In this document: positions 1 to 64,000 of the stretch, in pieces
Layout: every line of letters starts with the position of its first letter
Position numbering within the stretch: the stretch's first letter is position 1
Origin: Rhizodiscina lignyota
Lineage: Eukaryota
DNA length: 64,000 nt
Direction: 5' to 3'
Assembly: GCA_010015805.1 (NCBI GenBank)
Contig: ML978130.1
Coordinates: 1,054,001 to 1,118,000, forward strand
The notes under the pieces: model-generated
Told to the model about the DNA's origin: nothing
Database searches by the model: none
Seen by the model: only the letters and a program-made list of their open reading frames with translations
Made by a program: the position numbers and the translations under genes

Positions 1-1561
1 GGTTCTCCGACATGGTAGAGGGCTGCGAGGCCGCTATAGCCATTCGGATTGACATACACCTAGAGTTGCGTTCGCGGGCTCAGGTTTCGCTTCCCTTTCT
101 TCTTCGTGATGAACGGTGGGGATAGTACGCTTGTGGAGAGATACTGTAGCTCGTGTGGAGCGGAGATGGATCAAGGTTCCGATGCAGCCGAGGAAGAAGA
201 TAACTAGGAGACGCGTAATGAGCGTTTTCATACTCTCCACATCCTCTTCTTGTGATGTACCGAATATTAAGGACGCTAGAAGGGTATGCGTCACCAAAGC
301 TGGGTATGTCGGTCAACGACGCCAAGCCTTTCAGTCTGGTCGACAGACGAACGAATGGAAGAGCAACGAAAGAGAGCAAAAAAGAGGCTGGCAAGAAGAA
401 ACGAGTCGCTGGAGGATTGGAAGAGATATATTGGAAGCAAGAGCATGATATTTCAGCGAATGGGCTCCACGTGCAGCACCGCGACGGTGTGCGTTTCAAG
501 AGCTCTCGGTCCGGAGAGGACAGCGGTGGGGTCTTCCACGCCTGCCATCTTGCAAGCAGGAGACTCTGAGAAACTCCAGACGATTGAGGTCGCAGAGACA
601 ATGGAGATGTTCGCAGAAGTACGCAAATGGACAGATCGTTTCTGGGCTGTCGCTGTTAAGGAAACTGAATTGAGTACACATAGGGCTCGACGTGGCAGCC
701 CTACGAGAAATGAAGTGTCTCAAGAGAATTACAATAAGAGTCTTACAGCTTACTACAGATAGCGAAGTGCTTGATTTGGGTTATCCTTCCAAGGTCGAGC
801 TGATGCTTTGGACATACTTTGTGGGGAGATGGAAGGAGGTCGAGCGATGCTTCTTGGCAAGTCTGGCAAGCTTCTCGAAGCTCATGCGGCGACGGCACGC
901 GTTTCGAGCTGCCTCTTGGCCGTAGCACGGCATGCGGTCCGAAGGAGAGAAGAAAGAGCGCTCGATTGCAATCCATGTGGCTGACAGGCTCGTGTTACTT
1001 GGCTATCCGCACCGCCAATTGATCGCACAGCGTCCCAGCGACGGTGATCGCCAGGAGAAGCTGGCAAGTCACCGTGTGCGGATGCCTTCCTTCGCGGCCA
1101 GGGGTAGAGTCATGTGCCACAAGCGCGGGAGGCAGGTGAGGCTGGCCTGCAACATGGAAGGCGTGTCGCTGCACCTGCTGTGCACTGCTGCGTGCTGCAA
1201 ATGGCACGCAGAGATGTCTCGAATAAAGTGAGAAGAGTCTGAAGCATCTCAAATAGCGACCTGTCAGACACAAACTCTCCGCAGAGGCGGGCGCTAACGG
1301 GCGGCCCCTGGGCCGATCTCCATCCACGCTCCATCACGCGACCGCATCTCATCTCCACGCCGAGCGAATGGGCAGCAATACGAGCGGAAAGCATGTTTGC
1401 TGCCCTTTTCAGCTCCACCTCCACTTCTTTTGTCACATCTGTCTCTCGCTTCTTTGTGCACGCTCGTCCTTGCATGCCACGCATTCCACTGCCTCGCGAC
1501 ACCCCGAGCAGAACCCCAGCCACTTGCTGACCGGAACATTAAAAAGCGGGCACAACCCACA

Positions 1562-4450
1562 ATGGCGGATGCCGCCGATCCTCCTGGCATAGGCGATTCA
1601 TCTGTCAAAACCGCCGTTGCGCGCTCGCTCTCACGCTACCGTTCGGTGCGCAGGCAGCAGAGCCTCACCTCTTCCAGCCCTCCGCCAGTTCCTGTGCCTG
1701 AGCATGCGGCGCTGCCGCCCAATCGCGCAGATATGAATCAGCAGAATGTGCAGCGCAGCATGTCGCGCTACCACCGCAACCGACCCGCAACGTCTGCTGG
1801 CGCTGAACAGCCGCAGCCAGTCCCGCAACTCCCACCGCAAATGCCACCGCAGACTCAGGCGCGTCCTCTGCGTTCCCCCACCAGATACAAGCACATCTCG
1901 CCTCAGCAGAGCTACGATGAAATCATCGACAACTACGCCCAAGCCCCGCAGCGTCAGCGAACAACCACACGGCCGGGCACAGCAGTGCGGCCCCCTGCAA
2001 ACGATGCTAGTCGCGCCGAGGCTCGACAGATCATTGCTGGCGAGGCGGAGCGGCAGGAGCGCATGAAGGCGAAGATACGAGCAGAGCGCAAAGCGCAATC
2101 GGACGCGCAGGATGCGGAGCGCAGACGGAGGCAGCAGGAAGAAGAGCAGGCGGAGAGGGAGCGCCGCCGGAGAGCAGCCGAGGAGGTGCAGCAAAAGCAA
2201 CTGCGAGAGGCCGAGGAGATGCAGAAGAAGAAGAGGGAGAGGGAGGAGGAGTTAGCCTTGAGGCAGCAGCGGAGGGAGGAGGAGGCTCATCGAGTTTTCG
2301 AGGAAGAGGAGAAGCGCATGGCTGGCGGTCGCTTGTTGAAGAAGAAGGGCAGCTCTGGGGAGGGGCTGAAAGCGTCCAGAAATAGCGGGAGCAATCAGAT
2401 GGCTCAGCCAGTGACGCCGTCAAAATCGTCTGGCGGCCTATTTGGTATGTTCAAGAAGCGAAAGGGGGATGAGGCGCCGAAGTCTGCAGAGATTCTGGCT
2501 GGACCAAGTTCCAAATCTGCTACATGGCCAGAGGAACAATCAAAGTTCATCAAACAAGGAGGTGGAGGCATTGTCCCAGGGACCGACGCCCCCATTTCCG
2601 CCGTCAATGCTGGCGAGCGTCGCGTCAAAGTTGAATGCAACGACTCGTCGATCCTTCTCCCCGTCACACCCACCACAACTCCGCAAGATCTCATCCGGTC
2701 CGCGACGACCTGCCTATCTGTCCCAATCAACTACTCCACCGCCTTTCTGCTCGAATCCTACCTAAAAGTGGGACTACAGCGACCTCTCCGCAAATACGAG
2801 CATGTCCGTGATGTATTGAACAGCTGGGATGACGACTTGTCCAACACTCTACTCATCATGCATGCCACGTCCACCGCATCGGATGTTGAACTTAATGCGT
2901 CCCACGTGCCAAAGGATCGGCCAGCTTTTGGTTCAGGATGGTTCATGCACTACTCCCAGAAACCGGGGAAGTGGGACAAGCGATATGTCGCTTTACGTGC
3001 GGACGGCCAGTTGACAGCCGCGAAGAACGAAGCAGGCAAGGATCTGATCAACGTCTGCCATCTAAGCGACTTTGACATATATAGCCCGACACCGAAGAAG
3101 GCGAAGAAAGTCAAGCCACCGAAGAAGATCTGCTACGCGATAAAGAGTCAGCAGAAAAGCACCATGTTTATGAATACAACGACATTCGTCCATTTCTTTT
3201 GTAGCAATGATAAGCGGATTGCGGATGATTTCTACAGGGCGATCCAGGGGTGGCGGAGCTGGTATCTCGTCAATGTCATGGGCGAAGGGAACAAGAAGAA
3301 AGCCACTGAAGAAACGACAACGTCGCTGCTACGTAATAGCGATCTGGCGGGTGTAGGGGCACGAGACATCCCAGGAAGCCGCAGCGGTGCACGTCATCGT
3401 TCAACTGGCTCGCTGGACTCGCACTACCAACTCGGCTCGTTCAAACCCGTCTTCGATGAGAACCAGTTCGCAGCCCAGCAAACGACTTCCCCAACCACAT
3501 CCTCCGCACCTCGCAGCCAGCAACAGCCACATCAATCACGCAAGGTCTCTGCTTCATTGTCTGGGTCACTCCCGGACGATGCTCCTCTTGCCGTTCTTGC
3601 CAACAACATTCCTGACACCAAAGCACAGTACAGTCGCAAGATGACCGTACGTAACCGCAACACCCCACCATCCAGCTTCCCTGGCGCAGCATTCCACCAT
3701 TCGAACAGCAACAGCGGCGGAAGCAACAACCGCCCGTCCAGCAGCCACAGCAACCACGGCTCCGAGCAAACATTCGCAGAAAACGGCCTCCTCGGCCGCA
3801 CATACTCCCAACGCCAGCGCGACGTCTCAGGGCAAGCACCAGCCCGCCGCTCCTCCTTCGACGGCGGCTCCGGCCTCCAACGCACCCCGTCCATCCGCTC
3901 CCAGCGCCACCACTCCGCAGACCACTCCGACATCCCTGGACGCACGAAATCCATCCGCGGCAACCCGATGCCGAAGCCACTTGTCGATCTAACACCAAAG
4001 TATAAAGAGCCGCCGCAGTTCACGAAGAAGGGGAAGGGATTCAAACCAGACCACATCGGCCAAGGCGGGCTAGTCGAAGCCGCCACATCCGGTTTCCAAG
4101 ACGCCATCGTCATTCCCCCCTCCACAGACTGGCGCGGGCGGAACGTCGCCGGCGACACGGGGCGGCCGGTCACGAGCTCCAATGCACAGCACGACCGCAC
4201 GAAGAGCCTGCGCGGGCATGGAGTAAGAGTGAACGGCGGGCCGGAGGGCTTCACGGGCACGGGCTTGCTTGCGAGTAGCCGGGCGGAGCAGGGCTGGGGC
4301 GATGGGAACGCGGGGAGGGGAGTGGTGAGCCAGAACGCGAAGAGGGGAGGGCCGATGCTGGACATGCGTGAGGAGTCGCGGTTTGCACAGGGCAGTTTGC
4401 TCGCGAAGGTGGAGAGTAGTGGGGCGGGGAATGGGCATGGGGAGTACTAA
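1562..4450 (+). CDS. Conserved fungal protein: coiled coil, ubiquitin/RA-like domain and PH-like domain (putative signalling scaffold)
   Basis: Long uninterrupted ORF, likely ATG at 1562 (MADAADPPG). E/R/Q-rich coiled coil, then VKVECNDSSILLPVTPTTT (UBL-like) and GWFMHYSQKPGKWDKRYVALRADGQL...FYRAIQGWRSW (PH-like). Confidence 0.8.
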   Translation: MADAADPPGIGDSSVKTAVARSLSRYRSVRRQQSLTSSSPPPVPVPEHAALPPNRADMNQQNVQRSMSRYHRNRPATSAGAEQPQPVPQLPPQMPPQTQARPLRSPTRYKHISPQQSYDEIIDNYAQAPQRQRTTTRPGTAVRPPANDASRAEARQIIAGEAERQERMKAKIRAERKAQSDAQDAERRRRQQEEEQAERERRRRAAEEVQQKQLREAEEMQKKKREREEELALRQQRREEEAHRVFEEEEKRMAGGRLLKKKGSSGEGLKASRNSGSNQMAQPVTPSKSSGGLFGMFKKRKGDEAPKSAEILAGPSSKSATWPEEQSKFIKQGGGGIVPGTDAPISAVNAGERRVKVECNDSSILLPVTPTTTPQDLIRSATTCLSVPINYSTAFLLESYLKVGLQRPLRKYEHVRDVLNSWDDDLSNTLLIMHATSTASDVELNASHVPKDRPAFGSGWFMHYSQKPGKWDKRYVALRADGQLTAAKNEAGKDLINVCHLSDFDIYSPTPKKAKKVKPPKKICYAIKSQQKSTMFMNTTTFVHFFCSNDKRIADDFYRAIQGWRSWYLVNVMGEGNKKKATEETTTSLLRNSDLAGVGARDIPGSRSGARHRSTGSLDSHYQLGSFKPVFDENQFAAQQTTSPTTSSAPRSQQQPHQSRKVSASLSGSLPDDAPLAVLANNIPDTKAQYSRKMTVRNRNTPPSSFPGAAFHHSNSNSGGSNNRPSSSHSNHGSEQTFAENGLLGRTYSQRQRDVSGQAPARRSSFDGGSGLQRTPSIRSQRHHSADHSDIPGRTKSIRGNPMPKPLVDLTPKYKEPPQFTKKGKGFKPDHIGQGGLVEAATSGFQDAIVIPPSTDWRGRNVAGDTGRPVTSSNAQHDRTKSLRGHGVRVNGGPEGFTGTGLLASSRAEQGWGDGNAGRGVVSQNAKRGGPMLDMREESRFAQGSLLAKVESSGAGNGHGEY

Positions 4451-5313
4451 CTTTGGTCATGCAAGCGGTATGAACGGGCATATTGAGACGGCCGACATCT
4501 TTCGAAGCGAACGAGCATATCGGGTAGCCTTTTCCTTGCATAGCGTGCATAAGCAGCAGTCATAGCGTTGCATTGGGTATTTTCTTGCGTATTACTGAAA
4601 TAAGCTTCGGATTGGACGCCTTGGGGGTGACGAAATGGTTGGCTCCGATGGAGGCTGAAAGTGTTGTGGTATTTACTATCTCGCTCTTCCAAGCAATCAA
4701 GCGCATCTCTGAAGGCTCAATTTGATATGCTTCAGCCAGTATTTGTTCAGACTGCACAGCCTCGTTGAGTTTCATCTGTCTTAGTGAGAGATGCTGTTCC
4801 TCCCAGCAGCTCATTCCAGGGCAGCGAGAATTCATTCATAAAGTGCCTCTAGGCCACCATGCTGTTCCGCGTGGTTGACTGTTGTCACGTCTTTCATCTC
4901 CTTCACAATCGCCGTGAGAGGCTTGAAGTCCCTAAAGAGACGTTGCGTCTTGGCAGAAGGTAGCAGTATTTATAAAGATTGCACAGCTGCGTTAACTGAA
5001 GTCTGCTTTGGCTGGAGCTGCTGCTCTGCCTGGCAGCTCAACCACAGAGAGGGGGTTCAATTTGTTCTATTCCCTTGATTATAATATGACTGGCCGCGAT
5101 GGAAGTTGAAAAGCCTACAGCAAGAAGTCATCACTTTTTCCAGCGTGAGCGTGAGCATCGCTTCAGCCCATTCAAATCGCACGACGTGGTCAAACTCCGT
5201 CAGTATTTACTAGACACCGTAAGATACAACCAATGCCGCATGTTTTCATTTTCCGTCTGCGATTTAGCAGCTATGCATACTACGCACTACGCGACCGAGA
5301 GATCCATGATACC

Positions 5314-5577
5314 CTAACGCCTCGCCATGCCCAAGCCATAAATAAGGAGTCCCAAACCAACGACGCCATTAAAAACGATGACGAAAAGCTGCACGCGCGC
5401 CCTGTTGCGCGCGTCCATGCGCGGCACCACCATCAGCAGCCACCAGGACAGCGCGCCCATCGCAGTGCAGAAGTACACCATCCAAGCCGTCGACTCGGAC
5501 GCGAACCTCGCGCAGAAGCCGGCGTTCGGAGGCGCGCCGGCGAGCAACGCGTCCGTGCCGTTCGTCACATCCGACAT
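5314..5577 (-). CDS. Small 87-aa protein with two hydrophobic helices; possibly an alternative 3' exon of the cerato-platanin gene
   Basis: Strong G/C bias at third codon positions. Hydrophobic segments WMVYFCTAMGALSWWLLMVVP and VQLFVIVFNGVVGLGLLIYGLGM. Lies 90 bp past the cerato-platanin stop. Confidence 0.5.
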   Translation of the reverse strand: MSDVTNGTDALLAGAPPNAGFCARFASESTAWMVYFCTAMGALSWWLLMVVPRMDARNRARVQLFVIVFNGVVGLGLLIYGLGMARR

Positions 5578-5667
5578 GCCGCCCGCACGAAGCCTGCCAC
5601 CTAGCACGAGTACACATTAACCGCTGCTCAGCTCCCCACACGTTCCAAAATAGATATCGCCATCGTT

Positions 5668-6316
5668 CTATTTGAACCCACACAAGCTGCTCGCGACCTG
5701 CTCGACCTTGTCGAGCGTGACGCGGCCCTTCTGCACGGCCTGCGCGGTGCCGCCGGGGAAGAGCTGGCCCATGGCGGCGAGGGCGACGTTGAACTCGCCG
5801 GGCGCGGCGTGGTCGACGGCGGTCAGGAGGATGGAGCGGCCTTTGTAGGTGAGGCGGTAGCATTGGCCGCACTGCATTCGTATATCATATCAGTATCTTC
5901 GTTTCAGTGCATAGGAAGAGAATGGAAGGTGGGGCGGTAAGGTACCTTCGGGCTGTTCCAGCCAGCAATGTCGCCCGAGCCGCCGATGCGCGGGAAGGAC
6001 GGGACTTGCTTCTGCGTCTCCCAGCCGAAGCGGGTGATGAGGCCGTTGTCGCCGTCCGAGCAGGCCAGCGAGGTGAGGGCGCGGGAGCCGTCGTCGTAGC
6101 CTTGGTCGTAGGACACTGTCGGTGGATGTTAGTGTATGTGGTTTTGAAAGAGGGCATGATTGTGATGGGAGAGGAGGGTTGAAGGGGCTGGTAAGGATAA
6201 GAGCAAACTGAAGTGAATGTGGCAATGGTGCTGAGAAGAGAATGGAACATACGAGTCCAGGCCTGAGTGCCGGCGACGTAGACGGCAATGGCACTGAAGA
6301 CGGTGGAGAACTTCAT
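5668..6316 (-). CDS. Cerato-platanin family secreted protein (SnodProt1/Sm1/Epl1-like), 3 exons: 6316-6253, 6115-5946, 5871-5668
   Basis: Signal peptide [19 protein letters not shown]; family motifs [38 protein letters not shown], final CG. GT-AG introns in consistent phase. Confidence 0.95.
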
Positions 6317-7504
6317 CTTGATTGAGCTGTTTCGGGGATGGGTTGAAGAAGTGACGATATTATAAATTAAGCTTAAAGCAAGAAGCGATTGCCGATGATC
6401 TGGGATTGATGCTTGGGAAGCTTGTTGAGTGAAGGAAAAGACCAGTAGAGAGACGAGGAGAAAGTCAAGATATATGTGAAGCTCGCCGGCTAAGCCTTCC
6501 CTTTACGATCTACTACGACGTGGTTACCGTTGCCCCGGCAGTCCACGGCAAGCAGTTGCTCGTGTATTCCCCATCACGAGAGCAGAGAAGCTGCATTGCG
6601 GCGGTGAGGTCGGTTCCTTGCATGTCTTTCGATACTCAGAGGTTGCACGAGCGGATTCACGGGCGGACGTGCGGAAGAGCAAACAGCTGGAACGAAGCCG
6701 GACTCGAAAGAGCAAACGCATATGTAATGGAACGTTCCGTATAAGGAAAGACTAAACAGCAAAGTCCCAGAGAGGAGTGGAAGATGCAAGACATTCAATA
6801 GTCGAAGTAGGCGCAGCACCTAGCTTGCCAGAAGTACGAAGGTAGGTAGCCGAGCTTATAGGAAGGTAGCGGCCCCAGCAGATTTAGTGCCGTGACGTGA
6901 CATAAGAAACGGATTCCGCCAGACGGTCTTTGCGGCGGCCGGCCAGCTTCAGCCGCACCGCAAATAACCCCGCGCAGTTAGAATTATACAAAAAAGCTCT
7001 CCAGTGCAGAGTTGCATGCAGGAAAACGAAAGGGTGAATCCCTCCCTCGAGAAAGCTGGCCAATCAAGAGGCCCGCTCTCGCGCTTGGCCAATCAGAAAA
7101 TGCAAGCAAAAAAGCCATCCGAAGTAGGTAATCCCATGCATCGTCCCATCGCATCGCATCCCGTGGCCGTAAAAGTCATCCCTTCCCAGATGCAGGCTTC
7201 CAGCTCGCCCGAGTTTTCTTACCTCTTACATGACCAGCAGCAATTCCAGAAAACGTGTGAAACAAGGCGCCAAACTTAGAGAAGACCCCACAAACTAGCC
7301 TCAAAGCGCCGTAGATCGCTTGCAATCTGAACCCAACCCCACAGGCAGGCACCTTTTCCGATCTGCCGGTTCCACCGTTATTTGAGCATCGTGTTCTCGC
7401 CCATGCCGTCATCGCCAAAAATACCCATATCTTCACACCGCATCCGCTCACACTTCTCTTCCCATGCCAATGCATCTCGTACATTGACACCTCCAAAGGG
7501 CGCA

Positions 7505-9348
7505 TTACCTCCAAAGGTCACCTCTGCTCCCTCTCTTCTCCGTCGCTGCATGCATCGGCATCCAGCTGCCCCGATGTCCATGTGCACCACTGTCCTTAAT
7601 ACTTCCCCTCGAGCCCGGTCTTGCGCCAGGCACTTCTTCGCTCGGGATAGCCAAGAAGCCACCGAACCCGTTACCGACAACCACAGATTCCCTTCCAGTG
7701 CCCCACTGCGGTCCTAGCCCTCTGCTTGCCGAGTACGCAGACATTGGACGTCCACCAGACAGAGAGAGGGAGCCGCGACGACCTGCAGGCAAGCCAGTAG
7801 GAGAGATGAAGTTGTAGACCCAGTCGTGCTCGTCGAGGCCCTTCGTGTACACCGACAAGGGGTGAGTTAAGCCCTGTGGTCCTCCTAGCCCTTTCGGTGG
7901 AGCCTTTCCGCCCGCAAATGGTTGAACTGGTGGCGCGAGGAGAAGAGAGTCGGGGAAGGTGGGATCGCGGACATAGAGTTCGCGAAGGGCGGGAAGAGAG
8001 TTGGACATTAACGACGACGAGAGGTAGGCGTAGTACGAGTCTGTGATCGATGCATGCATAGGAGAGGCGAGCAAATGGAGGGCAGAGGCGTTTGTTGCGC
8101 GTGGAGAACTCTCCTCGTCGCGGGGCGTCAATTCAAACTTGAGCGTGGACAGTGAGAAGGAGGCCATGGGAGGAATTGGATCAAGCGGCATGCTGGTGGC
8201 CACTTGCTCGATGACTCTGAGCGCCTTGAGGTTTGAAGCGGCCCAGATAACTTGATGCAGCTCAGGGATCGTGACACCAGTCGCGGAGAGGGAGAGTGTT
8301 GTGAGGGATTCCTTTACAAGCTGGTCGGACAGGTAGGTTGTGAGTCCTTGTGCAGTGATGTGTGGACACTGTTCAATTGTGAGAGACTGCAGGGGCGGGA
8401 AGTTCTGCAATGACGGCGATTGGTGGAAGATCGAGTCTGTCAGGTTCGGCATCTCAGAGAGAGTAAGCTCGTGGAGGGTCGGGAGGAAGCCAAGAACGCG
8501 TCTGAGATTCTGAGGCTGGTTTCGAAGGCGCGATACCTCGACGGTGGATAGGTTGAGCCAGTGTCCTTGGAGCAGCATCTCGAACAACTGCTCACTTCCC
8601 GCATCGTACTTCATCTTCCGAATCTCTGGACACCTCGCCTGCAGCTCGTTCCTTAACGTATGGCAGCTCTGATCGCCTGTGAAGAATCCATCGGGAAGAT
8701 CGACGTATTGGAGATTCGGCAGGGCGGAGACACAGCGAGCAAGATCAGCCTTGCAGGTCTCGCGTGTCATGTAGGGGAGCTTGAGGCTAAGGACGAGCGA
8801 AGCCAGCCATTGATTGTCCCACACCGAACGTGAGAGGAGATGTAGGCGGGTGGCGGGGGCATCAGGAGCATCGCCATGACGCGACTTGCGGCGGCGCTTT
8901 TCGGCAAGTATCTCTTCGAGTTCGCAGTAGTGGACGGCATCGATGCGGATGGACTTGTAGCTGCAAACATGGTCGTGTGAGCAGAAGATTTGGAGGTGTG
9001 CGAGCGCAAATGGGGCAAATAGACTTACAGTAGCTCTTGCACCGGCTGATACCAGTTCCTCCGCACTCTCGCGCAGTTTCCCAGATCTCTCAAATCGCAT
9101 AGCATGCATCCGTCGCCAACCTCGCTCCTCTCACTTGTCTCATAGCTCTCATCCAAGACGTGGGGACAGACGTAGGTGAATATGTTCTTCAGCACATTGT
9201 CCGGTAACCTTGAGATGTAGTCTGCGCCGGCGCGCTGGTATGGAGAGGTGTTGACGTTGTAGCCGTTGACGCCGTTATGGTAGGAGCTCGAGGCATCGTT
9301 CTTCTCGTTGAGCTTCGAGCGCGAGCGGAAGTGCTTGAGGAGACCCAT
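7505..9348 (-). CDS. F-box / leucine-rich-repeat (RNI-like) protein, 2 exons (intron 9028-8961)
   Basis: F-box-like ISRLPDNVLKNIFTYVCP...DLGNCARVRRNWY; LRR-like units (LPNLQYVDLP, LPTLHELTLS, LQSLTIEQC). Confidence 0.85.
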
Positions 9349-12024
9349 GAAGCCTTTGAAGGGACTGAATTACAAATAAGCGTCAGTATTTGATATGGCG
9401 CGAAGTGCACGCAAGCAGTGGAGTCAGGATTGCGAGAGCTCACCTGGGCATGTGGGAGAAGTTCTAGTGGGGTGTGCCGACCAGGATGATGCCACAAGGC
9501 GAGCGGCGTATAATTAGCAGTGCGCCACTCGAAGTTGTGCTGGATGTTTCAGAGAAACAAGTCCAGAGATTTATGGAAAGGTGTTTCAATGCGGCGTCGC
9601 TGCTCTGAAAAGGGAGCGTGGAGCGCGATCAGCATGGGGGCGCGCCGCGACGTGGAGAAGGCGAGGATAGGGGAGGCCAGCGAGTGAGCGTCGTGATATT
9701 AGTGTCCCGCACAATGCAGAAGGATTCGCGCAGATCAGGGACACCGGCTGGATAGCGTGGAGGTGCGTTTGGCGCGGAAGAGAGTGGGCAGGCAGCCAGA
9801 TAGGCAGAAGCTTGGAGAGGAGGAGGTTCATTAGATGGCTACGGAGTACTGTGCTACTGCTACCTAGGTAGGTACGCTCCTCATTGGCGTCATCATTCGA
9901 GCAATGGGCGAGTCCACGTTGGACGCCAAGCATTCATATGTTTCACAATCTGCCACACAACAGGCAGTGGGAAAGAGCGTGTTGCCAGCGCTGTTTGCGC
10001 TCCGACTGGCAAAAGGTCGAGTCGAGCGAGGCCATATATATTCGGCCGCGATCACGCCCGCCACGCGCACGTTGGTCCTCACAATGACGAGTCGGTGGTG
10101 TTGAGGAGCGCTCAGGGGCAGCGTGCAACGCGAACATGAAACAAGTCGCTCAGCTGCTGCGTGATCAGCGAATTGGAGGCGGCGCCGCTGTCGCTTGCGG
10201 CTTTGCGGCCCTACCCGCGGCCAGGCTTGTCTCTTCCGCCCTTCCAGAAATTCACAACTGGCCAGCGGAGCTTTGAGTGCTGGCTCGGCACTCGGCGTGA
10301 TGAGGCGCGGCCATGAAGAAGCCATCCACGACGGGGGTCAGCCTCCTTTGCGCGCATCGTAAGCGACGCGCGACCAGCCAGCCGTTGAGCAGCGGCGGCA
10401 GCAAAACGTGCTGTTTGCCACATGCTGCTGCTGTGCCACAGCTTCCACAGCGCTGCATTCGACGGCTCACGGTGCAGCGCTGCCCCGTTTTCAATATCAG
10501 ATTCTGACCCCCTGAGCACCGCTGGACGCTTACGGAGCACATCGATGAGCCATTCCACAGCAGTGGTTCTCGGGACCGCTCTGTGTCTTTGGACCGCGAT
10601 GCAAGCTAGAATCGCGACGTTCCACGATGCCCGAAGCTGCCAATGCACCAGGCCTCGACGTGCAGCGCCTCTGCCAGACGACGGCGTGCATGCAATTTGG
10701 CGGCACGCTTCCAGCTCGGCTCGTGGGCCCGCGCATCAAGCGACACGGCCGCAGCTTTGATATGAGTATCGATACGACGATCAGGCAATACCGCACATAT
10801 ACGACGGTGAGTCCGGAGGATCCATGAGCTCAGAGACAGAGAGCGTCAGGCTTTGCTATATCCAGCCCGAATGTGTCACTTGAAAGTGGAAATGGCTGTG
10901 ATGGGTGTCGGGATTAGCCCAGCATGTCCCAAAAGCCAAGTTCCACAACGCTCGCAGGGCACGCGAACCCAGCGCCATGCCACGCGGCGCGAGAGAACGA
11001 CAGTTTCAGACGCCTGTGTCATAGGCACCACCGAGACGAGGCTCTGCTGGATCGGCTGGCGGGGGCTCTGCATAGCCGGTATAAGCTCTTACCATTGAGA
11101 CGCAAATATATGGAAGCAACATGCTGTATGGAGCAGCCGGAGTGACTCGTCACTCAACTCAAGACGAGCAGGAAGACGTGCTGAGGATCACCTCCAGTAA
11201 GCGTCATGACGCGGGGATAAAATAGCTGCTGCAGCCCTTCGCGTACAGGACGATCCCGGGAATCACAAATTGGGTGCTGCTTGCAGCGGGCAAGGCTTAA
11301 GCTGGCTTGAGCCCAGCACCCACATGTCATCTTTCGATGGAATCTGCGGCCCAGAGAAGAAGTGCTGCTGAGAAGAGTAGCGAGGAGGAAAGTTTGAGGC
11401 AAGCCTCAAGACCGAGCGTCGTCGCTCACGGTAATTGACATGGACTGGCTGCAAATCTGCTTCAGTGCAAGTGCTTAGCTAGTTCACGCCGGTAGCTTAC
11501 CGGCATGCAAAGAAAAGAAGAAAGTCTGCCCTGAGGTGCTGCCAATTGAAGCTATTCTCGTTGCGGCGTTCGGATAGACAACTAGTGAGGTGTGGTGAGC
11601 GGACTCGAAACTTTTCGACTTGCACGTCCAACTTCGCTTCTCACCACCCCAACTTCTTCCCTCCTTCACCCACCTCTACCCTCACCTCTACCTTGCATTC
11701 TCGTGCAAGACACCCGGTGTGAGCGTGCACTGTGGCTGAGCAGCTCTGCTACTCGGCAGATTCGTGATCTGCCAGCTGCTGCATCTTGAAATCATTTTGC
11801 CGCGGTGAGAAATCGGGAGCCAACCTTGACCTCGTCAACCTCAGCTCACCCTCTCTCTCCACCTCACCTCTCTCCCGCTTCTCCTCGAGCTCTCGTTCCA
11901 CGCGCTCTTGCAGCTGCTCGACTCACCGGCCACACCCTCTGCTGCCCTTCCCACGCCTTCCGGTCGCTACTTCTCGAACCACGTAATATCTGCGGAAGCT
12001 TAGGCACAACCAGCATTGGACAAC

Positions 12025-14319
12025 ATGGCAGCCAACCAAACGCCGCAGGGCCCGAAGCTCGACCGCTACGTCGTCATACACGTAGCAACGACATGCGACG
12101 AGCATGGCGTATATGTTACGAAGGACTCTGCCGAAGTCATAGAGCTTGGGTGGATTCTGCTCGACGCAAAGACTTGCGATGAGGTATGACACTGACTACC
12201 CGCTTCAAATTTTTTTATGGCCGTTCCAGACACTGACTGTGACGGCGACAGCTATACCGCGAATCGGTACTGGTGAAACCAGTTAACACGCCAATCACCC
12301 CCCTGTGCAGTATGTTTCCTCCTTTAGGCGCTTTGACGTCTTCATCACCTCTCCATCCCACTGCTTTACTTGCTGACACTGACTTCTTCCCCGTGCAGCA
12401 AGCTTGACCACGTTGACTTGGGAACACGTACGGAATTCTGGCACCTTCCGCGATGCAGTAACATCCTTCGACACGTTTGCCCAGCAACACCTCATCCCAG
12501 AGAACCTCGAATTCGCCTTCGTCACGCTTGACTCTTGGGATCTCCGCGTACAACTTCCGCGGGAAGCCCGGGACAAAGCTGTTGTCCTTCCTCCCTACCT
12601 CCAACACTCTCGCACATTCGATCTTCGCACAGAGTATCAGCGGTGGCAAGCACACCATCCAGAGTCACTGCCGTTCGGAAGCAGCAGCTTGACAAATATT
12701 TGCGCGGCACTCGAGGTTGAGCCTGTCCAAAACACAGCGCCCATCAAACACAACCTACCCTTCCACCTTCAAGCACTAGCCCCGGCCTCGCCGAGGCGTG
12801 CTATGGAAGAGGCTGTCACACTTGCTCGAGTACTGCGTGGCCTGATCAGAAAATCTCAACCCCAACACGAACACCCCGACGTGCTAACAAGGCCAATGGA
12901 TGCCAGAGCGGACGTGAGGGCATTCCTCACTGAGAGGAGCAAGGTTCTCCATATGAGTGGCTTGCCTCATGATACGACGCAGAGCGAGTTGGAGAGCTGG
13001 TTCACGCAATTTGGTGGAAGGCCGATCGCGTTTTGGACGCTGAGGACCCCGGATCAACACAAGCCCACGGGATCAGGCTTCGCAGTATTTTCATCACATG
13101 AAGAGGTAGGCTCTCCGAAGTTTCAGTCTGCTGTTGCCTCGTGCGAGAGGCACTCCGCGGAATCAGTGTTACGTCACCGTTCTCCTTCTCTACAAAAGTC
13201 TTTCTTTCGCATCTCACTTCCTTTGACTCTTCATCCAACTTCTCAATTCGATCTAGCTTACGTACAATGTACTACACACAGGCTGCCGAATCACTCTGCA
13301 TGAATGGCCGTGCTCTCAATGAGAAGGCCATCGAGGTCACGCCGTCCTCTTCCCGCGTTCTGGACCGCGCTGCCGAGATCTTGACTCCCTTCCCACCCTC
13401 GAAGAACCGTCCACGCCCTGGCGACTGGATGTGTCCTTCCTGTGGCTTCTCCAACTTCCAGCGTCGTACGGCTTGTTTCCGCTGCAGCTTCCCGGCCATG
13501 TCCAGTGGACCTCCTGCTGATCCAGCTATGATGGGCTATGGAGGTGGCTATGGTGGCATGGGCTACGGACCGATGGGAGGAGCGATGGGTATGGGCCATC
13601 CTGGCGGCCACCATATGGGCGGTCACCATGGTGGTATGGGAGGTCATGGAGGCGGTGGTCGTGGAAGTGGCGGCATCGTGCCCTTCCGCGCTGGTGACTG
13701 GAGGTGCGGAAACGAAGGCTGCTCCTACCACAACTTTGCCAAGAACGTCAGCTGTCTCCGCTGTGGAGGCCCTCGATCTCAAGCCGCTGTCGTCACCGAC
13801 CAAGCATTCCCGAGCCCAATGGAGACACCGAATTCCTTCGGCCCTCCCGCAGGTATGATGGGTGGCCCTCCAAGCATGGCAGGAACTCCAGGCCCTGGAC
13901 CGTTCGCAGCTCCAGCTGGTGCTTTCGGCTCTGGTGCCTTTGGCCCTCCAGGCGGCTTCGCAGCTCCTGCTCCGTCTACTTACGCTCTCCCCTCTGGTCT
14001 CGGCTACGGCTCCGGCCCTATGATGGGTGCTCCCTATGCAGCAAACGGTGGCATGCCTCCTCCACCTGCAGGCTTCGATGCTCGTGCCGAGGCAGCGTTT
14101 TCGGGTGCTGGCCATGGCCACATGGGTGCTGGTGCGTTCGGTAATGGTGCATCTGGTTTCGGTGGCGCAGATCCTTCATCGCAAGGACAGGCAGGCGTTG
14201 GTGCAGGTCCCGGCGGTCCGGATCCCTTCGCGTTCTTATCGGCTGGTTTGGGTGCGCTGAACGTCAATGACGAGAGGGGCAGGGCTGGTGGCGCTGGACA
14301 GGCGAAGAGTCCTGCTTAA
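12025..14319 (+). CDS. NRP1: NRP1/ARP1-like RNA-binding protein (exonuclease-like domain, RRM, two RanBP2-type zinc fingers); multi-exon
   Basis: Start MAANQTPQGPKLDRYVVIHVATTCDEHG; RRM SKVLHMSGLPHDTT...GSGFAVF; zinc fingers RPGDWMCPSCGFSNFQRRTACFRC and RAGDWRCGNEGCSYHNFAKNVSCLRC. Confidence 0.9.
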
Positions 14320-15550
14320 ACGGCTTCGTTAATCCCGGGGATGGAAACCGGTACGTAATATACTTTGACATGGATCAGATATTGGAGTTACGTCTCGGCA
14401 GATTAGCACGAAGATGGAGTGGGCTTTCTCTTCACAATCTCGACACATTTGGGAACCGGCAAACAATTCATTCCAATCGACGACGCCATCAAACGGTCAC
14501 ACTCAAACGGAGTCTGGCAGCTTCTTGGCTCAAGGCGGGAAGGAATTTGTCGGTCATGGATGGGGGACATCTCTCTTCTTCTTGGACTGGATCGGGCATC
14601 GGTTGCCTTCTCTCGAGGTGTTTGCGATCAAATCAAAATGGAACAACTGGCACAATAGAATGGGACATTAACGGTCAAAAGAATGCTCGGTGCTGGAGGA
14701 TGGAATGCTGCGGCTTTTTTGATTGCTGGATTTTTTCTCTTCAAAAGTTTCCTTCCATGATCACCTTTTTCATTCCATGTTGCTGCTTTCTCTTTTACAC
14801 CCTCCCCTTCTCAACTTCACCTTGTCTATTTGCAGCAAATACTCCGTTTCGATGTTGTTATTGCACCCCCGACATTGCACACCTTTTGCACAGCAGCTTG
14901 CACACTTCCCCTCTCGGCTCTCACCTCTTTCACACTCTTCAGAATGTTTGCAAGGCAGCAGCAACACATGCCTCTTTGGTATTCGACGGGACGGGAAACT
15001 TAAAGGTGCATAGCGCAGCGAAGGAACACACACCAAAAAGCACATAGGGTTATGGGCAGAACGTACTGCACTGCTGTGGCGTGAGCGGGATGCGTGGGGG
15101 CGTGCACTTGTGCTTACTCGCATGACGACCAGGCCAGGGTGGACTTTGTGGTTTTGTTTTGATTTTTGACTTTTTCCTCTTTTCTCCCTTTTTCGATTTC
15201 CAACTTCGGCTGCTGCTTTTCACTTCTCTTCTCCTCTTGATGCCACATGCCTCACTCCGGTATTGCAACGGGCGGATCGAGCTTGTAAACTCCTTTTTTC
15301 CAAAACAGTGAAGGAACGATTTGCACATCTTTGTGGACCAGCTGTGACTGATGTGATCGATTACTTGCGGTGAAAACTCTTATCGGCCGTTTCGATGTCC
15401 TGCTTTTGATGTCTATCGTAATATGCACAAGGCTCTTGCCTAAAAGCCCAACCAACAGAAAACCCAGTATGTACACTCCTCCAAGGACAGCCATGTATCC
15501 TTTCTTGAAACCATGTCCCAAATCTTTCGCCATATACCCAATTCCCCATT

Positions 15551-17572
15551 CTACTCCTTAACCATCTGAATCCCCACCCCCTCCGCCCTCCTCCCCTCCA
15601 CAAATATCACCGGCGGCGTATAGTGCTTCCTCCCATGCACGACATACACACCCACCGCCAGCAAAATCACCCCCACCCACAGCACCGGCCCATAGTTCGC
15701 ACTGCTCCCGTCCACCGGCAGCGCGACGGGGAAGCAGCACCACACGATCGCGAACACGCTGTATAGGAAGCCCGCGGCGTTGATCCAGATGCCCCAGCGG
15801 CCGAGGCTCCAGCGCGCGGGCGGGAGCGGTAGCGAGAAGACGCGGCGGTAGAGCACGCAGCCGATGGATATGGTGTAGGAGGAGAGCAGCGCGAGGAGCG
15901 AGAGCGACACGATGATGTTGAAGGCCAGCGTCGAGCCGAGGTTTATGAGGCAGAGGAGCGCGGAGAGCACGGAGGTCAGGTACACGCTGTTGAAGGGGAT
16001 TTGCGTTTTGTGGTCCATCTACGATGCATCATGTCAGCTTCTATGGACTGGGGAAAGAGGGATAGGAATGACAGACTTTGGTGATCCAATTGCTGAACGG
16101 GAATCCTCGGTCGCGCGCGAACGCCCAGGTCTCGCGCGACACGGTCGCGAGGAGCGTGATGTTGCCGATGTAGATGAGGATGATGAGCACGATCAGAATC
16201 ATCAGCGCGACGCCGTTGTTGCCCGTGTTCGCGACCAGCAGCAGATACGGGATATCCGCGTTCATTGCATCCTCAACCGGACCCCACGTGAACAGCATGG
16301 TGATCAGCGTCACCAGCGCGAGGACGAAGTTCAGCACGTACGACCACCACATGGTCTGCGGGACGACGATGGATGCATCGCCGACTTCCTCGCTGATGTG
16401 CACGGCGGTGTCGGAGCCGAGGATGCAGTAGAGCGAATTGACTTGGTTGAGCAGCACGGCGACGCTGATGGACCAGCCGGACTCGTTGGCGACTTCGATG
16501 AAGACTTGGTGCGCCGTGGCCTTTGGCGAGAGGACCCAGAGGGGAATGATGACCATGAGGAAGCCGGCGCAGTGGAAGAAGAAGGAGAGGCTCTCCAGCA
16601 CTGGCATCAATGTATCAGCATTGTCACTCGGGATATCCGAGGGCGGAGATAGGAGGGGATTGGCATACGGGGAAGGACTGGCGCAGCCCAAGTGTTGAAG
16701 ACGATAGTCGTCGCGATGAACGCGAGCATAAGCAGTGTGTACTGCCAGTTTGTAAATGCATAGTCGGGATTCGTGACGTTGATCATGACTTCAACGAGGG
16801 TGACTGTGAGGAAGGGACCCGACGTCTGACTCGCGAGCCACGCTAGGGTCGACATCCAACCTGGATTCAGATCAGTGGCCCTGAGTCATGGAGACGTCAT
16901 AGAAAATAGAGTATACCAGTTGCGTAGCTGAGGATCTTTTGGCTGCCATCGGGTGCGAATTCACTGACCCAGTGGTATTGGCCGCCCGAGGTGGGAGCCC
17001 TGCGATTGATTAGAGAAATCACCTCTTGCGAAGACCATTGTTGATAATGAAACATTGAGAGCTGTTGAACAGAATGTCCAAGTCGACAAGCACAATCTCC
17101 TGTGGAATCGTATTTCAAAAGTAAAATGTCGTCTCACATCGACTCCATCTCCGCCAGGGATGCCACAATCGGAGCATACGCGATACACGTGCCAAAGAAC
17201 ATCCAAAAGAGACCAGCGAACCCTCCGGAGAAGACACCAGCACTTAAGACTCTGCTCCAGTTAGCAATTGTCTGTAATCAACAGGGCGAAAGACGGACAG
17301 GATGACGATTTCCCATGTTGCCATGTACACCGATATGAAGCCCATGGTTGATATGAAGCCAAAATTCCTCTATCTTGGTGTCAGAAACCATAGTGAGCTG
17401 TTGAAACGCAGAAAGAACGCACCTTAAACTGCTGCTTCTTACCCAATCGCCTCATATCCGTTGCATCATCTTCGCCGTGGTCTCCCCAATTGGCTCCGTG
17501 AAAGACATCTTCCGCCACCGCCGACGTGTATCCAACATTCTTCTCGTCCGAGCCCCCATCGCTTGAGCCCAT
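15551..17572 (-). CDS. APC-superfamily amino acid/GABA/choline permease; multi-exon
   Basis: DMRRLGKKQQFK N-terminus, APTSGGQYHWVSEFAP, HISEEV, SRETWAFARDRGFPFS, many TM segments. Confidence 0.92.
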
Positions 17573-19232
17573 CTTTATGATCCTGTCCACTCCAAATTTA
17601 GATTGAGAGAATGAAGGAAGAACAGATAGTCAAAAGAACGAAGGAATGCAACAAGAAATCTATGGAGAAGGAAGAGAGATCCACGAGACAAATGCCTGAT
17701 AGCGGCGGAGCCTGGGGAAGATAAAGACAGATACTATGACCCTCGCAAGGTACCAGACCGTCCCTCGAGCCCTCCCCAACGCTCGCTTCACGCGGAGGGT
17801 TTGTTATTTGAAAAGAGTGCTAGCGACATCTAACCGTAGTCCAGTTTTTTCCATCACAGCAATAAAAAGTAACGCGGACGGTCCAACCGGCGTGCAGCAA
17901 TCGCATAGATACCGCATGCACAATTGGCGACGCCGTCTTCTTCAGTGGTTTGTACAGGGACAGAAGCGCACCATCTTGCACACACCTTCTCCATCGGGTT
18001 TGGCAAGTATCCAGTACATCGGGCTGAACCCCAGAAGAATGGACTCTGGAGGCTCCAGGGGCAGATCAACCGTTGGAAAGCTTGGATTTGCTTTGCTCCC
18101 CCTTGCGAGCTTGCGCAAGCGGCTGCGGAAAAGAAGAGATGAAGTGCTGCAGTCAGGTCTGCGATAGGTGCGGATAGGCGACCATGTAATCAGCAAGCCA
18201 GCATCATATGGCTAAATGGGGGTCCTGGTTCGATTGAAACCCCGAAGATGCAGGACGGGACGCGGAATGGCGCTTGCTTGCCGCGTGGGAGGACTGCAAA
18301 GGTTGGAAGAGACGCTGTGATGATGCGGTGCTGAGAAGTCCCTTTATCTTATCGCGAGGACTGCGCGAACATCGAAGCTTGTCCATCGGTGCGACATGGA
18401 TGGGAAACAGCACCTCTTTTATCGACCTTTAGCATGAGGGAACATCAGTTGAACTGCATCGGGACTTCCGAAATTGAAGAAGTGGTGACGAAGATTAGAG
18501 ATCTCATCATCAGGTGGTCCGCACTCCTGCACAATCACCACCTCACGGTCCATCTCCAAGCCAGCATTTGAGCCAGGTTCATGGTTTGGGATTTCGCGGC
18601 CGGGGAGCCACATGCCGGCAGTTCCTGGATTGGAGACTCGTCCCCCTGTAACGACTAAGGGACCAGTTGTTGCTCTTCAGTGACTCTTTCTTCCCTCAAC
18701 CATGAGGTGCAAACAAAGCCAGAACAGACAAAATGTTGCAAAGTGCTATTCAGCTTCCAATATTCGCAGGTGAAAACAGTGTGATTATTCAATTAGGAAA
18801 TCAGAGACTGACCTTGAACTTCCCCTGATATCAAGCACTTCGTTTCCAACCATCACAAGAGAAAATGTAGGAATAAGCAGGAATATTTCCCGGATTAAAT
18901 ATGGCATGTTTACTTAGACGGTCCTGTATTATATAGTTAGTGGGTACATATTTCATGAGCTAAAGAGTGTTGTTTGTAAGGCGTATGTTACTATTATTTT
19001 AATCTTGCATGTTTTGATATTACAATGGTGGCAGGATGAGATTGGAAGCGGTCGCTCTCTGCGGATCTCTCAGGGCGCTTCGAACTCTACAAACCGATGT
19101 TACAACATCTCGGGCCATTTAGAACACAATTACTTTCAAGTAAAGTATCTGTGATCAGCAGAAGGGGTAAATGTAGTTTTGGTTAACCCAAACCCTAACC
19201 CTTTCACAGCAACGATGATGAAGGCAAGTCTA

Positions 19233-20434
19233 TTACGGCAAGACTATGTACTTCTCTAAATGCTTCGGTACCGCTCCCAACAGCTTCTTCTCTTCCAGCC
19301 ATTTCCGACTGAATAACCGATCCGCATACCTATACGCGCCGTCGCATAATACCGTCACTACTGTGTGGCCCTTTCCAAGCTTTTCCGCGACCTTTTTAGC
19401 GGCCACCACATTGAGAGAGCTACTGGCGCCAAGATACAGACCTTCTTCATCTAAGCATCGGTACACGTATTCTACACTCTCCTCGTCCGGGATGTTGAAT
19501 GACCCATCCAATTGCTTGATGTTTGGTTTCAGATTGTTCGTTACCCGTCCTTGACCAATACCCTCCGTGATCGAAGATCCAGTGCGCTCAGTTAGAGTGC
19601 CACCGCTTTGAATGTACGAATGTAGGACACTGCCGGGCGGGTCTGCAAGGAAGCATTTGATGTTCGGGCTCTTGTCCTTCAGGTATTGCGTGACCCCGGC
19701 CAACGTCCCTCCCGTCCCTGTACCGGCTACGAAGGCATCGAGTTTTCCACCCGTCTGCGCCCATATCTCAGGTCCTGTTGTCTCGATGTGCGCTTGCCTG
19801 TTTGCGGTATTGTCGAACTGGTCCGTCCATACCGCGTTCTCCGTTTTCTCGGCATGCCGCTTCGCTTGGTGATTATAGTTTTCCGGATTGTCGTACGCTA
19901 CCGCCGGTACAGGATACACCTCGGCCCCTAGTAATCTCAACAGATCAATCTTCCCTTGGCTCTGTGTATTTGGCATGTATATGACGAGTTTGTATCCTTT
20001 GGACCGACATACGTGCGCGAGGCCAATTCCTGTGTTACCAGCTGTGCCCTCGACGACTGTCCCACCAGGATGGAGCTTGCCCGCCTTCTCGGCCGCCTCG
20101 ACAACATATAGAGCTGCTCGGTCTTTGACGCTACCGCCGGGATTTTGGAACTCGGCCTTGCCTAGGATCTCACAGCCGGTCTCCTCGGAGAGCTTCTTTA
20201 GGCGTATTAAGGGTGTCTTTCCGATTGCTAAGCACAAGATGTTAGCAATTGAGCGCCGCATGAACCACATTGGTGGAAGTTTATAATCTACTTACCGTCA
20301 ATGAAGCCTCTCTTAGCTATCCTCTGCGCATGGGAAATCTCCATGATGTGCGCAAGCTCCTCTTTGGACGCAATCGTTTCGTATGCCCGTTGCGCAGTTG
20401 TTACGAAGCGCCTTACTGCCGAGGGACGGAACAT
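19233..20434 (-). CDS. cysB: Cysteine synthase (O-acetylserine sulfhydrylase) with mitochondrial-type presequence; 1 intron
   Basis: PLP lysine motif [33 protein letters not shown]. Start [10 protein letters not shown] at 20434. Confidence 0.95.
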
Positions 20435-20745
20435 AGCAGACGGCACACAAACTGGCGGCGACAATGTCGCGCTGACTGCTAGGTAATAATCTTGATGAAG
20501 CTCGAGAGGTGTCTGAGAATTACCAATTGGACCCTTGCGCAATTGATGTCGCCGAGGTCGGGATGATGTAAGCGGGTCGTCTGCAATGACTTGCGCAGCA
20601 GATCCGCTAAGCTGGAATTAGGTAAATGTCAACAACTTCACGTGCGAGTCAACAACATCCACCCGTTCATGACGACTCCCAACTTTCCGCAATCTAGACA
20701 CCAATGAACGATTCGAATATCAACTAAATTCTATCTGAGAACGCC

Positions 20746-23700
20746 ATGCCTGGACGCGTCTCCGTCCGCCAGTCCCAGCGCGCGAGCGCCGTGTCGCGCA
20801 AATCCTCCACGCAAACCCTCAAGTCGCGCGCCTCTTCGACGCGTAATTCTGCACAAGCTGTCGAGATTCCCGACGAAGGGGCTTCAACAACCCTCCGACA
20901 GCATATTTGCGGCATCTTTGGTGATGCGCAGCGTGGTACGGCGACGCAGCGGAAACTCGCGGTCATTTTGAGGAAGATACAAGAAGAGTGCTGCTATGAA
21001 GTTGAGCCAAGCAGCAAGGGAAAGGGGGGCAAGAAGGGCAAAAAGGTCAAGGAATACAGCTTAGATGATGGAGAGGCTGAGTTCGGAGAGGACAATTTTA
21101 ACGAAGAGATTGCAAGATGCCTCATTAGAGTCTTGCCTGTGAAAAAGAGTGAGCCAGTGGGCGATAGAACAGTCAGGTTTTTAGGACTGTTCTTGAAATA
21201 TGCGTCTGACAAAGGTAGTCTCATTGATACCGATATCTTACCAGCTCGAAGCTAACTTAGGTGGTCTAGACAACGCAATTGCTGCGCCAGCGGACGATGA
21301 CGCCACTCAAAGTTTCCCTGAAACGCCCTCCTCCCGTCTCGTATGCCATATCTTGAAGACGCTTCTACCTCTCCTCACAGCGAAAGATAAGACAGTCCGT
21401 TTCCGCGCAACGCAAATCACAGCACATATCGTAAATACGCTCGATAGCATCGACGATGAGCTCTTTACAATTGTCCGCCACGGCTTGCTGAAGCGATTGC
21501 GCGACAAGGAAGCTGCAGTCCGCGTACAGGCTGTGCTTGGTTTAGGCAGATTAGCAGACGACGGTGACGAAGAGGACGAGGACAGTGATGACGAGGAAGA
21601 GCGAGGCGGCATTTTGCAAAAGTTGCTAGATGTCCTGCAGAACGACCCAAGTGCCGAAGTTAGGAGATCGCTTCTTCTCAACCTGCCATTCGCGCCAAGC
21701 ACATTGCCGTTCCTGCTCGAACGAGCGCGGGATTGCGACCCGGGTACGAGAAGAGCCCTTTACGCGCGATTACTACCCGCTCTCGGCGACTTTAGACACT
21801 TGAGCCTGACACATCGCGAGAAGCTCCTCCGCTGGGGCTTGCGCGATCGTGATGAGAACGTGCGCAAAGCTACAGCCCGTCTCTTCCGGGAGCGGTGGAT
21901 CGAGGACTGCGCAGCGAGTCGCGAGGCGCCAGAGGAAGGTGGAGATGCTCCAGCACCAGAACCAGGACAGGTAGCCAAACCGAGCTATGAAGCTTTGCTC
22001 GAACTTCTCGAGCGCGTCGACGTGGTCAACTCTGGCGCAGAAACAGGCATCGCACTGGAAGCGATGCGCGAGTTCTGGGAAGGCAGACCAGACTACGTTG
22101 ACATGATCCATTTCGATGACGACTTTTGGGATACTTTGGCACCTGAAAGCGTCTTTGTGGCACGCACGTTCAATGACTACTGTCGTAAAGGCGCGGACAC
22201 GGAACCGAGATTGGCCGGTATAATTGAAGACCGCATGCCGGAAGTCACACGTTTAGGCTTCATCTTACAGAAGAATATCGTCTTCCTCATTGAAGATGTA
22301 CAGAAAGTTGCTCTCCTTTCGGCTGCGGGCGATGACGGTGAAGAGGATGTTGCGAACGCGGAGGAAGACACCGTGGCCCAAGAATTCTGTCTCGAGCAGC
22401 TGCTTCATATCGCCTTGACGCAGGACTTTACTGACGAGATTGGACGCCGCAAGATGTTCGGAGTTATGAGGGAGGCGCTGGCTTTAGCGGAGCTACCTGA
22501 GGAATGTACTCGACTGGTTGTTGAGGTGCTGCGCGCGACTTGTGGCAAGACGCCAGCAGGAGAGAGGGAGTTCTGCGAAGTTGTTCTTGAAGCTGTGGCC
22601 GAGGTCCACGACACCATCATGGGCGAAGACGGAGAGAAGAGCGTGGACGATAGCTTCCATTCCGCGACTTCGCACATTACCGACAACCTGATCACGCCAA
22701 CAAAGAATGGAAAGAAGGGTCGCAAGCGTGATGATGACGACGAAGAGGAGGACGAACAGGAAGCCGATGAGGATAAGGCAGTAAAGGAGATCATGGTGAA
22801 CATGAAGTGCCTGCACATTGCGCAGTGCATGTTACAGAATGTGGAATGCCAGCTTGAGAACAACAGCCATCTGGTGACCATGTTGAACAATTTGGTCGTT
22901 CCAGCAGTCAGAAGTCAAGAGGCTCCCATTCGAGAGCGTGGGCTTCTCTGCTTAGGTTTGTGCTGCTTGCTTAGCAAGGTCAGTTCACTTCTCATCAATC
23001 TCATATAATAAGTACTGACCTTGATGACAGAATCTTGCCGAGGAGAATCTCACACTCTTCCTTCACTGCTTCAACAAAGGCTCCGATGCTCTCCAAATCA
23101 TTTCTCTGCAGATCATTACTGACATCCTCACCTCCCATCCTACACTCCTCCGTCCTCAACAACTCCAGCAGTCCATCGAAGATGGCGACACGACATCAGC
23201 TACGATCGTCAATCAGCCCAATCCCCTCCTCAAGGCCCTTCAAAAGATGTTCTCCAAATCCCTCAAATCGCCAACCAATAGCGTGCAAACAAACGGCGCC
23301 GTTTCCCTCTCTAAGCTCCTCCTATCTGCGCCCAACAGCCTCGACTCAGCACCAGACCTCCTCAAGCAGATGCTGCTGACGTACTTCGATCCTGACACTC
23401 GGGGCAATGCATCGCTCCGCCAGGCGCTGAGCTACTTCCTGCCTGTCTTCTGCCACTCGCGACGCGAAAATGCAGCGATGATGGCGACGATTGCAGTGGG
23501 AGTGGTGCATGTGCTGCACGAGAGACAAGAGGAGGCTGGTGAGGAAGAGGAGGACATGGGAAATGGCATGGTTGGACTTACCAGTGTTGGCGCGATGGTG
23601 GTTGATTGGACTGATGGGCGAAAGGGCGTCGATCCGGAGAAGGAGTGGGATGGTGTGGATGCTCATGTTCTGTTGGCTGAGGAAATCCTTGACCGTGTCC

Positions 23701-24354
23701 TTACGCCTGGGTGCAGTAGTAAGTGGGCTTTCTAAATCTGTGATTGACATCTCGCTAATGAGTTTGACAGAGGAGGAGCGCAAGTCGCTTATGTCAATGC
23801 TGGGCAAGCTGCATATCCCACAGTCCTCATCCACCGCTGCTGTCGAGGCTATGAAGGCTCTGCTCGAATTGGTAAATGAGGCTATCGAATCCAAGCTATC
23901 CACCGAGGCTTCTACCCGTAATGCCCTCAACAAACTATCTACATCTTTGACCAAGCATATCACCGCGGTAGCCCCTAGTACAGAAGTCAGTGGTGAGGTC
24001 GCAAGTGGTAGCGGAAGTGGAAATGAAGCTGTGGACGCTGATGGAGACGTCACAATGACCACCGTCGTTGATACACCTCGCCCAAGCAAGAAGCAAGAGC
24101 AGATTATTGAGGAAGAAGAAGAAGAAGAAGAAGAAGAAGACGAGGATGACGGAGCAGAAGGGGATACAACTGCGATGACAATGACCACGGAATTCGCTCC
24201 CGATGCAGAGGGAACGAGGATTGTGAGATTGGACGAAGAGGATGAGGTTGACGAAGAACATGACGCGACCGTTCTTGGGAAGAGCGAAAAGAGGCGGATA
24301 AGTGATCGGAGTTTATTGGATAGCTTGTTGGATAGTGCAGATGATGTCGCGTAG
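20746..24354 (+). CDS. YCG1: Condensin non-SMC HEAT subunit G (Ycg1/Cnd3); multi-exon
   Basis: HEAT motifs AKDKTVRFRATQI, RLRDKEAAVRVQAV, QNDPSAEVRR, WGLRDRDENVRKA, LRQALSYFLPVFC. Confidence 0.93.
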
Positions 24355-25008
24355 TGCAACATCAGGTTGCTGTATATTTCTCGGGCGTTAGCTTGGTCCT
24401 AAAGCACATAATCCCATTTGCATATGACCTCTGCGGTTTTTGTGCTTCCCTCTCACCCTCATTGTCTTGGGCATCAGGCTGCTGGAGTCCAAGCAGAGGA
24501 AAAGCAATACCTTGGCTATGATGGCCTTTCGATGGCTAAAAAAAATCATTAGTTGTATCTTGGCATGCCGATGGAAGCGGAGAATCCAACCAAAGTGCTG
24601 GCAGGCTTCAATACAGTGTATTTGTGAGTTGGAGAGAAGAAGATGGCATACTTCTATCTCACAAGGAAGCACATTAGCTACAGGAGCAGGCTGAAGTAGA
24701 CTTGGGTGACGCCTGCATGCGAATTTAAGGCGTCCATGGACGCGTCTGCGGGAGATGTTCGCCTGACTAAGAAGTTCACGTTATGAACTTTCCGTCATTT
24801 GCTGACAAGAGTGCGTATGGGCTCGATAGGGAGAATGTAACTAAGTAAGGATATCTAGAAGATGGGCATGATACTAATGCCCCGGTTTGCTATGCCTGAT
24901 ATTCCCATCAATGATATGAGATCCTCCTAAAACGCCGCCCAATGCATCTATAATGGTACAAGCCTCCTCATCCACGGCGCGCTCTTCATATCTCCTTCGA
25001 CTGCAACA

Positions 25009-25698
25009 TTATATTACATTCTTCCTCCTCTCTTCTTCCGGTAATCGCATATACCAATCAATCGCAGCACTAAACGCCGCGAATCCACCACATCCCAGCG
25101 CCATCGCCTGCGGACCTGCCTTGACTGCTAATGCCCCACCCGTCAAACATCCCGCCGATACGCCATTCCATAAGTCATTCTTCGCGCGGAAGCCCTCAAT
25201 GGTGCATTCAGTACCGCTGAAGATAGCGCCGATGAGGCCGAAATTCTTTGCAGATGAGTAGGAAGTTTTGGCCATGTCGCGCAGACCGAGTCGCAGTTGT
25301 TGGCGCATGGGGAGAGTAGATATGTCAGGCGTATTCGCCGGGTTTAAAGGATTTGAAGCATTGAGTGGGCCGGATAAAGGTGTATCGTATCGCATCTATA
25401 CACCTTCGTTAGAGAGAGTTTGAAAGAGATGGACGTAACCATACGCTGGACATGAAGAGGCCGAACATGCCACCAAGAGCAAAACCAGCAACTCCAGCCA
25501 TGACAGTTTTGGCGGCACAAGATTCCATGCCTGCTTGTATCTTTGTATTCTGTCAGCTTTGAATCTAGAATGCAGTGTTGAACGTATTGCGTGCGGTCGT
25601 ACGTATTTGATGACCTTCTGCTCTTGTAATTGCTGATCCGACAGGTTCCCTCCTCCTCCGGCCGCTCCTCCCATGCCGGGCATACCTGGAATATTCAT
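25009..25698 (-). CDS. TIM22: Mitochondrial inner membrane translocase Tim22; multi-exon
   Basis: [43 protein letters not shown]...[13 protein letters not shown]. Confidence 0.95.
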
Positions 25699-25862
25699 CG
25701 TGAACAGTTGCGATAGATGAGATGCGACGAAAGGACTTTTTGCGGCGAGCGAGAAGATGAGACGAAATGCGGCAAATTCCGTTCTCGGGGGTTTGCTCCG
25801 CAAAAGGTACGGACAACGTCGAACTTTTCTCAACTACATCCATTCTCATCAATTGCTACGAA

Positions 25863-27145
25863 ATGAACGTCTGCACGCGCTGCTGGCGCTCCTTCTTCCT
25901 TTCATCTGCATCTGGTCGCAGTTCCAGTCATTCTTTGCGGCGGTCATTTGCACATACTGCACGTCGCTCCCGTGTCAGTGAGTCTTCTTCTTCCACCAGC
26001 TCTTCCGAAGCTCAGTTCTAACTAGCCGCAGAGCAACTGCCCGTTTTCGCAGATTCCTCGAGCGCCGAACTAGCAAATCTCCTTCAGACCATTCGCGAGC
26101 GTATTCTCATTCCCGGGTTTCTCAACGCTGCCCAGCGCGACCTCATCTTCCTACCAAAATGGAAGTCTACGCTTGAAAATGAAGATATTACGGCTGAAAT
26201 TGGCGACGAGGAGGTGCCTTTACGACACTTGGATGTTGACAGAGATATCCCTCGACGATGGCCAGCATTCAAGCAGGCGGTGGAGATGTCAGAGACGGAG
26301 GAAGATTGGAGGAACATGCTTGCACTGCTCGAAGGGCTACATCAGGCTGATGCAAAGATTACTCCCGCGCAGCATGCCAAGTTCATTCGCCGTGCGATTG
26401 AAGCGGACATGATGCCCATTGTGATACAAGCGATAAGAACTGTATCGGCAACGGGAGTAAGCCTTAGTGAAGAGACTGTGCTAGAAGAAGTATTGTTGGG
26501 GGGCGTTCATGAGAGGGCCGTGGATAGCGGATGGTCAGATGAGGCAACGGAAGAAGCTTGGACACTTGCGACACAGATTACACAGTTGATGGAATTCCCT
26601 AAGCACTGTGGAGACGCGCATATGAGGCAGGGAAAAGATCTAAGAGCCGAGCCATGGGTTCTAGGAGTTTTGCTGGAAGCTACTGCGATGAGGCAGAAGC
26701 TGCTCTTCGACGGCAAAGATGACGATGGCCAGGTAGCGCTGTGTGTGGACAGGTTGGTTAGTGTTGCTGAGAGATCACCAATTGAGGTAAGCATAGAAGC
26801 TATCGTTTGCTGCAATGTCTTTGCAATTGCTAATCCTCGTTTCCTCGACAGTCACTCCCAGATCCCACAGCGATAGAGATCAAAACCCAGGACGAAGAGC
26901 GAAGGATCGTACAGAAGGCCATCAACGCGCACAAATTTGCGCGCAAGTTGATTCCTCTGTGGAACGGGTTGAACATTGCCGAGGAAATCCTTGGGCCTAC
27001 GAATCGAGACGACAATATAAGGAGCTTGAAAGAAGTCGTCGCACAACGGATACAGAAAGCCGTAGACTACGTTGAGGCACATGGGTCGCGCGATAAGTCA
27101 TATCGATCTGTCGATGAATGGACAGAGCACCAGCAATCTTCTTGA
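25863..27145 (+). CDS. Conserved hypothetical protein with Arg/Ser-rich mitochondrial-presequence-like N-terminus; multi-exon
   Basis: MNVCTRCWRSFFLSSASGRSS...RRSFAHTARR followed by long helical ORF segments joined by GT-AG introns. Divergent from TIM22. Confidence 0.7.
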
Positions 27146-27714
27146 GCGCTGCACAAATGTTTTGTATCATATTTTGTACGAATATCCAGGCCCTATTCAA
27201 CAGCTGTAAATTCGAACAGCGCGTGCAGTAGATTTCGCAAGATATCCAAAGATCCTTGTTGGCCGCTCGGCACGCTGTAGCACCCAATGTGACTCTTAAA
27301 CGGGAAGTAAAGACCAGCCAGCACGCTTTCTCGGTTTCCTAACCTAAGTAAACGCTTAGAAAATGGCTAAATCAGTTTTAGAAGAGGCCTGAGCATCTGC
27401 TTTAATTATTGCAAGTTGGTCCGAGTGCCTGTAGTTGTTTGGAGCACGTTGCAAAACGCCTCTAATCAATGGGGCTCAACTATTTTGTTCTTTCCTCCGA
27501 GCTTACGTCTTCCCCGCTCACATCCATATAACACTAGTGTGCACGATATGTACCCCGTAGATGATTTGGTGCCAGTACGCTGTAGAAATGCTTTCGATTC
27601 GGCTTTTTCGATGCTCAACTTTCCAGAATATACCCTAGTCAAAGTCCTATAGATATTAATTTCGATGCGCTCTTATCGTTTCGCTTTGCGAAACACATTC
27701 CTTTCTATTTCGCC

Positions 27715-28686
27715 ATGGGTGTTACATTCTCACAATTCTTCCCGCCGACCCCAGCACTAACAGAAGCCAACCTGCCTAGCCAGAAGGGAAAAGTCTTTAT
27801 CGTCACTGGAGGCGCCTCAGGCATAGGGTTCGAGCTTTGTAGGATCCTGTATCAAGCCAGTGCTACAGTCTATCTTGCCGGCCGCTCAGAGAACAACGCG
27901 CAAACCGCAATCTCAAGGATCAAAGCTCTCCCCGCAGCTTCACCCGGCGAATTGAAATTCTTGGAAGTCTCGCTCGATGACTTAAATACTCTCAAGCCAG
28001 CCGTGGATGCATTCACGGCGGCCGAGTCTAGGCTTGATGTCCTATTCAACAACGCAGGAGTCTCGAATCCTCCACACGGATCTGTCTCTGCACAAGGTCA
28101 TGAATTGCAAATGGCGACTAACTGTCTCGGCCCCTACTTCCTCACACAACTTCTTCTGCCGACTCTCAAGCAGACTGCACAGAGTGCAGCGCCGGGTGCT
28201 GTGCGCGTAGTCTGGACATCATCCATCGCGGTCGATCTCACCGCTCCTAAAACTGGTATTGATATTGAAGAACTTACGACGCCTTCCAAAGATCAGCAAA
28301 AGAACTACACGACCTCGAAGACTGGAAATTGGTTCCTCGCCAGCGCGCTTGCTTCCGAAGTCGGCCCCGACGGCATCCTGAGTGTCACCCAAAGCCCTGG
28401 CAATCTGAAGACTGCACTGACACGTCATGTTTCTTGGGTTGTGCCATTGGTAGCAGTACCGTTACTGTACAAGGCAAGAATGGGCGCGTATACGGAACTA
28501 TGGGCGGGCCTGTCAGAGGACTTGAAGATCGAGGATGGCGGCAAATACGTGCTGCCTTGGGGAAGACTTCATCCGAGTCCAAGGGCTGATTTACTGGCTG
28601 CGTTGAAAACCAGAGACGAGGGCGGTACGGGAGTTGCGGCCTTGTTCTTGGACCATTGCGAGAAGCAGACAGCAGACTTTCGATAG
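27715..28686 (+). CDS. Short-chain dehydrogenase/reductase (retinol-dehydrogenase-like), intronless
   Basis: TGGASGIG, NNAGV, catalytic YTTSK. Confidence 0.95.
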   Translation: MGVTFSQFFPPTPALTEANLPSQKGKVFIVTGGASGIGFELCRILYQASATVYLAGRSENNAQTAISRIKALPAASPGELKFLEVSLDDLNTLKPAVDAFTAAESRLDVLFNNAGVSNPPHGSVSAQGHELQMATNCLGPYFLTQLLLPTLKQTAQSAAPGAVRVVWTSSIAVDLTAPKTGIDIEELTTPSKDQQKNYTTSKTGNWFLASALASEVGPDGILSVTQSPGNLKTALTRHVSWVVPLVAVPLLYKARMGAYTELWAGLSEDLKIEDGGKYVLPWGRLHPSPRADLLAALKTRDEGGTGVAALFLDHCEKQTADFR

Positions 28687-29044
28687 TCGGCAAGGAATTG
28701 AACGTCTGAAATACCAAATGCTGGGTAATTATAGTTGCGAATGGGAATCGTCAGCGCTGAAAGCCAAGAAGTGCGGTTTTTTGGGTGAGACCGCGAGAAC
28801 TGCAAGTGCACCGGGAAAACTGGGTGACCTAACAATCGAAGCTGAGAGCGAAATTCTCTACCATCGCGATGGGCGCATTGAAAAGATGTGTTATCAGAAC
28901 TTCAGTGAAGACAATCAGCTAGTTCACTATTTCCGGAGAAGAGAACATTAGAAGCGTGCCATTGGGTATCGATATTGTAAGCTGATGTGAAAGACCAAAT
29001 GTTGTCGTTAGCGCACAAATATCAAAAACATTCATCTCACAAGC

Positions 29045-30241
29045 TCATCCGCTACTTTCAATTCCCTGCACCTGCGTCCCACTTGCCGTTCTCCGCATCT
29101 GCTCCTGCTGCTGCGTATCCGTCTTCGGCTTCGCAGATATATCAAGCTCTGCAAACCTCGGCCGTGCGAGTAGGATGTTTACTCGAGCAGCATTGAAGAT
29201 CTGTTCTGATGGTGGAATTGATGCTGCGAGGTTCGTATTCTCCGTTAGTCGGGTAATAAAGAACATGAACTGGCTCGTCTTGATTTGCATTTCAGCGAAA
29301 TTGGCGCTTCCAGCTGGAACACCAGTATGCTTTCTATGATTGGAGTCAGTAACGGCCGCAACATAAATTTAGCACTGTGCGGAACTTACGCCATTGAATG
29401 TTTGTGCGTCTTCAGAATGCTGGAGATGCGCTCAAACCGATCGGTAAATGGATTCTCCATCTCCCAGCCACGGGTGACATGCGTGACCATTAGACATGTA
29501 GTGCGCTCGTATAGAATTAGCTCTCGAGCGTCGATGACCTCTGCCAACTCTTGCAGAAGTGCCTCGATCGTGGAAGCGTTTGGAATGAGGAAGTATATAA
29601 TTTGAGTCCATGCTTTGTATAGCGATTGATCCCAAATGCTCGTCGCGAAGAAGTCGACCTTGGTTTGAAAGTGGCCCGATGCAGCGCGGATATGCTCCGC
29701 TCGCTCTTCGAAGAGTTGTAAGCGTAATCGAGCTTGGACGAGATCCATCTTGTGGATCAAGCAGAAGACCTTGGCATTGGGACTGCATTCTTCGAGGGCC
29801 GCAATTATGGTCTCGTAGCTGACGACGTCCATTCCAAACTCGCGAGATTCGATATCGAAAACGAAGATAAGAACGGCGACGTTGCTGAAGACATGCTCGC
29901 GTTGGTGGGTAAGATAGTTCTCAACAAAACCATCTTGACTGCAAATTGTAAGCATAGGCCTCCATGTTCAGTGTATTTCGGCGCTGAGGAAGGTCGGCAG
30001 TAAAGAGCAGGAGAAGGAACCACAGAGAAGAGGCATACCCGCCACAGTCCCATAAGTTTAGCATAAGATTGCCCATGAACTTGATGTTGCTGTGCTCCAC
30101 ATCGATTGTTGCGCCTAACCGACGGACGTCTTTGGCCACGTAGTTGCTGAATACAATGGATCTCATGGACGACTTGCCAGCTCCACTCTTGCCCATCAGC
30201 AGCACCTTACGCTGCTTCTGCTGCCGCTTGCCTGTATTCAT
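29045..30241 (-). CDS. GTR1: Rag GTPase Gtr1/RagA; 3 exons
   Basis: [56 protein letters not shown]. Confidence 0.97.
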
Positions 30242-30567
30242 CTTGACCCGTGCGCTCCCCTTCACGCAGCGTCTGGGCAAGAGTGTCGCTCATGCAGTCA
30301 TCAGGCTGTATTTCGCGGAGTGGGTGGTGCGCGCGCATGGGCAATTTGATATCGCGCGACGTCACTTCTAAATTGCAGGGGTAGGCTCGGCCCGATTCTA
30401 CCGAGGCGCTGTTTTCAGCATCTACTTGGAACTGCCCCAGACCCAAACAACCCCTTCTTTCTTCACTCGCTCAACTCATTTCTCGCACAATCGAACGCGC
30501 TGAAGACGCAGCGCGGCATCATCGAAACTTTCATCCGCTATTGAGACATTTGTAAAGACTATTCAAC

Positions 30568-31460
30568 ATGGCCGAAGACACTGGCAAGGAGACGCGTGGA
30601 GAGCGCGAATCGACGCCGCCAGCTGAGACTGAGCCAGCATCAGCTTTGAAATCTGAAGAGCAGATCTCATATACAACCGCCGATGGTCCGTCGGAGGATT
30701 CAACTCGTGATAGCTTCGGTTTATCATTTACGACAAATATGTTCATACTAACATGTTGATTGCAGCGGCCCAACCCCCTCTCCCAGACGAAGAGGCTCCA
30801 CCCTTGCCAGATGAAGCACCTCCATTGCCAAACGAAGACCCCCCAGCGCAAGAAGATGACGGATGGGAGCCAATGTGGGACCCGACTAGTCAAGCATACT
30901 ACTTCTACAATCGGCTCACCAAAGCTACGCAATGGGAGAATCCTCGAGTGCCAGAGGCCACAAACAACTCCGTGCCCGGTCTTGGCTCATACGATTCATT
31001 AGCAGAGGGAACGAGTAGCACTGGCGCTCTAGGTGCATCCTCATCACCTGCTCCTAAGCGCGCTGCCGGTGGCTACAATCCTGCAATTCATGGCGACTAC
31101 GACCCAACAGCAGACTATGCCATCGAAGCCCAACAAGAAGAGCAAGAAGAGCAAGCTCGTGCAGAAGCTGCTGCTGCAAGCGATGCGGCGGCAGTGTATG
31201 GTACCACCGCGACCTTCAATCGCTTCACTGGCAAATGGCAAGCTGAATCACTGAATCCCGAAAAATTCAACGACGAGAACAAGAGCAAGCGCCAAATGAA
31301 CGCATTCTTCGACGTCGATGCTGCTGCGAATAGTCATGAAGGACGATCTCTTAGGGCAGAACGTGCGAACAAAAAGTTGTCCAAGGCTGAGCTGAAGGCG
31401 TTCAAGGAGAAACGGCGAGAAAAGAAGGAGGAAAAGCGCAGAGCGTGGCTCCGCGACTGA
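30568..31460 (+). CDS. WW-domain protein
   Basis: GWEPMWDPTSQAYYFYNRLTKATQWENP; conserved basic C-terminus (KRQMNAFFDVD...KRRAWLRD). Confidence 0.88.
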
Positions 31461-31622
31461 GTACTTATGAACTCGGTGTTGATCAATTCTTATGATGGCC
31501 AAGCATGTCATCTTCACATCAAATTCGATGTTTTGAATACTCCCATTGTGGTTCTTGGCCAACCTCCAAGCTAACTGTCCACCACCCCTCCACCATCATC
31601 AGGTGCCTTGTATAATTAGTCT

Positions 31623-33019
31623 CTACAGGGTCGGCTCAGCTAGTACGGAATGACTCATTTTTACATGAAATTTCCTCCAGATTGGTGCACACGCTCTCAC
31701 GTTTAATAGGAACTCTCCAGAAGTCCCAGGTCCTGTCCTTCCAGGTTCCTTTTCGAAATCTGCAATTGCCGCTTCGACCAGAACCGCCAAAATGATATCG
31801 AAAGAGAAATGATTGCCGGACAAAGTCCAACAATTCCCAAAACGACAGGCCAATCGGCCCTGGATGAATGTATCGGTCCCTTGCCGTGCAGGCCGTCGGG
31901 CTGACACGATGGCCATGGTCCGTTCTTCATTTTGAGAGCGTTCTGACACTCACTAAAGTTTACATGATGCGGCTGTTGAGATATCAGCGAGCTATAGTTA
32001 GGTTTTGAGGACTCGGTGCACCTTGATGTGTGAGCAATATCTCAAGTATGCATCTCGTGTCGCATCTCCTTCTGAGGCCAGTCCCTCCAGCGATGTCGTG
32101 TAGCCTACAATGGCAACTAGGATGCCGAATACACTGATGCCGGCGGGTAGGACGGCCTGGAAATTCGGATTTCCGAAATGTATGCTTCGACTCAAAGGCT
32201 CTCGAGAGTAGGTGTTGAGCCTCCGCCTCCGCGTCCAAAGCCATACGAGAAGCAAAGATACCAAAGACAGAAAAAGTAAAAATACTACAACCTTTGACAC
32301 GGCTGTCAGAAATACTGTAGTCAACGAAGGGATTGAAATTTGCTTTGAGAGATGTTGTTCCGGTGGAAATGTCGACGATAAATTGCGATATGGTGCGTTG
32401 AGGCACGCCTGGTAGGGAAACCCTCGTGGACGGAGCTCTTGCACATTTCGCTTCGAATTCGACATTGGCACATAAGGCGGTGGTCTTAACCCATTTTGCA
32501 GAGCTCGAGTACAGTCCGCTTTCAACTTCTGGACCAGCTCGTGCTGCACAGTTATCAGTACGACCACGTGCGGTAACGATGACGAATGAATATTCTCACA
32601 ATATTCTCTTGACAGTACTCCAGGTAATCCTTGCGCGCTGTCCAGATAGCAATCTGGTAAGCGTTCCAGGCTGGGACCGCGGCAAGAATGCCAATGACAA
32701 GCCCAGCTATAATGGTATTTCTGTCAAAGGTGATCCACTTCAACATCCTACGCCATAGTGATAGGGATTCTTGCATGCCAGAGAGTGGAGTGGGCTGCAG
32801 TTGTGACTGGGAGAGACGAGGCGAGGGAGACGTAGTATGTGTAGTAGAAGAATTTATTGATTGCTCTGGCTCTTGCGGTACGGAAGAGAGCGGAACAGAG
32901 TTTGGAGTGACTAGTGATTGAATAGCAATTGATATCGAGTTTGACTGTTGTATGTGAGGCAAGCAGTCCAGTGGTATCGAATTCGTTGTCACGGAAGCAC
33001 CAACGCGTCCAGAGCTCAT
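31623..33019 (-). CDS. Hypothetical membrane protein; exon structure and 3' end uncertain
   Basis: Adjacent ORFs 33019-32555 and 32567-31998 contain hydrophobic helices, each followed by a similar motif (WTARKDYLEYC; DATRDAYLRYC). Confidence 0.45.
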
Positions 33020-33708
33020 GGCTCAACGTGTGTTCACAAATGATATCAGCAAACTCTCAACGTGGCCTTCTGTACGTACAAGAAGACGGCATCACCCACT
33101 ATTTGTATCGTCATTCGCAGTTCACTCTCAGCCACTTCCTTTTTATGCATGAACAGGGGTAAGTCATATTCTATTGTTTCAGCCTTGCCAGACACCTTGT
33201 CGAGGATACGCGGCTCATCGTCTCATTCGCCACTTTCGTAAAGGATTTCCGAAGCTGCCGATAGTTGTGAAGATTTTCTCTAGAGCATTCGTAGGAGAGG
33301 CCGCGAGGCTGTGCAAAGCTGAACGATGTACGATCTTTCAGCCTGATCTTAGTTTCGTTGCATTTCATGCAGTAATTGCGATTGATACTAGGTCTATAGT
33401 AATAAAATCAACAGAAACTTTGAATTAGAGGCTTGATTGAGTACTTCAGTATCCATTCCCATCCAATGATACATGCAATGCAACTTCTTCCGTCCACGAT
33501 CTGTCTCTTTCTCTGCGAGCCTACGCCTCTTCAGACGTCTCGGATATGGCATCGTAGTGAAGTGATTGCATCCCGTACGCAGTATGTGATCTTGTGGTGG
33601 GTTATGTATACTTTGGTAGCCGAGCGCACGTCTTAAAGGTCCATGGAGCTGGCCTCAGCTTACAGGCCAAGTCTTTAAGTAGCAGAATCCAATGGCATGG
33701 TGCACCTT

Positions 33709-34403
33709 TCAGCCGGGCATCGTTCCATGAGACGATCCACCGCCGTTCACCGTAGCTCTGCTTGCCATTGAACCCTCGCTGACTGTGGTGCCCCCATCAA
33801 CATCCATATCTTCTCCGTCAACCTCAGTCTCTACACCATTCCCACTCCCTCCGACCGCCCTTTCCAAGCCAGGCACCTCTTTCAGCAGCCACTTAACAGT
33901 CTCTTCTTTGTCATTACGTTCGGCCTCGAAGACTACATCGTGCCCAGCGTTATTCGTCTTTGCGGGATCGGCGCCTTCAACTACGAGTAATTGTACGACT
34001 TGGAGTTGACCATTTAGTGCAGCCCAGTGTAAGGATGTGTTTCCTGCTTGATTCGGGGCGTTTATAAGTGCCGTGAGCGCAGCTTTGTCGGAACTGAAGT
34101 AAGATTTGAAGAGGTTGAGGATATCTAAAGCGAAGCATGATCAGTACTTCAACTCCATCCCTTGTATTAGGCATTTAGAGACCAACCAATGTGCCCATTC
34201 GCGCTTGTGTAGTGGACCGCATTATTTCCGCTCTCTGCATCAGCTGCGTTACAAATGACATCTGCTTGTGAGACATTGTACTTTTTTGACAAGTCATTGA
34301 GAAATTCCTGAAGCTCAGCGGCCTCCCCTGCTCGTGAGAGGTAAAGGATATCGTCAATCTCGTCCTCCGTCAAAGAAACGGCTAATTCAATTGGAATCGT
34401 CAT
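33709..34403 (-). CDS. YAR1: Ankyrin-repeat protein Yar1-like; 1 intron
   Basis: LTEDEIDDILYLSRAGE...GNNAVHYTSANGH; second exon GNTSLHWAALNGQL...NNAGHDVVFEAE. Confidence 0.85.
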
Positions 34404-34640
34404 TTTTTACAGAAGGGCGGTCAAGGTTATAGGAAAGAATTCCGGCGCAATCGAATACCCTAAAAATGTGCTTCGATGGGCGGATATTCTTCGGCACATG
34501 TGATGTCACCGCGAATAAGGGAACAAACGAGCGCCCTTTTTCCAACTTGGAAGTTTCACTCATTGTACAACTCGAATCTAATAAATTCAGAGTGTCTTAT
34601 TCAAAGCCGAACACCCAGCTTAACGCTAAACAGCTCGATA

Positions 34641-34934
34641 TCAACTAATCCTGGACACTCCTATGCTGGGCAGCCCGTCATCGAAGGCTTCGGCTTGTTG
34701 ATCTGAGGCTCCCAAGCGATTGTTATCGCTCTGTAGGCCCTTCGTTTGGTCCAGGTGATTTCTTTTTTCAAGGGCAGAAACGGTGTGATTGAGGAAGACC
34801 GGGAATTTCCTCCATCCTCCACACTCCCGTCCTGACTTTTCGCAGCGCATACATCTCGGACGAGCGAGATCGCGTTGAGTTTTTCTGTCTCTGCAGGTCG
34901 AGCAGTCTTTCAATTTTCCTGGTACACCGACCAT
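34641..34934 (-). pseudogene. Truncated Zn(II)2Cys6 transcription factor remnant
   Basis: MVGVPGKLKD-CSTC-RDRKTQ-R-DLARPR-CMRC-EKSGRE-C-GGW. The third Cys position is Arg and the ORF stops after 97 aa. Confidence 0.65.
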
Positions 34935-36190
34935 ATTGCCGTCCAATCGTTGGTCGAGCAGATCAATGGACAAGATGCACATTCGAATTAGATTGGCGTT
35001 ACGCTTGCGCTTTATTGCGCCCCGGTATTAATTATCACATATCAAAGAGGATATCAAAACAGAAGGAATGGAATGATTACCTGACTTTGGGAGCGTCCAT
35101 ACACAGTTCATCCTTCACATATCAATTCTGAGCTCTCGAAGATAGGACCGAACCTTGCCTCAGCTGAAGGTCATGGAGAAAGGAGCCTTAGATTTGAACT
35201 GTCCACCCCACACTCATGAATGACATAGTACAATCTGATCCCGGATGGAGCTCAAATGGTGTTCTGCAGATGAGCCTTTTTCTCTTATACCTAAGATTAA
35301 AAATATGGCCATATCAACGTGCTTCAACAGAAGCACAGAAGTTTGTGTCTGCAGCCTGTTTACTAATGTGCTCCGGACGAACTTGAATCTCATAAAGTCT
35401 TAAATTTTGCTTGAGATCGTTCCTATTTGTCTGCGGGAACAGGCATAATACTTCTACTGCGGCAACATCAAGGAACCCAATCGGAAATTATCCGAAAATT
35501 GCCAAGCTCGGGACTTGGCTCTAAGATTAGGTTTAGCGTCCCTGTACTTCACCGTTCCTGACGTCTCCTTAGTCCAAGCCCACTGTTTCTGTGGCTGATC
35601 ATGAACTTGGTATTACATCGCATACACAACCCTTAGATACGATATTGCGATGCGATATCCAGCTTGCCAACCACGCCTACGTCTCTCTGCTAAGTACAAT
35701 AGCTGAATACGAGCCCGTGAAGCAGAAGATCCGAGCATCCAAGCTTCCGATCTGCTAAAAACAGTCACATCATCCTGCCACCCCCCTCCCATCGCAACTT
35801 GGCGCCGGAAGTGGGAAAATGGCAAGAGTCGTGATGTCCTCTTTTCCCCACTCTACTTCACCCAGCAACGTTATTCCTTTATGGGCTCTTACGCCACTTG
35901 CTCATTTCTCGCATGTAGAGACATATTCGGAAGAGTCTTCGCAATCAGCCTGGGAATTCGGTGTCATGCAATGCCTCGAGCAGTATGTCAAGCACTGGAC
36001 TCTTCCGTATAAATGAAGAGTTATCCTGGTAAGCAAGAAGCGTTCTGTACAATATTGTTCAAATTTGAAGTCACATTGATCCTCAAACTGCACTATCTCT
36101 TTCTCGCTTTTCTTTCATCTCCCTTCTATTGCGAACCAGAGCGTGATAAGAGGGAAAGCGAATAGTTAGGTTTCGCCACTTTTGGCGAAG

Positions 36191-37880
36191 ATGAAGCTTA
36201 GAAACAATGCCCTCTCAACACCTGCCATTCTGTCAGTTACCTTAGGGAGCGTCCTCGCCGCGCCGCCCACCGAGAAGGAACTCTGCTCGGCCAATTCGGT
36301 CGAAGTGATCAATAATCATCCAGAGACCTGGCCGTACCAGTCATTCGTGAGTTCCGAACGCAATCCGCCTTGGCTGAGTATCAATCGAACCGGGGAGGCT
36401 CTTGCCCCAGGCTTCATTTTCTTAGCCCAGGATGCTGGGTTCAGTAACTCATCTATCAAAGAGCAATCTCCTCTGATTATGACGAGTGATGGGAACCTTG
36501 TGTGGGCCGGACCAAGAGTATCTGGAACTACAAACTTCCGCACTCAGACTCTCTTTGGCGAACCCGTTCTTACCTTCTGGGAAGGCTCTGGAGCGGCCGC
36601 AAACAGCCAAAATGCAGGCCACGGTTTCGGTAGCGTCAGGATATTCGACAAGTCATACAAGCAAATTTACAACGTCTGCCCTAAGTTGGACATCGTTCTA
36701 CCACCAGGTGCCACGGCGTCTTGCAAAGCCGACATCCACGAGTCCTATATCACAGAGCAGAATACGATCCTGGTGACAGCATACAATATCACAACGACCG
36801 ATCTGACGAGCGTTGGAGGCCCGAAGAAGGGTTACGTCTATGATTCCCTTGCGGTTGAGGTTGATGTCAAAACCGGAGAAGTACTCTGGACTTGGAGTCC
36901 GGTGGCTCACGTTCCGGTGAACGCCTCTCATCTGCCACTAGATGGAGCAGGTCAAAATACCTCGAATCCGTGGGACTGGTTCCATATGAACTCCATTCAG
37001 CCCTTTGAGGGCAATTACTTGATCAATAGCCGTAGTGCCTGGTCCACATATCTGGTCAAACCGTCCGGCGAGATCATCTGGCATATCAATGGTGAAGATG
37101 GTGGTGACTTTGGGAAGCTTCCAGATGGCGGACACTTCGTGAGAATATCTTTACTTTCTCTGATATGCATAAGTATCCTCCCAGCTAATTGGTTTGTAGT
37201 CTTGGCAGCATATGGCTCGCATCGAAAGAGAATCCTCCAACAAGGTCAAGCTGCACTACTTCGCAAACAACAACGACGAACCGGTGACAACTGTCCCATC
37301 GACCGGCGTCGAATTGTGTCTCACACTACCACCTGATCCATCAAACCCACCAGAACTGCTAAAAGATTTGAGCGACCCAAAGAATCCAGTCGTCGTCTAC
37401 GCCGAGGGTTCTTACACACCGCTCGAGAATGGCAACACACTCATGGGATATGGTGTCCAGCCCTTTATCAAAGAGTTCGGACCAAACCCGACCGGCGCAG
37501 ACGTACGCTGGTCTGCGCAATTTGGTTTTGACCCATATGGTGCTGGTAGCTATCGGGCGTACAAGAGCGAGTGGAGCGCAATACCGTCCACAAAGCCTTC
37601 ATTAGTAGCGAAGAAAATCACTGGCTCTGACAAATTGACATCCTGCGCCGGGTCCTCGAAATTGCGCGGTTACGTTAGCTGGAACGGTGCTACGGATGTA
37701 GAGGAATATAAAGTCTACGCAGGAGACAGCAAGACTGATTTGAAGGAGGTTGGAGAAGTGCTGAAGCGAGGATTTGAGACTGTATTTTCTCTTCCAGCGG
37801 GTGTAAAGTTTGTGTCGGTTGGTGCTGTGGTCAAGGGAAATTCAACCGCGACTATGTCAAAGGTAGTGGCGGTTGACTGA
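36191..37880 (+). CDS. Secreted arylsulfotransferase (ASST)-like beta-propeller protein; 1 intron (~37140-37199)
   Basis: Signal peptide; PLIMTSDGNLVW, PVLTFWEG, DIHE, WDWFHMNSI, YLINSR, NGNTLMGYG, YVSWNGAT, GFET. Confidence 0.88.
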
Positions 37881-38102
37881 ACAGCTCGGTCACTAGCTAT
37901 AATTTTTTAGTTTTCTTTTTCGTAATGCTGTTTTGGGTTGTTTAATTGTCCAGAATACCGAGTTCACGTTTTATTCTTTTATCGTACACGCCTCGTTATA
38001 ATCAAAACCAATGTTTTCGCTTTCATGCCCTGAAACTTTCGTAAACCGTGCTCCTAATGAAACCGTACATCATGGCAAGCCAGTTCAAGATGCAATCCAC
38101 TC

Positions 38103-39237
38103 TCAAGTATTCACACTTCCGTTCCTTTCTCTCTCTTCTGTTCCAAGCAGCGGTGGGTCATCCACCGACTCGCCAGAATCTGAACTATCATCGTCCTTTC
38201 GGTACATGAAGTACTGAACGAAGACGCCAGCATCCAACAATAGCGTACCAAAGCTTCCCAGCAACCACGAGAAATTGACAGCAAAATACCGCGCGTAGAT
38301 CGCTCCAGCTTCGCTAGGCTTGCAGTGCTTGGGATGCTCGCAGACAGGCGAGTATGCGAGAATCGACATGACGTAGGTCAAGTTTCCGATGCAAGCGAAG
38401 AGAAAGAATAGCATCGATATGCCTTCTGTGCTCTTTCGGCGGTAGTTGAGCAACAGTTGTGGAACCCGCGAACCAAGATAGAGGACTGCACAGATGTAAC
38501 CGAACACTTGACCGAGGATATTGAACCCAAGCACCTCGTGCTTCTTAGGGGATCCATCGTCTCTGTTGCGGTTGCTAAGCCACCATCCAAAGACACCGGC
38601 GAAGCACACGAGGACGATGGCGAAGACGTTGAAGATGACTACCTGAAGCGTTGATTGCGGTGATGATGATGTTGAGTCAGGCGGATTCGTGGGATCGGAG
38701 TCAGGTACCAAGGGAGTCGCAGGAGAGAGGTGGGTCCCGTCAATGGAGAGGAATCGGTCTCTGATCGAAGAGGAAGATCCTCTACGGTCAGCATCAGAGA
38801 TCCGCGCGGGGCGTTCAGCCGCTCGTTCGGATCGTAGTAGAGGTGTCCTTTCAGCGTCTCCGTTCGGCTCGTTAACTTTATCTTTCAGCGTGAAGCCTTC
38901 GTAGTAGAAGCACTGGGCAAGCAGAACAATGTCTGCGATCGTGTAATAGACTGCCAATATAATCTGTAATTGTTAACATGTCAACGAGATGCTCAGTGAA
39001 TCTTGCTCTCACCATTGTCGGTAGAACGCCTTGGAGAACGGCGCCCAATATGTTGAAGACATCTCCGGCAAGCCAAACCACGATGAAGACAATGGAGAGG
39101 CCTTCCGCTGATCCTCGCTGGAAATTCTTAATGATCTGAGGAGAGAAGACAACCACCCAGCAGGCGATTGAGATCGATCCACAGATGCCACTGAGAGCTT
39201 CAATATCAAGATTCAAGCCTTGAGACGGTGGATACAT
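38103..39237 (-). CDS. PQ-loop vacuolar cationic amino acid transporter (Ypq/Rtc2-like); 1 intron
   Basis: Two PQ loops: VFSPQIIKNFQRGSAEGLS and SRVPQLLLNYRRKSTEGIS. Confidence 0.93.
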
Positions 39238-40320
39238 GGTGGAGAGAGTGAAGCAGCGAATGCCCTCGGAGTTGGGGACCCGTGCTCACCAAGGCAGTGA
39301 AGCACGCGAGGCCTTTGATGGCGTGCAGTAGAAGAGTTGTGGATAGTAGTTCGTGATCTCTATGATGGAACAATCCAAGAAAAGGAAGAGCGCAAGAGAT
39401 ACAGATTGTTGGCGGAGTGTGGAGTCATTTAAAAATTCGCGGGCATTACGTACAAAAAGTCTTGGCTTCGATGCTGCTCCCCTGCGCGCCAAAATCCGGG
39501 GTAACAGGGATCTTCCTGTAACATGTGTTTCACGACCTATCCCTGGCTCCAAATTTTCGAGTCTCGACTGCGAAGCCTGCAATTGCATCAAAACCTAACA
39601 ATTTTGTGACAAGCATGCGCCTTGATTCAATCCAGCAGAGCGCAATAACTTACCATTAGCTTACGGTATCAGAGCTCAGTCCCTCACACGGATCGGGCCG
39701 ATTGGTGGCCTCTAACTGATTTCCACGTAGATTATGCAATGTACAACCAAAGTCCTCTCTTTTCGTGATAAGTTAGGTAACGGCAATGATTGATAATCAG
39801 TCATGACTGTTCAACTGTGAGATGTTCAGCCCTCTATACACAAGGCTGACTGATCTTCATTCTGCTTATATTTCTCCCTTGAGCTCGTTCTTCTCGCTGT
39901 TACGATAGTTCCAGGTCTACGCCTTCTCGATTCCAGGCCGTGAGATTTATTTGGTCTCCTTGCAGTTCGTTCATCGCTTATTCGTGGAGCATAGTTAAAT
40001 TTTTCCCTGGCCTCTTCCTCTTCTCACAAGGCTGCCAAGGCTATGTCTGATTGGTATTGCTGCAACTGCGCCTTGGAAACGTGATGTGGCGTCCCCACCT
40101 CCGCACCGCCAGGCTAATCGCGAGGCTGAAAACCTCCGACTCATTGCGACTGCTCTGTCCTCTCCTGGAATGTTATGTCTTCGGAGGTTCTCAAAGTTTT
40201 TCCATCTAATGTTTCCGGGTTGCTCATTGCATCACACTTCGTCTCTACTGATCCGTCCCAAAGCTGTATAGTCGGGACTCGGCGCTTTCGACAAGGCTGA
40301 ACCCTGTAGATGCACGCGAG

Positions 40321-42488
40321 ATGGCAGATCCATTCTCTATCGCAGCCCTTAGCATCAAGGTTACTGCTAGTACTGCGCAGTTAATTGTTGACCTCAATGC
40401 TCTCAGGGGCCGGTACAAAGCGGTGCCACGAAATGTCCAACTCTTCACAACGCAAGTGTCGGCATTGCGTTCTGCAACCTCCAGCCTTGCCGTTTGGTTG
40501 AAGAAGACAGAAGTCGATGATGATAAACGAAAGAAATCTGAAGATGCTGCTCACCAGCAGCTAAAGCGCGATCTCCACGATTTGCTCGAGGGATGCGACC
40601 TCCTCATAGCCGTAATCGCCGAGCATATCAAAAATGTCAGGAAAGATACGGAAGGGGTCGGATTTGCGGTAAAGACAAGATACGTATGGGGAGAGAAGGA
40701 GCTGGAGGACCATAGGAAAGCATTGGGGTATCAGTGCGATGCTTTGATGTTCATCCTGAAATGTCTGGAACTGTAAGGGCAATTGGATATCATAGATTTG
40801 TCAACCCCACCTTGCTAATGGCAATATCACCCAGTTCGGACAAGACAGCTACTCCTCCTGCTATCAACTCAACGGAGACCCGACAACTCATAGCGTTGGC
40901 AAAAGACAGCGCATCCTCTATACTTTCGAGAGACGATTCATCACAAAGAAGCAACGAAGGGCAAGGACCCATTGAGTTCGGAAGCTCTTCAACGCTGGAG
41001 AGACCTTCTGCGTACATATTCGAGGAACTGTTGCAACAATCACAACCATATGTCGAAGCAAGCAGGAGTCCGACAGACACCAGAAGCTCTTTATCACCAA
41101 GAAGCTCCACCGAAACGGAGACACCAAGTTCTTCGATTACGGGGGCATCGTCGAACGACACGACACTTCAAACGCCAAAAATGGCCGACGCAAAGAAGAT
41201 TGCGCAGCTTGAAGAGAAGGTGAAGCATCAAGACTTCGTCATCAGCCGATTGAAACGAGAGAAAGAAGGTATTAAAATATTGTCTCAGTACATCACCGAC
41301 TGCTCCACGTTACAGTTGCAGTTGGAAGAAAGGGAAATGAATCTTCAAGCTGCCACTGAGAGGATCCAAGGCCAACGAGAAGAATTAGGCAAAATGGAAA
41401 CAAGTCTCCAGCTTGCTGTGGTCGAAGTTCGCAACCAGCAAGAGAAGCATGAACGCACTGTCACTGACATGAATTCGCGGCTGTCCTCCCTTCAACAAAA
41501 GGCTCATACAGCTTGGGATGAACTTGGACAAAGCAATATATCAAAACAGAGTCTCGAAAAGAGACTCCTTGAGGTGTCCCGAATCAATCAATGGCTGACA
41601 GCCGAGAGTAAAGGCCTCAGAGCCTGTCGAACGAATCTCACATCAAATCGTTGAAAATAGTGAGCATTCTCGAAAAGGCTTAGAAAGCTTGTGAATTAAA
41701 GGATTGAGAGGGCTAAGGGAGGAGAGGGCTCCCTGACCGATTATATACACTAAAATAAGGAGAAAGGCATCGGAAATTAGGACTCCGAAGCCCACGGCGA
41801 CTCCGAGCCGTGCCAGTTGACTGACTCGTTCAATAGAGCCTCATTGCTAGAGGAGCGAGATACAACCACAATCCTCAGCGAAACAAAGACCGTCCTCGAG
41901 GCTGAACGAGATCGTTTAGAGCAACATCTTAAACTCATGGCGTTTGATGTCGTCGAACTGCAAGAAAAACTGGAAAAAGAATCGGCAGATTTCGTTTCAT
42001 GCGCAGCAAATTTCGTTGCATGTGGGAAGGATGTCGAAGTCCTCCATGAAGAGCTCAAACACCAGAAGGTAGCACTCAGTGCCATCCAGAATCAATATGA
42101 GCAACGCGAACTGGAGCTGCAGCAGGGCAGTGTCAAACTAGCGGACGAATTCCAACGATTTATGGCGATATGCACACGCGTCCAGTCCAACTCTACAGAA
42201 GGGACAAATAAGCCAGTGGAGCCCACGGAACCGACATTCAATAAATTGGGGAATGGTAGCACTGCACAAACAGCAGAGAAGGATGTGCCACGAGTGTCTT
42301 GGGGTCAGACGTTACCACCACAAACGATTGGGCAAAGTAAAAACGAAGCCGAATCTAAACGACCAAGAACTTTTAATGACATACCACCGTTTAGAGAGAC
42401 CCTTCGAATAGCACGCGGAGGAAGCAGCACCAAATCTCCAAGTCAAAGGAAGAAACGGTTCCCAGTCAACACAACGCACAATGCCTGA
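40321..42488 (+). CDS. Protein with HeLo-like/fungal N-terminal domain and long coiled coil; splice structure near 41600-41840 unresolved
   Basis: MADPFSIAALSI...YKAVPRNVQLFTTQVSALRSA...KTRYVWGEKEL resembles fungal STAND N-terminal domains. Downstream ORFs are coiled-coil-like. Confidence 0.6.
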
Positions 42489-43327
42489 CATCCCCACTGC
42501 CCCAATGTACAACCGAACTACCAACATACCCAGGTAACTTATCCTTCATGGAGTCCCACACGGACACGTAGCGACATCTTATAACCTCCGCCAGCAGTAG
42601 TTCCGCCGATATGCACGAAGCCGAAGTGGCTCAATGGGAAGAGGCGTGCGGCGATCAAGCTGAGAACCAGAGAAAACATAGTGCGCTATGCAATAGAACT
42701 TGACATCGACTCTCAAAGCGACGTAATCCTCGTAAAACAATAGGGCATTGTTCAAGCTAGTCGACGCTTGAGGTTCCATGTGAGATTACATTCGACACCA
42801 ACGTCGATGAAAGCGCCAGTGGGATATCTGTGAACAATAGTCAGAGACCTTTCAAGCGGCACCAATGATACGAAAAATTCATCAAGCCATCCGTTGGAAC
42901 GACCCTTTAACGACCATACAAAGGAGCAGGGCCTTTAACACCGGAAGATGGCGTTAGTCCTGCATCGGTCGTACTATGCCCGGGTGATGGATGAGCACGT
43001 GCTCTGTGATAAAGCTTCTCTTCCAAAGTTGCTGCCTTGTTCCCTTTATTTTTGCAGCTCATCACAAAAGCGCAGGCGAGAAAGCGCGACCCGCGCACTT
43101 CCTATGACAGTACTTCTTCGACCACTGCTCACAACGCTTGTTCAAATCATTCGGCAGCCTCTCACAACAACGCATCTTTCTTGCACTATTTAATTGCAAT
43201 CAAGAGTAAGAGTAGGTCTCCCTTCCTGACGCGCTGATGTTCCTCCTCCGCAACATCGCTGACTGATCATTCTAGAGTGTCGAACACTCATTGCTCTCGA
43301 AGCCGCAAGCTCGCGTCCCTTTCGAAA

Positions 43328-43969
43328 ATGTCGCATCATACCGACGGATCTCCGCTCGACAGTGCAAGTGAGGGTGCAGCCGACTCTAATTTTGACGGAG
43401 GCCCGGGTGAAACTCCAACCGATCATCACGACGACCTTCCGAGCGACGGCGCTAAATATGTAGCTGCGGCGATGTCATCCATCCAGGACGCTAGCGACAA
43501 AATCTTTTTCGAAGCGGAGGAGTTAAAGCTGTTTGATGAAGCAAAGAACTGGTGCAAAGCTCGCGACTCTCTGCTCGTCGCCGAGGTGCGTGAAGCTGTA
43601 CAGCTGCTCAGCATGATTGACACAGAGCAATGCCCGATTATCACCAGAGACATCTTGGGACAATTGCGAGATCTGACGCGAAAGTTCCGCGATCTTTCGC
43701 AGGTAGCAGAGGCCACTATCAAGGGAATAGAGACTCTTATGGCTCTCTCAGGGGTACGGGGAAGGATGGCTTTTGAGGAAACTTTCATCGAAGAGGAAGA
43801 AGCCGCCATTGAGACAGAGACAGACACTGAAAAGAGGGCAGAATGGGAGCAGATTATACAGAAGGTAAAGGCACATCGAGAGAAGCTAGAGAAGGATGGA
43901 CGTGAACTTACAGTGGTTTTGGAGCAGTGCATGAGAGATATCAGGGCGGCATTGAGAAGGGCAGCGTAA
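43328..43969 (+). CDS. Hypothetical helical protein
   Basis: 213-codon ORF from MSHHTDG with protein-like charged helical composition. Confidence 0.55.
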   Translation: MSHHTDGSPLDSASEGAADSNFDGGPGETPTDHHDDLPSDGAKYVAAAMSSIQDASDKIFFEAEELKLFDEAKNWCKARDSLLVAEVREAVQLLSMIDTEQCPIITRDILGQLRDLTRKFRDLSQVAEATIKGIETLMALSGVRGRMAFEETFIEEEEAAIETETDTEKRAEWEQIIQKVKAHREKLEKDGRELTVVLEQCMRDIRAALRRAA

Positions 43970-43976
43970 GAGGCGC

Positions 43977-44010
43977 CGGCACACCATGGTGAACGGCACA
44001 CCATGGTGAA
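43977..44010. repeat. Perfect 17-bp tandem duplication (CGGCACACCATGGTGAA x2), each unit containing the palindrome CACCATGGTG
   Basis: Read directly from sequence. Confidence 0.95.
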
Positions 44011-44399
44011 TTGCACATCTATTTTGTAGCCGTCTGAGTAGCGAGCTAGGTATTACTGCGAATTTATGATGGCATTGAGTGGGCGTCACATGCAGTACCG
44101 TTTTGAGGAGCTCAAACAAATGTATAATCAACGTCATGGAACTCACTCTCCTTACCCATCTCGAGGGTGACAAGAAGTTAACCACCTCTTGAATAATTAT
44201 GAAGCATAACCTCTATAACCACAAAGTGTGTAAGTTTTCAATGGGACGCTATTGTTGTATGCACTCCAAAGGATATAAACCTAAGCTTTCAGCGATAGTC
44301 ATGCTTACGTTGAAGTGCAAAAGCTGCTCGCCATTGGGTGTCACAGCTTGCCTGACGAGTAATTACTTCGTCACCCTTCTTACCATGTGGTATTTCGTA

Positions 44400-44495
44400 A
44401 TTACTTAGTAGCGCTGATTGGAAGTGAAGCCGTCTGAAACACTAACGGGCAGCTGTGAGGATGTATCTGAGGCTTGGAGGAGAACTTTATAGTAT
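44400..44495 (+). repeat. Left copy of a ~95-bp degenerate direct repeat (partner at 57001-57095)
   Basis: Manual alignment, e.g. GGGCAGCTGTGAGGATGTATCTGAGGCTTGGAGGAGAACTT vs GGGCAGTTGTGAGGATGTATCCGAGGCTTGGAGGAGAACTT. Confidence 0.92.
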
Positions 44496-44500
44496 ATGCA

Positions 44501-44575
44501 CGTGAACTTACGGTGGTTTTGCAGTAGTACATGAAAGATACCAGGACGGCATTAAGAAGGGTAGCGTATGGGGCG
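44501..44575 (+). repeat. Degenerate copy of the 3' end of the 43328-43969 gene (43901-43975)
   Basis: Ungapped manual alignment at exactly +600 bp, 11 mismatches in 75 nt. Confidence 0.92.
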
Positions 44576-45052
44576 AGGGCCGACCTGGTGGGTTGCACAC
44601 CTTGCTCAAGTCTGCACCGCTACAAGCTCGGGCTACTCTCCTTCCACTCAACTTCAGCACTTAATTCTGCTTAGCCCTGCTGAATATTATGTTAACTGTG
44701 CCCGAGGTACACGTCTACGATTGTTAGCTATACGGGCTCCACATTAGGGCGGTGGTCCTGAACCGGACTATCTATGTAATTTCGCCCACGCATGGACCCT
44801 CCACTCAAGAGCATATCCAGGGTGGTCGAAACCTAGCCTGCTGGGGAGTTTGCTGAAAGTGGTCCACCTGGGTGATTGTCTGAGATTCCTCTCCGAACCC
44901 ATACATCGTAGGATGAGCCTCATTTTGGGTTTGATACCCTCTAAGGCTTTTCAGCCACGATGATACTCCGATTTCGGGTCATGGCCAGTATATTCAGCCT
45001 GTCACCGAGCCAACCAGACGGATAATGCCAGACACCGTTAGTCTGCCGCTCC

Positions 45053-47106
45053 TCAGCCGAACAGGTACTGCCTCGTGGAGCTGATCCCGGATTTCTGGTC
45101 GATGAGAGAGCCCCACCAGCTGTCCGGGTCTGCCGCTGCCGCCCATACCTCTTCGAGGAGGCCAAGGGTGGTGAGGAACATGTCGTACCGCGTCTTGACG
45201 CCCCACCAGTTACAGTAGTCCCTGGCCTCTTCCCTCAGATACTCGTCGTCCGTCTCGCACGCGGCTAAGAAGACGGGTAGCAGGAGCTGCTTCTGAATCA
45301 TGACGCTCCGCCTGCACGACAACACGTTGTTGAGAGCCTTGCGCGCGAAGAGGCGGATGCGCGCCATAGAAGCCTCGCAGCGGCGCCACTTGAAGACGCG
45401 CTCAATGTAGACGAGCAGTGCAAACCGCCACGCCTGGGCGCAGTGGTAGAGGTCCTGGGCGTAGTGCGCTGCCTGGACAGGATCCAGGGCCCCGTCGTCA
45501 GGGATGCCAGCAGCGCCCGGCTGGGTAAATTCCACGTCCGGATCGTCGTACTGGGGTGCCCGCCACTCCTCGATGGCTTTCTCCACGGCTAGCACGGGGC
45601 CCATGTCGAAGGTGACGCAAGTCATGTGCGAGGCCAGCTCGAACTCGCGTGCGTAGGTTCCGAGCCGGAACATGTACCTGAAGAGCTCCTCAGGGCATCC
45701 CGAGATGTTGTAGAAGGTCGGAGCGTTGTTTGGGTTGAAGACGTTGCTGATCGTAGGGCCAGACAGGACGAACCCTTGACGAGTGGTGAGGCCAAGCGTG
45801 ACATCCCACCTAGATGTCGCATTGGTCAGTTGTGTTGAAAGGATACGGTTGTGTGGGAAGAAGACACACCAAACAAACATGTCGACCTGAGCCTGAATCC
45901 TTGGGCTCCTTTGGATTTTGAATGCCCCGAGAGCTTCGATGATCCTCTGCGCGCGCCTGAGGTGCGCAACCCAGGGACCTTGGGCTGAGGTAGCACACTT
46001 GGGCAGATGGTTAGCTGGAGTGGACTGGGGTAGCGAGTATTTCAACCAGCTCACATCTAAGGTCATCAATATCAACAATCCATTAAGCAAGTTTGTCCCA
46101 GAATGTGCGGATCCAAGGTAGCCGTCTAGTTCCTCGAGGAGCTGCACGGCTTTCCTCTTGTGCACCTTTGCTTCGGCGAGGCAGGAACCAGTCTCGCGAT
46201 GGATGTGCTTATACGACAAGGCCAGAATAGAGTGCCACAGAAGGGGCGAGCCTCTGCCGGTCTCAATATCATAGCGGAAAGGATTTGCTTCAAAGTCGTG
46301 CGTCAAAGGCCAGACGCAAAATTCCCGGTCATCTGCCCGGCAACGTTAGTGGCTTGCGCCTCGCTTTATCTCTCTGAGGTCATCAAGGCACTGGCGGGCT
46401 TACACTGGGCGAAGAGCCTATAAAAATTGTCGCTGATATTTACAGGTATTGAGCTATGATCGTCCAGTTTGGGGTCGATATCTCTCAAAATGCCTCCAGT
46501 TGAGTTGGGCGAGTCTTCCGACGATATATCTTCTATGATCGGATGGCCCTGATCTCCTGGAAGGTGCTCTTGGGACCTGTCTAGTGAATGTTCAGGAGCT
46601 GCCATACTGGTATGGCCTAGAGTAGGCGAAGTAGTCAGGTGGAACGGGGCGCCAAACAAAGGTAAGGGGTCGTTGAAGTCGAGAGCAGGCCCCAAGGCAT
46701 CCGTGGCCATTGTCAGACCGGTCGATGCCGGCCAGTCCAGGAGTGACTCCAGAATGTCAGTGGGAGGGTGTACTACAGTGGTCGGCATAATTTGGGGCTC
46801 ATCGGTGAAAGATGTGGCTATTGGTGTTCTCGTGGTTGTGACGTCCTCATTCTGGAATGCAGCGCTAGGTGCAGCGCAGCCGTCGTTTCCCTCAGGACTG
46901 GAGCTTGCGTGTGATTCGGTGTGCACAGTAGAGACCAGCTGCATCAGCCTCCGCATATCGTTTGTCGCTGCCGCCGCCTTCACCACAGACATGGGCTGCG
47001 GCGACGTCGACTCGGCATGGCGGGTGGTAGACGGCGCACATCGGCGTCGCTTTCTGCTCGGACCACCGACAAACTTGAACGTGCGGGGCAACTTGGGCTG
47101 GGACAT
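45053..47106 (-). CDS. Fungal-specific transcription factor (Fungal_trans_2-like), no intact Zn cluster visible; multi-exon
   Basis: NPFR, SPLLWHSILALS, WVAHLRRA, W(W)DVT, ISGCPEELF, LLLPVFLAACE. Basic N-terminus FKFVGGPSRKRRR. Confidence 0.85.
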
Positions 47107-48385
47107 GTTAACGTCAACAAGAAGAATGAGAGGAGAGCACGGTCAGTGAGATACAGTGCAATCGAGCAAGGAACGTACCCCACATAAGAAAAATCCTCCT
47201 ATCGCACCATGGTCTGGGCTTCTACGCCATTCCCGGGTGAGCGGGACGACCGACGAAGCTCCGCACAGGGGTTTGCCAGGTTATGCTAATAGGGGCGTAC
47301 AGCCTTGTTCGCAACTGGGGAACTATATCAGATACAAGCACGCAGAACAATCACGGCGCGTGAAATACTATAAGCTTCACCACGAGCAAAATCAGGATGA
47401 GAACAGTGGTGCCAAGCTTCACGCGGCGTTGACCAGCTTGCAAAGCTCCATCTTGCTTATGACGGTCTAAGTGCTGTTCGCCTCGATCTCACGCGCCACA
47501 TTCTCAGTGCAGTGCCGGGTGTGGTTTGACGATGATGCTGTAGCTGACTCTTCAAGCACTGTCGACTCGTTCGATCTCAGCTGTTGGTTGTACTGCGAGG
47601 ACGGCCACCCTGCAACAGCGGTCGAGTCCCTTTCGTGCTTTCGAATTAATTGTTTGGTTGGTAAGTATCGGAGGAGCAGAGAAAGCGTCTGTATAGTTCG
47701 ACTAGGACGAGCAGAAGAGATAGAGTGGCAGTTGAATAGCAAACGACCTGGATGTGTAGACAAAGTAGATACGTCGTCTCAGTGCCTCGTCGCTCCCTAC
47801 AAAGTCACCTACACTTGGCCACAATATAGACCACCACTTTGCCCCATTCCAGCCTCATTCCAACTCTACATTTCCTGATTTGAGATATTCAATTGTGGGG
47901 TAGAAATTTCTACCCTCCCTGAGTCAGGACAGCACCTCCTGTCTGGCTTATCTTCGGTGGCGGGCACCGCTAGTACAGAAAAGGCGATTGGACTTTGCCG
48001 CTATGCCCAATCAGGAGAAATGGCACATAGAGCGCCGGGGTCAATCCAACCACCTGCTAATCTCATTTTGGAGATATTGACACCCTGCCATCCTCACTTT
48101 ATACACTACAACCGGTGTGTCCTACCCTCCTAGCGTTCGATGTCAGGCGTCTAGGCGTGCACCAGCTGGCATGATGTCAACGCTACCAGAGCGGAGCGCC
48201 GAGCATGCTATTCCTCGCAAAGAACACTACCAAGTAGGGCAGTCTACCAAGCTGCCTTTACCTTGAATTGCTCTATCTAGTGCGTACTTCATCAGTGAGA
48301 TTACTCCGCGAAACATGCCCTCCAGCCAGTATGTCTCGTTGCATTTCGCCCTATCAAATTTGCTGCAACAACGCACACGTCCACG

Positions 48386-49682
48386 ATGGCTTCGTTGAGC
48401 TCGAACGACAGTATCGTCATTGTTGGGTAAGTTCATATGTTCGCAGCGGCTGGCAAAACACCTAACGATTGGTCGCTCAGGGCCGGTATCATTGGTCTCA
48501 ATGTTGCGTTGGTCCTCTCGGAGAGAGGCTACGGCCAGTCGATTGCTGTGGTGGCTGAGCATTTTCCAGGCGACACGAGTCTGAATTACACGTCACCATG
48601 GTGAGAAATGTGCAGATCCGAGCCGAGCGCCTTGCACGATCTGTATGCTTACTTGGAGCAGGGCCGGCTGCAACTTCTCGGCAATCTCCGGCACAGATGC
48701 CACTGCATTGCGTTGGGACCGTCTGGGATATGATCATCTTTCGAGGCTTGCGTCGGTGCGCTCTGAGGAAGCATATGTGCATTGGACTCCGTCGATTGAG
48801 CTTTGGGATGAGGATGTTCCTCGTGATAAGATACAACACATGTCAGAATATCTGAGAGATGTAAGGGCCTGCATAATCCTGCGCGGCGCTAGGTGTCGCT
48901 GACATACCACAGTTCCGAATCTTGCCTGAAGCTGAGCTTCCGAAGGGAGTGAAATTCGCTGTCTCCTTTACCACGCTGACCGTGAATGCCCCCGAGCACA
49001 TCAAGTATCTGCATCGAAGACTTCAGGACCAGTACGGTGTGCGGTTTGTGCGCAAAAGGCTCCCCAGCATCCAGTCAGCGTACGCGAGCCCGTCCACCAA
49101 GATTGTCTTCAACTGCACGGGAATTGCCTCTGGCACCCTCCCTGGCGTCGAGGACCCCAAGTGCTACCCTACCCGAGGCCAGGTGGTGTTGGTAAAGGCC
49201 CCTCATATCCAAACCAACATGATGCGTCACGGCGCGGACTACGAAACATACGTGATCCCTCGCCCGGGATCCAATGGGAACGTCATCTTGGGTGGGTACA
49301 TGCAAAAGAGAGTCAGGTAATTCTCTGGCAGTACTGATAATTTCCATAAATCCTCGCTAACGTGATTCTCAGCGACGGTTCTACCTACGCTTTCGAAGTT
49401 GAGTCCATTTTAGCCCGCACGCGTGACCTGAGCCTGGAGATTCGCCAGCAGGAGCCTGAGTTATTGGGCACCTTTGCCGGCCTCCGCCCTTCACGTGAAG
49501 GAGGTGCGCGTGTGGAGAGAGATGAGGTCGTTATAGACGGGCAGAAATGCGCACTGGTTCACAACTATGGTGCGGGTGGCACGGGTTTTCAAGCTGGCTA
49601 TGGCATGGCCCTCGAATCCGTGGCGATAGTCGAAGATGTGCTGCACCAAATTCAGAACAGCATGCCTCGAGCGAACCTCTGA
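48386..49682 (+). CDS. D-amino acid oxidase family flavoprotein with PTS1-like C-terminus (-ANL); multi-exon
   Basis: IVIVG/AGIIGL, YTSPW/AG, FNCTG, YPTRGQVVLV, TYVIPR, GLRPSR, HNYGAGGTGFQAGYG. Confidence 0.93.
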
Positions 49683-50188
49683 AAATGCGATTGTTCGTAT
49701 TGCAATTTTAAGCATTCAGTGTATTAGTAAACTGCAACACATTGAAGCGATCAGTTTTAGTCAAGTTGCAGTACTACAGTAAGATGCTCACGGCTCATGC
49801 TATTAGTTCAGACCCGTATATACTCTTAGTACAGAAGCTCAAGCATAGTGCACTGGCCAACCAGCTCCCTTCACAAGACCTAGTACTGCGGCGACTACTG
49901 CCCTAGTGTCATGGTTAGAGTCAATATACGGGGCTCCCGTCATTACTGCGTTCCTCTGCATTGCCAAATTAGGAATTACCGGATTAAGGGAAACTGCAAC
50001 GTGGAAGTTCAATTGCTAGGTAGATAGTCCTTTCCTCTTGAGTATACTTGGCGTGAGATAGGTATGCTTATTAGACGCTGCAGGTCGCTGGCTGAATTGA
50101 CAGGCAACGAACAGACTCTGCTCTAACCACTCGTTGTCCTCAAAGCCATTCCACTCGGCGGCCCATCCGAAGAAGACGGCCAACCAGC

Positions 50189-51211
50189 ATGGCTACCATG
50201 GACCAAGTCTTCGCTGGTTACCACAGCCGACAGGCTGTTCTGGAGGCCAGTTTCGACAAGAATCTTTTTGCTAGCGGCATTGCCTGGGTCGAGGGGGAGT
50301 TCGTGCCTCTCCACGAAGCTCGCATCCCGCTGCTAGACCAGGGCTTCATGCACAGCGATTTGACCTACGACGTACCATCTGTCTGGGACGGCCGCTTTTT
50401 CCGGCTCGACGATCATATGACTAGACTACAGGCCAGTTGTGAGAAGATGCGGCTGCAACTTCCTCTGCCGCGTGAAGAGGTCGAGAGGATCCTGGTCGAG
50501 ATGGTTGCCAAAAGTGGCATTCGTGACGCCTTCGTCGAGCTAATTGTGACCCGCGGTTTGAAGGGCGTGCGTGGCCATACCCCCGGCGAGGTCTTCAAGA
50601 ACAACCTTTACATGTTCATCGAACCTTACGTGTGGGTGATGGAGCCCGAAATCCAGCCCACTGGGGGCAAGGCCGTTGTGGCGCGGACAGTGCGGCGCAT
50701 CTCTCCAGGGTCTATCGACCCGACCGTGAAGAACCTCCAATGGGGCGATCTCACGCGTGGTCTCTTCGAGGCTGCCGACCGAGGCGCCGTATATCCATTC
50801 CTAACAGACGGTGACGCGAATCTCACCGAGGGGTCGGGGTTCAACATCGTTCTGATTAAGGACGGCGTCCTGTACACACCCGATCGTGGTGTTTTGCAGG
50901 GTGTCACCCGCAAGAGTGTTATCGATGTCGCCAAGTCCTGCGGCTTCGTAGTGCGGATCGAGTACGTGCCGACAGAGATGGCCTACAGCTGCGATGAGAT
51001 TCTCATGTGTACTACCGCCGGCGGGATTATGCCCATCACTGAGCTCGACGGCAGACCTGTAGGGGACGGCAAGGTCGGTCCCATCACAAAGAAGATCTGG
51101 GATGGCTACTGGGCCATGCACTACGATCCAACCTACAGTTTCGAGATTGACTACGCAACCAGTACTGCAAAGAGAGTGAACGGCGCAAAGAGCTTGAACG
51201 GTACACACTAG
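50189..51211 (+). CDS. (R)-selective amine:pyruvate transaminase (PLP fold type IV), intronless
   Basis: [50 protein letters not shown]. These match the (R)-ATA signature; the sequence is closely colinear with the Aspergillus terreus (R)-omega-transaminase as recalled. Confidence 0.95.
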
Positions 51212-51897
51212 AGTGCTGTGGTCGGATGTAGATCGCAGCCATGCAGTTTCAATAATTTTGTCAGGAGGTGATCAGTGTGCCTTAGCGTGTATATAGCCTT
51301 GCACTTCTCCTGGGGAGCTTCCTCCCTCAATCAACTCACATTGATCATTCGTGCTCCGACAGCCTTTCCACATCTGCCATTATTACGGATTGTGTTTAGC
51401 TAAATATTTAGATATAATAAGGAAGGACAAGGGCAAGTAAGGAAGACATGTGGCCTGACGGACTGGATGTAAAGTCATCTTCACTAAGCTACACAACATG
51501 CCAAGTATCGTGAGAAATGCGATCATAAACAGATCAATTCGATTAGCTGTGTGCAGTCCCTTTAGATTGATTGATAACGATACTCCAATCAGCACAATCC
51601 CTTGGCAATCAAACGTTTGGTTGGATTATTGACAGGTCACTGACTATATTCTCCACATGCGCGCTGGGCCCCTCGATAAAAGATCTCAGACTCTTCCATG
51701 GCAGTTTGCCGTCCACACTAAGAAACTTGTAGAAGTGCTCTTAGGACTCGGTGAAAGAGGGGCATCTCTATTATCAACCCAACAGCGTTGCTATTCAATC
51801 ATGGTCTTCGTATGGCGCTATCTTGCCCCTTGGAATGAGTAGATGTGCTACATTCCCGATTGCCAACCCTCTCCAACCAGGTGTTGCATATATGGCC

Positions 51898-53582
51898 TCA
51901 AGATCTCTTCTCACTCTGAGTCTCCACAATAGGCTGCTCTACTTGGAACGCGCTCCCTTCAATCGCCTCGATACTTTCTCCCATGTTAGTATCCTTGAGC
52001 CAGTATTTAATTATTGGTAGAACGAAGACCGGCCCAGCGGCCACAAACTAAACATTGTCAGTGAGAATATATCACTGTAGCTCAAGGGGTAGCGCTCACC
52101 GCCCATGAGGAGCCAAACATAAACTCTTTGGAATACCCGTTTAGGTTGAGCGAAAAAGCGCAAATTTGACACAGGGCGTTAAGAAGACGAAACATGGACG
52201 CATAGACGGAGAGCTTTGCTAACTGTTAGTAGATGCCGCTTCATGTGGGATTTGTGTGTAAATATGGACGACTTACCTCCTCGGGTCGGTTGCTCAGTGC
52301 TCCAATGAACCAATAAGCGTAGCAGTTGTACGTAGCATCTGTGAAGCCATACAAGACGTACACAGCACACGCTCCTGGATAGCCAGAATCGAATACGTCC
52401 ACACGTTCTTCCTCGCTCAAGCCGAACACGGTCTTCTTCATTGTGAAGTATCCAGCAATCCAAACGGCGTTGATGGCGACGAAGACATAGATGACGGCAA
52501 CGAATGCCCTCTTGCGGCGACCAAAGGGCAGCTTGTCTGTAAAGAGGTTGAGAATCCATGCGGAAGGGATCTGAACTGCGCCGGAGATGAAGGTATTGAG
52601 GGCTCGGCCGCGGACGGTGAAATAGACGCCGTTGAAGTCGTTGCTCTGGTAGATGTTATAGTAGTTAACAGCCCAACACATTGGCCAGAAGAACAAAATC
52701 CACCAGTTTCTCTTGCAGACCTCCCACGATGTGACGAGCTCCTCCAGGAAGGTTTTCTTGTTTACCTCCAGCATAACACGCGAACCGTCCTCTCGTATGA
52801 TCTTCTGCCAAGGATAAAGAACCAATCCTAAGCATGAGCCGATCAGCATAAGGATGAAGAGTCCAATATACGTGCCGTCACCGACACGGCTATTGTTGTT
52901 GGTGCCCGCATTCCAGTTCTGCGCCACGGGGATGGAGGCTCCGATGACCACACCGAACTGGAAGATGGACCAGAAGATGGACACATAGAGCCCCTTTTTG
53001 TTTTCGCTCGCGAACGAAGTAATCGCTGTTCCCTCGGCGCACCAGAGCAATGCGGCAGAGAACCCGCACCAGCAGCCTCCAAAGATGACGAATGGGACGT
53101 TTCCGGTATGGTTGAAGCACCACAAGCTGGCTGCGTAGCCCGCATATCCGATACCGCCGGCACACAAAGTAGCCCGCAGTCCGAAATAGTTGAGACAGGC
53201 AGGAGCAACAAAACAGAAGGCCGAGAACACGCTATAGAGCGCTATGTTGGATATGTCGGACAGCCAGGCGCTTTGCTGGCCGGCACCTCCGATGAACGTA
53301 ATGACATTGAACATGCCCACTGTCATGAAGAGGACGCATCCAAGCATTATAGCCTGCACTCGAGGGTGGCCATACGCCCAAATCTTGAATCCTCTGATGT
53401 GATACGGTTTTGGGAGCTGCAAGCGCTTCATGTTAGCCTCGTATGTTTATGACAAGCTTGAGGAGAACATCTACCTCGTAGGCCTGGGGAATATCCACTG
53501 CAGCTTCATAGCCATTTTCGGCATCGTTCTTGTTGCTAGGATTCTCGATGACTTGTGTCAGGGGATTATCAACTTTCGCCAT
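51898..53582 (-). CDS. UNC-93-like (DUF895-type) MFS transporter; 4 exons
   Basis: FMTVGMFNVITFIGGAG, NIALYSVF, LLWCAEG, IFWSIFQFG, IIREDGSRV, YFTVRGRALN. GT-AG introns traced to the stop at 51898. Confidence 0.9.
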
Positions 53583-53815
53583 TGTGTCCGATCTTTGAAA
53601 TATCAATGTGTATCTCTGGAGACGACGGAGTTGTGGGGTTTAATAGCGATGTGAAGTTTAATATAACGGCCGGTCGCGCAGTAACCTGCTAGTCGCCTTT
53701 GTGTAGTGTCTCTGATATCTAGACATTTGGCGTTGTTCAGACATGGCAGTCGCTTAATGTGGAGGAGAGACTACAATACGCCATGGATGAAAGAAATCGC
53801 CTGATTAGGCAGTTA

Positions 53816-54360
53816 AGATACTTAAGTTCATCCCGGTTTCCCGGGCGAGAGGATGATATAGAGATGATTAGATTGCCTAACTTCCTGGAGTAGACGTAGG
53901 AAGTCAAGGCGAGGATAAGGTGTTTGCGGGGGACGCTTTGAGGACAGATAAGGCGATATCTTATTCCAGTTTAGAGGAGTGGGCCGCATAGAACGCTCGA
54001 CTGGAGATGAATCTCTTAGTGGACTAAACTAACCACATGTCGAATTCCCTCTTTCGGAAGGCCCGTCGAGCGCCTTCGACGTTTGGGCTCCAAGAGAAAA
54101 ACGCCATATGCGGTTAGAATCTAGTCCATTACGGTTAGTTAGTAATAGGGTATTTTGTTATCCCCGAGATGCGAACATTTTGCCCTGTTAGGAGCTAGAG
54201 TGCTAATGCCTAAATGATAATAGTGGCACTAACCCCGCAAATTGTCATTACACATGCGAATTACTATTCGTCCTTAGCTTCAACTACATGCCCAACAGAC
54301 CCATTTCCTTCACGCTCCGCAACATGCATCAAATATATTGAAACTTTCCTTCCCTTATCT
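53816..54360. promoter_or_regulatory. Clustered GATA motifs in the divergent MFS/DMFase promoter (possible AreA/NIT2 nitrogen-regulation sites)
   Basis: GATAAG 53914-53919, AGATAAG 53946-53952, GATATC 53955-53960, CTTATCT 54354-54360. Confidence 0.35.
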
Positions 54361-54444
54361 CGAAAATGTTACCATTTCTTCCCAATAAGTGGTCAGACTT
54401 GGATTGTTGAGCACTTTAGATTACTTGTTTTGCGTACTTCATAG

Positions 54445-56841
54445 ATGGTGGCAATCGACGCCGAAAAAGGTGGCTATCTACCAGAGATCATTGGGTATGC
54501 CGAACCATGGATAGCGGCCCCTGGTGATTCGGTTGCAATCAAAGTAAGATGCGCATCTTTGTTCCTATGAGCTCCCAGTCTCGGCCGGTAACGCAGAGCC
54601 CGTTCATTCCTGAAAGATAGAAGAGCGATCAATAATATGTCCAGTGGAAATGGCCGCACAGGATATGCTCAGGCTAACACATATGCGTAGATATCATGTA
54701 CGGAGCCGGAGTATAAGTATCGGACCGTTCGCTTGATCCAGGGTATCGATCTCGAGCACTCCCCAGAGAAGGCCGAAGAAGAAGTAAAGGATATTCCTCG
54801 AGGTCAACGGCAAGGCAGATTTCAAACGGCTCAACCGGGATCATATGGATATGTTCCTAATTGGGGGCCACCGATTGCAGCAGAGGGTCTTCAAGTTTCT
54901 TTCTATATGCAACCGTGGTTGGTGGACTGCTCGCACGTACAAACTCTCGTTTCCACCCTGGATTCGACCGCACATACTGGATTCTCCATTGCCTTGAACC
55001 ATCAAGGTTCGCTTGATATCAGCGTGGGAACTGGGCACAAGATTGAAGTTATCAGCACTGGGCTTAAACACCAGGAGAAGACCTGGTCAAAAGTCAAGCT
55101 CGTATTCAACGGTCGGTCGGTCCGGTTGAGCTTGACGCACATACCTTTCAGAGTCGAGCCCGTACCTCCTCCTGCGGCATCCGAATGGCAGTTGAATGGT
55201 GAAGCGCTATTGTTCAGGCTTGGACCTCTTCTCGTTGCAGCAAGCCAGAGCCATGCTGCCGACAACAGTCGAGGTGGCCTGAGATCGCATGTGACAGATT
55301 TCTTCAACGGTCGCATTGACCGCCTAACGTTAAAGTCATGCGGCCAAAAACCCTTGACCCTCGCCAAATATGACTTCTCACTGGACATGTCGAGTGACCG
55401 GATCGTCGACACCTCTGGACGCGGTTACGATGGTGTTCTGATTAACGCGCCGACTCGTGCTGTTAAGGGTCATGATTGGGACGGTTCAGAGTGTGACTGG
55501 ACACGGGCGAAGTCTGGCTACGGCGCCATACATTTTCACGACGATGACCTGGATGATGCGGAATGGGACACAGACTTCGTCATCACAATTCCGTCCAGTG
55601 CCCGCTCTGGCGCCTATGCCGTCGAGGTAGAGGCAGTCAACGGCCGAGATAGGGATTCGATCACCTTCTTCGTGCGGCCGACGCACTGGTCATCAGACAA
55701 CTCCAAAAAAGTATGTCTCGTCTTTTCGACATTCACGTATCTGGCGTATGCCAATGAGCGCATGTACGACACATCTCGCCGGAACGACGCCGATCTCGGG
55801 CCGGGATTTGACATCAACAAGGCCCTGAAGAGCGCTGAGTTTTACAAGATGCGCCGGCGCGGTGACCTGGGCTTATCTTGTTATGATCGCCACAACGATG
55901 GCTCTGGCGTTTGCTTCTCTTCGTCAAAGCGGCCGATCCTTAATGTCCGTCCCGGCTACGTGATGTGGGCATTCTCTCGTCCGCGCGAGTTCTCCGCTGA
56001 TCTCATGATGCTTGGGTTCCTGGAGCGCGAGGGCATCCCGTATGAGATCCTGACCGATCATGACTTGCACGTCCGAGGGGCCGGCGCCCTTCAATGCTTC
56101 AATACCGTCATCACAGGCTGCCATCCCGAATACCCTACTCTAGAGTCGTACAGTGCCTATAGCGCCTTTGCCAGAGGTGGGGGGAGCCTCATGTATCTGG
56201 GCGGAAACGGCTTTTACTGGGTAAGTGCCCTCAATGCTGCCCGTCCGCATCGTTTAGAGGTGCGTCGAGGCGACACCGGAGTCCGGCCTTACGGTCTTCC
56301 GGGTGGTGAGCACGTCAACGGCCTCGACGGACAGCGAGGCGGTCTGTGGAGGTCCCGCGGCATGAGTTGCAACACGTTGTTCGGAGTTGGCTTCTGCGCC
56401 CAAGGAACCGGCCCGGGCGTACCTTATAGGCGGACTGAAGTGTCCAGGGACCCCAAACTGTCCTGGATGTTCACGGGCGTAGATGGGGATCTTATCGGGG
56501 AGCATGGCTTTGGGGGCGGCGCGTCGGGCGATGAGATAGATCGCTATGACATGGAGAACGGGAGCCCCGAGGGTGCGTTGACGCTCGCCACGAGCACCGG
56601 CCATAGCGACGACTTCGGCATCGCCATCGAGGACCTGAGCTATCCCGCGCTGAACACGCTCGGGACCCAAACGAATCTGATTCGTAGTGATGTGGTTTAT
56701 TATGTTGGCGCGGGTGGTGGTGCGGTGTTCAGCGTTGGCAGTATTAATTGGTACTGCTCGTTGGCCTGGGACGGCTACAATAACAACGTTGCAAGGTTAA
56801 CAGGCAATGTTATCAAAGGCTTCTTAGCGGGGAAGCGATAA
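54445..56841 (+). CDS. N,N-dimethylformamidase large (beta) subunit family amidohydrolase; 2 exons (intron 54544-54690)
   Basis: IIGYAEPW..PGD, laminin-G-like segment (FFNGRID), YGAIHFHDDDLDDAEW, TFTYLAYANE, GLSCYDRHNDGSGV, HPEY, YLGGNGFYW, GGASGDEID, FSVGSI. Confidence 0.9.
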
Positions 56842-57000
56842 GAATAGTTAGAAACAGATTCATCAACTTGCCTTGGCCCTTGAGTTCAAATCGGGACTTA
56901 TAGCAGTCTCATCTACTTTAATGTGCAAGAAACTGCCCGCTCTTAGGCATTGCAGGTGGCCCTATGACCAACTACTTTGGTACACATGTGATGGTTGACG

Positions 57001-57095
57001 ATTTCTTAGTAGTGCCGATTGGCAGCGAAGCGGTCCGAAGCACATAGGGCAGTTGTGAGGATGTATCCGAGGCTTGGAGGAGAACTTCACAGCAT
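57001..57095 (+). repeat. Right copy of the degenerate direct repeat (partner at 44400-44495)
   Basis: Manual alignment, roughly 80-85% identity. Confidence 0.92.
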
Positions 57096-57687
57096 TTAAG
57101 GGAACCAAAGGCGAACAGTAGCTGTGGAGATCCTCAAAACGATACATGTGTTGAGAAACGGTGGCCGCAGCGGGATCGGCTGTTCCCATGCTTGAAGTGC
57201 AGCGAGAGCTTGAGGCTGATAGTTGAGACGACGTATTGCTTCGATTGGGGAGGGGGGCCGCTCGTGACTCTCACATGGCAGCGCATGGATCGCCGCAGCG
57301 CCCGCGCGCCCACGCTATCTCCGCTGCGATTGGGCGAGCGTGACTTCACATGCTCGTCGGCCAGAGCGAGAGTCGCGCGCATCCCACCCCCCCAAACTCT
57401 CTCCAAAGGATCCCACGCTCAACCCCGAACGCCAACCCACCGACCTCGCACGCCCGTGAGACAACCGCCGATCCTTCGTCGTCAGCGACACCCCGTCCGC
57501 ATCCCTCTTCCTCCATCATCGACCTTTGCGACACCTTCTCCTGTCGCATGTAGACCGCACACGCGCTGCGGACCCATCGCAGCGCACTATTCGACGTCAC
57601 ACGCACCGTCTCCTTCGCTACCAGTCGCGGCTCAAACGGCGCTTGCACGCGATAAATCTGCTCCAACGTCGATAAAAATCCATCCAG

Positions 57688-59535
57688 ATGGCGTCGCTGC
57701 AGCAAGAGCGCGCACCACCACCCTCATACAGCTCGCATGACCCCGAGTCGCTCGAGCTGCCGTCCGTACCACAGCACGAAATTGGCAGTCCTAGCAGCAA
57801 TGCGACTTCGGTGACCCTGCCGCACTTGAAGTCCTTGGGCTTGCCAGAGCACAACAGTTACACGCCGAGTCCGCCAGAGTGGCCAGACGCCTCTGCGCCG
57901 TCGTTTTATGGGGGTTACAACTTCTCCACCGCCTTTCCGCCTGCTCCTCATACCGCGCCTCGAAGTGATGCCGGAATTGGGAGCCCAATGGAAGTGTCGA
58001 GCGTCATGAGCCTCGATGAGCAGAACCATCGCGCATCCTCCGTCTCAATGGATGATCCCGACGTTCGCATGGCAGCAGAAGCTCTGTCTGGACTCGGAAA
58101 CCCCGACTTCGCACGATCACCAACATCCTCTTATCGCAGCACTACTATATCTGTGCATCCATCGACCGCTTCTACCAGTACCACTCTTCGTCAGACTCCG
58201 CAAGCTCAATCGCAAGAACCGGAACCCCTCCTTACACTGCTTACAACGAGTCACCCCTGGCTCGGCGCAACGGTCAATGGCTCGCTATACGCCTATGGCG
58301 GCGCGAAACACTACTCTCCTCGCTTTGTTCGAGGTACAGCGGAGTTTATGGAAAGGAATATCGGTTCACCAATGGTCAATACTGTTGGCTTTGTGTCGCG
58401 CCAGACTGGTGTCGACGGGCGCATTCGACGTTACCTTGGCGACCGGCGATTATCTGATGATGGCAAGGATGCAAATGGTAGCAAGAGGCGACGAGTTATG
58501 GTTGGTGTGACCAGTCCAAAGCAGAAAGAGGAAGACATCGAGGCTCAGACAAACGGCGATGTTGCAATGACCAGTCCGAGGAGCGATGCTCAGCGCATGA
58601 GGACAGGAAGTCAGAGCAGCATGTCTATTGTCGAAAGTCTACCCGCATACGATGACAATCGCTCTCCTCATTATGAGGAACTATCTCCTCTCCTGAGGGC
58701 CGAGAAGCAGCAGGAGGGGGAGCCATCTTCGTACGAACAACAACGGCAACGGGTGGAATCCACTTGGCATGGCCAACTCCTCATGACTACTTCAGGACTC
58801 GGTGTCGCCTTGTCAGATTCTTCTCTGCGCAGTCTGAAGTATACACTTTCTGTACTCGGACGTACGACCGACGAGATTGGCAACTTGATGCGTGCTCTCA
58901 AGATTCTTCTAAATGAGTACCAGCAATCAGAGTCATCATCACAATCAAATGGCCAAAATGAGAAAGCCCCGCTTGCTGGACCTCAATATCAGCAGGACCA
59001 GAGACAAGTGTCTGCAGAGAACGAAGAGCGCTCGCGAAGACTCGCCGAGCGTATTAAATCATACTCGAATACACTCTGGAGCCTCCTCCGTGAAACAGTC
59101 GCTACCATCTCCCAATATACCGGTTCTGCGCTTCCCGACAATGCAGCGTCCCTCGTTCGCCGCCAACTCATGTCCTTGCCTCAGCGCTGGCGCACAGCTG
59201 CATCCTTTGGATCCAGTAATCCTAGCGTGAGCTCGGGAGACCCGTCAAGTTCAGATTCTCCGAACCAAGCTGTCATTGCTGCGAATCGTATTCTCAACTT
59301 CGGTCAAGAGAGTTTGGACATGTTGAGTCAAGTCAGCCTCGTCGTTAGTGGAACGATTAGGAGCGCAGAGCAGTGGCTTGATAGTATGGGTCGCAGGCGG
59401 GAGAATGAGGAGGGTTCCTCTAATGTGAGCAACGATGGTGCCGCACAGGTCAACGAAATTGCGCTTGGGCAAGGAAGTATGATCGTCGCTGGCCAGCGTT
59501 GGCATCTCGATTCTAAGGACACTCCCCAGCGATAA
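57688..59535 (+). CDS. Opi1-domain transcriptional regulator (ccg-8-like)
   Basis: SMDDPDVRMAAEALSGL, ESLPAYDDNRSPHY, TTSGLGVALSDSSLRSLKY, SQYTGSALPDNAASLVRRQLMSLPQRW. Confidence 0.88.
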   Translation: MASLQQERAPPPSYSSHDPESLELPSVPQHEIGSPSSNATSVTLPHLKSLGLPEHNSYTPSPPEWPDASAPSFYGGYNFSTAFPPAPHTAPRSDAGIGSPMEVSSVMSLDEQNHRASSVSMDDPDVRMAAEALSGLGNPDFARSPTSSYRSTTISVHPSTASTSTTLRQTPQAQSQEPEPLLTLLTTSHPWLGATVNGSLYAYGGAKHYSPRFVRGTAEFMERNIGSPMVNTVGFVSRQTGVDGRIRRYLGDRRLSDDGKDANGSKRRRVMVGVTSPKQKEEDIEAQTNGDVAMTSPRSDAQRMRTGSQSSMSIVESLPAYDDNRSPHYEELSPLLRAEKQQEGEPSSYEQQRQRVESTWHGQLLMTTSGLGVALSDSSLRSLKYTLSVLGRTTDEIGNLMRALKILLNEYQQSESSSQSNGQNEKAPLAGPQYQQDQRQVSAENEERSRRLAERIKSYSNTLWSLLRETVATISQYTGSALPDNAASLVRRQLMSLPQRWRTAASFGSSNPSVSSGDPSSSDSPNQAVIAANRILNFGQESLDMLSQVSLVVSGTIRSAEQWLDSMGRRRENEEGSSNVSNDGAAQVNEIALGQGSMIVAGQRWHLDSKDTPQR

Positions 59536-60142
59536 CACGACGAATGCATTTATGTGCACACGAAGACACTCGCGCGTTGATTCTTCAATGACCAGCCAAC
59601 CTCATTTTCTTCCGCCTGCGAGCACGGGACACTATTTATTTTCCCTTTTTTTTTTGGAGATGTACATATCACTTTTGGCTTTTGCGGAGTGATGCACTTT
59701 TAGCTTTGATGCAACGGAGTCAGCTCTGTACAGCAATATCAGTAAATTTGTCATTTTGTCGGCCGACCATGGAATGGAGACTCACGGAGAGCAGCAATCG
59801 CGCCGCTGGGAGCCTTAGTTCTTGTCATTTCTTGTCTTTCATTGGGCTGTTTGGCATATGGCTCTTGTTGATCATGCGGATACCACCCTTTTTCTGTTGC
59901 CTTCACTAGCATTGGAGATGTATGTTGCACCTTCCAGGGAATCCAATGTTTGCTTGGCGCTGGGGCGGCTGGTCGGAAAAGGAAAAAGGGATCCTGGTTT
60001 TGAGGTTCTTTCATATTCGGAATACACTATACGAAGTCTAATACATGCGAAAGGCTTCACAGCTCGTTGAATACATCGTATATCTTCACATCAATGACTT
60101 CGTGTACGTTAGACATTGTGACCAGCACAGTCTCCTCTCCGC

Positions 60143-62006
60143 TCACTCGCCCAAAAGCGCCGTTCTCTCATCAGCATCTCTACTACTCTCATGCCCTTCA
60201 CCGCGCTTCTTTCCACCCAGTAGAAATGCAGGCACATACCGCCTCCAACCCCTTCCTTTCAACCCGCTCCCATCCTCAAGCACCTCCTCCCCATCCATCT
60301 CAAACTCCGCACTCCTCCTCGCCCAAAGCCATCCCCTCCTCTCCCGCTTCCACGCACTCCCAATCCTCCTCACCTCCCCCGCACCCAACCCCTTCCCATC
60401 GCCATCATCCTCAATGACAATCTCCCACCCATACCGCCCCGCTCTGAGCGCGCGCCAACAGACCGCGATGCTCTTGAACAGGACGTACAGGATGAACAGC
60501 CCCACGATGGTGGACGCGCAAGTGATGAGCGCGGCGAGGAGAGTGATCGGCGAGCAGTAGCAGCCGAGTGCAGGTGTGCGCAGCTCGTAGCGCTCGGTCT
60601 CGAGAGGACAGATGGGATCGTTGTTGTAGGCCTTTGAGAAGGGCGCGAGGAGAGGGGCGGGGTTGGACTGCGGAAGTGGGACGCAGGTGGCGGACTGGTG
60701 AGTTGAAGGTGTTAGTGAGTTGGACGGTTGAGGTGGCGAGAATCGCGAGATTTAGGTGAGGTTCCAGGAGAGAAATACAGAAGAAGAGAAAGAGGTGTGT
60801 GTTAGTTGTAGGAAGCGGAGAATAGCAATACAAAGAAGTAGAAGGAATTGAGCAGGTTCGCTGCGAGAAAGTAGACCAAGCTGCAAACCACAAGAAAATG
60901 AAACAAGCTCAAAGAGAGCACGATGTAAACAGAAGAATTCGCTGCGAGCAAAAGCAATTCACTTTGACCAGTAAGGGTGGGCCGAACGCCTGCTCTACCA
61001 CGCCAAAATGCCCCAAATACGCCTGCAGCCCGAACGCGCTAATTTTTATATAATATATACAACTCGCATATTCCTAATCCCTGCCTTCGGGCATTTGGCG
61101 AGATTCGGTGATGTGGTCGAGTTGGGACCATGTCACCTTTGGTAATCTTGTGAGTTTAAACGGAAAGAGCAGGCACTAGTACAGGTTAACCATTTGCAGA
61201 GAGTCCCTTTTTTTTGCTTCTAGTGGCCGCAAGTTCGAATTCCGGTCCCTACCCTCATTTTTTTTCTTTTCCTTTTTTTTGGGTTTAATCCATAGGTGCC
61301 CAGTAACGGACAAAACCTCATGGTACTGGGCATGAGTAGTCCTAAAGATGACACTAAGACTATCCGTTATTGTTTTTTTGGTCTCCTGTAGGGTCGGTTG
61401 TAACCCCACCCTTGCCATCTCTTTTTCTTCTATAACGTGTCTCTGTCATTCCTATTTTTCTCTCCACAGGACCACAAATGACCTTGAACGCAGGAAGAAC
61501 ATCGATTTTGGAGGTAAGATCTGTTCGCCGGCCTCATCTTACGAACTTTCTAATTTGCGACCCCCGGTAAATACTGCTCTTGGAGTTTTCGGTACTCCTT
61601 CTGCGGGCCAAAAGCGTTCGCGTCCACGCAAGAATCGCCTTTCCAGCCAAGGTCACCACGACGGGAGGAATCCTCCTCTTCAGACAGCCAGAATCCTCAA
61701 CAGCAAAGCAAATACAGCATTACGGCGAAAGGAAATGTAAAAATGACATTGTATTGCAATAGTCTTCGCATTTTAAAGAGTAAAAAGTTGGAATTGCAGG
61801 TAAAGAGACCATAACGCGAAGTACTATGATATTAAACTTACAAAGGGACACCATCCGCAGTATGCATCATCCTTCATGCAGTCTCCGCAATCTTGGATCT
61901 TCCAGCATCGGAGGAAGCGGTCGAGGTCGTCCTCCGAGTTCTTGAATCGGCTCAGGAACGAATCAGGCAAGACGGATGAAGCGTTCGCGAGCTCTGCAGA
62001 CGCCAT
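60143..62006 (-). CDS. Small PSI-like Cys-rich single-pass membrane protein; exon 1 62006-61842, exon 2 60694-60143, 1147-nt intron
   Basis: CWKIQDCGDCMKDDAYCGWCPF joins in phase 0 to SATCVP...ICPLETERYELRTPALGCYCS and a TM helix. GTAAGT donor, CTAAC branch, CAG acceptor. Confidence 0.85.
61082..61215 (+). ncRNA. Candidate Pol III-type structured small RNA (unidentified)
   Basis: TATATAA at 61047, TGCC-TTCG-GGCA hairpin followed by TTTGG, 12-bp hairpin with tandem G-U pairs, T8 run, and near-B-box GTTCGAATTCC at 61233. Confidence 0.5.
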
Positions 62007-62330
62007 TTGGGATGGATTAATTCCTTACTCTGGAGCATGTACAGTCGATGGACGAGAAAGGCTTCAATTATTTCCAAGGAAGGCGAGGACAACGGAATGT
62101 ATTAGCCATCTACCGGGATGAGACGAAGTTAGGTTGAGACGACGTCCAACTTGGCGCGGCGCTAGGATCGCACCATGCCTTTCCTCGGTCTCCACTGTTC
62201 TCGAGACAATCACAAGAATTCGGATTTCAAGCGAGTCTCAGCAATACATTTATTGATCGCCAAATAATTGAACTCCGAATCTTTTTATCCCCTTTGAGGG
62301 TGAAGACAGCCATGTCTCTCGAAATGTCAA

Positions 62331-64000
62331 TTGAAAGACTCTCCCCAAGTCCCGACGAATCCATCGGTAGAGATCCTCCTTGATTATAATGCAGACACTG
62401 AGCTAAAGACAAATACTTCGCGTTCGACGGCGCTCCACGTGGCTGCAAGTCATGGGTATGTTGAGATCGTTGAGACTCTTATAAAGAAGCGCGCAAGTAT
62501 CGATGCGATAGATCTCAATGCGATAGATTTCGATGGATGGTCTGCGTTACATTACGCTGCAAGCAAGAACAACCTCCCTTTGGCAAAGGCACTCCTCGAA
62601 AACGGTGCAAATACCGGACTAAAGACGCGCGGTACGGGTCATACTGCGCTCCACAAAGCTGTAGATGGTAAGTACGTCGAGATGATAAACTATCTCATAA
62701 AGCAAAAAGCAACAAATATCGACGAGACAGACGATTATGGGTGGTCTGCTTTACATCACGCCACGGACAAGAGGTATATATCTGTACTGGAGGCACTTAT
62801 CCGAAAAGGCGCGAAAATGGAGCTAGGCACAAGCACTACAGGTGCGACACCGCTACACCTAGCTATATATCGTGGATCCTTCAAGGTCGTGGAATTTCTC
62901 ATCAGGAAGAAGGCAAACGTCTGTGCAATGACTTGGGAAGGCGAAACAGTTCTACACATTGCTCTACAATCTGCATGGGATGACGAAAGCGTGGGAGCCC
63001 AGGCAAATAATACAGGGGGTGGAAACAGGATTTTGGATCACATCATAAAAAATATTGACAAAGGGAAGCAGTGGCAGGAGCTATTGAACGTCGCTCGACG
63101 TGAAGAGAATCGATCTAGATTGAAATACTTGGTAGAGAGAATGGATAATGGGGACATGACAAGGTGGATGCCTTTGGAACGCATCTGGCTTGCTATGAGT
63201 GAAAAAAGGTTTCATGGATTGAAAGACAATCTCAGAGCTGAGGTTGGCCTCAACGCGTTTACAAGTAACATGAAGCAGGAGCTCACCGGCAATTGTGATG
63301 TTCTTAAGCTTGCAGCGTGCCTTGGAGAAGATGAGATTGTGAGGTGGCTTCTTAGAACTAGACACTGGTCCGAATCAGAAAAAGAAGAAGCGAAGAAGCG
63401 AACCAAGAGGCCTCAGTGGGTTACAAAGGAAGCCTTCGAAAGATTGAATGACGGGAAGCTCATCTGGGACACCCCATTTGTCCGGGATGGGAAAAGGGCG
63501 GCCGAAAAGTTTCGTCGACCTTCGCCAAAAGGGCTTGCCGAAAGTTTGCACGAGAACAAGCTTAAAGCTGCTATTATGGATTTTGTTGTCCATGATCAAC
63601 AAGTCGATTTCATGTATTTCGACCGCGATGTCTCCCAAATCATTTACGGAAAGGATGGCGCTGCCGGAGGAGAAACACTCAAAAAGTTTGCAAAGGACGC
63701 CGCAACGCAATTGGAAGATCCAACCATATTCCAGCCGGAATTGCGAGGCAAATGGCCCAGCTTCAGGTGGATACACCTACCCGCTAATTGTGTGAGTAAA
63801 AACAACCCACCCAAAAGCTAAGAACAATTATTGATATTACCCAGATAGATTGGATGAACGTAAGTAGCTCTTATGCTGCTCACAAGAATGGAGTTAACAA
63901 TTTACTCTTTAGGACATAACCTTATCCATATATCTTGAAAAGGATACAAGGAAGGATAATTGGCAAAGCACATTGCAATCTCTACGGCAAAGTTGGGATG
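62331..64000 (+). CDS. Ankyrin-repeat protein, 3'-partial (continues beyond the window); 5' end unclear
   Basis: About six ankyrin repeats (TALHVAA, GWSALHYAA, GHTALHKAV, GATPLHLAI, GETVLHIAL). FRWIHLPAN precedes introns, a motif I associate with fungal ankyrin/CorA-like fusion proteins. Confidence 0.85.

What the first reader, a model, noticed from the sequence alone, without database searches (positions are those of the whole stretch)
45053..56841. Five-gene cluster that may reveal the natural role of fungal (R)-amine transaminases: amide hydrolysis, (R)-transamination and DAO recycling
Seen: a TF, a D-amino acid oxidase, an (R)-selective fold-IV transaminase, an UNC-93-like MFS transporter and a DMFase-like amidohydrolase lie contiguously. 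They form two divergent pairs (TF/DAO and MFS/DMFase) with the transaminase in tandem after DAO. Established: (R)-ATAs transfer the amino group of (R)-amines to pyruvate, giving D-alanine; DAO converts D-Ala to pyruvate, NH3 and H2O2; bacterial DMFase hydrolyses formamides to formate and amine. Inference: the MFS imports an N-formyl/N-acyl amine, the amidase frees the amine, the ATA deaminates it, and DAO releases ammonium while regenerating pyruvate. This mirrors the ATA+DAO recycling cascade used in biocatalysis. To my knowledge the native substrate of these industrially used enzymes is unresolved.
Basis: partly seen in the sequence, partly recalled or inferred. Interest (0 to 1): 0.9.

Follow-up and report, generated by a model that had tools for sequence, protein, structure and literature searches.

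The report
Conserved fungal (R)-transaminase, oxidase, amidase cluster
Five neighbouring fungal genes (a regulator-like protein, a D-amino-acid oxidase, an (R)-amine transaminase of the industrially used kind, a transporter and an iron amidase) are real, and the three enzyme genes stay together in many distantly related fungi, which gives a testable idea of what these transaminases do in nature.

Summary
All five genes lie at 45053-56841 in the stated order and orientation. My amidase model is identical to an annotated 749-aa protein. My oxidase model aligns end to end with annotated homologues.

By positional locus tags and consecutive accessions:
- Transaminase and DMFase-like amidase lie 1-5 genes apart in 13 species of 9 genera in 3 classes.
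- Oxidase and transaminase lie 1-4 genes apart in 9 species.
- Oxidase and amidase lie 2-3 positions apart in 12 of 13 Trichoderma records.

The amidase-linked transaminases form a distinct subfamily. It has the loop VRGHTPGE and is typified by the characterised Exophiala sideris ES-omegaTA. The amidase keeps all six catalytic residues of Paracoccus DMFase. Its best solved relative is an N-acetyl-(R)-beta-phenylalanine acylase.

Still open:
- the substrate;
- the oxidase's specificity (D-Ala or D-Asp);
- co-regulation, since no RNA run was found;
- conservation of the transporter and regulator, seen in only one and four related loci.

The regulator-like protein has no Zn2Cys6 motif. My literature searches found no prior description.

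The parts
45053..47106 (-). Regulator-like gene. It has 4 exons (47106..46404, 46332..46055, 45997..45870, 45809..45053), encodes 621 aa, carries a Fungal_trans_2 domain and has no Zn2Cys6 motif.
   Evidence: Pfam PF11951 1.9e-24. Gene model. No Zn2Cys6 pattern in any frame of 43000-58000, whereas the homologues beside the ATA in L006 and L063 carry one. A 69%-identical orthologue lies near the ATA in L002.
47107..48385 (.). Divergent intergenic region between the regulator-like gene and DAO (1279 bp).
   Evidence: Bounded by the gene models. It shares no word of 8 bases or more with the other two upstream regions.
48386..49682 (+). D-amino-acid oxidase family gene. It has 5 exons (48386..48426, 48481..48600, 48662..48860, 48913..49316, 49373..49682) and encodes 357 aa. 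The N-terminus reads IVIVGAGIIG and the C-terminus ends ...PRANL.
   Evidence: Pfam DAO on exons 4 and 5. The best solved relative of exon 4 is Rhodotorula DAAO 1c0i at 6.7e-19. Exon 5 matches human D-aspartate oxidase at 4.1e-09, aligned to its very C-terminus PKSNL. The model aligns 1-357 with P0243, P0244 and P0245 at about 81%.
50189..51211 (+). (R)-selective amine:pyruvate transaminase (fold type IV), ES-omegaTA-like subfamily. It is a single ORF of 340 aa. The public annotation instead splices the 3' end to give 329 aa.
   Evidence: PF01063 7.3e-41. PDB matches: 8zm7 6.2e-191, 4ce5 (AT-omegaTA) 9.1e-180, 4cmd 1.6e-177. Motifs [10 protein letters not shown] and FVE are present, with catalytic-lysine context TVKNLQWGD and loop [10 protein letters not shown]. 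P0123 is 99% identical over 96% of the query.
51898..53582 (-). UNC-93-like MFS transporter. It has 4 exons (53582..53475, 53416..52277, 52222..52100, 52047..51898) and encodes 506 aa.
   Evidence: PF05978 6.8e-14 and PF07690 4.7e-4. The nearest Atlas clusters are UNC-93/MFS, score 0.98. A 73%-identical gene occupies the same position and orientation in L001. The second intron's acceptor lies only 3 nt after a CTAAC; I chose it by frame and not from RNA.
53583..54444 (.). Divergent intergenic region between the MFS gene and the amidase gene (862 bp).
   Evidence: Bounded by the gene models. No shared motif was found.
54445..56841 (+). DMFase-large-subunit-like / N-acyl-(R)-beta-phenylalanine-acylase-like iron amidohydrolase. 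It has 2 exons (54445..54543, 54691..56841) and encodes 749 aa.
   Evidence: PF20254 4.7e-94. PDB matches: 8huy acylase 3.4e-101 and 6lvb DMFase 2.6e-97 over residues 35-754. The equivalents of Y399, Y440, H519, E521, N547 and E657 are all conserved (alignment; residues named in PMC7686228). The model is identical to P0003.

Best explanation
This is a conserved fungal catabolic gene cluster. It lets the fungus use, as a nitrogen source, an N-acylated amino compound whose amino-bearing carbon has the (R)/D configuration. That compound could be an amine, a beta-amino acid or a D-amino acid.

Proposed steps:
1. The UNC-93-like MFS takes the compound up (inferred).
2. The DMFase-like Fe(III) amidohydrolase removes the acyl group. 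The catalytic machinery is shown intact; the substrate is inferred.
3. The ES-omegaTA-type (R)-transaminase passes the freed amino group to pyruvate, giving a ketone or keto acid plus D-alanine. This chemistry is established for close relatives.
4. The DAAO-family oxidase, probably peroxisomal given its C-terminal -ANL, oxidises D-alanine back to pyruvate and releases NH4+ and H2O2. This is established for fungal DAAOs and inferred for this one.

Pyruvate and D-alanine thus act as a catalytic shuttle. The net reaction is that of an oxidase for (R)-amino compounds. The Fungal_trans_2 protein is the likely pathway regulator, possibly acting without binding DNA itself.
For: (1) All five genes are intact and contiguous between unrelated flanks.

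(2) ATA and amidase lie 1-5 gene positions apart in 13 species of 9 genera and 3 classes: Rhizodiscina; Talaromyces atroroseus; Neocucurbitaria sp.; four Hypoxylon species; two Fonsecaea species; Rhinocladiella; Capronia; Gnomoniopsis; Diaporthe amygdali, in two assemblies. The spacing differs between lineages.

(3) DAO and ATA lie 1-4 positions apart in 9 species. These include Colletotrichum truncatum, Fusarium nematophilum and Neocucurbitaria cava, which show no listed amidase. In D. amygdali the three genes have consecutive accessions. In metagenome loci the order is DAO then ATA in L001 and ATA then DAO in L013.

(4) A second DAAO paralogue (best PDB match 7ct4 at 1.9e-87) sits divergently beside the ATA in L005, with PF01266 genes likewise in L006 and L063. 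An amino-acid permease and a Fungal_trans_2 gene accompany them. The ATA-DAAO pairing therefore recurs with two oxidase lineages.

(5) All 11 of 11 named amidase-linked ATA rows carry the VRGH..PG loop. They fall in two clades (36 rows with support 99; 15 rows with support 93). None falls in the 58-row clade that holds A. terreus, Thermomyces and E. xenobiotica.

(6) ES-omegaTA, which has the same loop and is 80% identical, is experimentally (R)-selective with D-alanine as donor. It is weak on standard ketones (PMC8048526 section 9). This fits a specialised native substrate.

(7) All six catalytic residues of the amidase are conserved. Its closest solved relative releases an (R)-configured amine from an N-acetyl precursor (PDB title).

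(8) ATA and amidase pairwise identities co-vary across 10 genomes, r = 0.88.
Against: - No expression data exist for the window. No RNA run holds it.
- No shared promoter word of 8 bases or more was found.
- The regulator-like protein has no Zn2Cys6 motif.
- Oxidase specificity is unresolved. Exon 5 scores best against human D-aspartate oxidase. The Arg in NMMRHG aligns with an Arg of that enzyme (HFIRDG) that I recall as its side-chain-carboxylate binder. Several homologues are auto-named D-aspartate oxidase.
- In Trichoderma the oxidase and amidase are linked, but no Trichoderma ATA is among the 120 listed of 2954 ATA homologues. The amidase product may therefore feed the oxidase directly.
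- The RxH-type ATAs of T. islandicus, T. rugulosus, N. cava and E. sideris have no listed amidase partner.
- None of the 80 metagenome ATA loci has an amidase hit. Most of those loci belong to other clades, are bacterial-like or are short.
- None of 80 bacterial amidase-homologue loci has a DAAO hit or an (R)-ATA-type neighbour.
- The Paracoccus large subunit is inactive without its small subunit, and I did not look for a small-subunit gene here.
Confidence: 0.5

Rival explanations
1. The cluster catabolises N-acyl-D-alpha-amino acids, or other D-amino acid derivatives. The amidase acts as a D-aminoacylase analogue and the oxidase acts directly on the freed D-amino acid. The transaminase works in parallel as a D-amino-acid:pyruvate transaminase that funnels poor oxidase substrates into D-alanine. 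It does not act on amines.
For: - In Trichoderma, DAO and amidase lie 2-3 positions apart in 12 of 13 records, with no ATA among the listed homologues.
- The cluster-type ATAs carry the RxH motif that PMC8048526 describes as the D-amino-acid-transaminase carboxylate trap.
- ATA clusters in L005, L006 and L063 include an amino-acid permease.
- The (R) configuration corresponds to D for most amino acids.
Against: - ES-omegaTA, which has the same loop, aminates ketones to (R)-amines. Its structure shows the trap disrupted (passages).
- Both (R)-ATA motifs are met.
- The amidase's solved relatives act on a beta-amino acid derivative and on formamides, not on N-acyl alpha-amino acids.
- The identity of the middle gene in Trichoderma is unknown.
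Confidence: 0.25
2. The cluster is biosynthetic or serves self-protection. The transaminase runs in the amination direction to make an (R)-amine metabolite, and acylation/deacylation controls its activity or export.
For: - L002 has a Mac/hexapeptide acetyltransferase between the ATA and the regulator orthologue.
- An MFS transporter and a pathway-specific regulator are typical of fungal secondary-metabolite clusters (my own knowledge).
- L004 has an aldo-keto reductase and an MFS beside its ATA.
Against: - No PKS, NRPS, terpene cyclase or other backbone enzyme appears in the window or in the ATA loci I annotated.
- A D-alanine-destroying oxidase next to an enzyme that would need D-alanine as donor is counter-productive.
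- Hydrolase, transaminase, oxidase, transporter and regulator together is the usual make-up of a catabolic cluster.
Confidence: 0.07
3. The genes are not one pathway. They travel together only through inherited synteny or because a DNA block was passed horizontally between fungi.
For: - Identities are high across classes. T. atroroseus versus the window gives ATA 86% and amidase 83%, higher than T. atroroseus versus the Chaetothyriales (72-76%).
- Classes are intermixed in ATA clade A. This fits block transfer.
- Several of the counted species are congeners (four Hypoxylon, two Fonsecaea, many Trichoderma).
Against: - Order and spacing differ between lineages. ATA and amidase are adjacent, or have one or two genes between them, or have the DAO between them. 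DAO lies before or after the ATA. A passive block would not show this.
- Pairs recur in different combinations: ATA with DAO and no amidase, and DAO with amidase and no listed ATA.
- A different DAAO paralogue is recruited next to other ATA clades.
- The biochemical fit (D-alanine producer next to D-alanine consumer) is specific.
Confidence: 0.08

Closest known systems
ES-omegaTA of Exophiala sideris and the solved fungal (R)-amine transaminases (A. terreus 4ce5, Nectria 4cmd, A. fumigatus 4chi, 8zm7)
   Same: The fold is type IV. The window ATA matches them at E-values of 1e-157 to 1e-191. Both (R)-ATA motifs are present, as is the catalytic-lysine context. The active-site loop VRGHTPGE(V/T)F matches that of ES-omegaTA, which is 80% identical.
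   Different: These enzymes were studied only as biocatalysts. None of the papers I read discusses genomic context or native role: passages of PMC8048526, PMC5131300 and PMC4255305. The window enzyme itself is untested.
In vitro transaminase plus D-amino-acid-oxidase cascades used in biocatalysis to recycle pyruvate (recalled; no paper read)
   Same: The logic is the same: an (R)-ATA makes D-alanine from pyruvate and an amino-acid oxidase turns it back into pyruvate.
   Different: Here the pairing is encoded side by side in fungal genomes, with a transporter, a regulator and an upstream amidase. Whether it operates this way in vivo is inferred.
Paracoccus N,N-dimethylformamidase large subunit (6lvb) and Burkholderia-type N-acetyl-(R)-beta-phenylalanine acylase (8huy)
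   Same: The PF20254 domain is shared. The window protein aligns along the full length of 6lvb. The two Tyr and one Glu iron ligands, together with H519, N547 and E657, are conserved.
   Different: The relationship to both is distant (phmmer E about 1e-97 to 1e-101; bacterial relatives of the family are 32-41% identical by tblastn), so the substrate cannot be transferred. No small-subunit gene is evident. The pocket-constricting F693 of DMFase aligns with Tyr here and His in the acylase. The bacterial homologues I looked at have no ATA or DAAO neighbours.
Fungal catabolic gene clusters with a pathway regulator and transporter, such as the quinate, proline and nicotinate utilisation clusters (recalled)
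   Same: The make-up is the same: enzymes, a permease and a fungal-specific regulator, arranged with divergent promoters and distributed patchily.
   Different: The enzyme set and proposed chemistry are new. The regulator lacks the Zn2Cys6 domain. Co-regulation is untested.
Fungal D-amino-acid oxidases (Rhodotorula 1c0i, Rasamsonia 7ct4) and D-aspartate oxidases (6rkf, 9vpf)
   Same: The family is PF01266. The window gene has a GxGxxG start and the SPWAG and GLRPxR segments, and its PTS1-like C-terminus aligns with that of human DDO.
   Different: Specificity for neutral or acidic D-amino acids cannot be read from these alignments.

Membership tests
(R)-selective amine transaminase (fold type IV) | Aminotran_4 fold and close similarity to enzymes shown experimentally to be (R)-ATAs | tested here: met
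   PF01063 at 7.3e-41. PDB 8zm7 at 6.2e-191, 4ce5 at 9.1e-180, 4cmd at 1.6e-177.
(R)-selective amine transaminase (fold type IV) | Motif 1, [HR]-x4-Y-x-[VT]-x-[HSAPT], and motif 2, [YF]-V-[EAQN], as given in PMC8048526 | tested here: met
   [10 protein letters not shown] and FVE are present.
(R)-selective amine transaminase (fold type IV) | Absence of the RxH 'carboxylate trap' at position 107 (the original exclusion rule of Hohne et al., as quoted in PMC8048526) | tested here: not met
   The loop reads [10 protein letters not shown], which contains RGH. The same paper shows that ES-omegaTA, with this motif, is nevertheless an (R)-ATA. The rule is therefore not disqualifying, and it marks this subfamily.
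(R)-selective amine transaminase (fold type IV) | Catalytic lysine | tested here: met
   TVKNLQWGD is invariant with the characterised enzymes in the alignment. Which Lys is catalytic is recalled, not tested.
D-amino-acid oxidase / D-aspartate oxidase family | PF01266 domain with an N-terminal dinucleotide-binding GxGxxG, and best similarity to solved DAAO/DDO enzymes | tested here: met
   All 17 PDB matches of exon 4 are DAAO or DDO.
D-amino-acid oxidase / D-aspartate oxidase family | Specificity for neutral D-amino acids, including D-alanine | tested here: inconclusive
   Met aligns with the Rhodotorula Met in one alignment. Arg two residues later aligns with an Arg of human DDO in another. 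The roles of both residues are recalled.
D-amino-acid oxidase / D-aspartate oxidase family | Peroxisomal targeting signal | tested here: inconclusive
   The C-terminal -ANL aligns with the -SNL end of human DDO. Function was not tested.
DMFase large subunit / N-acyl-(R)-beta-Phe acylase family (PF20254) | The 2-Tyr-1-Glu iron site (Y399, Y440, E521) plus H519, N547 and E657 | tested here: met
   All six align with identical residues. The residues are named in passages of PMC7686228.
DMFase large subunit / N-acyl-(R)-beta-Phe acylase family (PF20254) | Partner small subunit, required for activity of the Paracoccus enzyme | not tested
   I had no small-subunit sequence to search with. No extra small gene is evident between the five genes.
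DMFase large subunit / N-acyl-(R)-beta-Phe acylase family (PF20254) | Hydrolysis of formamides (DMFase proper) | not testable with these tools
   The window protein is equally distant from the acylase (3.4e-101) and from DMFase (2.6e-97).
Fungal Zn2Cys6 transcription factor | Zn(2)-Cys(6) binuclear cluster DNA-binding domain | tested here: not met
   No Pfam Zn_clus on the first exon ORF. No CX2CX6C...CX2CX6-9C pattern in six frames of 43000-58000. The pattern is present in the homologues of L006 and L063.
Fungal Zn2Cys6 transcription factor | Fungal_trans_2 middle-homology domain | tested here: met
   PF11951 at 1.9e-24.
Fungal metabolic gene cluster | Co-localisation conserved across distant taxa beyond general synteny | tested here: met
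   Met for ATA, DAO and amidase. Only weakly met for the MFS (L001) and the regulator (L002, L005, L006, L063).
Fungal metabolic gene cluster | Co-regulation of the member genes | not testable with these tools
   No RNA holder was listed. No shared promoter word was found.

The most novel reading that the evidence does not exclude
The ES-omegaTA-type subfamily of fungal (R)-transaminases, with loop VRGHTPGE, is specialised for (R)-beta-amino acids such as (R)-beta-phenylalanine.

The clustered amidase would free these from N-acetyl precursors, as its closest solved relative does. The carboxymethyl group would occupy the enlarged small pocket and the RxH residues. The beta-keto acid product would decarboxylate spontaneously, which pulls the reaction forward. 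The neighbouring oxidase would burn the D-alanine by-product.

More generally, fungal (R)-ATAs would be the entry enzymes of a D-alanine/pyruvate shuttle that stands in for an (R)-amine oxidase. The cluster would have spread between fungal classes by horizontal transfer.
Probability: 0.12. Interest if true: 0.85.

Novelty: new variant of a known kind. Interest (0 to 1): 0.74.

Why it matters
Fungal (R)-amine transaminases are workhorses of industrial chiral-amine synthesis. The enzyme papers I searched and read say nothing about what they do in the fungus.

A conserved genomic partnership now links three enzymes: an (R)-ATA, a D-amino-acid oxidase that would remove its D-alanine by-product, and an iron amidase related to an (R)-specific acylase. 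This turns the open question into a short list of experiments.
- It names candidate native substrates: N-acyl (R)-amines, beta-amino acids and D-amino acids.
- It identifies a distinct ATA subfamily whose odd substrate profile (ES-omegaTA) may be explained by that native role.
- It offers a natural three-enzyme cascade with matched partners for deracemisation or amide-to-ketone chemistry.
- It adds a fungal context to the poorly understood DMFase/PF20254 family. That family has 1885 relatives at E <= 1e-20 among the 7998 candidates scored, and the 120 best listed are named as fungal or unnamed.

Tried and rejected
- Whole genome: none is held for this window.
- Earlier scan findings: nothing by place or by sequence.
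- RNA evidence: no RNA holder was listed.
- Promoter motifs: no word of 8 bases or more is shared by the three upstream regions. The four shared 7-mers are also common in the rest of the window.
- Metagenome synteny with the ATA (159 pattern matches, 115 relatives, 80 kept). The amidase was found in 0 of 80 loci. I first read this as evidence against linkage. I then saw that only L001 and L002 are 80% or more identical to the window ATA, and that L001 ends about 880 nt beyond the MFS start with no amidase exon visible. This result says little either way.
- Searching the records behind the metagenome loci for the amidase: those records are not held.
- Bacterial homologues of the amidase. The single-protein scan gave one locus. 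The alignment scan gave 599 relatives with 79 loci kept. Among these 80 loci, none has a DAO, MFS or TF hit. Two have a fold-IV enzyme (L117, L099), and both lack the (R)-ATA motifs. I did not run Pfam on their other neighbours.
- Bacterial-like ATA loci (16 loci, 95 ORFs). They show a different recurrent context (see Noticed in passing). PF01266 is adjacent only in L014 and nearby in L071.
- The over-long Trichoderma amidase model P0401 (966 aa). I examined it to identify the middle gene, but the extra tail matches no Pfam family and none of the window proteins.
- Locus tags of cluster genes in the paper library: 0 papers.
- Literature searches for a described native role or cluster found none (papers opened). 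Subscription papers, including the original Hohne 2010 paper and the acylase papers, are not in the library. Supplements were not read.
- Searches returned nothing relevant.
- I considered and dropped the idea that the first exon of the regulator hides a frameshifted Zn cluster, because no frame fits the spacing.

Full report
**What is there**

The window is fungal DNA with short introns. No whole genome is held for it.

Pfam scans of stop-to-stop ORFs found five families between 45053 and 56841:
- Fungal_trans_2, 1.9e-24, minus strand.
- DAO/PF01266 on two exons, 3e-08 and 0.0011, plus strand.
- Aminotran_4, 7.3e-41, plus strand.
- UNC-93 with MFS_1, 6.8e-14 and 4.7e-4, minus strand.
- DMFA2_C, 4.7e-94, plus strand.

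I built intron-aware models from the frames and from GT..AG introns with CTRAY branch sites. Coordinates are given under 'parts'. Two checks support the models:
- The amidase model (749 aa) is identical to database protein P0003.
- The 357-aa oxidase model aligns 1-357 to 1-357 at about 81% identity with three annotated homologues.

The flanks are unrelated. Upstream lie coiled-coil ORFs, a PQ-loop gene and an arylsulfotransferase. Downstream lie Opi1 and an ankyrin protein. P0003 is named by its source as a Rhizodiscina lignyota protein. NCBI taxonomy places that species in the Dothideomycetes.

**The parts**

*Transaminase.* It matches solved fungal (R)-amine transaminases at 6.2e-191 (8zm7), 9.1e-180 (4ce5, A. 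terreus) and 1.6e-177 (4cmd). It has both (R)-ATA motifs quoted in PMC8048526: [10 protein letters not shown] and FVE. Its active-site loop reads [10 protein letters not shown]. This contains the RxH motif that was once taken to exclude (R)-ATA activity. The same loop occurs in ES-omegaTA of Exophiala sideris, which is 80% identical. That paper shows ES-omegaTA to be strictly (R)-selective with D-alanine as donor. It is weak on standard ketones and does better with ethyl or CF3 than with methyl in the small pocket (section 9).

*Oxidase.* It belongs to the DAAO/DDO family. Exon 4 is closest to Rhodotorula DAAO (6.7e-19). Exon 5 is closest to human D-aspartate oxidase (4.1e-09), aligned right to the C-terminus: PRANL against PKSNL. 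Whether it prefers neutral or acidic D-amino acids cannot be read from these alignments.

*Amidase.* It aligns over the whole length of the Paracoccus DMFase large subunit (2.6e-97). Its C-terminal two thirds align with an N-acetyl-(R)-beta-phenylalanine acylase (3.4e-101). The residues that PMC7686228 names are all identical in the alignment:
- iron ligands Y399, Y440 and E521;
- residues reported as essential or inactivating when mutated, H519, N547 and E657.

*Transporter.* It is an UNC-93-like MFS.

*Regulator-like protein.* It has the Fungal_trans_2 domain but no Zn2Cys6 motif in any frame of 43000-58000. Homologues beside the ATA in two other fungi do carry the motif.

**Is the neighbourhood conserved?**

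*First attempt.* A metagenome scan with the ATA kept 80 loci. A tblastn of the five models gave these hits:

| Model | Loci with a hit (of 80) | Which |
|---|---|---|
| Amidase | 0 | - |
| Oxidase | 6 | L001, L005, L006, L007, L013, L063 |
| Regulator | 4 | L002, L005, L006, L063 |
| MFS | 1 | L001 |

Only 41 of the 80 loci have 3.5 kb or more on one side. Many are GC-rich and bacterial in gene content. I ran Pfam on 10 low-GC loci and 16 high-GC loci. The rest were examined by tblastn only.

I count nine distinct fungal-like loci: L001, L002, L004, L005, L006 (taking L007 and L008 as the same organism), L010 (taking L011 and L012 likewise), L013, L055 and L063.
- Five have a DAAO-family gene within 5 kb of the ATA.
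- Four have a Fungal_trans_2 gene.
- L001 repeats DAO-ATA-MFS and then ends before an amidase could appear.
- L013 has ATA followed by DAO.
- L005, L006 and L063 share an amino-acid permease, a divergent PF01266 oxidase, the ATA and a convergent regulator. In L005 the oxidase's best solved relative is the Rasamsonia DAAO 7ct4, at 1.9e-87. This is a different paralogue from the window's.
- L004, L010 and L055 show none of the partners.

*Decisive data.* These came from named proteins. I searched with the amidase (1885 relatives at E <= 1e-20 among 7998 scored), the ATA (2954 at E <= 1e-40 among 6095) and oxidase exon 4 (235 at E <= 1e-10 among 587). Each search listed the best 120.

ATA and amidase, by positional tags or consecutive accessions:

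| Species | Evidence | Positions apart |
|---|---|---|
| Rhizodiscina lignyota | KAF2096214 / KAF2096216 | 2 |
| Talaromyces atroroseus | UA08_01694 / UA08_01695 | 1 |
| Neocucurbitaria sp. VM-36 | 102210 / 102230 | 2 |
| Hypoxylon texense, cercidicola, sp. NC1633, rubiginosum | accessions or tags | 2 each |
| Fonsecaea nubica, F. pedrosoi | tags | 3 each |
| Rhinocladiella mackenziei | tags | 3 |
| Capronia coronata | tags | 1 |
| Gnomoniopsis sp. | tags | 5 |
| Diaporthe amygdali | two assemblies | 2 and 1 |

This makes 13 species in 9 genera. I place them in Dothideomycetes, Eurotiomycetes and Sordariomycetes. Only Rhizodiscina's class was looked up; the others are from my own knowledge.

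Oxidase and ATA:
- Adjacent in D. amygdali (accessions KAJ0103973, 74 and 75 are ATA, DAO and amidase), Neocucurbitaria cava, Colletotrichum truncatum (in two annotation sets) and Fusarium nematophilum.
- Three to four positions apart in the four Hypoxylon species.

Oxidase and amidase: 2-3 positions apart in 12 of 13 Trichoderma records that list both. T. lentiforme is the exception by accession.

*Results against a simple picture.*
- No Trichoderma ATA is among the 120 listed, so the gene between oxidase and amidase there is unknown.
- The ATAs of T. islandicus, T. rugulosus, N. cava and E. sideris have the cluster-type loop but no listed amidase.
- The amidases of Xylogone, Clonostachys, Niveomyces, Exophiala viscosa, Venturia and Sporothrix have no listed ATA partner.
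- All lists are capped at 120, so absence is not shown.

**A subfamily-specific link**

Of the 120 listed ATA homologues, 43 have the RxH loop. All 11 named rows that are amidase-linked have it. Named rows without the link do not: A. terreus, Thermomyces stellatus, E. xenobiotica, C. truncatum, F. nematophilum and the second R. mackenziei copy Z518_10447.

I built a FastTree of the 120. Supports are SH-like only and the root is at the midpoint for drawing.
- The linked rows fall in two clades: 36 rows with support 99, and 15 rows with support 93.
- None falls in the 58-row clade that holds the classical biocatalysts.
- The label needs at least three changes, so the loop is not strictly one origin.

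ATA and amidase pairwise identities across 10 genomes correlate at r = 0.88. Shared ancestry alone could also produce that correlation.

**How it most likely works**

The chemistry of close relatives is established. An (R)-ATA moves an amino group from an (R)-configured donor to pyruvate and makes D-alanine. Fungal DAAOs oxidise D-alanine to pyruvate, ammonium and H2O2. An organism running such a transaminase needs a sink for D-alanine.

Three findings are best explained by a D-alanine/pyruvate shuttle whose net effect is oxidative deamination of an (R)-amino compound:
- a DAAO-family gene recurs next to the ATA;
- two different oxidase paralogues are used;
- the gene order varies.

The amidase has an intact iron site and an (R)-specific acylase as its closest solved relative. 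It plausibly supplies the amine from an N-acyl precursor, which the MFS imports.

What is shown: gene integrity, family membership, catalytic residues and co-localisation. What is inferred: substrate identity, direction of flux, D-alanine acceptance by this oxidase, transport, regulation and peroxisomal location. I put 0.5 on the whole scheme. I put clearly more on the weaker claim that the ATA, oxidase and amidase share a pathway.

**Rivals**

- A D-alpha-amino-acid version, in which the oxidase acts directly on the amidase product. The Trichoderma arrangement and the RxH motif keep it alive (0.25).
- A biosynthetic reading. No backbone enzyme is present, and an oxidase that destroys the amino donor argues against it (0.07).
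- Mere hitch-hiking on a transferred block. The rearrangements and recombining pairs argue against it (0.08). Even so, cross-class identities and mixed classes in the tree suggest that horizontal transfer has occurred: T. atroroseus against the window gives 86% and 83%, higher than against the Chaetothyriales.

**Comparison with what is known**

Bacterial relatives behave differently.
- High-GC loci carry ATAs that are 43-66% identical to the window's ATA, and two bacterial-like loci, L009 and L014, reach 70-74% identity to fungal ATAs.
- A recurrent bacterial context holds an SBP_bac_5 gene, a class-III aminotransferase gene and the ATA. It is seen in L018, L022, L026, L036 and L047, which is 5 of 16 annotated loci. 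An E1 dehydrogenase gene lies upstream in three of these.
- Of 80 bacterial loci with amidase homologues (32-41% identical), none has a DAAO hit and none has an (R)-ATA-type neighbour.

The three-enzyme cluster therefore looks like a fungal assembly.

My paper searches found no description of a native role, of ATA-DAAO clustering or of fungal DMFase-like genes in such a context (and passages read). The library lacks most subscription journals, and I read no supplements.

**Verdict**

I file it as a new variant of a known kind, namely a fungal catabolic gene cluster with a new enzyme set and logic. It makes a long-standing question about industrial (R)-transaminases directly testable.

Noticed in passing
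L018, L022, L026, L036, L047 (also L009, L014, L057): GC-rich, bacterial-looking metagenome loci carry ATA homologues 60-69% identical to the window's fungal ATA. L009 and L014 are 70-74% identical to other fungal ATAs. A recurrent context appears: SBP_bac_5, then a class-III aminotransferase, then the ATA, with an E1 dehydrogenase upstream in three loci. In L009 and L014 the context is an Opp-type ABC transporter and EamA. The high identity between kingdoms suggests gene transfer between bacteria and fungi.
   Followed up: partly
window 50189-51211 and 54445-56841, compared with P0130/P0004 and others: Talaromyces atroroseus (Eurotiales) ATA and amidase are closer to the window's (86% and 83%) than to those of Chaetothyriales in the same class (72-76% and 71-74%). 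Classes are intermixed in ATA clade A. This hints at horizontal transfer of the cluster or at old paralogy with loss.
   Followed up: partly
P0276, P0347 (also P0296, by its precomputed Pfam only): Some oxidase homologues are annotated as fusions of an Abhydrolase_3 esterase/lipase domain with the DAO domain (Paramyrothecium, Boeremia, Fusarium coicis). These are either real fusions or merged neighbouring genes. Either way, a different hydrolase sits next to this oxidase in other fungi.
   Followed up: partly
L002:2062-3009 (-): A Mac/hexapeptide acetyltransferase lies between the ATA and the 69%-identical orthologue of the window's regulator-like gene. An acetyltransferase in one cluster and a deacylase-like enzyme in another may point to N-acetylated substrates.
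   Followed up: no
L006:6391-7425 (-): An SNZ/Pdx1 PLP-synthase gene lies next to the DAAO-ATA pair. It could supply cofactor for the PLP enzyme, or it could be coincidence.
   Followed up: no
window 51150-51211: The public annotation of the ATA (P0123, 329 aa) ends ...EIDYIAAMQFQ, which implies a 3' intron. The uninterrupted ORF reads on to ...[22 protein letters not shown] (340 aa). I could not decide between them without RNA.
   Followed up: partly
window 45053-47106 compared with L006:12547-13407 and L063:12770-13534: The regulator-like protein here and in L005 lacks the Zn2Cys6 cluster that the related ATA-adjacent regulators of L006 and L063 carry. The window protein keeps only a basic SRKRRR stretch near its N-terminus.
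   Followed up: partly
window 16041-16790 (-) and 19233-20291 (-): An amino-acid permease fragment (AA_permease_2, 5.4e-16) and a PALP-family PLP enzyme (4.1e-75) lie about 25-30 kb upstream of the cluster. They are probably unrelated. However, AA_permease_2 is the transporter type found beside the ATA in L005, L006 and L063.
   Followed up: no
window 36170-37880 (+): An arylsulfotransferase (ASST) family gene is split over two ORFs, probably by an intron or a frame change.
   Followed up: no
window 52223-52276: The second MFS intron, as modelled, uses a CAG acceptor only 3 nt after a CTAAC box. A TAG acceptor 4 nt further on would break the frame. RNA evidence is needed.
   Followed up: no

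Follow-up and report, generated by a model that had tools for sequence, protein, structure and literature searches.

What lies antisense within the long intron of a fungal gene for a PSI-domain membrane protein, and is it still a gene? The initial annotation of this DNA had marked a Pol III- or U6-like unit there and had left three options for it: a non-U6 Pol III RNA, a milRNA precursor or a diverged U6 paralog. To choose among these, the host gene, the promoter-like 5' end of the unit, its body and its 3' end have each to be compared with genuine fungal U6 genes. Throughout the text, "the window" denotes the whole 64-kb stretch of DNA that was analysed.

The host gene is read from the - strand, and its product of 238 aa matches a public protein, P0001, with 100% identity; the source of P0001 assigns it to Rhizodiscina lignyota (Dothideomycete) and calls it hypothetical. 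The parts of the gene are as follows.

61842..62006, - strand: host exon 1, 55 codons (MASAE...CGWCPF), the first half of the PSI domain
60695..61841, - strand: host intron, 1147 nt, GTAAGT ... ACTAAC ... CAG, with the candidate U6-derived unit antisense inside
60143..60694, - strand: host exon 2, 183 codons and a stop (SATCVPL...), with a membrane span and the C-terminal ERTALLGE

Because P0001 carries ...CGWCPF fused directly to SATCVPL..., the intron is 60695-61841, and the exact length of 1147 nt that had been proposed for it is borne out by a public protein. A search of Pfam with 12 open reading frames (ORFs) of the host intron gave no match below E=0.06. One open stretch of 48 codons in host sense (61550-61696, - strand; GFWLSEEEDSS...) has no Pfam match and is missing from P0001.

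The host protein family is widespread, with 206 proteins at E<=0.001. In the gene calls of two close relatives (P0028 and P0037), CGWCPF is followed directly by 'VS...' (GTAAGT); since both calls read from CGWCPF into the intron, the intron sits at the same position in these relatives. When at least 117 fungal U6 loci were compared by tblastn with 151 proteins of the host family, the matches were spurious (best E 0.005-0.007), and thus no sign of genuine U6 genes inside the intron of the host gene was obtained from this comparison. A repeat search found no copies of the intron elsewhere in the 64-kb window. In a whole-genome DNA run, which is probably the window's own source, a single contig covered 60600-62100 with 0 differences, and no second contig of that run covered this region at 95% likeness; coverage by one contig argues against a young repeat family. 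As to the neighbourhood, a homologue of an Opi1-domain transcription factor (E 3e-22) lies at 57676-59535 on the + strand, and a gene for an ankyrin-repeat protein (62304-63821, + strand) diverges from the host gene across a spacer of ~300 nt.

The reference set used for comparison with the unit consisted of the same fungal U6 loci (at least 117), which came from metagenome contigs and had been found by a gapped pattern of short U6 motifs. Genuine loci in this set are very uniform. Counts of 5' ends and TATA boxes were made on the 93 distinct loci with enough upstream sequence, and a combined U6 and promoter HMM was built from 66 intronless loci, each with 45 nt of upstream sequence. Two elements at the 5' end of the unit bear on its origin.

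61047..61060, + strand: TATA region TATATAATATATAC, with TATAWA at 61047 and 61054, 36 and 29 nt upstream of G61083
61083..61098, + strand: U6 5' module, a GCC-UUCG-GGC stem-loop followed by AUUUGG (the yeast A block region), with G61083 as the putative transcription start

The TATATAA previously noticed at 61047 is present. A likeness to the U6 5' stem-loop and A box had also been noticed, and the link proved stronger than was then held: positions 61083-61098 are identical to the first 16 nt of U6 (16/16), and this 16-mer recurs in 74/93 genuine loci, the 17-mer from 61082 being common to 24/93, among the matches listed. Within the window, TGCCTTCGGGCATTTGG at 61082-61098 is unique even if up to 3 mismatches are allowed. 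The spacing of the TATA box is also that of genuine genes. Among the matches listed, the nearest TATAWA lies 27-31 nt upstream in 32/93 genuine loci, or 32/50 of those having a TATAWA within 60 nt, and the site's TATATA at 61054 falls at -29, the genuine mode being -28 to -30. In sequence comparison, the A block region of the candidate is identical to that of genuine U6 genes; the placement of the A block in the ATTTGG region follows general knowledge and an excerpt of a review (PMC5855946). With the combined HMM (nhmmer), the top match of the whole window was 61055-61099 (E=0.0019), and with an HMM of U6 only, the top match of the window was again at the candidate 5' end (E=0.74). In view of the 16/16 identity, the TATA distance and the E value of 0.0019, we conclude that the candidate 5' end and its TATA box come from a U6 gene.

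The body of the unit gives another picture. ACAGAGA and the catalytic core had been reported as absent, and they are: no ACAGAGA occurs on the + strand from 50978 to the end of the window, the nearest look-alike on that strand being GCAGAGA at 61196-61202, and alignment recovered no AGC triad, internal stem-loop or conserved 3' region at the site. When the U6 body was aligned to 61099-61207, leaving out the T run, the score was 14.5 versus 9.1+-3.6 for shuffled sequences, a value reached by 79/1000 shuffles and 116/1000 natural stretches, with the reverse complement scoring 15.5. Without gaps, the identity was 26/78, equal to the control mean. An apparent body signal seen at first (reached by 3/500 shuffles and 1/500 natural stretches) was due to the terminal T run, and was gone when this run was removed. 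A blastn match to a U6 subtype that bears an insert (L013/L055/L058) extends as far as 61113 (28/33), and a test of the body against that subtype gave a chance-level result. A search of Rfam had been suggested by the initial annotation, and no family claims the site: there were 0 matches at the gathering score over the whole 64 kb, and four sub-regions around the site gave noise and no U6 at E<=10.

A working U6 with its core split among several mRNA-type introns was also considered. Among the matches listed, mRNA-type introns of ~50 nt are found in at least 14/90 distinct genuine loci, L116 having two of them around a 6-nt exon, and as many as four introns per U6 gene are recorded for fungi in an excerpt of PMC5855946. 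Nonetheless, an intron-aware alignment of 61061-61400 (GT/GC..AG) rebuilt nothing past the first 16 nt, nearly all of its score coming from the 16-mer. Given also the missing + strand ACAGAGA, the failure of nhmmer to find a U6 core exon elsewhere in the window, and the presence in the would-be introns of T8 runs that would stop Pol III, such a split but working gene is next to impossible.

One further stretch downstream may belong to the same origin.

61342..61379, + strand: CTAAAGATGACAC ... T7, a possible second U6-derived fragment from the 3' part, its strand and order agreeing with those of the 5' module

Taken alone, CTAAAGATGACAC at 61342-61354 is not significant (nhmmer E=18-30). It resembles the 'AG|ATGACA|GTAAG' mini-exon region of L116 at 18/23 positions, and the T7 lies at about the right distance; a second U6 fragment at this place is no more than possible. 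Of the "faint echoes" of the U6 core that had been described, the motif at 61342-61354 is thus there as reported, but the likeness to the core is at chance level. A second small hairpin of 9 bp, TGCCCAGTA ... TACTGGGCA, was seen at 61298-61336 (+ strand), overlapped by a CTCATG/CATGAG inverted repeat; it sits between the cluster of T runs described below and the GATGACAC motif.

Between the 5' module and this fragment, the unit contains several elements resembling the 3' portion of a Pol III gene.

61150..61199, + strand: putative mRNA-type intron, 50 nt, GTGAGT ... TTAAC ... CAG (61197-61199)
61208..61215, + strand: first T8, resembling a Pol III terminator, 126 nt after G61083
61258-61265 and 61273-61280, + strand: two more T8 runs
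61232..61242, + strand: B-box-like AGTTCGAATTC, 149 nt after the start, with 2 mismatches to GGTTCGANTCC

The signals of the 50-nt intron suggested earlier are present in the sequence, and its removal would leave a first exon of 67 nt and a last exon of 8 nt before the U tail. Introns of such size and place are frequent in real fungal U6 genes among the matches listed, which supports a U6 paralog. In that same list, an intron follows nt 64 in 4 genuine loci (L017, L041, L106 and L116), and in 3 others (L042, L043 and L087) it follows approximately nt 76 and leaves a last exon of ~18 nt before the T run. The T8 at 61208-61215 is likewise confirmed, and the clustering of T runs is beyond chance, 4/7 of the tracts of seven or more Ts in the window falling at 61208-61379 on the + strand. 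This first terminator-like run at nt 126 differs from those of genuine loci, where termination falls at nt 94-107 among the matches listed. Further T runs behind the terminator are shared with real genes, a second run of at least six Ts occurring within 120 nt in 23/65 intronless genuine loci among the matches listed. Statistically, the case for a B box is not sustained. The one-mismatch B box claimed downstream of the unit has in fact 2 mismatches, and matches to GGTTCGANTCC at this level are at chance in the window (39 seen versus 57 expected). Even in genuine loci, a B-box match with at most 1 mismatch at +122 to +282 was found in 15/91 only, among the matches listed.

The region 61216-61257 is arranged like the 3' half of a tRNA, though it lacks an anticodon arm (GCTTCTAGTGG...CCGCAAGTTCGAATTCCGG-TCCCTAC-C...T8), comprising an A-box-like TAGTGG, a T-arm-like stem, a 7-nt acceptor strand, a trailer and a T run; it is called by neither ARAGORN nor Rfam. 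A tRNA gene or tRNA-derived SINE was rejected on the grounds that ARAGORN gave 0 calls, that no tRNA of Rfam matched at E<=10, that no other copy is present in the window and that the genome run has a single contig on this stretch. A box C/D or H/ACA snoRNA was also rejected, no snoRNA family of Rfam matching at E<=10; by eye, a C-box-like GTGATGT was all that could be found, with no CTGA downstream. A scan for bacterial-type promoters and terminators yielded nothing of use.

With these elements in hand, two further readings can be weighed. The first is that a TATA box, a UUCG hairpin and T runs, none of them related to U6, have met by chance in an AT-rich intron. The E value of 0.74 from the U6-only HMM for the 5' match, that of 18-30 for the 3' motif, the chance-level B box and the empty Rfam search would all agree with such an accident. 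However, simple arithmetic predicts an exact copy of the 16-mer approximately 0.016 times per 35-Mb genome, and here that copy, which is the 5' end of 74/93 genuine loci among the matches listed, stands at the modal TATA distance (E=0.0019), is the top match of the window for both HMMs, and is followed by a T8 on the same strand; an accident is highly improbable. In the second, the site would be either a regulatory block in the first intron of the host or a core promoter from which Pol II makes a spliced antisense lncRNA. This reading draws on the CT-rich tracts that follow the TATA box (61203-61284) and on several + strand sites that resemble splice signals, namely GTGAGT (61150), an acceptor (61469) and a donor (61515). 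It is very unlikely in our judgement, as it offers no account of a 5' end that is identical to that of U6 and lies at the U6 distance from the TATA box, and no coding potential or Pfam match was found (0/12 intron ORFs below E=0.01).

In the place expected for the ACAGAGA/AGC/internal stem-loop region of U6, the unit instead contains a hairpin.

61096..61153, + strand: hairpin; upper stem 12 bp, lower stem 8 bp, loop 7 nt, G-U pairs 4

The upper stem is formed by GGTGATGTGGTC (61107-61118) and GACCATGTCACC (61126-61137), and its extension by GCGAGATT and AATCTTGT. The stretch 61096-61155 folds at -26.6 kcal/mol (z -5.14), none of 200 shuffles being as stable, and it ranks 71 in stability among 25,578 segments of 60 nt in the window. 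The - strand reaches -14.5 only; the difference comes from four pairs of the stem that are G-U on the + strand and that account for all non-Watson-Crick pairs of the hairpin (4/4). The hairpin at 61107-61137, its extension and the preference for the + strand conferred by G-U pairs, all of which had been proposed before, are therefore confirmed. A stable stem of ~20 bp, which is one criterion of the milRNA type, is found here. Taken as a whole, the unit does not fold better than chance (z -0.94 to -1.07), and the spliced form has z -2.14, with 9/300 shuffles as good. A search of the window revealed 0 look-alikes of the unit and no targets of the hairpin arms with at most 3 mismatches.

The hairpin raises the possibility that a U6 paralog has here taken on a new function. 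The promoter, the 5' stem-loop with its cap and A-block signals, and the terminator would then have been kept by selection to drive a non-U6 hairpin RNA, which could serve as a milRNA precursor made by Pol III or, as a structured antisense RNA, could act on the intron of the host gene. Several observations point in this direction: the parts relevant to a promoter are the only ones conserved, and perfectly so, next to an unrelated body; the contrast between a 22-base module and an unrecognizable body is unlike the outcome of neutral point mutation; the hairpin is stable and, through its 4 G-U pairs, specific to the + strand; and it is followed by an intact-looking 50-nt intron and then by T8. 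Against it stand the absence of look-alikes in the window and the single contig of the genome run on this stretch, the lack of hairpin-arm targets with at most 3 mismatches in the window, the whole-unit fold, which is not significant, and the B box at chance, to which must be added that relics are commoner than new genes. We regard a new function as the main rival of the reading preferred below, though a less likely one. A precedent for the kind of transcript is offered by Neurospora, whose major milRNAs are transcribed by Pol III according to an excerpt of PMC3547838. A more specific version, in which the unit amounts to a natural "shRNA gene", is unlikely: a duplicated U6 would keep its promoter, cap-signal stem-loop, intron and terminator, its body having been swapped for a 20-bp hairpin. 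That Pol III would make from it a capped hairpin RNA, as a milRNA precursor or a structured antisense RNA, antisense within the first intron of the host gene, we likewise hold to be improbable.

The unit has ceased to be a U6: it retains the promoter elements that lie outside and at the 5' end of the gene, and its catalytic body is gone. Of the three options of the initial annotation, the diverged U6 paralog fits best. We lean, with limited confidence, toward a U6 gene copy that has no U6 function, that is, a decayed paralog or pseudogene on which no selection for function acts, given that fungi often have additional U6 copies and that relics are more numerous than new genes. Fungal genomes contain a mean of 2.3 U6 copies, and up to 20, as given in an excerpt of PMC5855946. 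The parent of the decayed paralog was probably an intron-bearing U6 gene, whose skeleton would have been kept in an exon 1 of U6-like length (67 nt versus 64 or 76), followed by an intron of 50 nt, a last exon of very few nucleotides and a T run, the core of exon 1 having apparently been exchanged for a hairpin-forming stretch of similar length. With its TATA box and A-block region intact, the unit may still be transcribed by Pol III from G61083 to the T8. The product, antisense to the host intron, would be ~130 nt long (~80 nt after splicing) and would presumably carry a U6-type cap and the proteins that bind a U tail; this RNA is taken to have no selected function. Pol III transcription of the unit is itself something that we infer by analogy with genuine U6 genes.

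Some points count against a relic. A perfect 22-base promoter and 5' module beside a randomized body is not what neutral decay would leave, so that local replacement or selection on the promoter would be needed. In addition, the stability of the hairpin and the fact that its non-canonical pairs are all G-U hint at selection on the RNA, and the spliced form of the unit folds better than chance (z -2.14).

The resemblance of the unit to known systems is partial in every case. Like fungal U6 of the SNR6 type (RF00026), it has a TATA box ~30 nt upstream, the identical first 16 nt, a T-run terminator with more T runs behind and possibly a downstream B block; unlike fungal U6, it is without ACAGAGA, the AGC triad, the internal stem-loop, the conserved 3' region and any Rfam match. 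The intron-containing U6 genes of the S. pombe type share with it a GT..AG intron of ~50 nt, a branch-like TTAAC and a short last exon before the T run, but the exons of the candidate do not encode U6, its intron is putative, and its first exon measures 67 nt rather than 64 (L017/L041/L106/L116) or ~76 (L042/L043/L087). As an extra U6-derived copy without U6 function, it is comparable with the U6 pseudogenes and variants of mammals and of multi-copy fungi. Human U6 numbers more than 900 copies, mostly dead, in the account excerpted from PMC5855946, and most mammalian copies are retroposed RNA that lacks a promoter in that excerpted from PMC4476161. Unlike these, the candidate keeps the promoter and loses the body, and so arose at the DNA level. 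With the milRNA loci of Neurospora crassa (PMC3547838, in excerpt) it has in common a hairpin, Pol III (putative here) and a filamentous ascomycete as host; unlike them, it is a predicted locus, known here from its sequence.

The unit combines a U6 promoter, a hairpin and a T run. Synthetic U6-promoter shRNA cassettes have the same order, namely a U6 promoter, a hairpin and a T run. The candidate differs from them in that its hairpin begins at nt 14, behind the native U6 stem-loop, that an intron-like stretch is present and that it is natural. U6 gene copies and U6 introns are already known in fungi, and no U6 copy having the promoter, 16 bases and a hairpin in place of the core was described in the literature searched (fungal pseudogenes, paralogs and truncated U6). 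If transcribed, the unit would represent a route from a U6 duplicate to a new Pol III small-RNA gene, and a counterpart in nature of engineered U6-hairpin cassettes. If dead, it would be an ordinary pseudogene, yet a useful warning: annotation based on Rfam overlooks it, and a motif search for "U6 promoters" with which to express guide RNAs in fungi would take it for a real U6 gene.

Some features of the reference loci themselves deserve mention. The 6-nt exon of L116 is ATGACA, and L057 has only the second of the two introns that surround it. The subtype made up of L013, L055 and L058 contains an extra 12-nt hairpin (CCAG-GTTA-CTGG) after ATTTGG, with TATCATAAG in place of the TATA box; in L055, two such hairpin-insert U6 genes are arranged in tandem, 199 nt apart. 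The U6 copy L016 probably represents a pseudogene next to a tRNA: its 3' half (…CCCCTGAACTAAGATTCAC…) is mutated, it lacks a T run, and the apparent start of a tRNA gene follows. In seven loci (L005, L028, L034, L035, L065, L082 and L115) the gene closes with ...GCTAAAAAATTTAG and has no run of five Ts, so their terminator is an unusual one.
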